NCBI GenBank assembly: GCA_963666205.1
Contig: OY762654.1
Coordinates: forward strand, 1,824,001-1,888,000
Source: Synergistales bacterium
GTDB taxonomy: Bacteria > Synergistota > Synergistia > Synergistales > JAFGMB01
Direction: 5' to 3'
Length of the DNA: 64,000 nucleotides
This document shows, one piece after another, positions 1 through 64,000 of the stretch. How positions within the stretch are numbered: the stretch's first letter is position 1; each line of letters begins with the position of its first letter. The notes under the pieces were generated by a model that did no database searches, was not told the DNA's origin, and saw only the letters and a list, made by a program, of their open reading frames with translations. Made by a program: the position numbers and the translations under genes.

Positions 1-2
1 AA

Positions 3-338
3 TCTTCCCATGGCCCGGCTCAGGGTGAAATTAAGGGTGGTCATGTTGTGTCCGAAGGAAATGTTCTTCCCGCTTCCAGCTCCTAGAAAAGCTGCTACAA
101 CTTCCCGGGTATCCTCGATCATCTGGTCTGATTCATTTGTGGTTACAAAAAAACCATGGGTGTTCGAATTATGGGTGGTGTAATAATGGCTCACTCCGTC
201 GATCACTGCCTGTGGGACCTGTGTGCCTCCCGGACCGTCAAAATAGGCCAGGGGATAATCGTTGTGGGTCCTTGCCAGGGATGGAAATTCCTCTCTTCTT
301 CCCCATACGTCCTTGTAATCCTGAAACCAGTTATCCAT
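3..338 (-). CDS. Cysteine desulfurase-like protein, VC1184 subfamily (aminotransferase class V); N-terminal part only, runs off the window edge
   Basis: Not in the ORF track. Manual translation from ATG 338 (SD GGGGAGGA): MDNWFQDYKDVWGRREEFPSLARTHNDYPLAYFDGPGGTQVPQAVIDG...SNTHG...ISFGHNMTTLNF. YFDGPGGTQVP and G.NMTTL are hallmarks of this subfamily. Confidence 0.85.
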   Translation of the reverse strand, partial: MDNWFQDYKDVWGRREEFPSLARTHNDYPLAYFDGPGGTQVPQAVIDGVSHYYTTHNSNTHGFFVTTNESDQMIEDTREVVAAFLGAGSGKNISFGHNMTTLNFTLSRAMGR

Positions 339-436
339 TCAGATTCCTCCCCGTAGAATAGTGTTTGAAAAAAGCGATAATTCAGATGCCTCTACTTTTA
401 TAACACATCAGGGGAATTATGAGGGTAAATCTCATT

Positions 437-483
437 AAAAAAGGGCTGGAACAGTGGTAACTTCAATGCCCACTTTCCAGCCC
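437..483 (-). terminator. Intrinsic terminator of the aldolase operon
   Basis: Stem GGGCTGGAA/TTCCAGCCC followed on the minus strand by a T-run (A437-442). Confidence 0.7.
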
Positions 484-535
484 CGCTTAATTACTGGATT
501 GATGAAGTCCACACCTGATATTTCCAGGAAGGATA

Positions 536-1519
536 TCAATTCAATTTTTTTGCAGAGGATCGGATCAGTTCCTCTGAAGGATTGCTTTTTTCTTTTTTTG
601 AAACTTCTACGATCAGTTGTTTAAGATCCACCTTTTCTTCTTCAGCTATTGATCTGAAAAGAGGTAAAAAATTTGAATGAAATCCTGCAAATCCAAAGGT
701 CAGATCAAGGGGCGTAATTCCGCTTTTGGGCGCAAAAACCGGTAAGAGGTCTTTTTCTATGAACCTGAACAGGGTATAAATATCAACATTCTCCAGATGG
801 CCTGTTCTTTTCAAAGCTGCTACCAGCACTTCTGTCGGAGCATTTCCTGCACTTCGTGCAAGTCCCATAAGACTGCAGTCAAGGGAGAAGGCTCCTTCCC
901 GGTATGCAGCAAGGGCGTTGGCAACAGAAAGCCCCATATTATTGTGGCCATGGAATCCTACCGGAATTGTAACGGCATTCACCATGGTCTTTACGTAGGA
1001 TCCTGTTTCTTCAGGAAGCATGTATCCTGCAGAGTCCATAATTGTTACACCCTGGGCACCGTAGGATTCCACTTTTCTTGCATCCTCCGCAAGTTTCCGG
1101 CTGTCAAGGGCATAAGCTTTCATAAGGCTGTAGCGTACTTCCAAACCCAGGTTTCGGGCCTTGTTTATGACCTCTTCAGACTGTTCAACTTCGCCTGCGT
1201 TCGTTCCAATCCGCAGGAAACCCAGTTTGTATCCGGCAGCCAGTTCAAGATCTTCATCTCTTACAAATCTTGGCTGACAGAACATTCCCAGGTTTGCCTC
1301 GGAAAGATATGGTGATATGCATTCCAGGTATTCAGTATCAGAGGCCGAAGCCATTTTAGGACTTGTGAAATTGCCCCCTATACTGGAACTGTGTCCAAGT
1401 TCTATGGTTTTGATTCCAGAGGAGATAAGGCCTTTTACTACCTTTTCTGTTATCTCAAGGTCAAATCCAGCTCCAATAATATTTGCGCCATCACGAAGAG
1501 TACAATCGAGTAACTCCAT
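536..1519 (-). CDS. DRE-TIM metallolyase, 4-hydroxy-2-oxovalerate aldolase-like
   Basis: LLDCTLRDG N-terminal motif, DSAG, GFHGHNNMGLSVAN metal motif, GLARSAGNAPTE, and a C-terminal DmpG-like GFHSNFL helix region. Confidence 0.8.
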   Translation of the reverse strand: MELLDCTLRDGANIIGAGFDLEITEKVVKGLISSGIKTIELGHSSSIGGNFTSPKMASASDTEYLECISPYLSEANLGMFCQPRFVRDEDLELAAGYKLGFLRIGTNAGEVEQSEEVINKARNLGLEVRYSLMKAYALDSRKLAEDARKVESYGAQGVTIMDSAGYMLPEETGSYVKTMVNAVTIPVGFHGHNNMGLSVANALAAYREGAFSLDCSLMGLARSAGNAPTEVLVAALKRTGHLENVDIYTLFRFIEKDLLPVFAPKSGITPLDLTFGFAGFHSNFLPLFRSIAEEEKVDLKQLIVEVSKKEKSNPSEELIRSSAKKLN

Positions 1520-1555
1520 CTGATAAATGTCAACTCCTTCAAATAACCGGTGATC

Positions 1556-3073
1556 TTAAGTTTTCATGTTACGTGCCTGATCTGATGTTCTTATCCTTGA
1601 CTTTTTAATCTCCTTGTAAAGAGGAAAGAAGACGGATAGCACGATAAGCACTATTATTGCCAGAGACAAAGGTCTCTGGAAAAAGGGAATAAAACTTCCA
1701 TGGAACAGGATAAGAGACCGCCTCAGTTCGGCTTCAGCCATGGGGCCAAGAATAAGGGCAAGGACTATTGGTGCTGGGGAGAAATCGTACCTTTCCATAA
1801 GGTATCCCAGGATGCCGAATCCGAACAAAAGCCCGACATCAAACAGATTGTTCCTGATAGCAAAGGATCCTATCACGCTCAATACACAGATAACCGGTGC
1901 CAGGATCCTTGTGGGGGTCTTTATGACCTTTACAAAATATTTAGCAAAGGCTATTCCGATGATAAAGAACATGATGTTGGCAATAAAAAGAGAAAGTATA
2001 AGGGTATAGGTTATGTCTGCATATTTTATAAAAAGGTTTGGCCCTGGGATCAGGCCATGAATGGTAAGGCCCCCTATGAAAACTGCAGTTACCGCATTGC
2101 CAGGGATCCCCAGGGTAAGAGCAGGCACAAGAGAGCCTCCAGTGACAGCGTTATTTGCCGCTTCTGAGGCGGCAACTCCTTCGGGGTTTCCCTTGCCGAA
2201 ACTCTCAGGTTCTTTAGAAGCTCTTCTGGCTTCGTTATAACTTATGAAAGAAGCTATGCTTGTGCCGGCTCCAGGCATTATTCCCACAATGGTACCTATA
2301 ACTGACGATCTGATGGTAGTAACCCAGGTTCTGGACATATCAGCCAGGGTAGGTAGGACCCTGTCTGAAAAGGAGACATCTTTTTTTACGATGGAGGACT
2401 CCTTTGAGATGGCAATTTTTATAGCCTGGGAAAGGGAAAAAAGACCTATTAATGCTGGAAGGATCGGAATTCCATCAAGCAGGGAATCAGAATTGAAGAT
2501 AAACCTTGGATAGCCGGTAAAACTGTCCATCCCTACTGTTGCTATCAGGAGTCCGAAAACTCCTGAAATGAGTCCGTTAAGATAGGAATTGGATGAAACG
2601 CTGATAATGATTGAAAGACCGAAAATGGCCACCAGGAAATATTCGGGGGGGCCGAACTTCAACGCTATCTTTGCCAGGAGGGGTGCTATCAGGAGAAGAG
2701 CGACGGTACTTATAATTCCTCCGATAAAGGAAGCTGTTGTTGATATCCCGATGGCCTTACCTCCAAGCCCCTGCTGTGTCATTGGGAAACCGTCAAAAGT
2801 TGTAGCGATAGAGGCATCGGTTCCAGGGGTTCGGAGAAGAATGGCTGTAATAGATCCGCCGTAGACAGAACTGCAATATATGGCTCCAAGAAGGATCAAT
2901 CCGGTTTTTGGATCCATCCCGAAGGTAAGGGGAATAGCAAGGGCAACCCCCATGGTTGAAGAAAGGCCTGGTAGTGCTCCTATAACAAGCCCTGCTACCG
3001 TACCAAGAAACAGGACTAGGAAGGAATGGGGGGTAAAAACATATCCGAGAGCTATTGCTAAATGGTCAAGCAT
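1556..3073 (-). CDS. tctA: Tripartite tricarboxylate transporter large permease TctA
   Basis: GALPGLSSTM, YGGSITAILLRTPGT, FGPPEYF, EAANNA and GIPG motifs. Confidence 0.93.
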   Translation of the reverse strand: MLDHLAIALGYVFTPHSFLVLFLGTVAGLVIGALPGLSSTMGVALAIPLTFGMDPKTGLILLGAIYCSSVYGGSITAILLRTPGTDASIATTFDGFPMTQQGLGGKAIGISTTASFIGGIISTVALLLIAPLLAKIALKFGPPEYFLVAIFGLSIIISVSSNSYLNGLISGVFGLLIATVGMDSFTGYPRFIFNSDSLLDGIPILPALIGLFSLSQAIKIAISKESSIVKKDVSFSDRVLPTLADMSRTWVTTIRSSVIGTIVGIMPGAGTSIASFISYNEARRASKEPESFGKGNPEGVAASEAANNAVTGGSLVPALTLGIPGNAVTAVFIGGLTIHGLIPGPNLFIKYADITYTLILSLFIANIMFFIIGIAFAKYFVKVIKTPTRILAPVICVLSVIGSFAIRNNLFDVGLLFGFGILGYLMERYDFSPAPIVLALILGPMAEAELRRSLILFHGSFIPFFQRPLSLAIIVLIVLSVFFPLYKEIKKSRIRTSDQARNMKT

Positions 3074-3097
3074 GGTAGTTCACCTCTAAATCCACCT

Positions 3098-3526
3098 TTA
3101 GAAAAGTAGTCCTCTGGGGATGGGTATATGGAGCATAAGGTCGAAGAAAGTGTATATCAATCCCGTTGTTGAAAGGGAAATTATAATGACAGTTATGGTT
3201 TTGGCTGCTTTAAGCATAAACATGAATGACAGCAGGAAAATCAGTGTGGAACTGTAAAATCCCAGAAAACGTACAAGTATTATGTAAAGAAGAATAGAAG
3301 CAGTGACCATGAAAAACTTGCTGTAAGACGCATGTTCACCGGTCTCTTTTTCTGTCTTGTTGTTTTTCAATGATCTCTTAATGAGGAACATTGAAAGAAA
3401 GATCAGCAGGGCGGAATAAACAGTTGGCATTACCCTGGATTCCTTCGGATATTCCTGGGCTGCTACTATTGCTGCAACACCGCATATAATCAAAATGGCC
3501 GCTATCAATAAATCCCGTTTCTTCAT
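3098..3526 (-). CDS. tctB: TTT small permease TctB
   Basis: 142 aa with 4-5 TM segments, LGFY..T motif, ends in P.P.G; lies between tctC and tctA. Confidence 0.85.
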   Translation of the reverse strand: MKKRDLLIAAILIICGVAAIVAAQEYPKESRVMPTVYSALLIFLSMFLIKRSLKNNKTEKETGEHASYSKFFMVTASILLYIILVRFLGFYSSTLIFLLSFMFMLKAAKTITVIIISLSTTGLIYTFFDLMLHIPIPRGLLF

Positions 3527-3551
3527 CCTTAAAACCCCTTTTGTATCAGAG

Positions 3552-3574
3552 GGGCAGGGGAATACCCCCTGCCC
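3552..3574 (-). other. Stem-loop after the binding-protein gene
   Basis: GGGCAGGGG-aatac-CCCCTGCCC between tctC and tctB. Confidence 0.6.
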
Positions 3575-3585
3575 GCTGTTAATAG

Positions 3586-4566
3586 CTATTTCTTGATCCA
3601 GGGATCTGCTTCCCAGAGACCCTTCCAGAATTCATGCTGTTCCAGAAGGAATTTGCCGTAATCGTCACCGGCCATGAAATCGAGAGGCATGTTAAGTTTT
3701 TTAAGCTCCGCGAGGTATGTCGGGTCACTGGCGATCTTTGTCATTGCATTGATAAGAACTTCAAGCTGTTCCTTTGCCATATCCTTAGGGGCCGCAAATC
3801 CCCTGGAGGAAGCCTGAAGGACGGTGAAACCAAGTTCCGGGAAGGTGGGTACATCGGCAACTTCAGGAGACCTCTTGCTGTTCTCTACTGCCAGTCCGCG
3901 AAGCTGACCGTTCTGTATCATGTCTGCTACTTCGGAGACGTTTACTGCCATTGCGTCAATATGACCTCCCATCAAAGCTGCCTTTGCAGGAGCATCACCA
4001 TCGAAGGGCACGCCGTTCAGGGTTATGCCAGCTTCCTTTTCGAAAGCAAGGATTCCCAGATGATCGCCGCCGCCTTTGCCTTCATGGGAGATGGATATCT
4101 TGCCAGGATTCTTTTTTGCATCATCGATAAGGTCCTGAAGTGTTTTGTAAGGGCTGTCAGCTCCGACACAGATTATGCCGGGGTCTGTAACTACATTTGC
4201 AATGGGGGCAAAATCAGTGATCCTGTACCTTACGACTTTAGGTCTTGTGATAGGATTAACCACTACCGGAGATACATTGATAAGTCCAATGGTGTAGCCA
4301 TCCGCTTTTGCTTTGGCAAGGGCAGTGAAACCTATATCTCCGCCTGAACCGTCCTTATTTACTACGACAAAGGGCTGACCCAGTTCTGCTTCAAGATATT
4401 TGGCGGTAATTCGTGCGAGTGTATCAGTGCTGCCGCCTGGAGCGTAAGCCACTACCATTGTTACTGCTTTGGAGGGATAGTCACCTGCGAAAGATATTCC
4501 AAAGGCCAATGCAAGGCAAACAAGGGCCATCATGGTTATCATGCAAAACTTTCTGGATCTGGACAT
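3586..4566 (-). CDS. tctC: TTT substrate-binding protein TctC (Bug family)
   Basis: Signal peptide, YPSKAVTMVVAYAPGGSTD, ADGYT, GGHID motifs. Start moved to ATG 4566 (SD AGGAGGTG). Confidence 0.92.
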   Translation of the reverse strand: MSRSRKFCMITMMALVCLALAFGISFAGDYPSKAVTMVVAYAPGGSTDTLARITAKYLEAELGQPFVVVNKDGSGGDIGFTALAKAKADGYTIGLINVSPVVVNPITRPKVVRYRITDFAPIANVVTDPGIICVGADSPYKTLQDLIDDAKKNPGKISISHEGKGGGDHLGILAFEKEAGITLNGVPFDGDAPAKAALMGGHIDAMAVNVSEVADMIQNGQLRGLAVENSKRSPEVADVPTFPELGFTVLQASSRGFAAPKDMAKEQLEVLINAMTKIASDPTYLAELKKLNMPLDFMAGDDYGKFLLEQHEFWKGLWEADPWIKK

Positions 4567-4743
4567 TCTTTTACACCTCCTGAGAATTATTACAAAAATC
4601 TTTTTCATACAGGAATCTGATCAGACCATTCCTCATTGGCCAGCCGTTCCTGCGATAAAACCGCTTCTCCTCTATGATTCTGCAACAAATAAAGCACCTT
4701 TACTCACTACCACCTCCTAAACGCTATATGGACTCCAATTGTT

Positions 4744-5946
4744 TCAATTTTCCATTTCTGAAAGGAATTCCTTCAGTCGTGACATCCCTTCAATAATATT
4801 TTCATCTGATACAGAGTAGGCGATCCTGAAAAACCCCGGCATAAGAAAAGCGGTACCCGGTACGAGGGCTATGTTTTTTGAATCCAGCAGTATCTCGCAG
4901 AATGCTATATCGTCGGTGATCTTCGCGTCTTTGAATTTCATTCCCTGGCATTTCTTTATGTTTACAAATACATAAAAGGCACCATCCGGAGGGGTATAAC
5001 TGATCAAAGGCATTTCATCCAGTAGTCCAAGGATAAGATGTCTTCTTCGCTCAAAATTCTGTCTCATCCATTCAACATCGGACTGAGCTTCTTTTAGAGC
5101 TCCAAGGGCTGCCCATTGAGATATGGTGCTGGTATTGGATGTCAGGTGGCTCTGGAATGAGACGATCTTTTCCATAAGTTCTTTCGGACCCAGGGCAAAA
5201 CCAAGTCTCCAGCCTGTCATTGCATAGCTCTTGCTGGCTCCGTTGATATTGATGACATGTTCCCGGGCTTCAGGTGCAGCCTGCAGGATCTGACAATATT
5301 TTCTATTGCCGAAAACCAGTCTTTCATAGACTTCATCGTTGATAATCAGGAGATCCCTATCCATTGCCAGGTGGGCAAGATCTTTGAGAAAATTGGCGGT
5401 GTAGACAACCCCTGTAGGGTTATTGGGCGAGTTTATTATGATGGCCACTGTATTGATGTTTATTTTTTCATTTATGGCTTCTATTGTGGGAACAAAGTCA
5501 GTATTTTCTGTATTCACTATTACGGGAATGCCGTCGAAAAGTCTGATCTGTTCAACATAGCTTACCCATGCCGGAGCAATAACTATTACTTCTTTTGCCT
5601 CTTCCACAATACATCCCAGTGCCTCATAAAGAAGTTGCTTTGCTCCTGTTCCTATAACTACTTCCGAGACAGGATAGGATATGTCGAAACGGGATCTGTA
5701 ATAATCTGCAACAGCCTGTTTAAGTTCATTAATTCCGCTTGTAGAGGTATAGTGGGTATGTCCGTCATCCATAGCCTTCTTTGCATATTCAAGAGCTGGT
5801 TTGGGAGAAGTGTAGTCAGGTTCCCCCGTAGAAAAAGAGATTACCGGGTAACCCTGTTCCTTTTTAAGCCGTGCCTTACTTGCCATGGCCGTTGTGGCTG
5901 ATGGTTCCATCCTTTCGATCCTTGAAGTGAACTTCAATAAAGACAC
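4744..5946 (-). CDS. PLP-dependent aminotransferase class I/II (AspC-like)
   Basis: GEPD, NSPNNPTG, DEVY, SKSYAMTGWRLG (PLP lysine). Confidence 0.92.
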   Translation of the reverse strand: MSLLKFTSRIERMEPSATTAMASKARLKKEQGYPVISFSTGEPDYTSPKPALEYAKKAMDDGHTHYTSTSGINELKQAVADYYRSRFDISYPVSEVVIGTGAKQLLYEALGCIVEEAKEVIVIAPAWVSYVEQIRLFDGIPVIVNTENTDFVPTIEAINEKININTVAIIINSPNNPTGVVYTANFLKDLAHLAMDRDLLIINDEVYERLVFGNRKYCQILQAAPEAREHVININGASKSYAMTGWRLGFALGPKELMEKIVSFQSHLTSNTSTISQWAALGALKEAQSDVEWMRQNFERRRHLILGLLDEMPLISYTPPDGAFYVFVNIKKCQGMKFKDAKITDDIAFCEILLDSKNIALVPGTAFLMPGFFRIAYSVSDENIIEGMSRLKEFLSEMEN

Positions 5947-5971
5947 GCTCCTTTAACTGACTGTTAAAATC

Positions 5972-6817
5972 TTATTCATCTGTGTCCATAAGTATGTTCC
6001 AGCGTTTACATATCTCGCTATTTTTCCCTACCCGTTGAAGAGCTTCTGTTTTATTGGCCAGGGCCACCCCTGTAGCCAGGGCGTTCAGTACAGCATTTGC
6101 TGCAACGGTGGAATTAAAGAAACTCTGACTTTCATATTCTGTGGGTATTACAACATCGGCCATAAGGCCCACCGGAGAAAGAGCTCCATCGGTAATGGCT
6201 ATGATCCTGCATCCCAGCCTTTCTGCTTCTTCCACGATTGATACGGTAAACTTTGCATATCGGGGGAAGCAGATAGCAACCATTACATCCGCGGAGGTCA
6301 TTCTCAGGAGTTGTTCGGGATATCTTCCTTCATTCAGTGTTATAAGGTTTACACCTCCCCGGACCTGTTCAAGGACAAGGCTGAAAAACGATGCAGCACC
6401 GTATTGAGTCCTCATGCCTGCTACATTAACCTCTCTGGCCTCGCAGAGGAGTTTTACTGCCTGGTTGAAGGTTTTTTCGGAGATCCTCTCTGCAGTCATC
6501 TTTATATTCTCAATATCTTTAGAAAGGGATTCCCTGAAGCCAAAACTTCCCTCTGATATGGATGCCCTCTCGAGTCTTTCACTGGGAAGAAGGCGTTGTT
6601 TCAGAAACACCCTGACTTCTTCCTGCATTTCAGGAAAACCCCTGTATCCCATTTCCGCTGCTGCCCTGGATACTGTCGAAGCGCTCACTCCCACGCTGCT
6701 GGCAAGTTCATCAATAGTCATAAAAGCCACCGTATCCGGATTGGAAAGAGTGAAAACAGCAACTTCCTGTTTGGCCCCACTCAGGTTTTTGCAGGCTTTC
6801 TTGATTTTATTCAGCAT
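5972..6817 (-). CDS. MurR/RpiR family transcriptional regulator (HTH + SIS)
   Basis: TIDELA..VGVSASTVSR...GYRGFPEMQ HTH; ICFPRY and IIAITD..SP SIS motifs. Confidence 0.92.
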   Translation of the reverse strand: MLNKIKKACKNLSGAKQEVAVFTLSNPDTVAFMTIDELASSVGVSASTVSRAAAEMGYRGFPEMQEEVRVFLKQRLLPSERLERASISEGSFGFRESLSKDIENIKMTAERISEKTFNQAVKLLCEAREVNVAGMRTQYGAASFFSLVLEQVRGGVNLITLNEGRYPEQLLRMTSADVMVAICFPRYAKFTVSIVEEAERLGCRIIAITDGALSPVGLMADVVIPTEYESQSFFNSTVAANAVLNALATGVALANKTEALQRVGKNSEICKRWNILMDTDE

Positions 6818-6847
6818 CTACGGTATCCCCCTTGAAGAGTTGGAAAT

Positions 6848-6876
6848 ATTGTACCAAGTATAAAGATATGTTGCAA
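6848..6876 (-). promoter_or_regulatory. Sigma70-type promoter of the rpiR operon
   Basis: Minus strand TTGCAA-17 nt-TACAAT with an extended -10 TG. Confidence 0.55.
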
Positions 6877-6985
6877 ATATTTTTTCATTTGTATATACAA
6901 TTACCAAATTGCCAGTATAGAAAAGGGGGGCATTACGCCCCGCCAGGAAAAGTTCCTGTTACTTAAGCTCAAAATAGTCTTGTTT

Positions 6986-7549
6986 CTAGAGTTCTCCCTT
7001 TTCCAGTCCTTTAAGAATATCCTCTGTTGAAAGGACCTGTGCGAAGGTTCCGTTGAGGGCTGACATGAAAGAGAAATGAACATTTGCAGCGGACAGTTTC
7101 TGATCCCTGAAGATAAGATCCCTGGTGGTGCATCCATCATCTGCAACGATGCATGGAAAACCTATATCGAAGGCAGCCCTTACAGTTGAATCTATGCACA
7201 TATGTGACATGGCGCCGCAGATCACGAGCTGAACAATATTTTTTTCAAAGATCAGGTCCACCAGGCTTGTAGCTCGGAAACTGTTGGGAAAATGTTTTTC
7301 GATAACCGGTTCTGATCCCTCTGGTTTTACACGATCATGTATTTCTGCTCCGGCGCTTCCAGGGAGAAAGAAGGTCGAACCAGGATAGGTGGATATGTGC
7401 TGAACATGGAAGCGGGACATATCTCTTTTTCGAAAATAATCCAGCAGCTTTCGGGCATTATCTGCCGCTTTTTCCATTTCAACCAGTTCCATGGATCCTC
7501 CCTCGAAATAATCTTTCTGGATATCTACGAGAACAAGACCAGTCTTCAT
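6986..7549 (-). CDS. Isochorismatase-like cysteine hydrolase
   Basis: LVDIQKDYF, IEKHFPNSF, GAMSHMCIDSTVRAA (D/K/C triad). Start at ATG 7549 after SD GGAGG. Confidence 0.9.
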   Translation of the reverse strand: MKTGLVLVDIQKDYFEGGSMELVEMEKAADNARKLLDYFRKRDMSRFHVQHISTYPGSTFFLPGSAGAEIHDRVKPEGSEPVIEKHFPNSFRATSLVDLIFEKNIVQLVICGAMSHMCIDSTVRAAFDIGFPCIVADDGCTTRDLIFRDQKLSAANVHFSFMSALNGTFAQVLSTEDILKGLEKGEL

Positions 7550-7613
7550 GTTATTACCTCCAGTCATTTATCTTTTCCCGATGATTTCCATATCCGGGAA
7601 AGGACGAATCTTC

Positions 7614-9050
7614 TCAGAGTATTGGACTCAGGAGTTTTGCTATGCCCTGGACCGTCTTTACCCGGATGGGTCGTTTCTCCCATTGTTCGATATCGACCTT
7701 CGTGGCTCTTGATAGATATTTCTCCTGAGCCTTCCTGAGTTCTGATATCTCTTCCTTACCGTATAGCAGCATGTTCAGTTCAAAGTTGAGGGCAAAGGAG
7801 CGGATATCAAAATTACTTGACCCGAAAAAGGCAAGATCATCATCTACAGTCATTGTCTTTGCATGTAAAAGGTCTGGCTGGTAGAGGTATATATCTATAC
7901 CTATCTCCATCAGTTTTGAGTAGTAGGCTCTGGCAGCATTACCCACCAGAAACTGGTCAGACTTTTCAGGAACTATAAGGTCTACCTTTGCGCCATTAAG
8001 GCAGGCAACTTCCAGGGCCTGGAGAAGGCCTTCATCGGGTATCAGGTATGGAGTAGTTATGGTTACCCTTTCTCTCGCCTGGAACAGCGCAGAAGCAACA
8101 AGTCTCTGGTAGTTCTGGGTTTCATAGGCTGGACCGCTGGGAACCATCTGCAGGGGATATGTGCCACTCTCTTCTTTCGTAATATCCGCCAGGCATTGTG
8201 TCAATACCTGGTCAGTTTCCACATACCAGTCCTCAATAAAAACCCCCTGGATCTGCTCTACGATGGGTCCGGTAACTCTCATAGTAAGATCTTTCCATTC
8301 CCTCCCCTTTCCTTTTCCTCCGTAGGAAGGTTCGATCATATTGTGAGATCCCATGTAACCTGTGGTGCAGTCGATGACGGCAAGTTTACGGTGGTTCCTG
8401 AGGTCAAACCTTGCGGTCAGGGGAGTCCTCCTCAATCGTGACAGGGGAAGGGTTCTCTGCAGATTTATTCCTGCCTTCAGAAGATCAGGTCCTTCCTTCT
8501 TCAGAAACTTTTTTGAGCCCAGTTCGTCTAAAAGAAGATAACAGTTTATGCCCCTTCCTGCGGCGTTTTTAAGTGCATCGATGAGTGGGGCGGTCACATG
8601 GTCTTTCATAAATATGTAATAGAGAAGGGTCACATTCTTCCTGGCATTATCAATATCTTTAACCAGTTTCTCAACCAGCACCTCTGTGGAATCAATAAGT
8701 TCCATCTCCCTGGCATACTGAACAGGCCAGTGACCTAATTTCTCTCCCATGTTACTTATGGATTCAAGTTTTTCTGTAAAAACAGGTTTTCGAGGGGAAG
8801 GCCACATTTTAAGGGTTTCCTTCAGTCTGTTCACTGCATTTTCGTGACGCTCCCTTCGCTTCTGGGGAAGTCTTGTGGACCCAAGGGAAAGATAAAGCAG
8901 GCCTCCGGGAAGGGGCCAGAAAAGAATTACCATCAGCCAGGTCATTGCCACAGAAGGATTGTGTCTCAAGGGCAATACGCATATTGCTGCCAGGCGAACG
9001 GTGAAAAAGAAGATGTTGTAAAAACCAAGAACAAGAACGTTTAAAGTCAT
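7614..9050 (-). CDS. cls: Cardiolipin synthase
   Basis: N-terminal TM hairpin and two HKD motifs (RNHRKLAVID, LHAKTMTVD), GSSNFDIRSF. Confidence 0.92.
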   Translation of the reverse strand: MTLNVLVLGFYNIFFFTVRLAAICVLPLRHNPSVAMTWLMVILFWPLPGGLLYLSLGSTRLPQKRRERHENAVNRLKETLKMWPSPRKPVFTEKLESISNMGEKLGHWPVQYAREMELIDSTEVLVEKLVKDIDNARKNVTLLYYIFMKDHVTAPLIDALKNAAGRGINCYLLLDELGSKKFLKKEGPDLLKAGINLQRTLPLSRLRRTPLTARFDLRNHRKLAVIDCTTGYMGSHNMIEPSYGGKGKGREWKDLTMRVTGPIVEQIQGVFIEDWYVETDQVLTQCLADITKEESGTYPLQMVPSGPAYETQNYQRLVASALFQARERVTITTPYLIPDEGLLQALEVACLNGAKVDLIVPEKSDQFLVGNAARAYYSKLMEIGIDIYLYQPDLLHAKTMTVDDDLAFFGSSNFDIRSFALNFELNMLLYGKEEISELRKAQEKYLSRATKVDIEQWEKRPIRVKTVQGIAKLLSPIL

Positions 9051-9060
9051 ATTAACTATC

Positions 9061-9825
9061 TCATCCTCTCCGTTTTTCAATGTTGAAATCACATACCAGG
9101 GGCAGATGATCCGAGAGATGCACCCTTGGGATCTCCATAGTCTCTATCTTCACCTCTTTACTGGTAAGGAGGTAATCCAGCCTCAGTTTAGGCATGCGGC
9201 TCGGGAAAGTTGGTCTGGCAATGGTATCAGCATCCCTTAATCCTGTGGTTATTGTCAGAGGGTTGAGTTCGGAATGACCATGGAGAAGGTTGAAGTCTCC
9301 CCCGAGAAGGACAGGTTTTGATAAGACCTTACATCGGCCTGCTATTTCCTGAAGCTGGGTCTTTCGTGCCCTTTTCCCGAGGGAGAGATGGGCAAGAATA
9401 ACATGAAATTCGGTAAATTCAACCTCAAGGTATGTGTTCTTGATACCCCTGGAAAAGTGATGCTCTTTCGATGAAAGAATGGGCAGTCCGGAAAGAACTG
9501 CATTTCCATGAGAAGAGAGTATAGGCAGATAGTTCAGAGGAGATTTAGTCCCGTACTTATTGGAGAAGGTGTGTTCCCATCCTTTAAGAGAAGCCAGGTG
9601 ACGGGCCTGGCAGTGTTTTCTGTGACGATATGATCCCCCGTCCACCTCCAGAAGACATACGATATCTGCTTGCAGGGAATCGAGAAACTCGGCTATTCGC
9701 CTTATTCTTGTGGTCGAAAAACGGAAGAAACCGGAGAAAGGAAAGGGGAAGTGGTAATTCCAGTCGCTCCCCGTGCCATAACGGATATTATAAAAAACGA
9801 TCCTCATATTATTTGCCCTTTCCAC
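9061..9825 (-). CDS. Endonuclease/exonuclease/phosphatase family protein
   Basis: YNI, LLEVD, GNAVLS, GDFN, LDY, SDHLP motifs. Adjacent to cls, as in the ybhP-clsB arrangement. Confidence 0.88.
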   Translation of the reverse strand: MERANNMRIVFYNIRYGTGSDWNYHFPFPFSGFFRFSTTRIRRIAEFLDSLQADIVCLLEVDGGSYRHRKHCQARHLASLKGWEHTFSNKYGTKSPLNYLPILSSHGNAVLSGLPILSSKEHHFSRGIKNTYLEVEFTEFHVILAHLSLGKRARKTQLQEIAGRCKVLSKPVLLGGDFNLLHGHSELNPLTITTGLRDADTIARPTFPSRMPKLRLDYLLTSKEVKIETMEIPRVHLSDHLPLVCDFNIEKRRG

Positions 9826-9949
9826 ATCTACAGATATGCATCCAGGTCATTCGTCATCTTTGTAAAGTATGCAGTCTTATCTGTAATATGACAAGATATT
9901 TGTCTTGAGAAAGGACAGATTCTCCCCGGAATTGAATAAAATTAAGAAT

Positions 9950-11137
9950 TTATTCGTTTCCCCATCTTCGAAGGATAATAATAACGTTAAAAAAAGGAAA
10001 GATCAGTACAATAGAAAAGGCATAAAGAAGCCCCTGGCGGTCTACTACCATCCCCACAAGGGTCATCATCAACCCGCTGAGACCGAAGGCGACTCCCATT
10101 AGAAGAGATGTAGCTGTACTTTTTGATCCGGGAGCAAGTTCCTGTGCCCTGGCAACTAAAAGAGGAGAAGATGAAACCAGTAGTGCGTTTCCAAGCATGA
10201 ACAGAATAAAGGGAATCCAGCCTTCGTAGAACAGCTCAGGGAAAAGCAGCAGGGGTGACATACCCTGGGCGAAGAGTAATACCCTTCTTTTGCCGTAGAT
10301 AAGGGCGGCCTTACCGGCCAGAAGAGGAGACATAACCTTTGCCAGCTGAACGAAAAAAAGTGTTAAACCTACCTTTTCTATACCTCCGCCTCTGAGCACG
10401 ACCAGGAGGGGCAGAAGGAACTTTATTCCGTGATTGGTTATGTCCCTGAGAAATGTAACGGTCCATACGGGCCAGATATCATGAAGGATATCCCTCACTA
10501 TTTTCAGGAAGTTTTTGGATTTTCCAGGTTTATCGATCTTGCCTTTGATAGAGGGGATCAGTATCCAGAACAGAATACCAGTTGCGGTTACAGGTATTAT
10601 CGGGAAAAGATTCAAAGGCAGATCTCTGAAGTGCTTGAAAAGAAAAGCTGCATATAGGGGGCTTAGGGAGCTTCCGAGTATTCCCACCATGCTGAAAAAG
10701 GCCAGTTGCAGGGGTATCTTCTCAATATTTCCAATATATCCTACAGACCCGTGTCCCTGGGGATGAAAAACAGCGCTTCCCAGCCCCCAGATGGAGACAA
10801 GAAGCAGGGCTGTCCCATAGGATGGAGAAGATGGGATAAGCGAAGCACCAAGGGCCGTCAGGACAGGACCCCAGACTATCATAAAAGGGCGGGAACTTGC
10901 ATCCGAAATAAAGCCCAATAATGGTTGAAGGAACATATTGAACAGCCCTGGCAGGGATGTAAGGATACCCGCTTGAGTTACTGAAATACCAAGGTTTTCG
11001 ATCAGAAAGGGTAGAAAGGTCTGCAGAAAAGCTGTATGCAGGTCATTCAGAAAATGCTGAAGGTAAATTAATGAAAGTTTTCTTTGAGTGCCAGGGATAA
11101 CGTTTTGAGAACTGATCAATATGGTCTCCTTGTTCAT
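9950..11137 (-). CDS. MFS transporter (Fsr-like)
   Basis: HFLNDL, QPLLG..SD, GLGSAVFHP motifs; about 12 TM segments. Confidence 0.85.
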   Translation of the reverse strand: MNKETILISSQNVIPGTQRKLSLIYLQHFLNDLHTAFLQTFLPFLIENLGISVTQAGILTSLPGLFNMFLQPLLGFISDASSRPFMIVWGPVLTALGASLIPSSPSYGTALLLVSIWGLGSAVFHPQGHGSVGYIGNIEKIPLQLAFFSMVGILGSSLSPLYAAFLFKHFRDLPLNLFPIIPVTATGILFWILIPSIKGKIDKPGKSKNFLKIVRDILHDIWPVWTVTFLRDITNHGIKFLLPLLVVLRGGGIEKVGLTLFFVQLAKVMSPLLAGKAALIYGKRRVLLFAQGMSPLLLFPELFYEGWIPFILFMLGNALLVSSSPLLVARAQELAPGSKSTATSLLMGVAFGLSGLMMTLVGMVVDRQGLLYAFSIVLIFPFFNVIIILRRWGNE

Positions 11138-11161
11138 AGGTTTTCAGAAGGTGTTGTGAAA

Positions 11162-12346
11162 TTAACTAATGCAGTCCTTTTTAATGGCTTTACTGATCCT
11201 TGTGAGACCTTCTGTTAACGTCGACCTGGGAGTTGCAATGGTCAACCTGGCAAATCCCTCTGTTACCTTGCCGAATTCTGCTCCTCTATTCATTCCTACC
11301 CTTGCTTCATGGACCAGAAAGTCCTGCAGTTTTTCTGAAGACAATCCCAGTTTTCTGAAATCTATAAGAGGGACATATGTGCCTTCAGGTTTTATGAGGT
11401 TTATCCCGGGCATATTCTTTTTCAGAAATTTTTCGGTAAAATTCAGGTTTTCTTCCAGATATTCAATCAATTCTTTCAGCCACTCTTCACCGGAACCGTA
11501 GGCAGCAGCAATTGCTTCCGAACCAAAGACGGTGACCCCTGCAAGGTGCATGCCCGAGATAAGGCTGTTGTATCGTTCCCGGAGATGTTCATCAGGGATA
11601 ACTACTATGGCCGACCGAAATCCGGCAAGGTTGAAAGTCTTGCTGGGTGAAAAACTTGTTATCGTTCTATTTCCGATATCCTCTGAAAGACTTGCTATTG
11701 GGATATGTTTATTCCCTCCATATATGATATCGGAATGAACCTCATCCGATACAATGATGATGTTCTTTTCAAGGCAGATTTCAGCCAGTTCTGTCAGTTC
11801 TTTTTCCCGCCAGACCCTGCCTGAAGGATTATGGGGATTACAGAGGAATAACATCCTTACCCCGGAATCCAGTTTATCTCTCAGGTCATCGAGGTCCATG
11901 GTAAAACGTCCATCATTGAGAACCAAGGTATTATCAACGATCCTTCGGCCATTCTCTTCAATGATATGGTAGAAAGGAGAGTAGATCGGAGACTGTATCA
12001 TGATCCTGTCTCCCGGTCTTGTAAGAGCAAGCATGGAAAAGACAAGGGAAGGTGTTACTCCTGGAGAGTGGCAGATCCATTCTTTCTCTATCTTCCAGCC
12101 ATGGCGGCGCATCATCCAGGAGATTATTACATCATAAAAATCGTCCGGCCTGTTAGGATACCCGAAAATACCATGATCAAGCCTTTTCTGGAGCCGTTCT
12201 ATCACCTCAGGGGGAGCCTGAAAATCCATATCCGCCTTCCACAGGGCCAGAATATCAGGATCACCGAACACTTTTCCGAGATTATCCCATTTCTGACAGG
12301 CCGTATTCTTTCTGTTTATAATCCTGTCAAAGTTGTATTTCCTCAT
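11162..12346 (-). CDS. MalY/PatB family PLP-dependent C-S (cystathionine beta-) lyase
   Basis: KWD, ADMDF, HGIFGY, LCNPHNPSGRVW, SDEVH, SPSKTFNLAG. Confidence 0.92.
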   Translation of the reverse strand: MRKYNFDRIINRKNTACQKWDNLGKVFGDPDILALWKADMDFQAPPEVIERLQKRLDHGIFGYPNRPDDFYDVIISWMMRRHGWKIEKEWICHSPGVTPSLVFSMLALTRPGDRIMIQSPIYSPFYHIIEENGRRIVDNTLVLNDGRFTMDLDDLRDKLDSGVRMLFLCNPHNPSGRVWREKELTELAEICLEKNIIIVSDEVHSDIIYGGNKHIPIASLSEDIGNRTITSFSPSKTFNLAGFRSAIVVIPDEHLRERYNSLISGMHLAGVTVFGSEAIAAAYGSGEEWLKELIEYLEENLNFTEKFLKKNMPGINLIKPEGTYVPLIDFRKLGLSSEKLQDFLVHEARVGMNRGAEFGKVTEGFARLTIATPRSTLTEGLTRISKAIKKDCIS

Positions 12347-12385
12347 AAACGGTGTCCCCCTTTCACAGTAATATCAATTTCTATA

Positions 12386-13762
12386 TCAATTTAAGAATTC
12401 AGTATCGCTGACACACTGTTTCCTGGAAAGAGCTATGACCGCATCAACCTGTTCAGCTGATTTGCCTATATGCTTGGTGTAGTCCATAACTGAATCAAGT
12501 TCTTCTTTTGTTAAATTTGCGCCTATTTCGGGATCTTCCAGAAGGAGTTCTCTGAATGTCTTATTGCCGGTGTTGGCCGCAAGTATGGCATCCCGGATCA
12601 GGTGATGGGCAGTCTGCTTTCCCATTTTTTCCCCGAGATGGAACATTAGGGCTTCTGAAAAGAGCATTCCGTGGAGCATGTCCAGATTCTCGCTTATCCT
12701 GGGTTCATTAATATCGAGACCTTCAACGACAACAGTACATGCCTGCAGGGCTTTTGCCATCATGATGCTGCTTTCGGGGATGGAATGCCAGTCAAGTCTC
12801 CAGCTCCGGGTGTCCCTCTCGTGTTCAGCTATCATTCCCTGAAGGCCAAGGCTGGCATTATTCATTATCACCCTGGTCATGGCTACTACGAATTCAGATG
12901 TTTCGGCATTCCTCTTATGGGGCATGGTGCTGCTGCCGACATAGTGTTTGCCCAGAGGTTCCTGAAGTTCAAGGATCTCTGTTCTGCTCAACTGGTAGAT
13001 CTCATTCGCAATTCTCCCTATAGTTCCGGCAATAATGCCGAGGAGGGACTGGTATTCTGCAAAGTTATCCCTGGAACTTCCCCATCCGGTAACGGGGACT
13101 TCAAGGGCTAATCTCTCCATGACACCCTCTATAATTGGGTAGGCCTTTTCTCCCAGACCGGCCATGGTTCCTGTTCCGCCATGAAGCATTCCCACGAACA
13201 GCCTTTGACTGGTATCCTTCATCCGTTCAATATCCCGTCTGACCTCTGCGGCCCAGCCGGCGAACTTGAGTCCGAGTGTTATGGGCAGACCCTGCTGGTT
13301 ATGGGTCCTGCCTGCCATGGGGAAGGCCTTGTATCGATCTGCCAGTTCCAGAATTGCCTTTTCAAGTCTGCAGAGATCTCTGAAAATGATACGGAAGGCA
13401 TCCTTTATCTCAAGGACCATTCCTGTATCCTCTATATCCTGGGTAGTTGGTCCGTAATGAATATATTCACCTAGGGAACCATCGCATATCTTCTGTACTG
13501 CACGAAGAAGGGGGACCAGGGAGTGTCCTGTCTGGGCGAGACCTTCCTTCACAAAATCCAGGTCCAGAAGTTCCACTTTGGCTTTTTTTGCGATCTCATC
13601 AGCTGCTTCTGAAGGAATTATTCCAAGCCCTGCCTGGACTTCTGCCAGTACGATCTCGATATCCAGCCATCTCTGGTATCTTTTCCTGTCGGAAAAGACA
13701 TTGCGCATCTCCTCCGTGCCCCATCCATTTTTATAAAATTCCGAATCAATAATATGTGCCAT
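12386..13762 (-). CDS. Adenylosuccinate lyase-like (fumarase/aspartase superfamily) C-X lyase, probably not PurB
   Basis: HYGPTTQD, GRTH, signature GSSTMPHKRN, EHERD..SW...W..IPE, GKQTAHH. Catabolic context. Confidence 0.85.
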   Translation of the reverse strand: MAHIIDSEFYKNGWGTEEMRNVFSDRKRYQRWLDIEIVLAEVQAGLGIIPSEAADEIAKKAKVELLDLDFVKEGLAQTGHSLVPLLRAVQKICDGSLGEYIHYGPTTQDIEDTGMVLEIKDAFRIIFRDLCRLEKAILELADRYKAFPMAGRTHNQQGLPITLGLKFAGWAAEVRRDIERMKDTSQRLFVGMLHGGTGTMAGLGEKAYPIIEGVMERLALEVPVTGWGSSRDNFAEYQSLLGIIAGTIGRIANEIYQLSRTEILELQEPLGKHYVGSSTMPHKRNAETSEFVVAMTRVIMNNASLGLQGMIAEHERDTRSWRLDWHSIPESSIMMAKALQACTVVVEGLDINEPRISENLDMLHGMLFSEALMFHLGEKMGKQTAHHLIRDAILAANTGNKTFRELLLEDPEIGANLTKEELDSVMDYTKHIGKSAEQVDAVIALSRKQCVSDTEFLN

Positions 13763-13795
13763 TTTTACAACTCCTCCATGTACTTGTTTTTCTTT

Positions 13796-15160
13796 TTACA
13801 GGATGCCTGAAACTTCAGGCATGTATAGTCCTTTGTAGGTTCTCATCTGATCCAGGGTGTAGATCCGGTTCAGGATCCTTTCCCTTTCTTCTTTTTCAAG
13901 GATTTGAGAGGTGAGTTCCGTAAACTTGTCAGTCATGGAAGTCTTGTCCATTGGGTTCTCGGGGTCACCTTTCCTGAATCGGTTCTCAGCGCTCAGGACA
14001 GTTCCATCCTTGAGAGTTACCGAGATACCACAGGGTCTGCAGGCGGGGAAGAGTCTGTCCAGCTCCGGATCGAATATGAGTTCTATTTTTGACATAAGAT
14101 CCCTGATAACAGGGTCCTGGAGATCCTTCTCCGAAAGATTGGTAAAGGTTATATCCTTTTTTGTAATAAGGGCGGCCATGCAGAAGGGATTGCTGAATTT
14201 AGCCTCTTCAAAGGAAGAGGGGTCTGTAATTCCAGCTACATCGATGGCTTTCTGGTAAACCCTTGCTTCGATCTTTTCTATTTCTTCGGGTATCAGGTCA
14301 TGGGTTTCCATGATCTTTTTCACTGCATCTATCATGCTATGGGTCTGGCCGCAGGTGGGATATCCCTTGAAATTAACTTCATCGACCTTGAAATGCGAAC
14401 CCAGTCTGTCTGCCAGGTATAAAAGGTCATAACTTGGAGATACTGACCTGCAGAATCCTTTTTCGCCTTCAAAAATATGTTCCGGCCCCTCGATTCCCTG
14501 GGAAGCAAGTTCAGCGGCGATAATACCGTTAAAAACCGCTTTGCCCGGATGGAAGGCTTTTGCCATAACTGCACCATCAAGAAGAAACTGCCAGAGACCG
14601 GCAGCCTGGGTCCCGGTATGTCCAAGGGTCCAGACGATCTCCTCTTCGCTCAGTTTCAGCATTTTTGCAGCAGCAGCAGCAGCGCCGAAAGTTCCGGCTG
14701 TCGCCGTAGTGTGCCATATGGAGTAATGGTCCTTGCCAAGACATTCTCCTACCCTGATGGCCAGATCATACGCGCAGACAGCGGCCTCGATCATCTCTTT
14801 TCCGGAGGAAGAGAGTTTTTCCGCATAGGCAAAAACCACAGGAAGGACAACTGTTCCAATGTGCATTATGGACATCCTGTGACCGTCATCAACTTCGGTT
14901 ATATGGCCCAGGCATGCATTCGCAAAGGCTGCCCAGGGAAGGGTGGTCTTTTTCCCGGAACCGATGATGGTGCTGTATCCTTCCCCGCCCATTCTGGAAG
15001 CAAAATCCAGGTATGATGTGGAAAGGTCATTCGTATATGAATTGTAGACTGCAGCAAGCCAGTCGGTAAAACAGTGCTCTGTTTTAAGTATTGTATTTTC
15101 AGGTAGTTTATCTAATTCCAGGCTTGAAATATATCTTGCAAACTGTCGGGAATAACTCAT
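13796..15160 (-). CDS. MmgE/PrpD family protein
   Basis: AAFAN..LGH..EVDDGH, WHTTAT.G, K.FHPG, FEGEKG, K.YPTCG..H, AKFS, KGDPENPM. Confidence 0.9.
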   Translation of the reverse strand: MSYSRQFARYISSLELDKLPENTILKTEHCFTDWLAAVYNSYTNDLSTSYLDFASRMGGEGYSTIIGSGKKTTLPWAAFANACLGHITEVDDGHRMSIMHIGTVVLPVVFAYAEKLSSSGKEMIEAAVCAYDLAIRVGECLGKDHYSIWHTTATAGTFGAAAAAAKMLKLSEEEIVWTLGHTGTQAAGLWQFLLDGAVMAKAFHPGKAVFNGIIAAELASQGIEGPEHIFEGEKGFCRSVSPSYDLLYLADRLGSHFKVDEVNFKGYPTCGQTHSMIDAVKKIMETHDLIPEEIEKIEARVYQKAIDVAGITDPSSFEEAKFSNPFCMAALITKKDITFTNLSEKDLQDPVIRDLMSKIELIFDPELDRLFPACRPCGISVTLKDGTVLSAENRFRKGDPENPMDKTSMTDKFTELTSQILEKEERERILNRIYTLDQMRTYKGLYMPEVSGIL

Positions 15161-15176
15161 TTTGATCTCTATCCCT

Positions 15177-16559
15177 TTAACCTGGAAAGACCATTTTTTC
15201 GGGCTTCAGGTATTTATTGAATTCTTCTTCCGTCATATAGCCAAGGGCCATAGCAGATTCCTTCAGGGTGGAACCTTCCTTATGGGCTTTTTTGGCAATC
15301 TCTGCTGCCCTGTCATAGCCGATGTGAGGGGTCAGTGCAGTTACGAGCATGAGTGATTCATTAAGGTATTTCTCAATTCTGTTCCTGTCAGCTTCTATTC
15401 CCCTGACTGCATTTTTCTCGAAGGAAGCCATTACATCAGTGAGCAGGCGACATGACTGAAGGAAGTTGTAAATGATCACAGGCATGAATACATTGAGCTC
15501 GAAGTTGCCCTGGCTGGCAGCCATACCGATAGCTGCATCGTTACCCATTACCTGGACCGAAACCATTGTTACGGCTTCGCACTGGGTGGGATTTACCTTT
15601 CCAGGCATGATGGAACTGCCCGGTTCGTTGGCTGGTATGGTTATCTCCCCAAGTCCGCAGCGGGGTCCGGAGGCAAGCCAGCGGACATCGTTAGCGATCT
15701 TCATGAGGTCAGCAGCGAGTGCCTTCAGGGCTCCATGGGCAAAGACCATCTCATCCTTGCTTGTCAGGGAATGGAACTTGTTGGGAGCCGTTCGGAACTG
15801 TTTCCCAGTCAGTTCAGAAATTTCTCCGGCTACGGATGTACCGAATTCAGGATGGGAATTCAGACCGGTTCCCACGGCTGTTCCACCAAGGGCAAGATCT
15901 TTCAGGAAATCCACACTGTTAAGGATCATTTCCCTGCTTCTCTCCAGCATCCTTACCCAGCCGCTGATCTCCTGACCAAGGGTCAGAGGGGTCGCATCCT
16001 GCAGGTGTGTCCTTCCTGTCTTTATGATGTCCGAAAATTCCAGGGACTTGTCCTGAAATGTTTTCAGGAGCCTGTCAAGAGAGGGGAGCAGTTCATCCTC
16101 AATCACCATTACAGCGGCCAGGTGCATGGCTGTTGGAAAGGTATCGTTGGAACTCTGGGATCTGTTCACATGATCATTCGGATGGATCTGGAGATCATTT
16201 TCACATATTTCCGAAGCTCTTCTGGAAAGGACTTCGTTCATGTTCATGTTTGACTGGGTACCGCTGCCCGTCTGCCATACTGCCAGGGGGAAATTGCCAT
16301 CCAGCTTTCCTTCCAGAACTTCATCAGCAGCCCTGCATATGGCATCAGCCCTTGCCTCATCGACAAGACCAAGGGACGCATTAGCTTTTGCCGCAGCTTT
16401 TTTTAGAATTGCAAAGGCCCGGATGACCTCATGAGGCATTTTTTCAATACCTATTTCGAAATTCTGCAGACTTCTCTGGGTCTGGGCTCCCCATAATTTA
16501 TCCGAAGGTACCCTGATTTCTCCCATGGAATCCTTCTCAATTCTGTAATTACCTTCCAA
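15177..16559 (-). CDS. fumC: Class II fumarate hydratase
   Basis: [55 protein letters not shown] start. Confidence 0.96.
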
Positions 16560-16586
16560 AATAAGTCCCTCCTTCAGATATTATCT

Positions 16587-17774
16587 TCAGATCCGTGCTG
16601 TACCAGTTTTTCTTGCGGCTTCCGCAACAGCTCTGGCAACGGCAGGGACAACCCTTTCGTCAAGGGCTCCCGGAATAATATATTCGGCATTGAGTTCTTC
16701 ATCAGAGACGAGTTCGGCAAGGGCCTTTGATGCAGCAAGTTTCATTTCCTCGTTTATATCAGAAGCTCTGACATCGAGGGTTCCCCTGAAAATACCCGGG
16801 AATCCGAGGCAGTTGTTGATCTGATTGGGGAAATCGCTTCTTCCGGTCGCAATAACCGCAGCTCCGGCTTCCTTTGCATCTTCAGGGAAAATCTCTGGTG
16901 TGGGATTAGCCATGGCGAAGATAATCGGTTTTTCTGCCATTTCTTTGACCATTTCTGTTGTCAGAAGACCGGGGGCAGAAATTCCGAGGAACACATCCGC
17001 TCCCTTCAGAACATCGGCAAGAGAACCTTTAAGCCTGTGGGGGTTCGTTTCCCGGGCGATTTCTTCCTTTGCCCAGTTCATGTTCTCTTCTCTTCCATCG
17101 TAAAGGGCTCCGGCCCTGTCACAGAGAACGACATCCTTCGCACCGGCGGACATGAGGAATTTACAGATGGCAGTACCGGCAGCTCCAGCCCCGCTCATTA
17201 TGATCCTGCAGTCCTCGATCTTCTTGCCAACTATTTTCAGAGCATTCCACAAGCCTGCCAGGACGATAACCGCTGTGCCATGCTGGTCATCATGAAAAAC
17301 AGGAATATTGGAAATTTCCTTGAGTTTCCTCTCTATCTCGAAACATCTTGGTGCTGCAATATCCTCCAGGTTTATTCCGCCGAAGGAAGAAGTAATAAGG
17401 CTGGAGATCTCCACGATCTTGTCTGGTTCCTGTGAGTCAATACATATCGGGAAGGCATCTATTCCTGCAAAACGCTTGAATAGGACGCACTTGCCCTCCA
17501 TTACAGGCAGAGAGGCGTCTGCTCCTATATTGCCCAGTCCCAGGACTGCGCTTCCATCGCTTATTACTGCCACCATGTTGGCCTTTGATGTAACTTCGTA
17601 AACTGCTTCAGGCCGGTTATGTATCTCCCGGCATGGCTCTGCCACTCCCGGAGTGTAGGCTATTGAAAGATCGTGCATGGTTTCAACGGACATTCTGGAT
17701 TCAACTGAAAGTTTACCCTTACTTTTCACATGAGCTTCAAGAGCTTCCTTGAAGATGGCTTCTTTTTTAGCCAA
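16587..17774 (-). CDS. NAD(P)-dependent malic enzyme
   Basis: YTPGVA, VMEGK, INLEDI, FHDDQHGT, GAGAAG, ATGRSDFPNQINN. Confidence 0.94.
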   Translation of the reverse strand: MAKKEAIFKEALEAHVKSKGKLSVESRMSVETMHDLSIAYTPGVAEPCREIHNRPEAVYEVTSKANMVAVISDGSAVLGLGNIGADASLPVMEGKCVLFKRFAGIDAFPICIDSQEPDKIVEISSLITSSFGGINLEDIAAPRCFEIERKLKEISNIPVFHDDQHGTAVIVLAGLWNALKIVGKKIEDCRIIMSGAGAAGTAICKFLMSAGAKDVVLCDRAGALYDGREENMNWAKEEIARETNPHRLKGSLADVLKGADVFLGISAPGLLTTEMVKEMAEKPIIFAMANPTPEIFPEDAKEAGAAVIATGRSDFPNQINNCLGFPGIFRGTLDVRASDINEEMKLAASKALAELVSDEELNAEYIIPGALDERVVPAVARAVAEAARKTGTARI

Positions 17775-17797
17775 GGTATTTCATCTCCCTTATATAT

Positions 17798-19291
17798 TTA
17801 TCGAACCCTGTGCCACACGAATTTGATCACGGGTGCAAGGGCAAAAAGCGCTGCTGCGACAAGCATAACCAGGCTTATGGGTCTCTGCAGAAAGATAAGG
17901 AAAGATCCCTTCGAAAGGACCAGACTCTGGTAGAGACCTCTTTCCATCATTGAACCAAGGACCATGGCCAGGATGAGGGGTGAATGGGGCAGATCCAGTT
18001 TATTGAAAATGTAACCCACCACACCAAAGAAAAGCATAACCCAGATATTGAAAATGCTGTTTCCTACAGCAAAGGCTCCGGTAACGCAAAGAAGGGCTAT
18101 GACTCCTGACAGTACAGCTCGAGGGATTTTGAAAATAACTCCGGAAAGGAATTTCCCGAGCATAATTCCGAGGGGTCCCATTATCAGGTTAGCAACAAAA
18201 AAGCCCACAATGATCAGGTAGGCTATATCTGGAGAATTCTGGAAAAGAGAAGGTCCTGGCCTTAATCCCTGTATCATAAGGGCACCAAGGAAAAGAGCCG
18301 ATGTGGAATTGCCGGGAACACCCAGGGAGAGCAGTGGTACCATGGAACTTGCTACAACAGCATTATTGGCGGCTTCTGGAGCAGCCACACCCTCGGGAAT
18401 TCCCGTTCCGAATTTCTTGTCTTTGTTGGAACGGACAGCCTGGTCGTAGGCAAAATAGATGGCCATGATCATTCCTGCACCTGGTATGACTCCAATGATA
18501 TTGCCTATGGCTGAAGATTTGATCCAGGTGGGCATAAGCCTTTTCACCATCTGTCTGTTCGGGAGGACCCTTGTGATCTTTGGAATAGGTCCTTCTGCGG
18601 CAAGGTTTGCTCCAACGGTTTTGATGGATTCAGCCACTTCAAGGACAGAGGTAACGCCAAAAAGGCCTATAAGCATGGGGATGAAGGGTATCCCTTCAAG
18701 GAGATAGGGGTTCTCGAAGTAGAAACGGGGGTATCCCGTCTGGGGGCTCATTCCTATGGTGGAGATCAGAAGGCCGATGGCGCAGACGATAAGACTTTTT
18801 AGAACCTTGTTGCCCGACATCCCTGCTACTGTACTGAGGCCAAGAATTGCCAGGGCAAAATATTCGGGAGGGCCGAATTTAAGGGCATAACTTGCAAGAA
18901 CAGGAGCAAGGAACATTAATATGAGAGAGCTTGTCAAACCTCCGAATACAGAACTGGTGGTTGATATGCCAAGGGCCAGTCCTGCTTCACCCTTCTGAGT
19001 CATGGGATAACCATCCAGAGTCGTTACGACGGAAGAAGCGGTACCTGGTATCTTTAATAGTATGGCCGGTATCGACCCCCCGTAACAGGCGGAACAATAA
19101 ACACCTACCAGCAGAGCGAAGGCCTGCTGAGGCTCCATGGAAAAGGTTACAGGAATGAGAACGGCCAGGGTGATAGTGTCATTGAGGCCTGGCAGTGAAC
19201 CTACTATCAGGCCGAGGACCACCCCGAAGAATAGAAAAGCGAACACTGATGGATGCAAAAGATCCAGAAATGCGCCGAGGATGTGCTCCAT
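17798..19291 (-). CDS. tctA: TTT large permease TctA
   Basis: GSLPGL, YGGSIPAILLKIPGT, FGPPEYF, PEAANNA, GVPG. Confidence 0.93.
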   Translation of the reverse strand: MEHILGAFLDLLHPSVFAFLFFGVVLGLIVGSLPGLNDTITLAVLIPVTFSMEPQQAFALLVGVYCSACYGGSIPAILLKIPGTASSVVTTLDGYPMTQKGEAGLALGISTTSSVFGGLTSSLILMFLAPVLASYALKFGPPEYFALAILGLSTVAGMSGNKVLKSLIVCAIGLLISTIGMSPQTGYPRFYFENPYLLEGIPFIPMLIGLFGVTSVLEVAESIKTVGANLAAEGPIPKITRVLPNRQMVKRLMPTWIKSSAIGNIIGVIPGAGMIMAIYFAYDQAVRSNKDKKFGTGIPEGVAAPEAANNAVVASSMVPLLSLGVPGNSTSALFLGALMIQGLRPGPSLFQNSPDIAYLIIVGFFVANLIMGPLGIMLGKFLSGVIFKIPRAVLSGVIALLCVTGAFAVGNSIFNIWVMLFFGVVGYIFNKLDLPHSPLILAMVLGSMMERGLYQSLVLSKGSFLIFLQRPISLVMLVAAALFALAPVIKFVWHRVR

Positions 19292-19389
19292 TTATAAATC
19301 CTCCTAGAGATCAGAATTAATTCGTAAAATCTTTTTCCCGAATATGGAGAAAAAGTAATTCTCTCGATTATTAAAGGTTTGCTTAAGAG

Positions 19390-19836
19390 CTAACCTTCCA
19401 GGAACAGACCTGGAGGCAAAGGAACCCCCAGCACTATTTTGAATGCAACATAAACTGCCAGTACACATCCTGCTGTGGTAAGAACCAGCGCCACTTTTTT
19501 TGAAAAACCGAGAAAGGATATAAGGAATAAAAGAAGTAAGAAAGACGAAACAAGATATCCTGCATATTTTAATGCAATGGTGTATACTCCTATCCCTGCC
19601 ACCACAATAAATACACCCTTCATTGAGGAAAAATCAGTTTCCTTTTCAGCATCTGTAACTCTCGTTACTACTATCGATTTGATAAGCAGAGCAAGAGAAA
19701 GCCCCCCAAGAACCAAAGCAAGTCTTGTGGGGAAATGTGACGCTATATCTGGATATTCCTTGGAAACAATAAATGTAGAAAGACTTATAACCAGTAACGT
19801 TACTGCTAAAATAGAATCTTTCAGCCAGTTTTTCAT
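19390..19836 (-). CDS. tctB: TTT small permease TctB
   Basis: Hydrophobic 148 aa, FP, GY..S, C-terminal LGVPLPPG. Confidence 0.85.
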   Translation of the reverse strand: MKNWLKDSILAVTLLVISLSTFIVSKEYPDIASHFPTRLALVLGGLSLALLIKSIVVTRVTDAEKETDFSSMKGVFIVVAGIGVYTIALKYAGYLVSSFLLLLFLISFLGFSKKVALVLTTAGCVLAVYVAFKIVLGVPLPPGLFLEG

Positions 19837-19920
19837 CTCTAAACCCCCGAAAAATCAAAAGATCACAAAAAAGAGAAGTGGACCCTGAATTTTCAAGGTC
19901 CACAATATTAAATACTGGAA

Positions 19921-20874
19921 CTAGTTCTTATTCAGAGTTGGGATTACTTTCTGCAGGTCTTCGGCTACAATCTCTACGTATGCAGCGAAATCAGCACCAT
20001 TACGGTAAACGACGGGGAATCCTGCCTTTTCCATACTGGCTGCATAGTCAGGGTCAGCTATTATGTCCTTGAATATTTTATCAAGGGCCTGAACTGTTTC
20101 ATCGGGGGTGTCGCCAGGAACGGCAAGACCTCTGAAGGCGCCCCATTCAAGATCAAAACCAGCTTCCTTGAAAGTGGGGACTTCTGGTACATTGGGATCT
20201 CTTTCAGCAACTGCAACTGCGAGTGCCCTTAGAGTACCATCTTTCACATAACTTGTAGCTTCTCCCATTGCCATCATACCCGCATCCACATGTCCGCCAA
20301 GGAGCTGCTGAAGCTGCATGGCGGCACTCTCGTTGTGGACATAGCCGAATTTGACTCCAAGTTTGGATTCCATAATAAGAGATGCAATGTGATGGGAGGT
20401 GGAATATCCTGGAGTAGCTACACTGAGTTCCTTTTCTTTTGCCGCATTGATCAGATCCTCCAGAGTTTTGTAGGGGGAATCGGCCGGAACCATAAGGATC
20501 TCGGGGTCGAAACAGTACATGGCTATGGTCTTGAAGGACTTATGGGTATAGGTTGTTTTTTTGGTCATAGGATTGGAAACAACGGAAGAAGTATACGCAA
20601 GGATAGTGTATCCGTCCGGTTTGGCCTTTGATACAAAAGTGTGGCCGATGACTGCTCCGCCTCCGGGCATATTCTCAACGATGATCTTCTTGTCTCCAAG
20701 ATATTTAGGAGCCACTTCTGCGAGCATCCTGCATGTTGTGTCAACTCCGCCGCCTGGTGCAAAGGGAACGATTATTTTAAGGTTCTTTTCCGGGAAAGTA
20801 CCCGCAAAAGCTCCTGCAGTACCAACTAACACCAGACACATAACCGCGATAATACCGATAACTGTTTTCCTCAT
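19921..20874 (-). CDS. tctC: TTT substrate-binding protein TctC
   Basis: FPEKNLKIIVPFAPGGGVD, ENMPGGG, KPDGYT, LGGHVD. Start at ATG 20874 (SD GAGGAG). Confidence 0.92.
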   Translation of the reverse strand: MRKTVIGIIAVMCLVLVGTAGAFAGTFPEKNLKIIVPFAPGGGVDTTCRMLAEVAPKYLGDKKIIVENMPGGGAVIGHTFVSKAKPDGYTILAYTSSVVSNPMTKKTTYTHKSFKTIAMYCFDPEILMVPADSPYKTLEDLINAAKEKELSVATPGYSTSHHIASLIMESKLGVKFGYVHNESAAMQLQQLLGGHVDAGMMAMGEATSYVKDGTLRALAVAVAERDPNVPEVPTFKEAGFDLEWGAFRGLAVPGDTPDETVQALDKIFKDIIADPDYAASMEKAGFPVVYRNGADFAAYVEIVAEDLQKVIPTLNKN

Positions 20875-20947
20875 TTTTCTATCTCCTCTCGATTTTGTCT
20901 TTATTTTTTGTAACTTATTGCACATCTGAATAGAATTACAAAGGATC

Positions 20948-22246
20948 CTATTCGAACCTTTTCTTTATGAAATCAATGATGATACTGTCAACCCCGGTCA
21001 TTCCTTCCACATTGATGGAAGCAGCGTTTGCCACGGTCTTCTCTATGGTATCGTCCACCACTCCCTGGGGTCCGTTCAGGCCATTGCCTCCCATCACGAT
21101 CATGGCCGCATGGTAGGATTCAAGGGCTCCCGTCCCTACCTTCAGGGCACAGGTCTCCTTCGCTCCGTCACATACCATCCCTACAAGGTTCCCCAGTACC
21201 ATCTCCACTGCCTTCTCTGCCTTTGCTATGTCTTTACTCAGAAGATAGACGATCCCCGATGCCGCTCCTGCTCCTGCAGCTACGCTGCATCCGCATACGG
21301 GGCTGAGTCTGCCCATCCTGCTCTTTATGAAGGATGTGGTGAGGTGGCTGAAGGCTATGGCTTTCGCTATCTCTTCCCTGCTCTTGCCATAATGATCTCC
21401 TGCTACGTATACGGGAAGGATGGCGGTGATCCCGTGGTTGCCGCTTCCGGCACTGCTCATAACGGGATAGGGTGCTCCGTCCATTCGTGCGTCGGAGGCT
21501 GCCGCCGCCACTGCCTTGATCCTGCTGCTCAGGTCATCGGAGTCGTAATGCTCACCTGCCAGTTTCTTTATGGTGGATCCGAGGTTGATGCCTACGTTGT
21601 GAGTGAATCCGTATTCGGCTATGGTGAGGTTCATGTCCACTCCGTTCATGACGTAGTCCACGTCCTCTGCGTCCATGTCCTCAGCCATACTGACCAGCTC
21701 CGAGTAGTTCATCCTTTCCACCTGCTCGGGGATGGATAGGGTCTTACTGCCGTTCTTGTCCTCTGTCCCTTTTTCTGTTTCAAATATGACCCTGTCGTTG
21801 AGGGTAACCTTCGTTATATTGGTGTGGGTGCTCTCTATGACCGTCACTGCTGTGTCATTTTCACTGCTCACCCTGGATTCCACATATACTCCGTGGCGGT
21901 CAAGGTCGGGGATTATGACCACCTTCCCTGAATCCACCATGGCCTGGGACTTTTTCACAGTATCGGCATCGCAGTCCTTGAGAACTTCAAGGCCGTATTC
22001 CGACTTTCCCTGAAGGGCTGCCATGGCTGCTGCTATGTCGTTGCCCTTGAGGCCTCCTGTACCTGGAATACCTACGTACATGCCGTTCTTGTATATGCTG
22101 TCGCTTACCACTACCTCGATCTCTTTAACGGGGGCCCCTCCAAGTTCCTCTACGGCCCTCGCTACGCCCAGTGCCACCGCACCGGGCTCAGTACATCCCA
22201 ATGCAGGCTTCACTTCCGATCTCAAAAATTCCCTGATTGTAAACAA
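20948..22246 (-). CDS. L-cysteine desulfidase family protein (CyuA/YhaM, UPF0597; Fe-S, serine dehydratase alpha-like)
   Basis: PALGCTEP, KN...V.IPGT, H.NI, ASDARM.G, MSSAGSGNHG, LSPVCGC, GMVCDGAK.TCALK. Confidence 0.9.
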   Translation of the reverse strand: MFTIREFLRSEVKPALGCTEPGAVALGVARAVEELGGAPVKEIEVVVSDSIYKNGMYVGIPGTGGLKGNDIAAAMAALQGKSEYGLEVLKDCDADTVKKSQAMVDSGKVVIIPDLDRHGVYVESRVSSENDTAVTVIESTHTNITKVTLNDRVIFETEKGTEDKNGSKTLSIPEQVERMNYSELVSMAEDMDAEDVDYVMNGVDMNLTIAEYGFTHNVGINLGSTIKKLAGEHYDSDDLSSRIKAVAAAASDARMDGAPYPVMSSAGSGNHGITAILPVYVAGDHYGKSREEIAKAIAFSHLTTSFIKSRMGRLSPVCGCSVAAGAGAASGIVYLLSKDIAKAEKAVEMVLGNLVGMVCDGAKETCALKVGTGALESYHAAMIVMGGNGLNGPQGVVDDTIEKTVANAASINVEGMTGVDSIIIDFIKKRFE

Positions 22247-22279
22247 GATATATACCTCCAGTATCTATTCATATGTTGA

Positions 22280-22963
22280 TCAGTTTCCGTTATTTGTTAT
22301 CTTGTTCAGGTATCTGTAGATGGAGTTCTCTGAAGTTTCAAGAAGACTTGCCACTTCGCCCAGTGCACCTCGGAGAAGGAAGACTCCCCTTGAATTAAGT
22401 TTCTCTACAATATCCATTTTTTCGTCGGGAGTCATTCTTGAAGGAGGAACAGGGGAACCATGGATAGTATCCTTGATGATGGAATGGGTCAGGTCCTCTA
22501 TGGAATTATCTTCTTCCTCGGCAAGGATGACCGGCTGTGGTTCCTGCTGAATCCTTACTCCAGGTCCGAGAACGTATTCGTCCAGAAGTTCTTTGAGTTC
22601 TGAAAATCTGGTCAGGTCCATGTTCAGGCAGAGAAGACCGATAAGATCTCCATCTTCATCTTTAATCAGGTAAGACGCAGTTTTACGCTTTCTTCCCTTC
22701 TCATCGGATACTATCCTAGATTTAATGAAATCTGCAGAAGGGTTTTCCTGTTCACGAAAAAATCTCCCCAGATTCTTTAAGGGATCTCCTATGGTTCTTC
22801 CACTGATGTGATTGTTCTCTATGGCGACTATGGATTTCTCTATATTTCTCACATCGTGGAGGACTACTTCACAGTTATAACCAAGGAAACGGGCTAGAAA
22901 TTTCACCAGGGGAACATATGCCTGAAGTTTTTTATTAATTTCCTGGTCAGTCTTCATGAGCAT
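22280..22963 (-). CDS. YheO-like PAS + HTH transcriptional regulator
   Basis: CEVVLHD, SIVAIEN..ISGR..GDP, IGLLCLN.D, GVFLLRGA...VA..L..S..SIYRYL. Confidence 0.92.
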   Translation of the reverse strand: MLMKTDQEINKKLQAYVPLVKFLARFLGYNCEVVLHDVRNIEKSIVAIENNHISGRTIGDPLKNLGRFFREQENPSADFIKSRIVSDEKGRKRKTASYLIKDEDGDLIGLLCLNMDLTRFSELKELLDEYVLGPGVRIQQEPQPVILAEEEDNSIEDLTHSIIKDTIHGSPVPPSRMTPDEKMDIVEKLNSRGVFLLRGALGEVASLLETSENSIYRYLNKITNNGN

Positions 22964-23278
22964 TCCTCCAAAAATTAGAATTATTGCAAACGTAGAGATA
23001 AAAATATATTTTTATGGTAATAAGAAATTTTTATAACCTTGATAATAAACTTTTACCACAAAAAAATATTTTTACAAGGGGAAAATATTTGTATTATGTA
23101 TTCGACTATTAGAAATGGAGAAAAATCAGGTTGATCTTGTGAGAGTGCAAATCCCAACCCGGTATAGAAGGGGGTACATATTTCCAAAGGAGCTGTGAAG
23201 AATGATTTATCTTCACAGCTCCAGAAAGAATGTTGGACAGATTCAGCGTTCAGGCAGTAATAGAAGGATGTTGTCCCT

Positions 23279-24562
23279 TTACTTGACCATTTCCGGGAGA
23301 TACATGATTACAGAAGGGAATATAATAGCCATAAACAGGGAGATAACAGCTATAAGAACGATTGGAAGTACTGCCCTGCTGCTTTTAGCCAGATCCACAT
23401 TTCCAACTCCCGAGGCAACGAAAAGACAGGTTCCCACGGGAGGAGTGAGGGCTCCAATACAGATATTAAGAACCAGGAGCACTCCAAAATAGATAGGATC
23501 GATCCCCGCTATTTTTATCAGGGGAAGAGCTACCGGACTTATTAGAACCAGAATAGAAACTGCGTCGATAAAGCAGCCGAGGAAAAGGATGAAAATATTC
23601 AACAGGATCAGGATGATTAGGGGATTCTTTGAAACAGACAACAGTGATCTCGTTATGGTCTGAGGTATCTGCTGACTTGTCAGAACCCAGCTTAGAAATG
23701 AAGCAACCGCTATTATGAACATTACCGAGGAAGTATTTCGAGCAGCTCGGGCAAAAACTTCAGGGATGTCTTTCCATTTCAACTCACCATAGATAAATTT
23801 ACCTACCAGAAAAGCATAGACAGCAGCAACCACAGAAGATTCGGTTGCAGTGAAAATTCCGCTCAGGATGCCGCCAAGTATTATCACTGGCATTAGAAAT
23901 GCAAGGAAGCCTTTCTGAAAAGTCCTTAGGAGCTTTTCAAAACTGAAGGATGATGTTTCCCTGGGATAATCGTGACGAAGGGCTTCGTAATATGAGTATG
24001 CCATCAGGAAGAGCCCGAAGGTTATACCTGGAATAACCCCCCCAAGAAATAGTTTGGCTACAGAAACATTTGCTATCACGGCATAAATAACCATGGGGAT
24101 ACTCGGCGGAATTATGGGGCCGATTGCCCCTCCTGCCGCAATAAGTGCTGCGGCGAAACCTTCCCTGTATCCTTTTTCCCTCATGGAAGGTATCAGAAGA
24201 GAACCCACTGCAGCAGTATCTGCGACAGCCGAACCACTCAAGCCCGCAAAAAGCATGGATAAGACAACAGCAACCTGGGCAAGACCGCCTCTCATCCGGC
24301 CAACCAGGGCAAATGAAAATTCCATGAGTCTTCTGGAAATACCTCCTGCTTCCATGAGTGTTCCCGCAAGCATAAAGAAAGGAACAGCAAGAAGGGAGAA
24401 ATGGTCTACTCCCTGGTACATAACGTGGCCAAGAAGTACGGGATTGAAAATGCCCTGTACTGATGCGATGAGAACACCTGTCAGTCCGAGGGCTATGGCA
24501 ATTGGCATCCCGAAAATTACAGTAAGAAAAAACAGGATGAAATACAGGATGATCTGGAGCAT
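23279..24562 (-). CDS. dctM: TRAP transporter large permease DctM
   Basis: LAVPFF, SGSAVAD, IIPPSI, GIFTATES, LTPPVG. Confidence 0.93.
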   Translation of the reverse strand: MLQIILYFILFFLTVIFGMPIAIALGLTGVLIASVQGIFNPVLLGHVMYQGVDHFSLLAVPFFMLAGTLMEAGGISRRLMEFSFALVGRMRGGLAQVAVVLSMLFAGLSGSAVADTAAVGSLLIPSMREKGYREGFAAALIAAGGAIGPIIPPSIPMVIYAVIANVSVAKLFLGGVIPGITFGLFLMAYSYYEALRHDYPRETSSFSFEKLLRTFQKGFLAFLMPVIILGGILSGIFTATESSVVAAVYAFLVGKFIYGELKWKDIPEVFARAARNTSSVMFIIAVASFLSWVLTSQQIPQTITRSLLSVSKNPLIILILLNIFILFLGCFIDAVSILVLISPVALPLIKIAGIDPIYFGVLLVLNICIGALTPPVGTCLFVASGVGNVDLAKSSRAVLPIVLIAVISLFMAIIFPSVIMYLPEMVK

Positions 24563-25060
24563 TTAGGCATCCTCCGCTGTTCTAGTCCAGTTGTGAATAA
24601 GGCGTTCAATAATAACGATAATAGCAAGTATTCCTGATACAGGGATCACCATGTAGATCATGCCCATGGGTACATTTATGGAAGTGGCCATCTGCATCAT
24701 CTGTCTTTTAACCAGGGGTATGCTTCCCTTGGACAGGTAATAAAAAAACAGTATGTAGCTTGCTGAAATAAATAAAGACATGAACCTGGATCTCCAGCCT
24801 TTTAGTCTTGAAAGAAACAGATTGAAGGATGTCATTCCTGATCTGTATATCAGGGTTGGTACTCCGGCAAAAACGACCCATGTAAAGAGAAAGCGCGAAA
24901 GTTCCTCGCTCCATGGAATGGAAAAATCAAGCAGATATCGGCAGAAAACCTGGGCAAAGGTGGCTGTGGTCATGATCAGAAGAAAAAAGAAAAGCATGTA
25001 TGTGGATATCTTGTCTATTGCAAAAGCTGTCCTGGAAAGGGCTTTTTGAAAAAATTGCAT
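24563..25060 (-). CDS. dctQ: TRAP transporter small permease DctQ
   Basis: QVFCRY, WSEELSR, four TM segments. Start at 25060 (SD GGAGGA). Confidence 0.88.
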   Translation of the reverse strand: MQFFQKALSRTAFAIDKISTYMLFFFLLIMTTATFAQVFCRYLLDFSIPWSEELSRFLFTWVVFAGVPTLIYRSGMTSFNLFLSRLKGWRSRFMSLFISASYILFFYYLSKGSIPLVKRQMMQMATSINVPMGMIYMVIPVSGILAIIVIIERLIHNWTRTAEDA

Positions 25061-25145
25061 TGATGAAGGTCCTCCCATATCAGAAAACTGACAGGGGAAA
25101 GAAAGAACTTCTTTCCCCTGTATATCTTCATTTTAGCTGTTAAGT

Positions 25146-26138
25146 TTATTTTACAGTTTTGATCCTCTCGATGTACTCTCCGGCAGTCTTGCCGTTAGCC
25201 TTGGTAAATTCATCATAAATTGAGCCCATGTATTCAGCGAACTCACTTTTATCTACTTCATTTATCTCCATGCCCTGGTTTTTGAGATTTTCCAGCAGTT
25301 TCTGTTCCTGATCCTCAACCATTTTACGGACTTCTGGTCTTACCTCCTCAAAGGCCTCGACAACGATCTTCTGGAGGTCTTCCGGAAGGCTGTTGTAGAA
25401 CTGGTCAGAGATCATTATAGTGACGGGAGAATAGATGTGGCCGGTAAGAGAAAGATACTTCTGGACCTCGTAAAGTTTGGATGCCCAGATTATGGAAAGA
25501 GGATTTTCCTGACCGTCAATAACTCCCTGCTGCAGAGAAGTGTACACATCGCCGAAGGGCATTGGGACAGGGCTTGCTCCAAGAGCAGCGATAGTATCCA
25601 TTACCGTTTTTGTTTCAGGAACGCGTATCTTCAGACCCTTGAAATCCTCCGGTTTTACAATTGCTTTTTTGGAGTTGGTAGTATTTCTATAAAGATTCAT
25701 CCAGTAACCCAGTATCCTTATACCTGTTTTTTCCCTGAACAGCTCGTTAAGTTCCTGACCGATCTCTCCGTCCACTGTGTTGTAGACATGCTGGTTATCA
25801 CGGTAAAGATAGGGAAGTTCAAGAACTCCAAGGAGGGGCATGAAGGATGCCAGTCCGCCGGGGCTCTGGGTACCTATTTCGATGGTTCCCAACTGAAGAC
25901 CTTCAGAAATTGCTCTCAGGTTTCCCAACTGTCCGCTTGGATAGGCAGTAGCCTCGATCCGACCGCCGGATTTCTCGTTCATTATTGAAGCCATTTTTTC
26001 GAAACCAACGTGAAGTGGATGTTCAGGTGCTGTTACGTTCGCGATCTTGATGACATACTTGTCAGCCGCTGAAGCAGTCAACGCGAACAGAGACAGGGCT
26101 AGAACTACTACAACTGATAATATGAAGCACTTTTTCAT
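25146..26138 (-). CDS. dctP: TRAP substrate-binding protein DctP
   Basis: Signal peptide, YPSGQLG, GLKIRV (carboxylate-binding Arg), LQQGVIDGQENP. Confidence 0.93.
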   Translation of the reverse strand: MKKCFILSVVVVLALSLFALTASAADKYVIKIANVTAPEHPLHVGFEKMASIMNEKSGGRIEATAYPSGQLGNLRAISEGLQLGTIEIGTQSPGGLASFMPLLGVLELPYLYRDNQHVYNTVDGEIGQELNELFREKTGIRILGYWMNLYRNTTNSKKAIVKPEDFKGLKIRVPETKTVMDTIAALGASPVPMPFGDVYTSLQQGVIDGQENPLSIIWASKLYEVQKYLSLTGHIYSPVTIMISDQFYNSLPEDLQKIVVEAFEEVRPEVRKMVEDQEQKLLENLKNQGMEINEVDKSEFAEYMGSIYDEFTKANGKTAGEYIERIKTVK

Positions 26139-26170
26139 GAAAAACACCCCTTTGGAAAATATTGTTTTCT

Positions 26171-26210
26171 TATAATAATCAGATATCGTATCCGATATCT
26201 GATTATTATA
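26171..26210. promoter_or_regulatory. Perfect 18-bp inverted repeat (probable operator) upstream of dctP
   Basis: TATAATAATCAGATATCG-tatc-CGATATCTGATTATTATA; includes a minus-strand TATAAT at 26205-26210. Confidence 0.65.
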
Positions 26211-26497
26211 TCATTTGTTCCAGATTATTTAATACCCCTTCAGGATAATGACTAAGCTAATTCAAGACGAAATAGTTCCATATTTCTCTCCAGAAATAAT
26301 ATGAGATCCTGGTGGTATGCAGGATAAGTAATGAGAATATCTGTAAATGTGCACTCCTGATTTCAGAATGTATCTCTGGAGCCTGGTCGATGCAGAATCG
26401 CAGATCAGGAATGGTTCAGGTTTGCCCTTTTTTCGATGTAGAGGCATAATTAACGATTGTGTTCACTATTGTATTGCGTGGATGGGGAGGTTTTTAT

Positions 26498-27286
26498 TTG
26501 CAGTTAGTGATAATTTCAATTGCTACATTTCTGGTTGCAGTTTTCATGACCATGGCAGGCCGGGGTGGAGGAAACTTTTATGTGCTTCTTCAGGTTGCAG
26601 CGGGTGCTTCAATGGGTATGGCCGCCAGTACCGGTCAGTTCCTCATGTTCGCCACTTCTCTTGCAGCCATGTTCATTTTCAATAAACACAAGACAGTTTC
26701 CTGGTCTATGGCGATATTCATTGGCCTTACCACAAGCCTTATGGCTTTTGTAGGAGGGTTTTCGGCCAGCTATTTTTCAGGCACATGCCTGAAACTGGTT
26801 TTCTCAGTCATGCTTGTAATAGCATCCATATTCATGCTTTTCCCTGTGCGGGAAAGAGAAGGAGAATTACCCTCCGGTTTTGGACTATGGAAGATATCCT
26901 TTGATGGAGAAGAGTATGTCATTAACTTCTGGATAGCCCTTCCTGTAGCTCTTGCTACAGGATTTGTTGCCGGTATGGTGGGTGTTTCAGGAGGATCTTT
27001 TCTGATCCCTCTCATGGTTCTGGGCTGCCGCCTGCCCATGCACGTAGCAGTCGGAACTGCTTCCGTAATGGTTGCAGCTACGGCTGGAATGGGTTTTCTC
27101 GGCCACCTTGCCAGCGGTGGAGTAGACTTTGCCTGGGTATTGCCCCAGGCGGGTGTGGCTATACTTGGCGGGGTTATTGGCAGCAGGCTTGCCCTTAAAA
27201 CCAGGCCAAAGTCTCTGAAAATGGTCTTTGCCCTGACAACTTTCATCGCTGCAGGTCTCATGTTCTTCAACGCCATTACAGGGTAA
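26498..27286 (+). CDS. Sulfite exporter TauE/SafE family protein
   Basis: Duplicated G.GGG motifs (MAGRGGGNFYV; GMVGVSGGSFLIP), AVGTAS. TTG start after GGGGAGG. Confidence 0.88.
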   Translation: MQLVIISIATFLVAVFMTMAGRGGGNFYVLLQVAAGASMGMAASTGQFLMFATSLAAMFIFNKHKTVSWSMAIFIGLTTSLMAFVGGFSASYFSGTCLKLVFSVMLVIASIFMLFPVREREGELPSGFGLWKISFDGEEYVINFWIALPVALATGFVAGMVGVSGGSFLIPLMVLGCRLPMHVAVGTASVMVAATAGMGFLGHLASGGVDFAWVLPQAGVAILGGVIGSRLALKTRPKSLKMVFALTTFIAAGLMFFNAITG

Positions 27287-27290
27287 GTCA

Positions 27291-27322
27291 ATTTTAGATT
27301 GCCGATTTTAGATTTTGGATTT
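27291..27322. repeat. Heptamer tandem repeat (GATTTTR-type), member of a dispersed family
   Basis: ATTTTAG ATTGCCG ATTTTAG ATTTTGG ATTT. The first 19 nt match 39709-39727 exactly. Confidence 0.7.
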
Positions 27323-27418
27323 GAAACCATCAACAGCTGAAAACAGGATCGAGGATCTTTTCCATGGGATAAAAGTCATATTCTCTGTAGATTCCCTGTT
27401 ACTATCTTAACTACCCCA

Positions 27419-27889
27419 TCATTTCTTTATTACGTTTCTGTCCAGTATGAAGTCTACGGGAGTGGGTTCATTCACGCTGTCTACCACGGGGCAGAGAGAT
27501 GCCACCTTTTCAATAAATGCTTTCTTTTTAAGGTCATCAAGGGGAGAATCCAGGTTCACAATGACCTTCATAACAGGAAAACCTACCCTGTTTACTGAAT
27601 CTTCACCCATGGTTTTCCTTACGTCTATTTCGCCTTCCACCTTTGCAGAGATCGAATTTATAGGTACTCCAGCCTTGGCTGCAACCCTCCGGGCTGTGCT
27701 GAGGAAACATGCTCCAACAGAAAAGGCAAAGGTTTCAAAAGGAGTTGGTGCCGTGTCTCCGCCTCCCAGGCTTTCGAGGAGATCTGTCTTAAGGGAATAC
27801 TTTCTTGCTTTTCCCACAACGGTATTACCCTTCCCTTCCTGGAGCGAAACACTTACAGGCAGCATAACAGGTTTTCCTATCTCTACCAT
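27419..27889 (-). CDS. OsmC family protein
   Basis: D....LGGGDTAPTP.E, GAC, second cysteine in CPV.DS. Confidence 0.85.
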   Translation of the reverse strand: MVEIGKPVMLPVSVSLQEGKGNTVVGKARKYSLKTDLLESLGGGDTAPTPFETFAFSVGACFLSTARRVAAKAGVPINSISAKVEGEIDVRKTMGEDSVNRVGFPVMKVIVNLDSPLDDLKKKAFIEKVASLCPVVDSVNEPTPVDFILDRNVIKK

Positions 27890-28201
27890 GTCTTGAGACT
27901 CCTTCCATAATCTGAATAGATTCATGTATTTCAGTTTAACAGCCCTTGTGATAACGAGTCAACCAGATAAATAGATATTATAAGATCAAAGACAGGGTCA
28001 TTAATTTACCCTGAATTTATTACCTCTTGATCCTGAAACCAGTTTTCTGTTTATAATATTAATTATTTTTCTGAATGATATAATCTTTTCAATAACTCCT
28101 CCAAATTACGATAATTCAATCCGCAACTGGTATGCACAGAATACAGGCCTGCGATCATTCTCTTTTCATTCATGATCATTTAGAGATAAGGATCATTTCA
28201 G

Positions 28202-29860
28202 ATGATGACAAAGATAAGGAGTATTTCCGGAGATCTTGTAACAGGTTTAAGCATGGCGACTATCATTATCCCCTTTTCAATGGCCTATTCCGTGAATGCA
28301 GGGCTTCCTGTATCTTACGGACTGTCTGCTGCTGCCATACCGCCGCTGATGTACCTCTTTTTCGGCACTTCTCCCTATCTTTCTGTTGGTCCGGTGGCCA
28401 TGCTTTCCCTTATCATATTTCAGGGGTGTTCTCCCTTTGCTGTACCCGGCACGTCTGAGTATATTTCATTGGTACTCATGGTCACCTTCATGGTAGGAGC
28501 CATACAGCTTCTGGCTGGTTTTATCCGGGCCGGTTTTATAATGTCCTTTCTTTCCCAGGCCGTGATAAACGGATTTACTTATGGTGCAGCCCTGGTCATT
28601 TTTACCAGCCAGTTTCGACATGTTCTTGGTATTGATATTAACCCCGTAGGTTCCATGGCCCAGATCATCTACAGGGTATTTCTGAATATAAGGCAGCTGA
28701 ATGTTTTGTCCCTGAGCCTGGCTGTCACTTCCATTGTTCTTATTCTGACCCTTGAGAAAAAATACCCCCGTTTTCCAGCACCTCTACTGGTTATAGTAAC
28801 GGGGAGCATAATGACCTGTCTGCTGAGACTGGATAATTTCGGAGTGAGGGTGGTGGGTGATATAGGAACCAGTTTCCCTGCCATTGTCCTTCCCCTGGGA
28901 AACCTTCCCATGATACCCCATCTTCTTCCCGTTACATTTACTCTTCTGGTGGTGGGAATGATGGAATCAGTTCCCATATCCCGCCACCTGGCCTCCCGGT
29001 CCAGGAAAAAGTTCCATATCGACGCGGAGTTGAAGGGCTTAGGTCTTGCAAACCTGGTGTCTTCATTCCTGAGTGGATATGTAGTTACTGGAGGTCTCGC
29101 GAGAACTCTTTTCAACTATCGGTCAGGAGCGCGGACCAAAGTATCATCGAGCATAACCTCTGTGCTGGTGATCATAAGCCTTGTAATGTTCAGGAAGATC
29201 TTTTATTACATTCCACAGCCTGTCCTTTCTTCCCTTATCATGTGCTCGGCTATTTCCCTCTATATGACAGAAGATGTCAGGTATCTTTACAGAGTTGAAA
29301 AGAAAGATGGAACAGTTCTGCTCCTGACTTTCGTAACTACCATTTTCGTGGGTGTGCAGTGGGGTCTAGTGCTGGGGATATTGCTTTCCCTGGTATTACT
29401 CCTTCATAAACATATAGAACCATGTACCGAGGAACTTGGTTACTCAAGGCAGGAGGATCAGTTTATGGAGCTATGTAAATGCGGTGAAAAGGGTTCTTTT
29501 GACGAGGGTGCTATCCTCAGGGCAAAAGGAGATCTTCATTTTGCCAATATCCATCATCTTGAAGACCTTGTCCATCAGAAGATCCTTGAAAAGTCATCCC
29601 TGGTATGGATACTTATGGATCTGAAGGATGTTGACGATATGGACGGAGTGGCAGTTATGAAGATGGAAGAGCTTATGGACCGATGCATGAGCAATAACAT
29701 ATCCCTGCATATATCTGGGGTGCAGGGCGAAGTTAAGATAAGGCTCGATATGCTTGGATGGCCGGAAAAATATAAAAACTCAATTCATACTGATCTTAAG
29801 AGTGCCCTCGATAAAATCGATTCGGGACACAAGTGCGATCCCTTTATCCGTTTCATTTAG
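28202..29860 (+). CDS. SulP/SLC26 family anion transporter with STAS domain
   Basis: GD..TGL, IP.SMAY, FGTS..LSVGP, GLANL, GG.AR, C-terminal L.FAN...D..D.D STAS. Confidence 0.9.
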   Translation: MMTKIRSISGDLVTGLSMATIIIPFSMAYSVNAGLPVSYGLSAAAIPPLMYLFFGTSPYLSVGPVAMLSLIIFQGCSPFAVPGTSEYISLVLMVTFMVGAIQLLAGFIRAGFIMSFLSQAVINGFTYGAALVIFTSQFRHVLGIDINPVGSMAQIIYRVFLNIRQLNVLSLSLAVTSIVLILTLEKKYPRFPAPLLVIVTGSIMTCLLRLDNFGVRVVGDIGTSFPAIVLPLGNLPMIPHLLPVTFTLLVVGMMESVPISRHLASRSRKKFHIDAELKGLGLANLVSSFLSGYVVTGGLARTLFNYRSGARTKVSSSITSVLVIISLVMFRKIFYYIPQPVLSSLIMCSAISLYMTEDVRYLYRVEKKDGTVLLLTFVTTIFVGVQWGLVLGILLSLVLLLHKHIEPCTEELGYSRQEDQFMELCKCGEKGSFDEGAILRAKGDLHFANIHHLEDLVHQKILEKSSLVWILMDLKDVDDMDGVAVMKMEELMDRCMSNNISLHISGVQGEVKIRLDMLGWPEKYKNSIHTDLKSALDKIDSGHKCDPFIRFI

Positions 29861-29998
29861 CTGTTTGTTTATACATCTGTTCTTCTGATTTTTTATCTTC
29901 AGGTCCAATTGAGACGCTATTGAACCTGGGAAAATATGCCAGCCTTCTGCTACTGCTCGTCAGAGTGGGATCTACACTTCCTCCCCAAAAGAGTATTG

Positions 29999-31681
29999 TT
30001 AAAATACCCTGTCCTCAAGCATGGCTCCTTCATCGGCCTGGAGTGCCATTTTGGCGCATATACCCAGGATCCCCCCCTTTACCTTGGGAGGCGGAGGGGT
30101 CCATGCTTCAAGTCTTTTTTTAATAATTTCATCAGGAATGTCGAGATCAACCCTTCTGTCGTCGATATCTATAGTTACAGGATCACCATCCTCAACTATT
30201 GACAGAGGTCCGCCTGTCGCTGCTTCCGGAGTTATATGACCCACTGCGGCACCTTCTGTGAAACCCGAAAATCTTCCATCCGTAAGGACATACACATCCT
30301 GGCCAAGTCCCAAGCCAACCAGGGCATCGGTGGTCATCATCATTTCCCTCATCCCGGGTGCTCCCCTGGGGCCTTCATAACGAATTACCACTACATCACC
30401 TTTTTGGATTTTTCCTCCTATAACGGCTTCATGAGCCTTGTCATCCGAAGAGAAAACTCTGGCTAAACCCTTGAACCTGCGGCTCTTCTGCCCGATGGTG
30501 GTGGTTCGGCATATGGCACCTCCAGGCATGAGGTTTCCCCGGATAACAGCGATGCCTCCATTCTCAAAGACGGGGTCGTCTGTTGTGGTAAGAACATCCC
30601 TGTTGAGAGATCTTGCCGTCTTCATGATATCTCCAGCAGTTTTGCCGGAAACCGAGGCGGCGGAACTGTCAAGATAATCTCTTAGTTCCCCCATGATTGC
30701 AGGGACCCCTCCAGCATGATGCAGGTCCATTACAGTCGCCTTTCCGGTAGGAATGACTCTGGATATTACAGGGACTTCCCTGGAGAGTCTGTCAAAATCG
30801 TCAAGGGTCAGGTCGATTCCCAGTTCACGGGCATAGCTGAGAAGGTGGAGTACCCCATTGGTGGACCCCGCAATTCCCAGGAGGAGGGTCACAGCATTTA
30901 TGATATTTTCTTTTTTGATTAGTTGGGAAGGGGTGATTCCCTCTCTGGTAAGTTCAACAGCTCTTCTGCCGGTCTGGGTGGCATAACGGAGTTTTTCTGC
31001 ATAGACAGCGGGAACAGTGGAGGAACCCGGAAGGGCCATTCCCATCCCTTCCATCAAAATCTGCATGGTGTTGGCTGTTCCCATTAGAGCACATGCTCCT
31101 GCACCGGGGCAGACATGATCTTCCAGGTATTTCAGTTTTTCCGATACATCCTTTTCACCATACTGGGAACCGAAGACAAGCTGGTCAAGCTCGGACATGA
31201 CAGCCTGTCTTCCCTCGCAGGTGCATGTAAGCTGGGGGCCGCCTGAGAGGAAAATGGTCGGAAGTCCCGACCTTATAGCCCCTATGAATACACCGGGGAT
31301 GATGCTGTCGCAGGAGGCGAGGATAACAAGACCGTCAAGAAGCTGGACATTGGCCATTATCTCCACGGAAGAAGCGATGACGTCCCGTATCACAAGCTCG
31401 TATCTCATGTGAGGGGTCCCTATGGGAACGGCTCCGCAGGTGGCAATGGTACGGAATTCAAAAGGGGTACCTCCAGCCTGCCAGATCCCGGCTTTGACAT
31501 GTCTGGTGAGATGGTCAAGATGGACATGTCCCAGAGCGGCATCATTGGCTGGATTAACCACACCTATAAGAGGTTTCGAGAGATCTATATCATCATAACC
31601 CGCACCTTTATATATGGCTCTTCTGGAAGCCGCGGCACTTGTTGAAAAAAGTTTATCTTTCGCAGAACGGTAATTCTCCAT
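29999..31681 (-). CDS. IlvD/Edd family dehydratase (divergent)
   Basis: CPGAGACALMGTANTM, GSTN..LHL, YEGPRGAPGMREM, TDGRFSG, GHITPEAA. Start moved to ATG 31681. Confidence 0.88.
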   Translation of the reverse strand: MENYRSAKDKLFSTSAAASRRAIYKGAGYDDIDLSKPLIGVVNPANDAALGHVHLDHLTRHVKAGIWQAGGTPFEFRTIATCGAVPIGTPHMRYELVIRDVIASSVEIMANVQLLDGLVILASCDSIIPGVFIGAIRSGLPTIFLSGGPQLTCTCEGRQAVMSELDQLVFGSQYGEKDVSEKLKYLEDHVCPGAGACALMGTANTMQILMEGMGMALPGSSTVPAVYAEKLRYATQTGRRAVELTREGITPSQLIKKENIINAVTLLLGIAGSTNGVLHLLSYARELGIDLTLDDFDRLSREVPVISRVIPTGKATVMDLHHAGGVPAIMGELRDYLDSSAASVSGKTAGDIMKTARSLNRDVLTTTDDPVFENGGIAVIRGNLMPGGAICRTTTIGQKSRRFKGLARVFSSDDKAHEAVIGGKIQKGDVVVIRYEGPRGAPGMREMMMTTDALVGLGLGQDVYVLTDGRFSGFTEGAAVGHITPEAATGGPLSIVEDGDPVTIDIDDRRVDLDIPDEIIKKRLEAWTPPPPKVKGGILGICAKMALQADEGAMLEDRVF

Positions 31682-32389
31682 TTTCAAACCACCAGCTTTC
31701 TCCAAAATAGAGTATTTACAGGTATAAGTTCCGTCAAAATATTGAGACAATTCAATTCTAAAGGAAAAAGGGTTTCCGTATAGGGGGTAATACTCTGAAA
31801 TCCTGAGATCAAAGGAACGCATACCTTATAACATAAAGGATGTTTGAAGGAATTGAACACGCAACAAACAGTATGGTGGATAGAAGAGGCGCCTTTATTT
31901 TGTTGAATGATGGTTTACGGCCTATTTCAACGTACCGTAAATGGCCATAATATATTTCACTTCAGAATCCGGAATTGATTTACTGCTGAGGTTAATACCT
32001 CTTTCCGATACAACATTTTCTGCAAAAACTGCTTGATCGTCCTTCCAGGCGAGCTTCGACAACTATTTTTGCCAAGAAAGCTATAGATTTGACTTGATGT
32101 TTTTAGGTAATATAATAAAGCGATAAAGAGCTATTTACTCCTGATATCGATATTTCAACCGTATTTTAAAAACGATAATTGTTCTTTCCCTTTACTATTG
32201 AAGCTAGAACCAATTCTTCCATAAACCTTCAGTTGTCAATCAATTCAAACCTGAGTATTCAGGTCGATCCTTCACCTCTTTTCATGAGAATATGCTCTTT
32301 TCCCGGATCTAAAACAGTGATGTGGAACAATATCTGTCATCTTAGACAGGTCAGTATAGGCGATGTCACATGTCCAGGAGGGAAATATC

Positions 32390-32794
32390 ATGGGTATACT
32401 CAAGGAATTCAGGGAATTTGCAGTAAAAGGAAATGTTGTCGATATGGCTGTTGGTATCATCATTGGTTCAGCCTTTGGAAAGATCGTTTCATCTTTTGTA
32501 GGTGATGTGATCATGCCTCCGATGGGAGTAATTCTGGGCGGAGTCGATTTTTCCAATCTGGCTTTTACTATCCAGGAGGCAGTTGGAGAGACGCCTGCTG
32601 TCGTGATTGCTTATGGCAGATTCATTCAGACACTTATCGATTTTACTATCATTGCAATGGCGATCTTCATTGCAGTCAAGGGAATAAATTCACTCAAGAG
32701 GAAGGAAGAAGAAATATCACAGGCTCCGCCGGCACCTTCGACAGAGGAGGTATTGCTTTCTGAAATTCGCGATTTGCTTAAAGAACGGAGGTAA
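32390..32794 (+). CDS. mscL: Large-conductance mechanosensitive channel
   Basis: [23 protein letters not shown]...V, LL.EIRDLL. Confidence 0.97.
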
Positions 32795-32896
32795 GTCGTA
32801 TCCGGCAAAGTTCCAACTTCTGTTCCTGAACAGGACACTTTTACAGAGTCCGGGTACATAACCTTAAGATTAGCTCATAAAGTAAGGGGAAATCAG

Positions 32897-33532
32897 ATGA
32901 ATAAACCCTTTTCAACTGAACAGTTCTTGAATGTATTTAAAAATAACGATTTTTCTTTCTGGTCAATGCAGATCCTTTTATATGTATCAGCTTTGATCAT
33001 AATAATTCTTGCAATTAACAGGAAAAATTATTCTGATAGGGTTATCGGATTGATACTGTCATTTTTCTGGCTATGGATGGGATTTGTTTGTCATTTGATC
33101 AATTTTACTTCATTCAGTACAGCTACCCATATCTTCAGTATTCTTTATCGGGTTCAGGGACTTCTATTTCTTTTTTCGGGTGTTTTCAGAAACAAGCTTT
33201 CCTTTAGATACCGATCAGATATTTATGGAGTTCTGGGCAGTTTCTTTATCTTGTATGCCCTGGCATTCTACCCCCTTTCTGGATATTTCTTCAGGCATCT
33301 TTACTCCGGACCCACTGTCTTTGGAGTTCCTGGACCGATAACGATCTTCACATTCGGGATCCTGTTGTGGTCAGATAAAAAAGTACCTCCATATCTGTTA
33401 GTTATCCCCTTACTCTGGACAGCAGCCGGCTTCAGAGAAGTAATAGACATACATGTCAAGGAAGATTTCGGTTTGGTCATCGCGGGAATATCGGGAGTCA
33501 TTCTATTAATTTACAGGGACAGAAGAAGATAG
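32897..33532 (+). CDS. Integral membrane protein (DUF6064-like)
   Basis: PFSTEQFL.VF..., W.WMG, FGVP.P.TIFTFG, IPLLW, ED.GL pattern. Confidence 0.65.
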   Translation: MNKPFSTEQFLNVFKNNDFSFWSMQILLYVSALIIIILAINRKNYSDRVIGLILSFFWLWMGFVCHLINFTSFSTATHIFSILYRVQGLLFLFSGVFRNKLSFRYRSDIYGVLGSFFILYALAFYPLSGYFFRHLYSGPTVFGVPGPITIFTFGILLWSDKKVPPYLLVIPLLWTAAGFREVIDIHVKEDFGLVIAGISGVILLIYRDRRR

Positions 33533-33620
33533 CAGAACATCAGAACGGTAATAGCAGGAAAACATTTGATTTGGAGGGTGTACAGAAATTGGAAAAAGAA
33601 TTAATTAATCATGGAGGAAC

Positions 33621-33977
33621 ATGGGAATGAAAGAACACGAAAAAATAAACTACGTCGAGTTCCCAGCGAAGAATATCGAGGTCGTCAAAAATTTTTTTGC
33701 AACAGCATTCGGGTGGACCTTCGTAGATTATGGTCATGAATATACGGCCTTCTCAAGTCAAGGTATCGATGGCGGTTTTTTCAGATCCGATCTGGCAGCC
33801 GTGACTTCAGGCGGGAGTGCCCTTATCATTTTTTACAGTAAAGATCTTGAGCAGACTCAGGCGAAGATCGAGGATGCTGGTGGTTCGATCATAAAACCCA
33901 TATTTCCTTTTCCAGGTGGACGCCGTTTCCACTTTACCGACCCCAATGGGAACGAGTATGGAGTGTGGTCAGATTGA
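33621..33977 (+). CDS. VOC/glyoxalase family protein
   Basis: INYVEFP, FGWTF.DYG.EY, FPGGRRFHFTDPNGNE. Confidence 0.9.
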   Translation: MGMKEHEKINYVEFPAKNIEVVKNFFATAFGWTFVDYGHEYTAFSSQGIDGGFFRSDLAAVTSGGSALIIFYSKDLEQTQAKIEDAGGSIIKPIFPFPGGRRFHFTDPNGNEYGVWSD

Positions 33978-34051
33978 AATTGTACCTGATATGGCCAGTC
34001 CAAGGCTCATGTTCTTCAAGCCATGGCAGTTTGAGATATTTGAAGTCATAG

Positions 34052-35080
34052 TCACCTTTCCCTGTGGATGGTCCACATTCTTGCGAGCTCGTCCTCTTCG
34101 CAGCGAATTTCTGTTTCTATGGAGAGCTGCCCTTTCCTTGTAATTGAAATCCCATTACCTTCCCTTGCCTCTCCTGCTCTTGCTGCGGGAATGCCGGCCT
34201 TATCAAGGGCATGCAATGTTATTTCGGTGTTTTCATGCGGCATGGTACATACGAGAGAACCTGAAGAGATCATTTTCAGAGGGTCAAATGAAAAGGCCTG
34301 TGCAAAACGATCCACAATGGGTCGGGAAGGTACAAGATCTGCATCTATTTCCATTAATAATCCGGATAGCCGTGCTATTTCCATGGTGGTTTCCACTATG
34401 CCTCCCCTGGTTACGTCGTGCATCGCTGTGGCTCCATTATCGGCCAGGATCATTGCTCCTTCCACTACACTGACTTCTTTTGCCAGTTTTGAAGCTTCCT
34501 GAATTTCGTTATCTGTAAGGCCAAGGAATTTACCCTCTTCCCTGAAATCAGTGGCAAGAATGGAAGTTCCCTCTATGCCGGCCCCTCCTGTTATGATCAC
34601 CTGGTCACCAGGTCTTGCTCCTCCGGTCTTTACGATCCTGCGTTTCATGGCAGGTGCTATGGCCGTGACTGCGACCACTGGTCTGGAAATACCCGAGGAG
34701 TAGCCCGTGTGTCCGCCTACGATGGTGACCTCTATTTCCGCCGCAGCCTTTGCAGCATCTGACATTATTTCCTTGACAAGCTGATGATCCTCTCTGGAAG
34801 GAACCAGCAGAAGGATCTGGGCCCATCTCGGCCTGATCCCCGAACAGGCTATGTCATTACAGGCTACGTGCATGGCAAGCCAGCCTATACCTGAAACTGC
34901 ACCCACAATGGGATCCACGTGGGAGAGAAGGATATCTCCGCCAACTTCGGTAAGTGCCACATCCTCCCCAAAGGTGGAACCCATGAGCACCGAAGGGTCA
35001 TGATGTTTACTTCTGGTGTAGGGATAAACGCACTCCTGCAGAACTTCAAAGGGAAATTTCGACACCTTTACCACCCTCAT
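34052..35080 (-). CDS. AIR synthase-related (PurM/HypE/ThiL-like) protein
   Basis: GED.A, DPI, NDIA..G, IVGGHT, ARPGD, AMHDVTRGG, ISSG.L. Confidence 0.85.
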   Translation of the reverse strand: MRVVKVSKFPFEVLQECVYPYTRSKHHDPSVLMGSTFGEDVALTEVGGDILLSHVDPIVGAVSGIGWLAMHVACNDIACSGIRPRWAQILLLVPSREDHQLVKEIMSDAAKAAAEIEVTIVGGHTGYSSGISRPVVAVTAIAPAMKRRIVKTGGARPGDQVIITGGAGIEGTSILATDFREEGKFLGLTDNEIQEASKLAKEVSVVEGAMILADNGATAMHDVTRGGIVETTMEIARLSGLLMEIDADLVPSRPIVDRFAQAFSFDPLKMISSGSLVCTMPHENTEITLHALDKAGIPAARAGEAREGNGISITRKGQLSIETEIRCEEDELARMWTIHRER

Positions 35081-35303
35081 CCCTGAAAGAATTACCTATA
35101 TTGAATACCTGGGAGGTGCTGGGGTAAAGGTCCAGAAATGCAGTATTCGTCGATCTTTCTGGTTTTATGGCTCATGCTTCCATCGTGTAGGGAGCTGACA
35201 AACGGCAATCTGAAATTGATATGGGGTAAATCAGGCCCTTTTATGTGGGATGTTTGTTATCAGTAGGGAATCGATAAATTGTGAAAGGATGGACAGGCTG
35301 GTC

Positions 35304-36521
35304 TTATTTTCTGTGAAAAGGAGTGAAAAGCCTTCTTTGAACATGATCGGATCCATCATAGGGAACTACCTTGTTTCTTCCCTCTCTCTTGGCCTGATAT
35401 AGTGCTGTATCCGCCTCCCTCATTATCAGGTCAAAGGTTTTGTCCCTTCCGTCCGTTGAAGTAATGCCGATACTGATAGTAAAGTTAATGGAATATCCTT
35501 CATAATTGAAGTTCATTCCTTCGATCATCGATCTTAGCCTTTCCGCCACTTTGAAGGCCTCTTCTTTACCGGTGTTGGGAAGGAGGATGGTGAATTCCTC
35601 CCCGCCGATACGCCCGGCCAGATCAGTGGGTCTAACAGACTTGCTTAAAATACTGGCAAAATCGTGGAGCGCTTTATCGCCGGCGGCATGCCCGTAACTA
35701 TCGTTGATCTCCTTGAAATGATCGATATCCAGAAGAAGTACAGAAAGGATACTATTGTCCCTTCTTGCTCCTGCCATGGCTTTACCGGCTAATGTCGAGA
35801 GGGCCCTTGTGTTGAACAATTCCGTGAGATGGTCTATCTCAGAAAGTTGCCTGAGCTTTTCAACAAGGCGAACCGAGATAAGGAAGATGTATCCCAGGGT
35901 CATGGCAAAAATGAAGATTATGAGTTCGAAAAATAATATCTTTGCCATTCCTCCACCCTGAAAAAAGGGCATCTCAGGGGATGCAAAGATCAGAAGGAAG
36001 GAACGGAGGAGATTAAACAGGCCATGAAGGAAAAAGGTCACCGAAAAAGCCAGGAATGGTATGGACCTGCTTGTCAGTTTCTGTGACGTTTCCCAGGATA
36101 TAAGGAAACTCAGGGCTGCTGTGGCCACCGCGCTAAGGGATGCACGGCTGATAAGGCTGAAGAAAGAGTAGGAAAAATATCCTTCATACAGAATATACAG
36201 GAATATGAACAGAATAAAGGGCTTATGTGAAGGAAGTGTTTTACCCATATATGATCGAATACCGAGATAGATCAGGTAATATCCACATAAAATAAGGGTA
36301 TTGGCAATGATTATTGAAAGAAAGACAGTAAGATAAGGTCTTAATATGAGGAGAAAAAATCCTGATGCCAGAGCAAGATTTCCAGCAGCCCAGAGAGGGA
36401 TCCCCGGAACTGATGGATTCCAGATAAGAAGTACCATATGAGAAAAAATTACAATGCTTACCAGAATACTATTTACGTAAACGAGGGTATTCAGGTCAAG
36501 GCTTTCAAAGAAATCCAGCAA
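35304..36521 (-). CDS. Membrane-anchored diguanylate cyclase
   Basis: Multiple TM segments at the N-terminus; DHLT.L.N.R, DIDHFK.IND.YGH..GD, R.GGEEF. Confidence 0.92.
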   Translation of the reverse strand: MLDFFESLDLNTLVYVNSILVSIVIFSHMVLLIWNPSVPGIPLWAAGNLALASGFFLLILRPYLTVFLSIIIANTLILCGYYLIYLGIRSYMGKTLPSHKPFILFIFLYILYEGYFSYSFFSLISRASLSAVATAALSFLISWETSQKLTSRSIPFLAFSVTFFLHGLFNLLRSFLLIFASPEMPFFQGGGMAKILFFELIIFIFAMTLGYIFLISVRLVEKLRQLSEIDHLTELFNTRALSTLAGKAMAGARRDNSILSVLLLDIDHFKEINDSYGHAAGDKALHDFASILSKSVRPTDLAGRIGGEEFTILLPNTGKEEAFKVAERLRSMIEGMNFNYEGYSINFTISIGITSTDGRDKTFDLIMREADTALYQAKREGRNKVVPYDGSDHVQRRLFTPFHRK

Positions 36522-36793
36522 TTATTTTTTAACCTTTCGAGTTATTTGGGGAAAATTCTGTCATTTTATATTCCGAAACCATATCTTTGAAGTCATAATG
36601 TGTCAAGGAGTCTACGGTGATGGTTTATTGAAATAACGTAAGCATTCAGAATCGAAGAAAATCATCAGATCGTCCATGGGTTAAGATAATTGAGATATAC
36701 CTTCTTTAAATGAAAGGATCTGAGAATCATGGAAGAATCCCTTCGTCAGAGAAAAGAGCGAGTCCTCTGGGACAAACTGGTTTTTCCACGATT

Positions 36794-36807
36794 TTGACAT
36801 AGGTCAA
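36794..36807. promoter_or_regulatory. Crp/Fnr-type box
   Basis: Perfect palindrome TTGAC-atag-GTCAA about 80 nt upstream of the cupin start. Confidence 0.5.
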
Positions 36808-36888
36808 GGAAAGCATAGCAGTTATTTGACATTATATGCATGAAACAGGAAGAGCAGTTTATTCCTGTTGTATGAGGGAGGCAGAGAT

Positions 36889-37233
36889 ATGATAACCAGG
36901 AAACTTTCAGAAATGGCAATAATGGATAACGCCCACGGAGTGGATGCCAGGAACCTTTACAACACTGAAAATGCCGTGGTAACAGTGATCACCCTGGAAC
37001 CCGGCCAGTCTCTAAAAAAACATATGACACCTGTAGATGTTGTATTCTACGTACTTGAAGGTGCAGGGGTGGTGGAGATAGGGGAGGAGAAACAGAAAGT
37101 TCAGAGAGATACCCTTATCGAAAGTCCTAAAGATGTTCTTCACTGCTGGTACAACGAAAGCACCGAACCTCTCAGGTTTATGGTCATCAAGGCACCCAGG
37201 CCGGCAAGGGAAACAGTCTTTGTGGCAAATTAA
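36889..37233 (+). CDS. Cupin domain protein
   Basis: LEPGQ.L..H, FYVLEG.G, P....H.W.N. SD GGGAGG. Confidence 0.88.
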   Translation: MITRKLSEMAIMDNAHGVDARNLYNTENAVVTVITLEPGQSLKKHMTPVDVVFYVLEGAGVVEIGEEKQKVQRDTLIESPKDVLHCWYNESTEPLRFMVIKAPRPARETVFVAN

Positions 37234-37250
37234 AGATACAGGTTGCAATC

Positions 37251-37278
37251 AGCGGCTCCGAAAGGGGCCGCTTTTTTT
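37251..37278 (+). terminator. Intrinsic terminator
   Basis: AGCGGCTCC-GAAA-GGGGCCGCT followed by a T-run. Confidence 0.85.
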
Positions 37279-37316
37279 GATACAAACTCCAGTCAATAAA
37301 TCTTCTTAACCACGAA

Positions 37317-37550
37317 TATTTTCTATTGGTTTAATCGAAAATTTAAAATCTAAAATCCAAAACCGGCTCACCACGGAGGTAAATCTGAGGAACACGGAAT
37401 GGATCTTTTAAAATGTGTAAACCCAAGACCTGAAGGCAAACCCCAAAACAAAGCTAACCTCAGAGGGCGCAGAAGAAATCAGTGTTACGGGATTAATCGA
37501 AAACCTGAAAGCGTCTCACCACTGAGGTCACGGAGGGTCGCAGAGAAGAT
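37317..37550. repeat. Mosaic intergenic repeat (CACCACGGAG/ACCGCAGAG units plus AAAATC heptamers)
   Basis: Segments match the reverse complement of 39699-39786, e.g. TTTTCTATTGG.TTAATC.AAAAT and AGACCTGAAG...GCTAACC.CAGAGG. Confidence 0.7.
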
Positions 37551-37803
37551 CTTTTGATTTTGTCATAAAACTTGAATGATTATTTTTCATAATAAAGTAT
37601 TCAAAACTGAATTAACTTGACACAAATGAAACAGTAGTCATAATCAAAATAATTTTATCCACCTTTAACTATCTTGAGAGATTCATTCCTTACATTGTCC
37701 ATAGCCCTCCCCCTGTTAAAGGTTGATCAGTTCTACAGTTCTTTCCATTTGAGATTTTTCCATTGTTAATTCAATTCTATTTTCCAGAGGAGGTTGTTCA
37801 CAC

Positions 37804-39558
37804 ATGAAGACATCTTGCAAACGTTTCTCTGTCCGTTCTTTTCAGTTATTTTTCATCATGTTTTTGGTTTTATCCTTCTGTTTTATCTGTCAGCCCGGTT
37901 CAGCTGAAACAATTGTGGTTACGAATACCAGTGATGACGTATCTGTGAAGGGATGTCTGCGCTATGCCATAGAGAGCGCAGATATCGGGGATATCATTGA
38001 CTTTGAACTTGATTATCCGGCTACCATAACACTTTCACGTGAACTGGTTATATCGAAGGATATTACAATCCAGGGACCTGGGGCCGAGGACCTTTTCATA
38101 AGCGGTAATAACACCTGTAGGGTTTTTTATATTGATCCATCTGCCATGGACATAACCGTGACCATCACGGACCTTTCAATAGTGAGCGGAGATGCAGGTA
38201 CTGATCTTGGCGGAGGCATACTAAATAAGTCGGATAACCTCACCTTGACTAACTGTACCTTCAGCGGAAATAACGCATATCGAGGAGGTGGAATGAATAA
38301 CCGTTATTCCAGTCCCACAATATCGAACTGCACCTTCAGCGGGAATACCTCCGAATATGTACAAGGGGTCTGGGATTATGGTGGAGGTGGAATGTGCAAC
38401 GACACTTCCAGCCCCACAGTGACGAACTGTACTTTCATCGGCAATACCGCTGCTCTTTACGGTGGTGGGATGATGAATGGGAACAATTCCAGGCCTACCC
38501 TGTACAATTGTACTTTCAGCGGGAATAGGTCAGATGCCAATGGTGGGGGGATGCACAACTTCGCTTCCAGTCCCACAATATCAAACTGCACCTTCATCGG
38601 GAATAATGCGATATCGCTAAGTGGTGGAATGGATAACTACGGTTCCAGTCCTACTCTATATGGCTGTACCTTCATCGGGAATACTGCGTCAAGTGCAGGC
38701 GGAGTTTTTAATAGAGAGAATTCTTGCCCTACACTGTACAATTGTACTTTTCATTTCAACAGTGCAGGATCTGGTGGCGCTATGAGAAATTCCGATTCCT
38801 CCAACCCAATTCTGTATAATTGTACCTTCAGTGATAATATTGCAAACAAACACGGTAGCGGGATATATAATGATGCTTCCAGCCCCAGTTTGACCAACTG
38901 CATATTCTGGGATGAAGGCGATGAGATATATAACGTTACAGTTAGTTGGGTTGACCCAAGCACACCTATCGTAAACTACTGTATCGTCCGGAGCGATGAT
39001 GTCGGTATTGGTACAATTTCCAGTGATATTACCTCGGCAGATCCATTTCTGGAACCCCTGGCTGACAACGGAGGTCCCACATGGACCTGTGCACTGGGTG
39101 AGGGAAGTCCTGCCATTGATGGAGGTATTACCATTACAGAGGTCAGCACAGACCAGCGTGGAGCGCCAAGACCCCAGGGAGCAAGTTTCGATATTGGCGC
39201 TTATGAATCCGGGGTTGGTTTCTATGAAATAACTGCTACGTGGTCGAATGGAGGGTCTATTTCTCCTGACCATGCTATTGCCCTGGCAGGGATCGAGGAT
39301 GAGGTTTTCACCCTTCTGCCGGATGAAGGGTACGTCATCGAAGCAGTCTATGTAGATGATGCCGTTGTTTCATATGATGAGAGCAGCAATACTATCACCT
39401 TATTCGATGTTTCGGCATCCCATGACATATACGCAAGTTTCATGCTGGATGAACAGGATGATGGAGAGGGAGGCGGAGGCTGCTGCATCTCTACCATCCC
39501 TGTGGTAGGATTGTTACTCATGATCCCAATGTTGTTCCTTGCAGGGAAGATTCGATAA
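37804..39558 (+). CDS. Secreted/surface parallel beta-helix repeat protein with choice-of-anchor Q-like domain and Synergist-CTERM-like sorting signal
   Basis: Signal peptide; about 8 repeats of SPT..NCTF.GN....GGGM.N; LADNGGPT....L..GSPAID...DQRG..R....DIGAYE; C-terminal GGGGCC followed by a TM helix and basic tail. Confidence 0.85.
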   Translation: MKTSCKRFSVRSFQLFFIMFLVLSFCFICQPGSAETIVVTNTSDDVSVKGCLRYAIESADIGDIIDFELDYPATITLSRELVISKDITIQGPGAEDLFISGNNTCRVFYIDPSAMDITVTITDLSIVSGDAGTDLGGGILNKSDNLTLTNCTFSGNNAYRGGGMNNRYSSPTISNCTFSGNTSEYVQGVWDYGGGGMCNDTSSPTVTNCTFIGNTAALYGGGMMNGNNSRPTLYNCTFSGNRSDANGGGMHNFASSPTISNCTFIGNNAISLSGGMDNYGSSPTLYGCTFIGNTASSAGGVFNRENSCPTLYNCTFHFNSAGSGGAMRNSDSSNPILYNCTFSDNIANKHGSGIYNDASSPSLTNCIFWDEGDEIYNVTVSWVDPSTPIVNYCIVRSDDVGIGTISSDITSADPFLEPLADNGGPTWTCALGEGSPAIDGGITITEVSTDQRGAPRPQGASFDIGAYESGVGFYEITATWSNGGSISPDHAIALAGIEDEVFTLLPDEGYVIEAVYVDDAVVSYDESSNTITLFDVSASHDIYASFMLDEQDDGEGGGGCCISTIPVVGLLLMIPMLFLAGKIR

Positions 39559-39594
39559 ATTAAGCTGAAGTTTGAGCAAATAGCGCGTATATCC

Positions 39595-39629
39595 AAAGAC
39601 CCCGACACTTAGATGTCGGGGTCTTTTTT
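39595..39629 (+). terminator. Intrinsic terminator
   Basis: AAAGACCCCGACA-cttaga-TGTCGGGGTCTTT plus T-run. Confidence 0.85.
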
Positions 39630-39655
39630 ATTTGGGGAACAGTCTAAAAGCTTGT

Positions 39656-39844
39656 TCACCACGGAGAGCACGGAGGAGGAACTCTGAGGAAGTCCCTGCG
39701 GTTGATCGATTTTAGATTGCCGATTTTGGATTTTTGATTAATCCAATAGAAAACCTCTGCGGTTAGCTTCAGGTCTAAGGGTTTTGGATTGATACAAAGG
39801 AAGAAGGTTTCCTCAGAGCTATTCCTCCGTGTACTCTGTGGTGA
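39656..39844. repeat. 189-bp element bounded by 36-bp imperfect inverted repeats (MITE/REP-like)
   Basis: 39656-39691 versus the reverse complement of 39809-39844: 30/36 identical. Heptamer repeats lie inside. Confidence 0.7.
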
Positions 39845-40092
39845 TAGAAAGGTTTTGATCTAAGGTTTCTACACCTTTATCATCTCTGCAGTGAGCTGGT
39901 AAATTCCCCTCCACGCCAAACCCCTCATCTTTCAAAAGTGCTATCATGTCTTTATTCAGCAGGAGGAATGATCATCTTTCTGCTCAGGTCAGAGAACAGG
40001 GTCAGGTATTTCCAGATCTGCTTTAATGTTTTTCTGATCCTTATCGGTACCTTGATGCTTCTTACTTTCTGCCCACAGGAGGGATAAAGGAT

Positions 40093-40950
40093 ATGAAGAA
40101 AAGGAAACTGAGAGAATTAATGAACAAGCCGGGAATTATAGTGGCACCAGGAGTCTGTGATGCTATCGGTGCACGCCTGGTTGAGAAAGTGGGATTCGAT
40201 GTCTGCTATATGACTGGCAATGGCGCCATGGCAAGCATGCTGGGGAAACCTGACATTGGTTTGGGAACCATGACTGAAATGGTCCAGAGAGCCCATAACC
40301 TGGCGTCGTGTATCAGAATCCCCCTGATCAGCGATGCGGATACCGGATACGGGGGTCTGAATAACGTAAAGCGGATGGTGGAAGAGTTTGAGGCAGCGGG
40401 AGTATCGGCCATTCATATAGAAGACCAGGCATCACCCAAAAAGTGTGGTGCCATGGAAGGGTTAAAGCTGGTTTCCATCGAAGAGATGTCCGAGAAGATC
40501 AGGATCGCCGTAAAATCCCGTAAAGATCAAGATTTCCTTATCATTGCAAGAAGCGATTCGAGGAAAGTCCTTGGTTTCGAAGAATCCTTAAGGCGGGCAA
40601 AAGCCTTTGCCGAAGCAGGAGCAGATGTGGTTTACGTCGAAATGCTCGAAAGCAGGGAAGAGATCCTCAAGTTGACAACCAGTGTGGATGCTCCTGTCCT
40701 ATACGATATGCTTGAGATGTCCCCGGACAATATCTATTCGAACCAGGAGCTTCAGGATCTCGGCGTGAAGATCGTCATTTATTGCCTTTCCACAACTCTC
40801 TATGCTGCGAATAAGGTGAAAGAGATGCTTGAAGTGCTCAAACAGACAGGAACGACAAGATCACTCTTTGATCAAATGATGCCCCTTCACGATTATGAGA
40901 AGGTGATCGGATTGACCGAGGAGAACAATATCCGACAACTTCTTGAGTAA
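40093..40950 (+). CDS. Isocitrate lyase/PEP mutase family lyase (PrpB-like)
   Basis: G.PD.GL, D.DTGYG, HIEDQ..PKKCG, ARSD, AGAD. Confidence 0.9.
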   Translation: MKKRKLRELMNKPGIIVAPGVCDAIGARLVEKVGFDVCYMTGNGAMASMLGKPDIGLGTMTEMVQRAHNLASCIRIPLISDADTGYGGLNNVKRMVEEFEAAGVSAIHIEDQASPKKCGAMEGLKLVSIEEMSEKIRIAVKSRKDQDFLIIARSDSRKVLGFEESLRRAKAFAEAGADVVYVEMLESREEILKLTTSVDAPVLYDMLEMSPDNIYSNQELQDLGVKIVIYCLSTTLYAANKVKEMLEVLKQTGTTRSLFDQMMPLHDYEKVIGLTEENNIRQLLE

Positions 40951-40993
40951 AGGTGTCACTTCTTGTGTTTCCGATAGATATTGACAAAGTATG

Positions 40994-41031
40994 GAGGGGC
41001 CAGGCTCTGCAGAGCGTGACCCCTCTTTTTT
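40994..41031 (+). terminator. Probable intrinsic terminator
   Basis: Imperfect stem GAGGGGCCAGGCTC/GAGCGTGACCCCTC followed by a T-run. Confidence 0.6.
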
Positions 41032-41304
41032 CAATGGATATTTTCTGAGCCTGTTTGTTTAATGAGCGCAGGACTATCCTGAATTGGCGCTTTCCCTCTT
41101 CGTTCCCCGCTCAAATGATTTTAAGGACTTAAGATCTGCTCTTGAAAACCCGGGACATTAAGGAAAATGATGAAATCCTTTTCCAGGTAATGGAAAAATT
41201 CACAGGAAAGATTGCCAAAGTTTTCAGGTGGATTTGTTCCATTACAGTAAGGACAAAACAGGTCTTCTTTTGGCCGTATGTTCCGGGTTAATGGGCTAAC
41301 GTTC

Positions 41305-41398
41305 TCCTCTGCCTACTCTGCGCAACCTCTCCGTCCTCTGCGGTAAATCGATTTTTGATTTTTTCAGCTTTTTCTTTAAGGTCACTGTGGTTAGCGTT
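41305..41398. repeat. Degenerate copy of the ACCGCAGAG-type repeat family
   Basis: Minus strand reads AAAAATCGATTTACCGCAGAGGACGGAGAGGTTGCGCAGAGTAGGCAGAGG and GCTAACCACAG. Confidence 0.55.
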
Positions 41399-41402
41399 TA
41401 TA

Positions 41403-42554
41403 TCAGAACAAACGCCAGAGCGATTCCGGGGAAGTGCTCTTCTTGAAAGCCCCATACCACCTGCAGGGCCAGTAGAGCACCACCAGAACACTCGCCCATG
41501 CAAGGTATCCCGCAGAGTATCCCGATACATCCAGGAATTTCCCCAGAACGCAGAAAAGGGCAATATGAATAATGTAGAAGAAAAAGGGCACTCTTCCGAA
41601 AACCAGGAGAGGGTCATACCTGTCCAGTGACGATTTGATCCTGTTAAAGAATGCCATAGCTATCAGGATGCCCCCAAGGGTCAACAGGACGAAGGCTATG
41701 CTTGGGGGATACTTTGTTATGGAAAGGAAACTGATCAATCCCGATGGCTCCAGGTTGTTTATGTTGCCTATGACACCAGTGAACCTTACTGCCACGAAGG
41801 CGACAAGAAGGGCTCCACCGACCAGGTGCATTTTCTGGAACACTTTTACCCCATACTCCACAAGAAAACGTCCCAGGGCCATACCTGCCAGGGTTATTCC
41901 CAGCCAGGGGATGATGGGATAGGCCATGATCGCCGGTCCTGCAGGGGTCATAAATTCCCAGGGAACGAACAGCAGAGTCTCCGGAATCGTGATGGTGCCG
42001 GCAACTTCTTTAATGGGCAGTCCCAGGGGAAGTAATAAGGTGGTTGATACAACGCAAACTACTGAAAGGATCAACAGCCACAATGGTCGTAATTTGATGA
42101 GGAATGATCCAACTATCATGGAAGCACCCAGGGTGGCTATGATGGTTAAGAAAACGAACCATTGGGGTCCCTCCGGCCTCACAAGGAATCCCCAGTTCCA
42201 GAAAAAATCCTCCAGGGTCAGGGACGCAACTATCAGAATAAGGCCTCTTACCAGGAAATGGCGGATCAGGGAACCTGTTCCCCAGCCTCGCTTGATCCTG
42301 GATTCTGCGAAGAGTATCATGCCTGCTCCCATGAGAAGAGCAAAACCCGGTGCGCAGAGGTGAGTCACCCACCTGGTGAAAAAGACCAGCAGGGAACCGC
42401 TGTAGTCCGACATGGGCCTGGCCCACATTTCGCTGACATGTACATGGGCCAGTAATGCCATGGAATGATCCAGGGCCATCAATATCATTATTAGACCCTT
42501 TGCAGAGTCAAGTTCAAGTAATCGTTTTGGAGAGAGTGTGTGTTGCGTTGTCAT
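41403..42554 (-). CDS. DUF1624 / heparan-alpha-glucosaminide N-acetyltransferase-like membrane protein
   Basis: RL..LD..KGL.M.LMALDH, FFTRWVTHLCAPGF, YP..PW.G, KYPPS, FGRVPFFFY..H. Confidence 0.85.
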   Translation of the reverse strand: MTTQHTLSPKRLLELDSAKGLIMILMALDHSMALLAHVHVSEMWARPMSDYSGSLLVFFTRWVTHLCAPGFALLMGAGMILFAESRIKRGWGTGSLIRHFLVRGLILIVASLTLEDFFWNWGFLVRPEGPQWFVFLTIIATLGASMIVGSFLIKLRPLWLLILSVVCVVSTTLLLPLGLPIKEVAGTITIPETLLFVPWEFMTPAGPAIMAYPIIPWLGITLAGMALGRFLVEYGVKVFQKMHLVGGALLVAFVAVRFTGVIGNINNLEPSGLISFLSITKYPPSIAFVLLTLGGILIAMAFFNRIKSSLDRYDPLLVFGRVPFFFYIIHIALFCVLGKFLDVSGYSAGYLAWASVLVVLYWPCRWYGAFKKSTSPESLWRLF

Positions 42555-42615
42555 TATGTACCCACCTTTTTGAGAAATTAAAATTCGGATACTTTCTACA
42601 AAGTTTTGCTATTAT

Positions 42616-43323
42616 TTAACCTATATTTAACTTTCTTATATTAGCATCCAATATAGTTCTTTCACAAGTCCCGCCCAGGTTAGTCTGAACTCTCTCCGCA
42701 AGGTCATTAACTGCCTGTTCGAATTCTGAGAACCTGGAACTGTCAACGAGCTCTATGCACAGAAAGGCATTTTTAGTGTTCTCGGTCAGGATGGTCCTGT
42801 TGGCTTCGCGCCAGTTCCAGCAGCGGCAGATGGCACCAGCATCATCCTTGTAGACCACTTCACCTTCATAGGGAGGGGAGTTTTCGTCACTCCCCAGGGG
42901 AACAAATTCTTCATCGCCGATGGCCCTTGTGAGCCTGATGTCTCCGACGAAGGTGTCTATATCCTCGCCGCCGCATGGGAGGGCATATTTCAGTGAAATA
43001 GAGTTGTAAATGTCCACCAGGGGATTGATGGTTCCTATATGATTTCCTTTCTGAACTCTTTTCAGCAGGGCTTCTATGGATGACCTGGCTCCTTTCTTTG
43101 TCCTGAACTTCTGAAAGGCTTCCCGCCAGATCCTGATAACGGAGTTGCTGCTGAAATCCTCATCCGGGATATGTACCAGAGCTTCCTTTTCTGCCGCTAA
43201 GAGCATTTCTTCATATTTCCCCTTGTATGTTAGAGAATTGTCAATTCCTTTACAGGTCACTATTCCTATTCTGGCCTCTGGAAATAGCTTCCAGAATGTG
43301 TCTTCCACAACAAATCTTTTCAT
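42616..43323 (-). CDS. Stand-alone B3/B4 domain protein (tRNA-editing-like)
   Basis: WREAF, SSIEALLKR, INPLVDIYN.IS, GGED, CRCWNWRE. Start at ATG 43323 (SD GAGGAGG). Confidence 0.9.
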   Translation of the reverse strand: MKRFVVEDTFWKLFPEARIGIVTCKGIDNSLTYKGKYEEMLLAAEKEALVHIPDEDFSSNSVIRIWREAFQKFRTKKGARSSIEALLKRVQKGNHIGTINPLVDIYNSISLKYALPCGGEDIDTFVGDIRLTRAIGDEEFVPLGSDENSPPYEGEVVYKDDAGAICRCWNWREANRTILTENTKNAFLCIELVDSSRFSEFEQAVNDLAERVQTNLGGTCERTILDANIRKLNIG

Positions 43324-43540
43324 TAAAGTAACCTCCTCGAAAGAATCATCAGGTTCTGAATTATAGTGCTTTGCACAGTATTGAAATATCAATTCTTTCA
43401 ACTCTAAAAATTTTACTATTGGAGAAATACCTTTTCCTAAAACAGTAATTACCCTTTTATCGTTCTCATAAAGATCAATAGTGCCAACATCTTTTTAAAA
43501 CTACGCTTATGTAATTTTATTAAATGAAATCCGATTTTAC

Positions 43541-43569
43541 TTGACTAAAAAGAGGCAGGAGTCTACAAT
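43541..43569 (+). promoter_or_regulatory. Sigma70-type promoter of the TRAP operon
   Basis: TTGACT-17 nt-TACAAT. Confidence 0.55.
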
Positions 43570-43821
43570 TCTATGCAAACATTCCAACTTGAAAGCTAGT
43601 ATGTTAAATGGATACAATAACCAGACAGAGTATGAAGGTCCTCCCGGTTTTATGATCTCAAACAAAGCAATTCAGTGTCCCTTTTTTATGTTACCGTTGT
43701 TCGTATTCATGTGAATAAAATTATCATAACAGAATAAAAGTTTTTCCCCATAACGATGGGGGAGTTAACGCGGAAAACGGGTTTTTACACAGTTTTTTTA
43801 TTTCTTGAAGGAGGTGTTTCA

Positions 43822-44889
43822 ATGAAACACAGAGGTTTAGTAATGTTAGGAATAGTCTTGGCAGTGACTTTAGGTATTCTGGTCACTTGTTGCACTACAC
43901 CAGCCATGGCTAAGGATGACAAGGTTTACAAGTGGAAATTCCAGAGCCATCATACGCCTGGATCACTTGCAGTTGAATCCGCCATCAAACCCTTTATTGA
44001 AAGGGTAGACAAGATGTCTGGCGGCAGGTTGAAAATCAGTCTGCATTATGCAGGGGAACTGGTGAATTATTCGGAAGTGGATAAAGCTCTCCAGTCAAAC
44101 ATGATCCAGATAGCCAATACCAGTTCATTGTTCTTTAGGGGATCTATTCCCATGGGTTGGGTATCGGCACCTAATATGCCGCCCTTTGTTACCCGTACCA
44201 ATGATGAGTTCAACGAACTGTTCCATCATAGGGGAATTGATAACCTGGTAGGAGAGGCTCTGGCAGAGCGCGGTATTCAGTTCCTTGGCAGCCATAGCGT
44301 GGGCAATACTTACTTCTGGAGCAAAAAACCCATTAACTCTCTCGAGGATCTGAAGGGATTCAAGGTAAGGTTCTTCGGTTCCATGTCGGATTGCATGGAA
44401 CATTTCGGAGCTGCTCCCGTCATGCTTCCACATCCGGAAACCTATATGGCAATCGCCACGGGCACCCTTGACGGCAGTGGTACTGCCTGGTGGCTGTATC
44501 GCGACCTCAAGCTCTATGAGGTGTGTCCATATTTTATCGGTCCGGCAATGCAGGTTCCCCAGGGAATGGAACTCTGGGCCTCCAAGAAAGCCTTTGATGC
44601 CCTGCCTGAAGATCTCCAGGCCATCGTTACGACAGCGGCCGAATCCTTTAACACGGATTATATGGATGCTGTGACCATGCAGGAACGTGAGATGTTCAAC
44701 AAGTCCTTCAAAGAGTGGGGAACCACTTACATCGAATTCAGCAAAGAGGATGTAGCAAGGATAACCCACGAGTTCTCCCTGCCCTATCTGGACAAGATCG
44801 CTGCTGAACAGGGACCGAAGGATGAAAGAGTTGTCAAGGCTATCGAGATCATCAAGCAGTTCATGAAGGATTACGGATACGTAGATTAA
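43822..44889 (+). CDS. dctP: TRAP substrate-binding protein (TakP/FcbT1-like, monocarboxylate/2-oxoacid type)
   Basis: WKFQS, MSGGRLKI...AGELV, LKGFKVR, signal peptide. SD AAGGAGGTG. Confidence 0.88.
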   Translation: MKHRGLVMLGIVLAVTLGILVTCCTTPAMAKDDKVYKWKFQSHHTPGSLAVESAIKPFIERVDKMSGGRLKISLHYAGELVNYSEVDKALQSNMIQIANTSSLFFRGSIPMGWVSAPNMPPFVTRTNDEFNELFHHRGIDNLVGEALAERGIQFLGSHSVGNTYFWSKKPINSLEDLKGFKVRFFGSMSDCMEHFGAAPVMLPHPETYMAIATGTLDGSGTAWWLYRDLKLYEVCPYFIGPAMQVPQGMELWASKKAFDALPEDLQAIVTTAAESFNTDYMDAVTMQEREMFNKSFKEWGTTYIEFSKEDVARITHEFSLPYLDKIAAEQGPKDERVVKAIEIIKQFMKDYGYVD

Positions 44890-44994
44890 GGAAAAATCAA
44901 TGAGAGAACCCCCCTCCTTCAGGGGAGGGGGGTTCTTCTTTATAGGTTTTTCAGCAACCCAATGGGTTTTTCAGCAACCTAAGCTTCCAATGAG

Positions 44995-45546
44995 GTGAGG
45001 CAATTGAATTCTTTAACTGGTTTTATAAGATTTGTTGACAAGATGAATGATCGAATGGGTAAAATTGTCAGTCTTCTTATTTATCCGATAATGCTCGTGC
45101 TGGTGTACGAGGTGACAATGAGGTATGTCTTCAACAGACCGACGATCTGGGCTCATGAGACTTCCTGTATGCTTTATGGAGCACACTTTGTACTGGGAGG
45201 AGCCTATGCCCTGAAACATAATGCTTTTGTAAATGTCGAGGTTTTCTATATGCGGTTTTCCAAACGCACAAGAGCGATTATTGACCTTGTCAGCTGGAGC
45301 ATGTTCTATATCTTTGTGGGAGTATTGCTCTGGAGAAGCGTGCCCTGGGCATGGGAAAGCTTCTCAGTGCGTGAATTCTCCGACAGTACCTGGGGCCCCT
45401 ATATCTGGCCTTCCAAGCTCACCATACCCGTTGCAGCTTTTTTCATGCTGCTCCAGGGAATTACAAAGACCATCAAAGACGCCGTTCTGGCCTTTACAGG
45501 ACATGAACTGGTTGTAGCGGACACCGAAGCCGCTGCCGGAAACTGA
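44995..45546 (+). CDS. dctQ: TRAP small permease (FcbT2-like)
   Basis: YEVTMRY.FN.PTIWAHE, LGGAY, LLQG. Confidence 0.9.
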   Translation: MRQLNSLTGFIRFVDKMNDRMGKIVSLLIYPIMLVLVYEVTMRYVFNRPTIWAHETSCMLYGAHFVLGGAYALKHNAFVNVEVFYMRFSKRTRAIIDLVSWSMFYIFVGVLLWRSVPWAWESFSVREFSDSTWGPYIWPSKLTIPVAAFFMLLQGITKTIKDAVLAFTGHELVVADTEAAAGN

Positions 45547-45555
45547 GGTGACATT

Positions 45556-46869
45556 ATGGATATAGCAATGATTTCAATTTTACTTTTTGGCAGCATGTTC
45601 CTGCTATTGGCATCAGGACTTCCCGTCGCTTTTGTCCTTGGAGGACTGGCTACGATCTTTACTGGAGTTTTCTGGGGTCCTGAGTCCCTCTTTATCATTG
45701 TTGCCAGAACCTATTCAATGATGTCCACCACTACTCTGGTTGCTGCTCCCCTTTTCGTGTTGATGGCAGTGGTTCTGGAAAAATCCGGTGTAGCAGAGGA
45801 CCTCTTCGAGATGATGTACCGCTGGTCGGGAGGCATCAAGGGAGGATTGGCAGTTGGTACTGTTTTTGCCTGTACACTCATAGCAGCCATGTCAGGAATA
45901 GCCTCCACCGGGGTGGTCGTGATGGGTGTAATGGCTCTCCCAGCCATGATCAAGAGAGGATATGACAAGAGACTTGCCACTGGATGTATCCTTGCTGGAG
46001 GAGTTCTGGGTCCCCTTGTTCCTCCCAGTATCGCACTGGTCCTTTACGGAACAATTGCCCAGGTATCCGTAGGCGAGCTATTTGCCGGAGGAATGGGCGC
46101 CGGACTGCTCTGCTCCGCTCTTATCATCGGCTACATATTGATCAGATGTTATCTGAATCCTTCATTAGGACCGGCTATTCCCGAGGAGGAAAGGGCTGAC
46201 TTCGGGGCGAAGATGAGATCCCTTAAAGGAGTAGTCCTTCCCCTTCTTCTGATAACTGCCGTTCTGGGCTCGATCTACACAGGTATTGCCACTCCAACTG
46301 AGGCAGCTGCAGTAGGAGCTTTTGGTGCTTTTGTGTGTAGCGCCATCCATAAACGGCTGAACTGGCAACTGATCAAAAGCGCTGCCTACGTTACCATACA
46401 GGTTCAGGGTTTCATGATGTGGATACTCTTTGCCGCCCAGGGATTTGCGGCCGTATACATGGGTCTGGGAGCCTCAAGGATGGTTATCAGTCTGGTTGAA
46501 AAATATCAGGTAGGCTGGTGGGCCATGCTCATAGGCATACAGGTGGTCTGGTTCCTCCTTGGTCTTGTCATCGACGCATGGAGCATATTGATGATCACCC
46601 TTCCCATCCTTCTTCCTCTTCTGCCTATGTACGGATTTGACCCCCTTTGGCTGGGTGTTCTTTACGCTGTAAATACGCAGACAGGTTACCTGACGCCGCC
46701 ATTCGGAACCATGTTGTTCATGATGAAGGGAATTGCGCCTAAGGAAGTGTCCATGAACGATATCTACGCTTCCATTGTGCCCTTTGTTATAACCCAGCTG
46801 GTCTGTCTGACCCTTTGTATAATATTCCCGAAGATCGTTACCTGGCTTCCGGACCTTCTTTTCAATTAG
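45556..46869 (+). CDS. dctM: TRAP large permease (FcbT3-like)
   Basis: GLPVAF, LE.SG.A.DL, PPS, GIATPTEAA, LTPPFG. Confidence 0.93.
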   Translation: MDIAMISILLFGSMFLLLASGLPVAFVLGGLATIFTGVFWGPESLFIIVARTYSMMSTTTLVAAPLFVLMAVVLEKSGVAEDLFEMMYRWSGGIKGGLAVGTVFACTLIAAMSGIASTGVVVMGVMALPAMIKRGYDKRLATGCILAGGVLGPLVPPSIALVLYGTIAQVSVGELFAGGMGAGLLCSALIIGYILIRCYLNPSLGPAIPEEERADFGAKMRSLKGVVLPLLLITAVLGSIYTGIATPTEAAAVGAFGAFVCSAIHKRLNWQLIKSAAYVTIQVQGFMMWILFAAQGFAAVYMGLGASRMVISLVEKYQVGWWAMLIGIQVVWFLLGLVIDAWSILMITLPILLPLLPMYGFDPLWLGVLYAVNTQTGYLTPPFGTMLFMMKGIAPKEVSMNDIYASIVPFVITQLVCLTLCIIFPKIVTWLPDLLFN

Positions 46870-47023
46870 GGAGCTTTCGTGGGAGTAGAACAATAGCATT
46901 TCATGAAAATCTTTCAGGCGAGGGGATACCCCCTCGCCTTTACTGATATGAAGAGGTAAGGAACCTAACCCCAGTCCATACATTTCTTTTCCGGCCTTTA
47001 TTCATATTGATGAAATTCTTTTC

Positions 47024-47676
47024 TCAACTGATATTTCTCAGAAGACTGAAATCTTTTTCCCGTATCTTCTTCACTGCCTGCCGCATAAGTTCCGCATCCT
47101 TCTTTCCGGGTTCCGTTTCAAGTCTGCTATTCAGATCCACTGCCGAAGGTCTGCATATACGGATAGCCTCGGATACGTTCTCCGGCCCGAGTCCTCCTGC
47201 CACAATGAACGGTTTTTCTGCGGCAACCTGTTTTAAAAGGGACCAGTCAAAGCTCTTTCCCGTTCCTCCGGAGTTTTTCCCGACCCGGGTGTCGAAAAGG
47301 AAATAGTCAGCCCCCTGATAATTCTGAATTTCTTCAAGATCTTCTTTCGAACTTATACTGAAGGCCTTGATGGTCTTTATCGGAAGACCCTTCAGCACAA
47401 ATGGGTCTTCCTGGCCGTGAAACTGGATGTGACTGAAAAGGCCACTGGATACTATCCCTTCCAGTTCATCGGCATTGGGGTTCACCACCACTGCCACTGT
47501 AGAGACGAAGGGAGGGAGTCCCTCGGTAAGCTTAGCCACATCTTCAAGGGAAACCGGCGCGGACTTTCTGCCAGGATAAATCCCAGTCCGTCCACCCCGA
47601 GTTCAACTGCTTTCAACACGTCTTTTCTGCGGGTCATACCGCAGACCTTTATCCGTGTCATCTGATACCGGGTCAC
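47024..47676 (-). pseudogene. trpF: Phosphoribosylanthranilate isomerase split by a 1-nt deletion (pseudogene or assembly error)
   Basis: N-terminus IKVCG...GFILAESPR in ORF 47482-47676; C-terminus QFHGQE, FDT...GGTGKSFDW, AGGLGPENV in ORF 47024-47539. One extra G near 47554 restores SPRRVSLEDVAKL. Confidence 0.85.
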
Positions 47677-48701
47677 GCGACACCCTCCTCCCGCGAACGG
47701 CCAAAGGCTGCTACTTCCCTGACTTTTGCCGCGGCAAGGCCGCTGTCGATGATCTCTTTGGCCATTTGTGCTCCAGTCTTCAGGGAATCGACCCTTCCGG
47801 CAGTTAAAAAGGCAGCGGCAGCGTTGAAGACGACGACGTCCCTGTGAGGTCCCTTTTCTCCAGCAAATATCCTTTGGATGATCCGGCAGTTTTCCTTCGC
47901 TGTTCCTCCTTTGGCATAAGCGGCTTTAGCCAGTGGGAGTCCGGCTTCCCCAGGAGAAATCTCCAGATCGTTCACAACGCCGTCTTTAAGAAAACTTGCT
48001 TTGTTGGGTCCGCTTAACGAAAATTCGTCCATCCCCCCATGACCATGGACCACAAGGGCACGTTTAACACCCAGCTTTCCAAGGACCTCTGCCATGGGAT
48101 GGACAAGTTCGGGGGAAAATACACCCATAAGCTGATGGTCCGGGCGTGCAGGATTTGTCAGGGGACCCAGTATGTTGAATATGGTTCGCAATCCCAGGGC
48201 CTTGCGAACCGGGGCAACATTTCTCATGGCTTTGTGAAAATATGGAGCGAATATGAATCCGAACCCTGTTCTTGCAACGCTGTCTGCCACATCGACAGGA
48301 TTTGCAAGGAGAGGGATGCCCAGCGTTTCCAGAACATCAGCGCTGCCGCATTGACTGGAGACCGAGCGGTTGCCATGCTTGGCCACGCTCAGGCCAGCGG
48401 CGGCAGTAACGAGGGCTGAAGCTGTGGAGATGTTAAAAGTTCCTGTACAGTCACCGCCAGTTCCGACGATTTCAAGCAGAGGGTTCCTTTCTATTTCAAC
48501 AGGAAGGGCTTTTTCTCTCATGACCCTGGCGGCTTCAGCGATTTCCACCACGGTTTCACCTTTGGCCCTGAGGCCTGTAAGAAATGCCGCCATCTGAGCA
48601 TCTGAAACTTTCCCCTCCATTATTACTTTCATAGCCCGATTCATTTCCCGTGCCGTAAGGTCGGTTCGCATAAGGATCTTTTCAAGATATTCTCTAAGCA
48701 T
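47673..48701 (-). CDS. trpD: Anthranilate phosphoribosyltransferase
   Basis: VGTGGD..TFNIST, AKHGNRSVSS..GSADVLE, RTIFNILGPLTNP. Confidence 0.96.
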   Translation of the reverse strand: MLREYLEKILMRTDLTAREMNRAMKVIMEGKVSDAQMAAFLTGLRAKGETVVEIAEAARVMREKALPVEIERNPLLEIVGTGGDCTGTFNISTASALVTAAAGLSVAKHGNRSVSSQCGSADVLETLGIPLLANPVDVADSVARTGFGFIFAPYFHKAMRNVAPVRKALGLRTIFNILGPLTNPARPDHQLMGVFSPELVHPMAEVLGKLGVKRALVVHGHGGMDEFSLSGPNKASFLKDGVVNDLEISPGEAGLPLAKAAYAKGGTAKENCRIIQRIFAGEKGPHRDVVVFNAAAAFLTAGRVDSLKTGAQMAKEIIDSGLAAAKVREVAAFGRSREEGVA

Positions 48702-48731
48702 GTTTATCTCAGCTCCTCTCATGTTAGAAGA

Positions 48732-49301
48732 TCACGCGATCTTCTGCAGGTAAAAATTCTTCAGAAGTTCCATGCCTGACTCCGTAAGGATGGACTCTGG
48801 ATGAAACTGTACGCCGAAAAGAGGGAGATCGCGGTGTTCCATGGCCATGATCGTCCCATCATCCGTTCGGGCGGTAACCTCCAGTACCTCAGGAAGGGAG
48901 GATTCCTCAGCCACAAGAGAGTGGTACCTTGTGGCCCGGAACGGAATGGGAAGACCTTCAAGAATACCCTTGCTTTCGTGATGGATCTCGGATACCTTCC
49001 CGTGAAATGGTTCTGCCGCGCGGATCACTTTTCCTCCCAGGACCTCTGCTATGCTCTGGTGGCCAAGACATACACCAAGGATAGGTGCAAATCCCATCAG
49101 GACCTGGATGACCTCTTTCGAGATGCCTGCTTCGGATGGTGTTCCAGGACCCGGCGAGATGACTATGTGACTTGGCGCCAGGGCTCTTATCTCCGCGAGG
49201 GTGGCCTGGTCGTTACGTATCGTTTTGACCTCGTCGAGTTCGGAAAGGTACTGGACAAGGTTGTAAGTGAATGAATCATAGTTGTCGATCATGAGGATCA
49301 T
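48732..49301 (-). CDS. trpG: Anthranilate synthase component II (glutamine amidotransferase)
   Basis: IDNYDSFTYN, SPGPG, GVCLGHQ, RYHSL, QFHPES. Confidence 0.94.
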   Translation of the reverse strand: MILMIDNYDSFTYNLVQYLSELDEVKTIRNDQATLAEIRALAPSHIVISPGPGTPSEAGISKEVIQVLMGFAPILGVCLGHQSIAEVLGGKVIRAAEPFHGKVSEIHHESKGILEGLPIPFRATRYHSLVAEESSLPEVLEVTARTDDGTIMAMEHRDLPLFGVQFHPESILTESGMELLKNFYLQKIA

Positions 49302-50839
49302 CTGGCATTTCTCCTTTCAAGGCTCTTTTCCAGTGCCCGTAAAAGAGCCCTGGCTTTACTCCGGGTCTCCTCGTATTCTTTTTCAGGAACTGAATCGTAG
49401 ACGATGCCTGCGCCTGCCTGGACAGTGATGGTATTACCTTCCCGAACCAGGGTCCGGATGACGATACATGTATCCAGGTCCCCATCAAAGCTAATGTAGC
49501 CTACCGCCCCTGCATAGGGACCCCGGGGATAGGGTTCGAGTTCCTCTATGATCTCCATAGCCCGGATCTTGGGGGCACCTGAAACGGTACCAGCCGGGAA
49601 AGAGGACTCTAGAACATCCAGGGAGCTCAGGTCCTTCCGTTTTTTACCTTCCACCTGGGATACTATATGCATAACCTGTGAATAGTATTCCAACCCCATC
49701 AATTCCGTTACGGTTACTGTTCCCGTTCTGCAAACCCTGCCTAGATCGTTACGGGAAAGGTCTACAAGCATAAGATGTTCAGCTCGCTCCTTTTCGTCAG
49801 ATAGAAGATCTTCGGCCAGGATTCTGTCCTCTGACACGGAATTTCCCCGACGGCGGGTTCCAGCCAGCGGACGGGTGATAATATGTTCACCCTCCACGCG
49901 GACCAGAACTTCTGGCGATGATCCGATGAGTTCAAGTTCAGGAAGGTTTAGGTAGAAGAGATAAGGGGAGGGGTTGATCTCTTTAAGTGACTCGTATATT
50001 TCGAGGGAGGGAAGGTTGGTCTCGGTTGTAAAACGCTGTGACAGAACAACCTGACATATATCTCCGGCCATTATGTGCTCCCGTCCCTTTCTTACCATTT
50101 CGAGGAAGTCGCTTTTCGGTATGTGTGCCTGGATATCTCCAAGAAAGAAGGTTCCGCTGGAAGGATTTTCTGTAGGATCCTCTTCGATACGATCCGCAAG
50201 ATTTTCAAGGACTTGTACCCCTCCCAGGTAAAGGGCTTTCATTGAATTATGATCCGTATTTTCTGGAATGCGGACGTTATGTATAAGCAGGATCTGCCGG
50301 GTCTCATGATCGAGCGCTGCAACAGTAACAAACCCCATCAGCAGGGCTGCATCATGGCTTGAGGGGTTCAGTTTTTTCCCCGTTCCATGGAACAGGTCTT
50401 CCCATTTTTCCACCATGCCGTAACCGAAGTATCCGGCCACTCCTCCCGTAAAAGGGGGAAGATCTCCTTTTACCCGGGGTTTCCGGCAGGACAGGTAATC
50501 TCTGATAGCATTCCGGCTTCCCCCGGGAGAAGGATAAAAACTGGTTGGATAACCCTTTTCATTGATGACGGTACAGCCTTCATTGCTTACACGGAAGAGC
50601 CTTTCGGGGTCCACCCCGATGAAGGAATAACGGCCCTCCTTTTCTTTCCGGTGGCCGCTCTCAAGGAGGAAAGAGTTCACCCTTCCTTTGCTGAGTTTTC
50701 GATAGATGGAAAGGGGTGTCTCTTCTCCCATATCCATTTCCAGAACCAGGGGGATGAGGTTATACTGTCCTGTCTGGTTAGTGAAACTTTGCAGGCTCGT
50801 CATTTTCTCTCTGGTTTTGTCCGTTACTTGTCTCATCAT
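49298..50839 (-). CDS. trpE: Anthranilate synthase component I
   Basis: LLES (Trp feedback site), NPSPY, GSSPE, PLAGT, EH.MLVDL.RND, GT.SGAPK. Start at 50839 after GGAGG. Confidence 0.95.
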   Translation of the reverse strand: MMRQVTDKTREKMTSLQSFTNQTGQYNLIPLVLEMDMGEETPLSIYRKLSKGRVNSFLLESGHRKEKEGRYSFIGVDPERLFRVSNEGCTVINEKGYPTSFYPSPGGSRNAIRDYLSCRKPRVKGDLPPFTGGVAGYFGYGMVEKWEDLFHGTGKKLNPSSHDAALLMGFVTVAALDHETRQILLIHNVRIPENTDHNSMKALYLGGVQVLENLADRIEEDPTENPSSGTFFLGDIQAHIPKSDFLEMVRKGREHIMAGDICQVVLSQRFTTETNLPSLEIYESLKEINPSPYLFYLNLPELELIGSSPEVLVRVEGEHIITRPLAGTRRRGNSVSEDRILAEDLLSDEKERAEHLMLVDLSRNDLGRVCRTGTVTVTELMGLEYYSQVMHIVSQVEGKKRKDLSSLDVLESSFPAGTVSGAPKIRAMEIIEELEPYPRGPYAGAVGYISFDGDLDTCIVIRTLVREGNTITVQAGAGIVYDSVPEKEYEETRSKARALLRALEKSLERRNAR

Positions 50840-50881
50840 GGAAAACCTCCTGAACATCTCCTTACCCGCGGGTTAGGATAT

Positions 50882-50917
50882 AAAAAAAGGGGAGGGGCCT
50901 TAAGCAGGCCCCTCCCC
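50882..50917 (-). terminator. Second terminator hairpin in the trp leader
   Basis: Minus strand GGGGAGGGGCCT-gctta-AGGCCCCTCCCC-TTTTTTT. Confidence 0.8.
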
Positions 50918-50920
50918 GAT

Positions 50921-51046
50921 AAAAAAATACACGAAAGGCCTTGAAGTGAATCCCAATGGGATCCGCCTCCAAGGCCTCTCGCTAATCTATATACTTGCGA
51001 TCGATCAGGCTCCTGGCGGCAGACTTAGAAGATCTGCCACCACCAA
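50921..51046 (-). promoter_or_regulatory. Trp attenuator (1:2 pause, 2:3 antiterminator, 3:4 terminator)
   Basis: TGGTGGCAGA pairs with TCTGCCGCCA; CCGCCAGGAGCCT pairs with AGGCCTTGGAGGCGG; CGAGAGGCCTTGGAG pairs with CTTCAAGGCCTTTCG and is followed by TGTATTTTTTT. Confidence 0.85.
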
Positions 51047-51072
51047 TTCCGGGTTGTGAAAGCTTTACTCAT
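51025..51072 (-). CDS. trpL: trp operon leader peptide MSKAFTTRNWWWQIF
   Basis: 15-codon ORF with three consecutive TGG codons and SD AGGAG, directly upstream of trpE. Not in the ORF track. Confidence 0.92.
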   Translation of the reverse strand: MSKAFTTRNWWWQIF

Positions 51073-51107
51073 GATCGCACGCTCCTGTTTATAAGTTGTT
51101 GGCGGAA

Positions 51108-51137
51108 ATTATATCCTGCTTACAGTGGACCTGTCAA
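51108..51137 (-). promoter_or_regulatory. trp promoter
   Basis: Minus strand TTGACA-18 nt-TATAAT. Confidence 0.8.
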
Positions 51138-51877
51138 ATCGAAGTCAATTTTCCAGGAGAATCGAGATTCAATCTGTAGATAATTAAATTAACGAAAAGA
51201 CAAGGAGTTCCCCTCGCCTTTGTTGTGTTTTTATGCACTCTGGTGTTAGAGAAAGTTGGGGAGAGTTCGATAGCCATTGCAAGAGGGGCAGGAAAAGGGT
51301 TGTACGCTCCCATTACTGCATATGTCCCGTAACATGAAATTGTAATCAAGGGTGTAACTGGATAGCAAATTCATGTCCGCGGTCGAAAGATCAGAAGGAA
51401 GTTCAGAAACCCCTCCTATAAATACGATCCATGATTGGTCAATGCAAGGGCCGCTGTCAGCTTGTAAGACCAGTCGAATCTCCGTAAGTGCCATTATCCA
51501 ACGAAAGAACCTGTGCAAAAGATGTTGCTGAGAGGGGGATATCAAAACTCCGCATAAGAGAAAAGGAATAAATACCGTAACGCATTCTTTATAGCCTACC
51601 TAAACGAAAAGAATTATCAGGTTAAAAAATAAAAAGACAGTTAATCATAATATAAGGTAACAAAACAGACAGGTGATAATCGTTATTCCAGTAATATACA
51701 AATGGAATCAGGTCCTGAAATGACATTTTTGCCCCCGGTTGCTTCCTGCAAGGGATTTAGATACTAAATAGCTTAAGGGAAGATCTTCCATATTTGGGGA
51801 AGTAATCATTAATTCACTTAGTCAGTGTGATAATATAAAGAAAATAAATCAATTATCTCAGTAGAGGAGTGGATCTC

Positions 51878-52930
51878 ATGAAATCTCCTTTTCCAAGAAT
51901 TATGGGTATAGGTACAGCTGTTCCCGAGAACAGGTTTGAACAGGATAGGGTAAAAGAATTGGCAGAGGATTTCTTTAACGGTCATCTTCCGAACCTGGCC
52001 AGGTTTCTGCCGGTCTTTGACAATACCCTTATCAGGACCAGGTATTTTGTTCGGGAAGTGGAATGGTATTTGAAATCCCATACCTTTGCCGAAAAAAATG
52101 ATGTTTTTCAGAAAACGGCCCTTGAACTGGCCGTGAAGGCTTCAAAGAAAGCTATCAGCCAGGCTGGGGTGGATCCAGCTGATATAGATGGAGTAGTTTT
52201 CGTTTCATCCACGGGGATCGCCACGCCTTCCATAGACTCATATCTTATGCAGGAACTTGATATTTCAAGGAACGCTGCCCGAATGCCCATCTGGGGGATC
52301 GGCTGTGCGGGCGGAGTATCGGGACTTGCCAGGGCAGCGGAGATGGTGCAGGCACGGAACAGTGTCGCAGTTCTCCTGGTTTCGGTTGAAGTGTGCAGTA
52401 TCAGTTTCCAGATAGAAGACAAAAGCCTCGCAAATCTTGTGGGAACAAGTCTTTTTGCAGATGGGGCAGCTGCAGTGGTGGTCGGACCGGCTAATAGGGG
52501 TATGGAAATAAAGGGATCTCATAGCCGTCTCTTCGACAATACCGATTACATGATGGGTTGGGAAATCCTTGACTCAGGGCTTAAAGTGATTTTTTCAAAG
52601 GAGATCCCCGGCTTTGTCCTTAACAGGGTAAGCGGAATAATGGACGAGTTCTGTTATTCCTTCGGGATCAGCCGCCATGATGTAAGAAACTTTGTAACTC
52701 ACCCTGGCGGCCCCAGAGTTCTCGAAGCCTACGAGAAGGGACTTGAAATAACCGAAGATAAACTCTCTTCCGCATATAAAGTTCTCGCAGATTACGGCAA
52801 CATGTCCAGTCCTTCTGTGCTCTTCGTGCTGGAAGATTTTCTTGAGAATAATGAAGCTAGTGGTGACTATGGAGCAATGATGGCCCTTGGTCCAGGTTTT
52901 TCTGCGGAAGAGCTGCTTTTTAAATGGTGA
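51878..52930 (+). CDS. Type III polyketide synthase (BpsA/SrsA-like)
   Basis: Catalytic triad GIGCAGG, THPGG, YGNMSS; also STGIATPS, EVCS, LFADGAAA, GPGFS. Confidence 0.93.
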   Translation: MKSPFPRIMGIGTAVPENRFEQDRVKELAEDFFNGHLPNLARFLPVFDNTLIRTRYFVREVEWYLKSHTFAEKNDVFQKTALELAVKASKKAISQAGVDPADIDGVVFVSSTGIATPSIDSYLMQELDISRNAARMPIWGIGCAGGVSGLARAAEMVQARNSVAVLLVSVEVCSISFQIEDKSLANLVGTSLFADGAAAVVVGPANRGMEIKGSHSRLFDNTDYMMGWEILDSGLKVIFSKEIPGFVLNRVSGIMDEFCYSFGISRHDVRNFVTHPGGPRVLEAYEKGLEITEDKLSSAYKVLADYGNMSSPSVLFVLEDFLENNEASGDYGAMMALGPGFSAEELLFKW

Positions 52931-53439
52931 AGTTATTTTTAGCAGGATTACTTGTTTTCCTGCTCATTGAAAGGCTATTAGAACTGAAAAGAGCCGAAAG
53001 AAACAGAAAAAAGATCATTGAAAAGGGTGGTAGTGAGTGGGGAGCATCTCATTATCCTCTTTTCTTTATTCTTCATGGAGCATGGTTTTTTTGCTGGCCC
53101 CTCGAGGCAATCTCGAGAGGGTTCAAACTTAACCCATGGTGGTTCTTCTGGCTGAGTATTTTTATTTGTGCTGATGCTCTGAGATATTGGTGTATGTACC
53201 TGCTGGGTTCACTGTGGAATACAAGAATAATGATCTTACCCGGGGCCAGACGGGTAAGAAAAGGTCCCTATAAGTGGTTCTCCCATCCCATATATTTCGC
53301 AGTTTCTTTAATTCTCCTTACGGTGCCTCTCATTTTTAAGGCTGTGATTACAGCTGCAGTCATTTCAATTGCAAACATCCTGTTGCTTGTTTTTGTCCGC
53401 ATTCCCCAGGAAAAAGCTGCCCTGAAAACCCTCAGATAA
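52924..53439 (+). CDS. Isoprenylcysteine carboxyl methyltransferase family protein (BpsB/SrsB-like)
   Basis: ERL.EL..A.RN, G.SHYP...LH, LR.W....LG..WNTRI, GPY.W..HP.Y, RI..E. Overlaps the PKS stop codon. Confidence 0.88.
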   Translation: MVKLFLAGLLVFLLIERLLELKRAERNRKKIIEKGGSEWGASHYPLFFILHGAWFFCWPLEAISRGFKLNPWWFFWLSIFICADALRYWCMYLLGSLWNTRIMILPGARRVRKGPYKWFSHPIYFAVSLILLTVPLIFKAVITAAVISIANILLLVFVRIPQEKAALKTLR

Positions 53440-53569
53440 AAACATTTGATCCGAGTGGGAACAGGTTTTGAAAAATAATCTTGTAGTCTCAGATCAGTAA
53501 AATGGTTTTCAGGCGAGGAAATGCCTTCCCTGCATAAGTGTATTTATTTCAGCGATGAGTAGTCCATCT

Positions 53570-54355
53570 CTAGATCCTGACATTTCTGAAGCCCAGGCCT
53601 GCCGATATCTCGGCGGCACCTCTTTTGATCGCAGTGATCATTTCGTCCAGAAGGAGATCTGTTACCCGGATAGAAGGAGCGACAAGGGTCAGACTGGCTG
53701 CCAGGTTGCCATAGGCATTGAAGATCGGTGCTGCCACGGAGTAAAATCCCTCTTTTCTTTCAGATTGACTCAGGGCACAACCCCATTGCCGTACCTTGTC
53801 TATTTCTTTGATCATCTGTTCCCTGTCCGTTATGGTGTGGGGAGTGATCGGTTTTACCTCTTCCAGTATCCGATCCCTTTCTTTTTCTGCCATATATGCA
53901 AGAAAGATCTTACTTGAAGCACCTGCCCAGATTATGGTTTTTGTACCTTTTTTTACGGATATCTTCAGGGGAAGGTGACTTTCCAGGGTTTCGTAACATA
54001 TCCTGTAATTACCATCACGGATCATTAAAATAACCGTTTCATTGAACAGTTCCCTTATACCTTCCATAACAGGCAGGGATATCTGTTTCAGCGGAGCTGT
54101 TTCCTGAGAGATAACACCCAGAGTAGAGATCAGATGTCCCAGCCGGAATCTTTTTGTCTCGGGATCCCGGTCAATGATCCCCTCTTCATGGAGAACCTTG
54201 AGGATCCTCGATGTGGTTGGCACAGGAAGATCCAGTTTCCTTGCTATCTCCGCCTGGCTAAGGGTGGGTGCTGTTATTGAAAAGCATTTGAGAACCGCTA
54301 TGGCTTTTGAGATGGTTCTGGTCCCTTCTATATTCCGGATGATCTTTTCCTCCAA
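53570..54355 (-). CDS. IclR family transcriptional regulator
   Basis: KAIAVLKCF, EIA..L.LP..T..R.L HTH, ETV.L, GASSK.FLA, SVAAPI. Probable TTG start at 54355. Confidence 0.92.
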   Translation of the reverse strand: MEEKIIRNIEGTRTISKAIAVLKCFSITAPTLSQAEIARKLDLPVPTTSRILKVLHEEGIIDRDPETKRFRLGHLISTLGVISQETAPLKQISLPVMEGIRELFNETVILMIRDGNYRICYETLESHLPLKISVKKGTKTIIWAGASSKIFLAYMAEKERDRILEEVKPITPHTITDREQMIKEIDKVRQWGCALSQSERKEGFYSVAAPIFNAYGNLAASLTLVAPSIRVTDLLLDEMITAIKRGAAEISAGLGFRNVRI

Positions 54356-54415
54356 GGATCCTTCCTCCTGGCATAAATTCTCAATGATCAGTGAAAACAA
54401 GTTATCTGAAAATAC

Positions 54416-54491
54416 TTGACATAAAACAACCATGGTTTATATTGAAAATATATTCCACATAATAATATATTATTCCATATGTTGGAATAAT
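54416..54491 (+). promoter_or_regulatory. Promoter and IclR-type operator
   Basis: TTGACA-16 nt-TATATT, then the palindrome ATTATTCCA-tatgt-TGGAATAAT (54469-54491) and a half-site TATTCCACAT at 54451. Confidence 0.6.
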
Positions 54492-54536
54492 TCAAGTCTG
54501 ATATTTCAAGAAATGTAAAAAGGGGGCCAGGTTCTA

Positions 54537-55397
54537 TTGAAAAAAACGACCTTATTCAGAAAACTCATCAACGATCCTGAAATACTTGTTTTACCAGGTG
54601 CACATGATGCTTTAACGGCAAGGGTTATCGAGAAAACAGGTTTCAAGGCAGTTACATGCGGCGGATACAGTCTGGCTGCGAGTCTTCTGGGAAAACCCGA
54701 CATAGGACTCCTTGGTATGAAGGAAATGGCAGATCAGTATCGAAATATGGTAGAGGCAGTCGACATCCCTGTTTTTGCTGACGGAGATACGGGTTATGGA
54801 GATGTCAATAACGTTATGCGCACGGTCAGGGAATATGAAAAAGCGGGTGTGGCCGGTCTGTTCATAGAGGATCAGGTTTTCCCAAAACGCTGCGGGCATA
54901 TGGAAGGCAAGAATGTGATACCGGCTGAAGAGATGGTGGCCAAGATCAGGGCTGCAGTATATGCAAGGGAAGACGAGGATCTCGTTCTTATGGCCAGGAC
55001 GGATGCCCTGGCGGTCCACGGTATAGATGAGGCTATCAGGAGAGGAAACCTGTATGCAGAAGCAGGGGCGGATCTTATCTTCATTGAAGCTGTATGTACC
55101 GTGGAAGACATGAAAAGGGTTAACGCCGAGATCTCTAAGCCGACCCTTGCCAACATGATAGAAGGAGGTAAAAGCCCCCTTCTTACCAACAGGGAGCTTG
55201 AAGATATAGGTTATAACGCCGTGGTATATCCATGTACCCTTACCTATGCTGTAACAAAGGCTTCCCTCGAGTGCATGGAAGTTCTTAAAAATACCGGCAC
55301 CACTGCAGGTTTCATGTCGAATCTGGTTCCCTTTGAAGAGTTCTTCAGATTCATCGGCGCCGAGGAGATACGCAGGAAGGAAAAGAATTTTTATTAA
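54537..55397 (+). CDS. Isocitrate lyase/PEP mutase family lyase (PrpB/2,3-dimethylmalate lyase-like)
   Basis: GKPDIGL, DGDTGYG, IEDQVFPKRCGH, ARTDA, NMIEGGK.P. Confidence 0.92.
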   Translation: MKKTTLFRKLINDPEILVLPGAHDALTARVIEKTGFKAVTCGGYSLAASLLGKPDIGLLGMKEMADQYRNMVEAVDIPVFADGDTGYGDVNNVMRTVREYEKAGVAGLFIEDQVFPKRCGHMEGKNVIPAEEMVAKIRAAVYAREDEDLVLMARTDALAVHGIDEAIRRGNLYAEAGADLIFIEAVCTVEDMKRVNAEISKPTLANMIEGGKSPLLTNRELEDIGYNAVVYPCTLTYAVTKASLECMEVLKNTGTTAGFMSNLVPFEEFFRFIGAEEIRRKEKNFY

Positions 55398-55423
55398 AGA
55401 AAAATATAAATTAACGAGGAGGT

Positions 55424-56416
55424 ATGGTTGCTATGAAGAGAGCAATAGTTATTTTAACGGTTTTAGCGTTCTGCCTGGTATCCGCAGGTGCTGCCATCGC
55501 TGTTGACAAGGTCTCCCTCAATCTTGGGCATACCGGTTCGACCAGTCATCATTATCACACCGCAAGTGAGAAGTTTGTCCAGCTTGTAAAGGAAAGGACC
55601 AATGGCGAGGTTGAGATCAATATCTTCCCTGCAAGCCAGCTTGGTTCCATTGCTGACATGACTGAATCGGTTCTTCTCGGTACCCAGGATATAGTCCTTA
55701 CAGCCGGACCTATCCTCGGGAATATGATCCCAGAGTTCCAGGCCCTGTATATGCCCTATATTTTCAGGGATTACGATCATATCGCCAGGTTTGAAAAGAG
55801 CGAAGCAGCAACTATTCTTGGAGACAAACTCAGGGATAATGGCGGAGTGATGCTTGGCTGGTGGGAAAATGGTTTCAGAGTTCTCACAAACAATAAAAAA
55901 CCCATTGTAAAACCTGAAGATATGGCTGGAATGAAAATAAGGGTCGGTAAAGCCCAGATCGCAGTAGATACATTCAAGGTTCTGAAGGTTAATCCCACTC
56001 CCATCGCCATAAGTGAACTTTATACTGCCCTTCAGCTTGGTACGGTGGATGGACAGGAAAATCCAACGGGGAGGATCCTGAGCGCCAAGTACTATGAAGT
56101 TCAGAAGTACCTTTCTATATCTCACCATCAGCATGCTTTTGAGACCCTTGTCATGAACAGGGATAAATTCGATTCCCTGTCAGCAGAGAATCAGAAAATA
56201 CTCCTTGAAACTGCAGCAGAGGTCGCCCTTTCTGACAGACAGGCTGTTGCGGATGAGGAAGAATCACAGATCAATGCTCTCAGGGAAAAGGGTATGTCCG
56301 TTAATGAAGTGGATATGGCCGCCTTCCAGGAAGCCATGTCTTCCCTTTACGATAAATATAATTCGGAACGCGGGGAAGAGTGGAAAAAACTGGTTGAACT
56401 GATACAGTCCCTTTAA
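55424..56416 (+). CDS. dctP: TRAP substrate-binding protein DctP
   Basis: FPASQLG, ENGFR, GMKIRV, LQLGTVDGQENP. Confidence 0.93.
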   Translation: MVAMKRAIVILTVLAFCLVSAGAAIAVDKVSLNLGHTGSTSHHYHTASEKFVQLVKERTNGEVEINIFPASQLGSIADMTESVLLGTQDIVLTAGPILGNMIPEFQALYMPYIFRDYDHIARFEKSEAATILGDKLRDNGGVMLGWWENGFRVLTNNKKPIVKPEDMAGMKIRVGKAQIAVDTFKVLKVNPTPIAISELYTALQLGTVDGQENPTGRILSAKYYEVQKYLSISHHQHAFETLVMNRDKFDSLSAENQKILLETAAEVALSDRQAVADEEESQINALREKGMSVNEVDMAAFQEAMSSLYDKYNSERGEEWKKLVELIQSL

Positions 56417-56487
56417 CCTGTCCAGAACTCATCGCGAGGGTGCAGCCTGAAAAACAGGCTGCACCTTACTCATACGGAGGTTATGTA

Positions 56488-56982
56488 ATGTTGTTTCAGA
56501 TGGTTCTTGATCTGCTTAACAGGATAACCCGTATTTTCATGATAGGTATTATCCTGTCCATGTCCCTTATCCTGCTGTTACAGATAGTTTCCAGGTTCCT
56601 GGTTTTCATGCCCCTTTCCTGGTCCCAGGAACTTCTTCAGTATCTGAATATCTGGCTTGTTTTTCTGGGAGCTGCTGTTGCCGTCAAGGAACAGGCTCAC
56701 ATCAAAGTTGATTTTGTAGTGGAACATTTTTCTGTTTCCGCAAGGAAATTCTTCAGGATCTTTTCCTATCTTGCAAGCGGTCTCCTTGTATCACTGGTGG
56801 CAACCCAGGCCTATGAACTCATGGGAAAAACAATGAATAAAACCACGGGATCCTTTCCTGTGCCGGTGGGATATTTTTATTTAAGCCTTCTTGTGGGGTG
56901 TTCTCTCATGACGCTGAACTACATTTTTCTGATCTATGCCGAACTCACCCCCTCCGTAGAAGGGGGGAGTCTTGGATCATGA
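56488..56982 (+). CDS. dctQ: TRAP small permease DctQ
   Basis: QIVSRF, WSQEL, W.VFLGAA, HI.VD. Start at ATG 56488 (SD GGAGG). Confidence 0.9.
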   Translation: MLFQMVLDLLNRITRIFMIGIILSMSLILLLQIVSRFLVFMPLSWSQELLQYLNIWLVFLGAAVAVKEQAHIKVDFVVEHFSVSARKFFRIFSYLASGLLVSLVATQAYELMGKTMNKTTGSFPVPVGYFYLSLLVGCSLMTLNYIFLIYAELTPSVEGGSLGS

Positions 56983-58259
56983 CAGCCTTTCTTTTCATAA
57001 TCTTTGTAGTCCTCCTCCTTTTTTCCGTCCCCATCGCTGTATCCCTTGGAGGAGCATCTTTACTGGGTATAGCCTTTAAGACGAGCATTCCCACCTTTAT
57101 CGTAGCCCAGAGAATGGTGGGGGGGATCAACAAGTTCCCCATCCTTGCCCTGGTTTTCTTCATCCTGGCTGGAAATGTTATGACAGAAGGCGGAGTTTCA
57201 AGAAAGCTTGTTCAATTTGCAAACGCCTTTGTGGGTAAAATTTCCGGAGGACTGGCTATCGTATCTACCCTTGCTGCCATGTTCTTCGGTGCCATATCAG
57301 GTTCTTCCGCAGCAACAACTGCAGCCATAGGCTCCATAATGATTCCTTATATGAAAGAAGCAGGGTACAAGGAAGATTTTTCTGCGGCGGTAATTGCCTG
57401 TTCAGGTCTGTTAGGACTACTGATACCTCCAAGCGGGACCATGATCCTTTATGCCCTGATAGCAGATGTTTCCATATTACGGCTCTTTATTGCCGGAATA
57501 GTGCCAGGAGTGCTTATAGGGTTGAGCCTGATGTGCGTGGAGTACTTTATTTCAAAGAAGAGGGGCTATAAAGCCCTTGATCTGGAAAAGGAACATGTAT
57601 CAAAAGGAAGAATATTCAGGGACAGTATATTTGCCCTCCTCTCACCCTTCATAATTTTGGGAGGGATCTATTCCGGGATCTTTACTCCAACTGAAGCAGC
57701 AGGAGTGGCAGTATTCTACGGGCTCTTTGTGGGTGTCTTCATATACAGGGATATGTCTCTGAAAAAACTTTTCAAAGCCTGTTACGGTTCGGCTCTCAGT
57801 GCTGCGGTCATAATGTTCCTGATATCGACGGCTTCCATTTTTGCCTGGCTCCTTGCGACACAGCAGATCCCTCAGCACCTGATCAGGATGGTTACATCAG
57901 TTTCTACGGATCCGAAGGTGATACTCCTCCTCATAAACATCGGACTCCTTGTTGCAGGAACATTCCTTGACAATGTGGCAGCCATAACCCTGCTTACACC
58001 AATCCTGCATCCCCTGGTGGTATCTCTTGGTATTGATCCGGTTTTCTTCGGTGTTGTAATGATAACCAACCTTGCCATAGGTCAGGTTACTCCTCCTGTG
58101 GGAATGAACCTGTTTGTGGTGTCCAACATCTCGAAGATACCCATTGAAAGGATAGCGAAGGAGGCCCTGCCATTTCTGGCGGTGCTTATATTCGACCTTT
58201 TCCTCATTACCTATATCCCCGGTCTGATAACCTTCCTGCCCGATCTGATACTTCATTGA
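56979..58259 (+). CDS. dctM: TRAP large permease DctM
   Basis: ISGSSAAT, LIPPS, GIFTPTEAA, VTPPVG. ATGA overlap with dctQ. Confidence 0.93.
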   Translation: MTAFLFIIFVVLLLFSVPIAVSLGGASLLGIAFKTSIPTFIVAQRMVGGINKFPILALVFFILAGNVMTEGGVSRKLVQFANAFVGKISGGLAIVSTLAAMFFGAISGSSAATTAAIGSIMIPYMKEAGYKEDFSAAVIACSGLLGLLIPPSGTMILYALIADVSILRLFIAGIVPGVLIGLSLMCVEYFISKKRGYKALDLEKEHVSKGRIFRDSIFALLSPFIILGGIYSGIFTPTEAAGVAVFYGLFVGVFIYRDMSLKKLFKACYGSALSAAVIMFLISTASIFAWLLATQQIPQHLIRMVTSVSTDPKVILLLINIGLLVAGTFLDNVAAITLLTPILHPLVVSLGIDPVFFGVVMITNLAIGQVTPPVGMNLFVVSNISKIPIERIAKEALPFLAVLIFDLFLITYIPGLITFLPDLILH

Positions 58260-58380
58260 TTAGGAAGAAGTATAGGGGGGCTACCCTTAGGGAGAAAAGG
58301 GAAATAAAAAGATAGACTTTTGAAAAATCGCTACAACGTTTTAATTACCATTCCTTTGTGTTCTTAGTGGCAACATATTA

Positions 58381-58421
58381 TTTACGATCAAGGGAGGCGA
58401 TAACCCTCCCTTGATCGTAAA
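58381..58421. terminator. Hairpin between convergent operons (likely bidirectional terminator)
   Basis: TTTACGATCAAGGGAGG-cgataac-CCTCCCTTGATCGTAAA. Confidence 0.7.
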
Positions 58422-58481
58422 CTACATTATTAATTTTTTAACCAAAGAATTTTCAAGAGAAAGATTGCCAGAAAGATCCCG

Positions 58482-59273
58482 CTAATCTAATTTCATCCCT
58501 ATTTTCAACCCCAGTTTTTTATAATGAGGTTCCAGAGGGTATTCTTCTTTAAGAGTGAATTTTACAGGAAGACCACCGTCTGTTTCTTCTATAGTTTCAA
58601 GTGCTTCGATAAGTTTTTTGAGTTTTGCTATGGGCAAACTAAAAATTATCTCATTATCCTGAGCTGCAGCTCGTTTCCTGTCTCCGGCACAGGGAACAAC
58701 GACCTGGAAATTGTTATCCTGGATGGCAGGGACAACAGCATAGACACATGCAGCATGTCCGGAAATTCTTGAATATACATCACGACCATCGATCCAGTTA
58801 ACAGCTATCATTATCTGAGTCAATTGAGCAGGGTCGCAGTAAATAATTACGGCATCCGGGGAGGGGTTTTCTCCAAAGGAGGATAGCGGCGCAGAGAGAA
58901 CACCCTGGTATTTCCCAACTGGGAAACAGGGCATATTGGATGCCCACTGTTTTCCTGCTTCAATTGAACTTGCTGTGCCAGGATACCTGTTGTGACCTTC
59001 CAGAAAATCTTCTGGTGGAGTAGTAAGCCCGAATCCAACGACTGGTTCGAAGCACCACATATCGTCCAGGGTCATAAGAAATGACATTTTACTTCTTCTG
59101 GACAATGCAAAACCTTGACAAGTTGACAAATGATAACCCAGATCTTTATAAGGCTGAAGAAATCCTTCTGGTATTTCTTCTCCGATCTTTAATAACCCAA
59201 TACCTAATGGTTCTGTTTTCAAAAAAAGATGTTTCTTGAGTTTTGCAGAATATTCCTCAAGATTCACTTCCAT
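58482..59273 (-). CDS. DUF169 family protein
   Basis: L...P.GI, CQ....R, C......FG, PD.VIIY..P.Q, ACV.....A, PC.GDR..A, E..F. Confidence 0.85.
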   Translation of the reverse strand: MEVNLEEYSAKLKKHLFLKTEPLGIGLLKIGEEIPEGFLQPYKDLGYHLSTCQGFALSRRSKMSFLMTLDDMWCFEPVVGFGLTTPPEDFLEGHNRYPGTASSIEAGKQWASNMPCFPVGKYQGVLSAPLSSFGENPSPDAVIIYCDPAQLTQIMIAVNWIDGRDVYSRISGHAACVYAVVPAIQDNNFQVVVPCAGDRKRAAAQDNEIIFSLPIAKLKKLIEALETIEETDGGLPVKFTLKEEYPLEPHYKKLGLKIGMKLD

Positions 59274-59355
59274 TTTAGATATCCTCCTTCAGCATGAATA
59301 GAAAAGATTGTTGTCTAAACACACAAAATCTATCGAAAAGAAATCATCCCTTGAA

Positions 59356-60564
59356 CTAGTTTTTAGAAAATCTAGCTAAAAATCTCTCAAGCCTATCCAT
59401 CCCTTCTTTAATTTCTTCAAGAGTTGAGACAGCAAAGGTTAACCTGATATGGTTTTCAATACCAAAGGCAGGACCGAAGAGAAGAGCTACTTTTTCTTCT
59501 TCAAGTAATAGATTTGCAAAGTCTTGAGAAGTATTCACTTTTTGATCTTTATAATTGTGGTTTAAATAATTCAAAATATTTGGAAAAACGTAGAAAGCTC
59601 CCTCTGGTTTAGGGAAATTAAGGTCCATTTGATTAAGTCGTTTACACATATAGTCTTTTCTGCGGGTGTATTCTTTAACCATCTCGTTAACACATTCCTG
59701 GTCGTTTTCTAATGCACTGACACATGCAAGTTGAGAAAAGGGGGATAAACAGGAGAGGCTCTGGCTTTGGAGTCTCGCTACCGTAGAGATTACTGCAGAC
59801 GGTCCAGCAACATAACCTATTCTCCAACCTGTCATTGCATATGTTTTTGAAAAACCATTTACAGTGAAGGTGAAATCTTTTACTTTTTTGCCAAGAGAAG
59901 CAAAAGAATAATGTACGCAATCTCCATATAGGAGTTTTTCATAAATCTCATCTGAAATAACAGAAATATTTTTGCAAGCTAGATAGTCAGCAATCTTTTC
60001 AAGTTCCTGTTTAGTGTATACTGTCCCTACGGGATTTGAAGGTGTATTTATTATCACTACTTTCGTCTTATCCGTGATCATTTGATCGAGTGCGGGAACA
60101 GTTAATTTAAAATTGTCTTTTTCTGAGGTTACAAGTATCCGGGGTATGGCTCCTGCTAATCTTATCATTCCAATATAACCGGGATAATAGGGTGCTGGAA
60201 TAATAACTTCATCGCTTGGGTCGCAAAGTACTCTTAAAACATTGTAGATGGCTCCTTTAGCTCCGTGAGTTATAACGATTTCATCTGAAGCATATTCTAT
60301 ACCGTTATCTGTAACAAGTTTGTCCCGGACAGAATCTTTCAGTTTTTTAAGGCCTGCAGAAGGAGAGTAATGAGTAAAACCATTTTTCATTTTCATGTAT
60401 GCACATTCAATTATTTGGTCTGGGGTTGTAAATCCAGGATCGCCAGTACCAAAATCAATAACCTTCACCCCGTTTTGTCGCATTAGATTGACTTTCTGAC
60501 TAAGAGGCAATGTAGGGGCAGGCAAAATATCAGAAAATTTTTCTTGATTAAATCTAATTTCCAT
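59356..60564 (-). CDS. PLP-dependent aminotransferase class I/II (AspC-like)
   Basis: GDPGF, NTPSNPVG, SDEIYE, FSKTYAMTGWRIG. Confidence 0.9.
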   Translation of the reverse strand: MEIRFNQEKFSDILPAPTLPLSQKVNLMRQNGVKVIDFGTGDPGFTTPDQIIECAYMKMKNGFTHYSPSAGLKKLKDSVRDKLVTDNGIEYASDEIVITHGAKGAIYNVLRVLCDPSDEVIIPAPYYPGYIGMIRLAGAIPRILVTSEKDNFKLTVPALDQMITDKTKVVIINTPSNPVGTVYTKQELEKIADYLACKNISVISDEIYEKLLYGDCVHYSFASLGKKVKDFTFTVNGFSKTYAMTGWRIGYVAGPSAVISTVARLQSQSLSCLSPFSQLACVSALENDQECVNEMVKEYTRRKDYMCKRLNQMDLNFPKPEGAFYVFPNILNYLNHNYKDQKVNTSQDFANLLLEEEKVALLFGPAFGIENHIRLTFAVSTLEEIKEGMDRLERFLARFSKN

Positions 60565-60696
60565 AAAATTCACTTCCTTCCATAACAATGGAGGAAAAGA
60601 GAATCGCTTAGAAAAACTTTTCCTCCATGTAAACTGCTTCTGGTGTAGTAATATAGTACAGGGGTTAAAGGTTCCTCTATGAGTCAGTATTTTATA

Positions 60697-62124
60697 TTAT
60701 TCGTCCACGCCTTCGTTTAACGCTTTTAATTCCTCTTCTGAATATTGAGTGATGGTAAACCCGGTAAGTCCGTAAATAAGAGATACTATGGGTGTTATCC
60801 AGCATAGGAAACAGAAAGGAATAAAAGCAAGAGAGGATACTCCCAGAGTCCCTGCAGCATAAACAGCCCCTGTATTCCAAGGAATGATAGGTCCACCAAG
60901 AGTTCCACAGTCTTCTATGACTCGGGAAAGATTTTCAGGTTTTAAATTCCATTTTTTGTACACTGGAGCCATAAGTGTCCCTGTCATTACTGAAGCAAAG
61001 CTGATCGTTGCACCAATCATATTGGATAAATAACTTACGATGATCGTTGCGACTATTACTCCCCGAGTTGACTGGATCTTTTTCGAGAATGATTCTAGAA
61101 TTGAATTTAGAACGCCAGTTCCCTGCAACATTCCCCCGAGACCAAGAGCAAATATAAATAGGCCGACAAGGGAATACATACTTGCTACTCCACCACGATT
61201 TAATAACTTATCGAGGAATACCATTCCGGTATCAGACTGATATCCCTTATAAAATACAGATAGTACTGATGCAATTGTATTTCCCTGATATGCTATAGAT
61301 ACGACAGCAGCAACCACAGAACCTATCATGATTGCCAAAACTGGCGGTTTTTTTGTCAGGAGGAGATAGAATACAACTAATGCGGGAATGAGGGGTATCA
61401 AACCGATCTTGAATATATCGGAAAGCTGGGTACAGATTGTATCTATATTCTGGTAGTCAACAACTTCACCTGAGTACCTGAAACCAATAAATGTAAATAA
61501 AGCAGCAGTAATAAGATAAGCAGGACCAGTTGTCCAGACCATATGTTTAATATGAGGAATAAGCTGTCCGCCTGATACGGCTGGAGCAAGATTTGTACTA
61601 TCAGAAAGAGGGGACATCTTATCTCCAAAGAAGGCTCCTGAGATTATTGCTCCTGCTGTAATGCCGGGAGGTATTCCCAGACTTGGACCTATACCTATCA
61701 TTGCAAGCCCTGCGGTGCCAATTGTTCCCCATGAAGTACCTGTGGCAAGGGATACTATTGAACAGAAAAGTAGAGTAGTTAAGAGGAAAAATCTGGGTGA
61801 AATTATCTTCAATCCGCCGTAGATAAGTGTAGGTACTGTCCCGGCAAGTATCCAGGAACCGATCATTCCTCCAATTGCAAGAAGGATCAGAGATGGTTGC
61901 ATAACCTTTCTAACCATGTCGTATGCGAATGTTTCCAAAGATTCAAAACTATAACCTAATTTCATTGTCATCGGTACTACGATAAGCCAGCTCAAAAACA
62001 TCATCGCCTGAAGTTTTCCCTTAAAAACTATCATTCCAAAGCACATAAATGCAGAAATCAGTGCCAAAATTAAATAGGAGTAACCAATACTAGGCTGTTC
62101 TACTTTTTTCTCCACAATCTTCAC
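60697..62124 (-). CDS. nhaC: NhaC family Na+/H+ antiporter or amino-acid transporter
   Basis: GTVP.LIY.G, ATGTSWGT.GT.G, SGA.FGDKMSPLSDSTN, SR..ED.GT....IPW. Confidence 0.9.
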   Translation of the reverse strand: MKIVEKKVEQPSIGYSYLILALISAFMCFGMIVFKGKLQAMMFLSWLIVVPMTMKLGYSFESLETFAYDMVRKVMQPSLILLAIGGMIGSWILAGTVPTLIYGGLKIISPRFFLLTTLLFCSIVSLATGTSWGTIGTAGLAMIGIGPSLGIPPGITAGAIISGAFFGDKMSPLSDSTNLAPAVSGGQLIPHIKHMVWTTGPAYLITAALFTFIGFRYSGEVVDYQNIDTICTQLSDIFKIGLIPLIPALVVFYLLLTKKPPVLAIMIGSVVAAVVSIAYQGNTIASVLSVFYKGYQSDTGMVFLDKLLNRGGVASMYSLVGLFIFALGLGGMLQGTGVLNSILESFSKKIQSTRGVIVATIIVSYLSNMIGATISFASVMTGTLMAPVYKKWNLKPENLSRVIEDCGTLGGPIIPWNTGAVYAAGTLGVSSLAFIPFCFLCWITPIVSLIYGLTGFTITQYSEEELKALNEGVDE

Positions 62125-62184
62125 CCCTTAGAATTAGGTAAAATAGCATCAAATCGTAATAATATTTTCTTCAATCGCTTATAT

Positions 62185-63396
62185 CTAATTGTAATTTTGC
62201 ACTATTTGTGCGAATTCTTCATTTGTCAAATAGGTTCCTTTGTTTATACTGAATAACTTTACTTCATTGAGAATTTCGGGGATTACCTCCTCCCTAACAC
62301 TAAGACCCAATTCCTCTAATTTGATTTTTATGGTATCTTTGCCGCTTTTCTTGCCCAGTACTATTCGAGGTTCCCTGTTAAGAAAAGAAGGTCTGACCGG
62401 GAAAATCGTAGTTGGAGCAGTATCGAACAATTTAGCACCCAGTCCTATTTCTCTTGCAAAAGCTACATCTCCTGTGAAGGGCTTGTTTATTGGAATAGGG
62501 ATCTTTGAAAGTTCACTTATTCTCTGACATGTTGAATACAGTTTCGAGAAATCTATATCAATATCTATACCCAGTAAAGTTTTCATTGCCACCATGATCT
62601 GTTCAAGAGGCGCATTACCAGTCCTTTCTCCCAGGCCTGTCATGCACCCATGTACAACCTCTGCTCCCGCCTCAACTGCTGCAAGGGAAGTAGCTACTCC
62701 CATTCCGTAGTCATTGTGAGTGTGTATTTCTACAGGAACATTTACCCAGGATTTTACTTTTTTGACCATGTAGTAAATTGCCTGGGGAAGAGCCATTCCT
62801 ATGGTATCAATTATTGCTACTGAATCTGGGTTAGCCTGTTCACAAACATCCCTATAAAGGCTTTCCAGAAAAGCAGGTTCTGCCCTCGTCGTATCGTAAG
62901 GGAAAAAGGTGACATAAAAGCCCTTCTGTTTTGCATATCTAATACCATCAATGGCCTTTTTTTTGACATCATCATATGACCAGTTTGGGAATTGATTTTT
63001 TATTCGAGGATAGCCGCTTGGTACTTCAATTATCAAACCATCTGCTTTCGTTTCCAGAGCTTTTTCAATATCAGCAGGATGAGCCCTACAAAAAAGCATT
63101 ATCTTTGCTTTTAAATTTAATGCAACTATGTCTTTTATTGCCTGAAAGTCTTCTTCCGAAACAGTGGGCATACCTGCTTCTATCCTGTCGACTCCAAGCC
63201 CATCGAGCATTTGAGCTATTTCTACTTTTGCTTCTTTTCTGAAAACGACACCAGGGCATTGTTCTCCATCCCTTAAGGTTGCATCATGAAACTGGATTTT
63301 ATCAGGGATGTCAAAGGTATCTCTAATTGTGTCAATCCAATTATATTGACTTCCCCACCAATCGTTGCTTATCCAAGGTGTTTTCCCGCACGACAT
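62185..63396 (-). CDS. LeuA/homocitrate synthase-like DRE-TIM enzyme (no LeuA regulatory domain)
   Basis: DATLRDGEQ.PG, IEAG.P, DT.G, IHTHND.GM, GLGERTGNA, NKP..G, LGKKSG. Confidence 0.85.
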   Translation of the reverse strand: MSCGKTPWISNDWWGSQYNWIDTIRDTFDIPDKIQFHDATLRDGEQCPGVVFRKEAKVEIAQMLDGLGVDRIEAGMPTVSEEDFQAIKDIVALNLKAKIMLFCRAHPADIEKALETKADGLIIEVPSGYPRIKNQFPNWSYDDVKKKAIDGIRYAKQKGFYVTFFPYDTTRAEPAFLESLYRDVCEQANPDSVAIIDTIGMALPQAIYYMVKKVKSWVNVPVEIHTHNDYGMGVATSLAAVEAGAEVVHGCMTGLGERTGNAPLEQIMVAMKTLLGIDIDIDFSKLYSTCQRISELSKIPIPINKPFTGDVAFAREIGLGAKLFDTAPTTIFPVRPSFLNREPRIVLGKKSGKDTIKIKLEELGLSVREEVIPEILNEVKLFSINKGTYLTNEEFAQIVQNYN

Positions 63397-63431
63397 AGAT
63401 CTTCCCCCTTTATAATCTCTGATTTGTTAAT

Positions 63432-63482
63432 TCTCCGCAAATGGATACGTTTATGAACCAATAACGTATCCATTTGCGGAGA
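63432..63482. promoter_or_regulatory. Perfect 20-bp inverted repeat between divergent genes
   Basis: TCTCCGCAAATGGATACGTT-11 nt-AACGTATCCATTTGCGGAGA, just downstream of a minus-strand TTGACT-17 nt-TATACT promoter (63493-63521). Confidence 0.7.
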
Positions 63483-63547
63483 CATTGATGGAAGTATATA
63501 ATTTGTTAATATTAAAGTCAACATGTTATCCAAGGAGAGATTTATTA

Positions 63548-64000
63548 ATGAAAGAACTTGATGCCACAGAAATTGCTTTAGAAAAGATTACTGATCTTTT
63601 GATAACTCATAAATACAAGCCTGGGGACAGGCTGTTGGAGACTGTGTTGGCAAGCGAGCTAAACTTAAGCCGAACTCCGATCAGAGATGCTCTAAGCAGA
63701 CTTGTTGCTTCTGGGTTTGTCGAAAAACAAAAGGGTCAAAAAGGATATCAGATACCTCTTCTAACACCAGATGACATGAAACAGGTTTTTCAGACACGAA
63801 TGTTTTTGGAGGGAATTGCTGTTCGCATGGCTGTGACTGCCTGTTCTTCCGATGATATACAGAAATTGCGAGGACTTAATCAGCGAGAAATTGAAGCTTT
63901 TCATAACAATGAGAAAGAGGTATATGCGAATATTAACGAAACATTCCACCTCTTTCTGGCTAAAATTTCCAGTAATAATTATGTATCAAGATTTATTGAA
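63548..64000 (+). CDS. GntR family (FCD) transcriptional regulator, truncated by the window end
   Basis: Not in the ORF track. Manual translation MKELDATEIALEKITDLLITHKYKPGDRLLETVLASELNLSRTPIRDALSRLVASG...R..LEG...N..FH. Confidence 0.9.
   Translation, partial: MKELDATEIALEKITDLLITHKYKPGDRLLETVLASELNLSRTPIRDALSRLVASGFVEKQKGQKGYQIPLLTPDDMKQVFQTRMFLEGIAVRMAVTACSSDDIQKLRGLNQREIEAFHNNEKEVYANINETFHLFLAKISSNNYVSRFIE

Follow-up and report, generated by a model that had tools for sequence, protein, structure and literature searches.

S-(2-succino)cysteine (2SC) is the adduct of fumarate and cysteine, and thiol addition to fumarate by chemistry should give both diastereomers. To our knowledge every characterised member of the MmgE/PrpD family works at C2 of a 2-substituted succinate, and YxeQ of B. 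subtilis is presumably a protein of this family. Iminodisuccinate (IDS) is reportedly degraded in Agrobacterium tumefaciens BY6 by an IDS epimerase together with a stereoselective C-N lyase. In the sections of Hillmann et al. 2022 used here (PMC9706529) the lyase 2SL splits N-acetyl-2SC into fumarate and N-acetylcysteine, acts on 2SC to a minor extent and takes a number of small thiols; the lyase equilibrium lies on the side of addition and YxeQ of the yxe locus is given as 'unknown function'. In the sections on coenzyme M synthesis used here (PMC9457059) XcbD joins cysteine to sulfoacrylate. With 2SL and XcbD, C-S chemistry has precedent in this part of the superfamily.

The window analysed is a stretch of 64,000 nucleotides from a Synergistota genome (Acetomicrobium-like, 2.95 Mb). 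Its ORF listing contains an operon of 11 co-oriented ORFs on the minus strand, at 9950-22963. The gene families were assigned with Pfam and NCBIfam profiles, and the features are as follows:

22280-22963, minus: YheO-like regulator, first gene, PAS_6 sensor and HTH_22 (PF08348, 1.7e-33; PF13309, 8.3e-19)
20948-22246, minus: predicted CyuA-type [4Fe-4S] L-cysteine desulfidase (cysteine to pyruvate, NH3 and H2S), SDH_alpha only, 432 aa
19921-20925, minus: TctC, periplasmic solute-binding protein of a tripartite tricarboxylate transporter (TTT; PF03401, 1.5e-50)
19878-19903, minus: terminator-like hairpin in the tctC/tctB gap, 11 pairs then a T-run (consensus scan, weak)
19390-19836, minus: TctB, small membrane subunit (PF07331, 6.5e-16)
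17798-19291, minus: TctA, large permease subunit (PF01970, 4.2e-149)
16587-17774, minus: short-form NAD(P) malic enzyme (malate to pyruvate and CO2), malic and Malic_M domains (NF009501, 423 bits, N-terminal half)
15177-16559, minus: class II fumarate hydratase FumC (fumarate to malate; TIGR00979, 764.6 bits against 664.75)
13796-15160, minus: MmgE/PrpD-family protein, predicted epimerase at succinyl C2 (MmgE_PrpD_N and C)
12386-13762, minus: ASL-like lyase, predicted to split 2SC into fumarate and cysteine (Lyase_1 and ADSL_C)
11162-12346, minus: PatB-family cysteine-S-conjugate / cystathionine beta-lyase, PLP (TIGR04350, 477.9 bits against 340)
9950-11137, minus: MFS transporter, last gene (MFS_1, 1.9e-22; weak NCBIfam matches)

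From the first to the last gene the intergenic gaps are 33, 22, 84, 98, 23, 27, 16, 33, 39 and 24 bp, with 315 bp before the first gene and 124 bp beyond the last. The sequence-only reading had described 11 co-oriented, closely spaced genes, which agrees with the minus-strand layout and its gaps of 16-98 bp, and the profiles uphold the gene families it had named. Its statement that the operon has no acetyltransferase, deacetylase or ABC genes also holds: the Pfam search found no GNAT, amidohydrolase or ABC domains in the 11 operon genes. GNAT domains were likewise missing from the remaining 45 ORFs of the window, and a Niallia query gave no match to a YxeL-like GNAT in the genome. Contigs from RNA libraries of two studies (at least 95% alike) touch parts of 9 of the 11 genes, a weak indication, with DNA carry-over possible.

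We read the operon as a pathway for the catabolism of 2SC in which the lyase acts first, a reading to which we give somewhat less than an even chance. The analysis shows which families the genes belong to, their catalytic residues, their synteny and the phylogeny; from these we infer the substrate, all of the activities and the order of the steps. TctCBA would import 2SC, which carries three carboxylates, and the MmgE/PrpD protein would interconvert its two succinyl-C2 diastereomers. The ASL-like lyase would split the correct diastereomer of 2SC, in its free and non-acetylated form, into fumarate and cysteine. Fumarate would go to pyruvate through FumC and malic enzyme, and cysteine would be irreversibly destroyed by CyuA, probably also by PatB, giving pyruvate, NH3 and H2S. 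Draining both products would pull the lyase equilibrium, which would otherwise lie on the adduct side; the counterpart of this product removal in the known pathways would be acetylation followed by deacetylation. If true, this would be a third route for the damage metabolite 2SC, with both halves fermented to pyruvate without oxygen or acetylation. The oxygen independence claimed earlier holds for every enzyme of the operon, CyuA being a [4Fe-4S] enzyme. Two points from the sections of PMC9706529 used here speak against free 2SC as the substrate: the characterised 2SLs strongly prefer the N-acetylated form, and a lyase that takes free cysteine would, in the view of the authors, deplete the fumarate and cysteine pools.

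The lyase has the ASL fold of the class I lyases and their catalytic SS-loop signature (SSTMPHKRN, residues 277-285), in which S277, K283 and N285 are invariant across 38 aligned rows. All NCBIfam models score it under their cut-offs, and no curated family claims it. It reaches 484 bits on NF006500 (cut-off 626). We rejected XcbD, although NF052536 is the second-best NCBIfam match, because the score of 481.7 bits is under the cut-off of 600 and the operon has no phosphosulfolactate synthase. PcaB was rejected on both of its models (NF006554, 372.3 bits against 595; TIGR02426, 261.6 against 355.75) and for lack of pca genes in the window. PurB was rejected with 317.7 bits on TIGR00928 (cut-off 326.2) and with a true purB elsewhere in the genome (G000:C1:2915265-2916551, 529.5 bits); the operon lyase is thus not the genome's only PurB, which removes a doubt raised by the sequence-only reading.

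In the tree the lyase belongs to a separate clade of 35 rows, here called W (SH-aLRT 98), while the deeper backbone is weakly supported. The lyases within the classic yxe loci (GNAT, ABC and M20) of Pantoea and Niallia are 40-41% identical to it and pair together outside W; these 2SL references are context-defined, as yxe/scm-locus lyases, and do not include the enzymes characterised from E. italicus and D. dadantii. Given its own clade, this identity and an operon with no GNAT, ABC or M20 gene, we rejected the lyase as an orthologue of the yxe/scm-locus 2SL, and the suggestion that it is of the characterised S-(2-succino) lyase type had to be dropped. Its position outside the context-defined 2SL clade counts against lyase-first cleavage of 2SC; the 40-41% identity and the score on the XcbD model count for it. 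W is a distinct, functionally uncharacterised lyase subfamily.

We compared the W-family loci of 17 lineages from Synergistota, Desulfovibrionales and one other MAG. These lineages are mutually related and their flanks are of unequal length, so the following counts are not independent trials: MmgE/PrpD adjoins the lyase in 17/17 and is its most constant partner, a CyuA-type desulfidase occurs in 12/17 against 0/23 control loci of other ASL-like subfamilies, TctC and TctA in 11/17, PatB in 5/17, CyuA-like or PatB in 15/17, malic enzyme in 5/17, FumC in 4/17, an MFS gene in 3/17 (our operon, G165 and G164) and GNAT in 0/17. A YheO homologue heads the cluster in 8/17, and RidA, present in 4/17, is next to it in four of these eight. 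The conserved core thus consists of transporter, MmgE/PrpD, lyase and CyuA, joined in some lineages by YheO and RidA. Lineage-specific additions are FumC, malic enzyme, PatB and MFS. The absence of these four genes from most W loci is a further observation that speaks against lyase-first 2SC. Synteny in other anaerobes had been proposed as a check, and the gene set is kept there; since it recurs in other genomes, the arrangement did not arise by chance.

The clusters also vary in layout. Depending on the lineage, CyuA is found on the upstream side of tctC or on either side of the lyase. The G164-type relative has the order ME-FumC-PrpD-lyase-PatB-MFS, with no CyuA within 5.6 kb upstream and with a CitA/DpiB-like sensor pair upstream. 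The operon in our window looks like a merger of two modules, YheO-CyuA-TctCBA and ME-FumC-PrpD-lyase-PatB-MFS. One W locus (L012) contains an AstE/AspA-type deacylase and another (L020) has an M20 and ABC pair a few kb off, so acylated forms may matter in some lineages. Outside W, 65 of 5426 complete E. coli genomes carry an island of fumC-dcuC-metC-like / lyase-MmgE/PrpD with LysR (36 with at least 80% cover), and Proteus mirabilis has the same cluster. This island is an analogue, with an equal functional set drawn from different families.

The MmgE/PrpD gene of the operon is the only one in the genome. The best PDB match of its product is IDS-epimerase (2hp3, 129.6 bits), and in the alignment H86, E89, H100, Y146, H150, K201 and K265 correspond to H85, D88, H99, Y145, H150, K198 and K266 of that enzyme. 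The protein thus combines both domains with the residue set of a two-base epimerase, for which either D or E was accepted at position 88; the residues are those listed in the sections of PMC12290011 and PMC7347537 used here. Among the other W-family rows the full set is present in 12/16, and Tyr is replaced by His in L009, L060 and L062. Because the catalytic set of IDS-epimerase is kept, including the second-base Tyr, the protein looks like an epimerase acting on the succinyl carbon; the sequence-only reading had left its role open.

For the cysteine part, the CyuA-like ORF has L-cysteine desulfidase 9fsl as its best PDB match (109 bits) and shares 34% identity with E. coli CyuA across 424 aa (E 2e-76). 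All of the MmCyuA active-site residues named in the sections of PMC12647591 used here are present in the alignment (C23/E25, R223, N239, the three cluster cysteines C287, C329 and C336, and K339; chain numbering offset 2). A second copy of exactly this ORF lies 40 kb away (G000:C1:1804620-1805916) with 98.7% nucleotide identity, so its place in the operon is recent. The lyase-linked CyuA genes do not form a single clade apart from E. coli CyuA, so ordinary cysteine desulfidases were recruited repeatedly. PatB, above the TIGR04350 cut-off, matches PatB 6qp3 (387 bits), cysteine-S-conjugate beta-lyases and cystalysin in the PDB and is the only intact PatB over the cut-off in the genome.

These two enzymes could also be arranged in the reversed order, which we consider rather unlikely. 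A C-S beta-lyase (PatB here; in E. coli and Proteus the MetC-like one; elsewhere perhaps the CyuA-like protein) would first convert 2SC to pyruvate, NH3 and mercaptosuccinate, PrpD would racemise the latter, and the ASL-like lyase would release H2S to leave fumarate. 2SC is a cysteine S-conjugate, and among solved structures PatB is closest to beta-lyases for cystathionine and cysteine S-conjugates. The G164-type cluster has PatB and, over the 5.6 kb upstream, lacks CyuA, and the E. coli and Proteus clusters have the MetC-like PLP enzyme only. Mercaptosuccinate closely resembles methylsuccinate, the substrate of one characterised MmgE/PrpD isomerase (PMC12290011, in the sections used here), and the acceptance of several small thiols by 2SL points the same way. 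However, CyuA is present in 12/17 W loci and most W loci are without PatB; CyuA has all the residues of a free-cysteine desulfidase, and the repeated recruitment of its ordinary lineages also fits free cysteine. The papers used here report no ASL-family enzyme that releases H2S.

For the fumarate half, lyase-first catabolism of 2SC would draw on FumC and malic enzyme. FumC scores above the class II fumarase cut-off and under that of aspartase (aspA TIGR00839, 455.5 bits against 681.2). Queries with FumC and class I fumarases found no other fumarase in the genome, so FumC is not a dedicated extra copy; malic-enzyme genes number three, the operon copy included. As FumC is the sole fumarase found and cyuA a very recent duplicate, the presence of either need not mean dedication to the pathway. 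Of the claim that both halves of the molecule have dedicated genes, the analysis supports that a cysteine-degrading enzyme is closely tied to the lyase subfamily (12/17 against 0/23). FumC and malic enzyme recur beside pairs of lyase and PrpD, in W loci as well as in paralogous clusters, which agrees with fumarate as the common product.

Fumarate could equally be released from another 2-substituted succinate with a different leaving group, such as an N-succino amino acid of the iminodisuccinate kind, a different S-succino thiol or the adduct formed by a substituted fumarate; the enzymes for cysteine would then serve a related amino acid or general metabolism. We regard this as unlikely. In its favour, paralogous Synergistota clusters pair ASL-like and PrpD-like genes with quite different partners (NadB-like flavoprotein, GntR, TRAP transporters), PrpD-like genes occur in 9/23 non-W loci, the PrpD-like protein finds its best PDB match in IDS-epimerase, the lyase falls into no curated family and the cyuA copy is recently duplicated. 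Against this, the link to CyuA is specific to W (12/17 against 0/23), and other lineages strengthen it with PatB, MetC-like and RidA partners. All partners are most simply accounted for by an adduct of fumarate and cysteine.

The proposed importer of 2SC is encoded by three adjacent genes, TctC, TctB and TctA. The closest PDB matches of TctC are TTT binding proteins (best 181 bits), informative at family level only. TctC is 52-72% identical to the W-locus TctC of other phyla and about 26-32% identical to unrelated TctC in the same loci; for TctA the identity to its counterparts from 10 other W-family lineages is 65-98%. The hairpin between tctC and tctB is a weak call, as there are 22 such sites in the region against 15.1 expected, and it may act as an attenuator or stabiliser within the operon, increasing the amount of binding protein. 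YheO is likely the regulator of the operon. MFS may be the importer in the G164-type relative, where the cluster has MFS and no TctCBA.

TctCBA is named after tricarboxylates, and use of citrate or aconitate, in which the PrpD-like protein would be a dehydratase or a decarboxylase of cis-aconitate and the lyase would decarboxylate trans-aconitate in the manner of Tad1, would fit the PDB relatives (cis-aconitate decarboxylases, 93-105 bits; Tad1, 257 bits) and the CitA/DpiB-like pair upstream in the G164-type relative. It is very improbable: the PrpD-like protein has the epimerase-type Tyr that mammalian decarboxylases do not have (PMC7347537, in the sections used here), itaconate-degradation genes were not found in the operon, and CyuA, RidA, PatB, FumC and malic enzyme would be left unexplained. 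Biosynthesis, in which the lyase would join cysteine and fumarate, PatB free mercaptosuccinate and the final gene, MFS, export it, has the XcbD/XcbE precedent (PMC9457059) and an equilibrium on the addition side (PMC9706529) in its favour, as far as the sections used here go, but is scarcely credible beside a binding-protein importer, a cysteine-destroying CyuA, an epimerase and FumC with malic enzyme, all of which indicate breakdown, and with PatB and MFS missing from most W loci.

Read as lyase-first catabolism of 2SC, the operon can be set against five described systems. It shares with the 2SL variant of the yxe/scm locus (Hillmann et al. 2022, PMC9706529) the Lyase_1 and ADSL_C domains, about 40% identity to the lyases of such loci and a predicted, O2-independent release of fumarate from an S-succino group. 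It differs in its separate lyase clade, in the missing GNAT, ABC importer and M20 deacetylase, in the predicted free-2SC substrate and in MmgE/PrpD, CyuA and a TTT importer as partners; the 2SL variant salvages cysteine, whereas the operon here is predicted to catabolise both products fully. The B. subtilis yxe/scm pathway has the same proposed substrate and, in YxeQ, presumably a MmgE/PrpD-family protein too, but its monooxygenase YxeK/ScmK needs O2 and gives oxaloacetate, and it requires acetylation, deacetylation and an ABC importer. The iminodisuccinate pathway likewise combines an epimerase with a stereoselective fumarate-releasing lyase, and the catalytic residues of the PrpD-like protein are kept; however, it cleaves a C-N instead of a C-S bond of a synthetic chelator in an aerobe, and the similarity of the PrpD-like protein is only 129.6 bits. 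XcbD/XcbE (PMC9457059) resembles the operon in an ASL-like enzyme acting on a cysteine thioether beside a carboxylate and in a PLP partner for the cysteine part, but XcbD is biosynthetic with sulfoacrylate as substrate, the operon lyase is 38% identical to it, and the operon has no XcbB/XcbC neighbours. With the cysteine fermentation by CyuA/CyuP of E. coli (PMC9040844, PMC12647591) the operon shares a CyuA-type desulfidase and the anoxic conversion of cysteine to pyruvate, NH3 and H2S; it has no CyuP importer, and its cysteine would instead arise inside the cell from the imported adduct.

The run of 11 minus-strand genes at 9950-22963 that the sequence-only reading had described was confirmed from the ORF list, and Pfam and NCBIfam bore out every gene family that it had named. 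The intergenic gaps, computed from the coordinates, are 16-98 bp long and the run is bordered by 315 bp of non-coding sequence before the first gene and 124 bp past the last.

Genes of the operon with the family evidence for each.
minus strand, YheO-like regulator, PAS_6 and HTH_22
20948-22246, minus strand, CyuA-like protein, 432 aa, SDH_alpha as sole domain
minus strand, TctC (19921-20925), TctB and TctA, Pfam/NCBIfam
minus strand, malic enzyme, short form, Pfam/NCBIfam
minus strand, FumC, TIGR00979 764.6 bits (cut-off 664.75)
13796-15160, minus strand, MmgE/PrpD protein, Pfam/NCBIfam
12386-13762, minus strand, ASL-like lyase, Lyase_1 and ADSL_C
minus strand, PatB C-S lyase, TIGR04350 477.9 bits (cut-off 340)
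minus strand, MFS transporter, Pfam/NCBIfam

As had also been claimed, Pfam found no GNAT, amidohydrolase or ABC component among the 11 genes; the remaining ORFs of the window gave no GNAT match either. A scan for terminator-like structures placed a hairpin with a T-run between tctC and tctB, and the promoter scan found 14 sites where 19.4 were expected. Directly upstream, on the same strand and 315 bp apart, lies a DctPQM TRAP transporter (23279-26147). The G+C content was 0.45-0.50 over window 12001-22000 (operon) compared to about 0.44-0.46 in the flanks, which would fit acquired DNA. Contigs from four RNA libraries of two studies (at least 95% alike) covered pieces of nine of the 11 genes, the exceptions being the YheO-like gene and tctB; RNA libraries can contain DNA and the uncovered stretches carry no meaning, and we take the cover as a weak hint of operon expression.

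The best available reading of the operon is the breakdown of S-(2-succino)cysteine (2SC), the simplest compound that yields fumarate and cysteine and has a stereocentre on a succinyl carbon. TctCBA would import 2SC, the PrpD-like protein would epimerise it and the ASL-like lyase would cleave it by elimination to fumarate and cysteine. CyuA and PatB would then remove cysteine irreversibly, and FumC and malic enzyme would remove fumarate. We regard 2SC as the probable substrate, whichever order the steps follow. That the operon is a 2SC catabolic pathway in which the lyase acts first is a tentative prediction, which we place just short of probable.

The lyase keeps the catalytic loop of its superfamily (SSTMPHKRN at 277-285), and its nearest solved structures are PcaB enzymes (282 bits) and the trans-aconitate decarboxylase Tad1 (257 bits), then adenylosuccinate lyases. 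No curated NCBIfam model claims it: it scored 484 bits on NF006500 (cut-off 626), 482 on the XcbD model (600), 372 on PcaB (595) and 318 on purB (326), and NCBIfam holds no model specific to the S-(2-succino) lyases (2SL) of the yxe/scm loci or to the subfamily defined below. The possibility that this gene is the only purB of its genome was removed by a separate true purB elsewhere, which scored 529.5 bits compared to 317.7 for the operon lyase and a cut-off of 326.2.

Labelled references for a lyase tree were drawn from a protein search of plasmid records. Two megaplasmid lyases, from Pantoea and Niallia, are 40-41% identical to the window lyase and lie within textbook yxe/scm loci with a GNAT, an amino-acid ABC transporter and an M20 amidohydrolase, joined in Niallia by a luciferase-like monooxygenase; they are 2SL genes by context, following the locus definition of Hillmann et al. 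(PMC9706529). The Xanthobacter Py2 reference is XcbD, within a coenzyme M cluster. Two plasmid matches labelled 'pcaB' (loci L026 and L027) were rejected as PcaB references; their neighbours are a dicarboxylate symporter and fumC instead of pca genes, and the tree therefore has no bona fide PcaB reference. On the models, eight of the ten reference lyases scored 454-502 bits with both NF006500 and XcbD (Xanthobacter XcbD and the L026 lyase scored differently), and all ten stayed below both cut-offs. The Pantoea (L013:8995-10365) and Niallia (L016:8995-10359) lyases exceeded the TIGR00928 purB cut-off with 384 and 370 vs 326.2 bits. The Pantoea record labels its yxe-locus lyase purB, whereas the Niallia locus is unannotated; the purB label on such lyases is likely a systematic misannotation of 2SL.

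The tree comprised 56 rows (quick IQ-TREE run, SH-aLRT only), in which 2SL is represented by context-defined rows. The window lyase fell into a clade of 35 rows (SH-aLRT 98) with subclades of 29 rows (99) and six rows (98), which we call the W family. Rows outside it include XcbD, a Proteus/E. coli pair and the two context-defined 2SL, besides several unknown groups, and the backbone support is weak (85-88). The window lyase is thus related to the known S-succino lyases, though not a member of their context-defined clade. At E <= 1e-50 it has more than 5000 protein matches; each of the best 120 shares at least 51% identity with it, and their source names, where given, are generic.

Among solved relatives of the window MmgE/PrpD protein the iminodisuccinate (IDS) epimerase scored best (129.6 bits), followed by the B. 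subtilis 'IRG1' homologue (113.9) and cis-aconitate decarboxylases (93-105). According to two published accounts the site of action of every characterised family member is C2 of a 2-substituted succinate, the two members that isomerise rely on a two-base (His/Tyr) mechanism and the Tyr is missing from the mammalian decarboxylases (PMC12290011, PMC7347537). In the alignment H86, E89, H100, Y146, H150, K201 and K265 of the window protein fall on H85, D88, H99, Y145, H150, K198 and K266 of the IDS epimerase. The epimerase residue set is kept in 12 of 16 other W-family rows; in three rows, which belong to a second PrpD type (28% identical), His replaces Tyr. By our own inference, a thiol that adds chemically to fumarate should produce the new centre in both configurations, in which case an epimerase would be needed if the lyase is stereoselective. 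IDS degradation reportedly combines just these: an epimerase plus a stereoselective lyase. By analogy, and from the aligned residues, the window protein is a predicted 2SC epimerase. We take YxeQ of B. subtilis to belong to the MmgE/PrpD family as well, and PDB entry 7bra may be a structure of it. In the yxe locus it is listed as of 'unknown function' (PMC9706529), and a search of the literature by name returned nothing further on the function of YxeQ/ScmQ.

The CyuA-like protein is 34% identical to E. coli CyuA. It aligns with the M. maripaludis enzyme and keeps the three cluster cysteines as well as C23/E25, R223, N239 and K339 of the residue list reported for that enzyme (PMC12647591). The nearest solved relatives of the window PatB are PatB, cysteine-S-conjugate beta-lyases and cystalysin. 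RidA, which is found in some of the loci compared below, is a deaminase for the 2-aminoacrylate released by such eliminations.

The W family is patchily distributed: six of 268 Synergistota genomes have a member, as do nine of 401 genomes in a sample of the order to which one Desulfovibrionaceae carrier belongs. A 401-genome sample from the phylum of a further genome (G268) contained, besides G268, only 40-47% relatives from other subfamilies, without the module. A metagenome scan returned 15 loci, of which six are close relatives and five of these repeat lineages known from genomes. Conservation of the module, on which the sequence-only reading depended, was borne out across 17 distinct W lineages including that of the window (Synergistota, Desulfovibrionales and one other MAG), all scored by one script.

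Genes linked to the lyase in the 17 W lineages; the lineages are interrelated and the flanks unequal in length, so the counts describe the sample and not independent trials.
MmgE/PrpD, adjacent to the lyase: 17/17
CyuA-like: 12/17
TctC and TctA: 11/17
YheO: 8/17
PatB: 5/17
malic enzyme: 5/17
RidA, directly after YheO: 4/17
FumC: 4/17
MFS: 3/17
M20: 1/17
AstE/AspA deacylase: 1/17
GNAT: 0/17

A CyuA-like protein or PatB is present in 15 of the 17; of the other two, one is known only from contigs of 5-6 kb and one has a DcuC carrier instead. In a control of 23 loci of other ASL-like subfamilies, among them the purB of the same genome, CyuA-like genes were linked in none and PrpD-like genes in nine. 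CyuA varies in position by lineage, preceding tctC in some and preceding or following the lyase in others, and the linked CyuA genes are not a single clade separate from E. coli CyuA, which suggests that ordinary cysteine desulfidases were recruited to W loci more than once. Between phyla the TctC and TctA of the module are 52-72% and 65-82% identical, compared to 26-42% for other TctC/TctA in the same loci; the transporter therefore travels with the enzymes. No linked fumC or malic enzyme was found in the Desulfovibrionales W loci, and we suppose that fumarate enters general metabolism in these carriers.

Several W loci have features of their own. Two from Desulfovibrionales carry tandem lyase paralogues (62% and 54% identity to the window lyase in L058, 67% and 55% in L061) from different supported subclades, with the PrpD-like gene still present; the paralogues may differ in isomer or substrate specificity. 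A Desulfovibrionaceae locus encodes an AstE/AspA-family deacylase (L012:4336-5373) and has a TAXI-TRAP transporter in place of TctCBA, and this carrier might take up its substrate in an N-acylated form. In two distant lineages the gene after the CyuA-like one encodes a DUF1847 protein (L020:8016-8648 and L056:12360-12758).

A serious rival reverses the order of the steps: a beta-lyase would act first, followed by a mercaptosuccinate racemase and a sulfide-releasing lyase. This order is strongest for clusters in which PatB or MetC is the only cysteine enzyme. The lyase-first order has to contend with the 2SL equilibrium, which Hillmann et al. place far towards the adduct, and the same authors argue for a protective effect of acetylation on the cysteine and fumarate pools (PMC9706529). 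In lyase-first 2SC catabolism tight coupling to CyuA would take over the job of acetylation; this would account for CyuA being the most specific of the partners. We set both an aconitate/itaconate reading, for which there are decarboxylases among the solved relatives of the lyase and the PrpD-like protein, and a biosynthetic one low.

The host genome is a single contig of 2.95 Mb with Synergistota as closest public relatives, and its operon lyase is 91% identical to that of an Acetomicrobium hydrogeniformans MAG. The MmgE/PrpD gene is the genome's sole one, FumC the sole fumarase found and PatB the sole intact copy above the cut-off; the malic enzyme is one of three. The cyuA-like ORF is duplicated 40 kb off and outside the window (G000:C1:1804620-1805916), with 98.7% DNA identity to window 20949-22245. 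The duplication extends over exactly the ORF, the second copy follows an M20 peptidase and a fused beta+alpha L-serine dehydratase, and the operon's cyuA is, judged by this identity, a very recent duplicate. In a close relative (G164 type) the malic enzyme, FumC, PrpD, lyase, PatB and MFS genes follow a CitA/DpiB-like sensor pair, and the 5.6 kb upstream contain neither TctCBA nor CyuA. Other lineages show the layout YheO-(RidA)-TctCBA-PrpD-lyase-CyuA, and the two layouts appear to be fused in the window operon.

Elsewhere in the window a second TctCBA set (536-6817, minus strand) occurs with a class I/II aminotransferase, an RpiR-type regulator and an HMGL-like enzyme and looks like another carboxylate utilisation cluster. 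There are also two PEP-mutase/isocitrate-lyase-family genes (40093-40950 and 53570-58259), one of them alongside a TRAP transporter and an IclR regulator, a type III polyketide synthase gene with one for an ICMT-family methyltransferase after it (51869-53439) and a 584-aa ORF (37804-39558) with no Pfam match at 1e-5. Paralogous clusters of other Synergistota (L021, L022 and L024) bring together GntR, a PrpD-like protein (35% identity) and a NadB/fumarate-reductase-like flavoprotein. Their further genes encode an ASL-like lyase (33-43%), FumC, malic enzyme and carriers of the TRAP or another type, and these clusters may serve another succino adduct, perhaps of the aspartate type.

2SC marks fumarate stress in diabetes, in fumarate-hydratase-deficient tumours and under treatment with fumarate-ester drugs. 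Two bacterial routes for its breakdown are recognised, both acetylation-dependent; a January 2026 preprint still names only these two and detected neither in its gut strains. Hillmann et al. describe yxe loci that lack both key enzymes and urge a search for more pathways (PMC9706529). The literature searched, which left most subscription journals outside its scope, held nothing linking 2SC with MmgE/PrpD, TctC or a desulfidase. We see it as possible, if still doubtful, that the W loci represent a third, strictly anaerobic and acetylation-free 2SC pathway that moves horizontally between phyla and consists of a TTT importer, a 2SC epimerase, a new lyase subfamily specific for free 2SC and the irreversible pull of CyuA and RidA. 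Such a pathway would let amino-acid fermenters and sulfate reducers use 2SC as a source of energy, carbon and sulfur and would be fit for anoxic guts, sediments and digesters. It would include a lyase acting on free 2SC, and would give a mechanistic account of how a thermodynamically unfavourable lyase step runs without acetylation. The epimerase would be a new activity in the poorly understood MmgE/PrpD family and would suggest a role for YxeQ of B. subtilis.

The set of functions recurs in Enterobacterales. In Proteus mirabilis (L015) DcuC and a Cys/Met-metabolism PLP enzyme are divergent from a lyase and an MmgE/PrpD gene, accompanied by a LysR gene. Of 5426 complete E. coli genomes, 65 match an island of this type that also has fumC, and in 36 the cover reaches at least 80%. 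In one example (L063, EBJ003 chromosome 1487080-1495727, IS-flanked) it holds fumC, dcuC, a metC-like gene, a 'purB'-like lyase, MmgE/PrpD and LysR; RefSeq labels the island genes fumC, dcuC, metC, purB and MmgE/PrpD. The island and the window operon share a carboxylate carrier, a PrpD-like protein, an ASL-like lyase, a C-S lyase and a fumarase. The island lyase comes from another clade, and its transporter and sulfur-amino-acid enzyme come from other families, and by these assignments the Proteus/E. coli island is an independent analogue of the window operon. If the 2SC reading is true, about 1% of complete E. coli genomes, as well as Proteus, would carry a differently built equivalent of the pathway.
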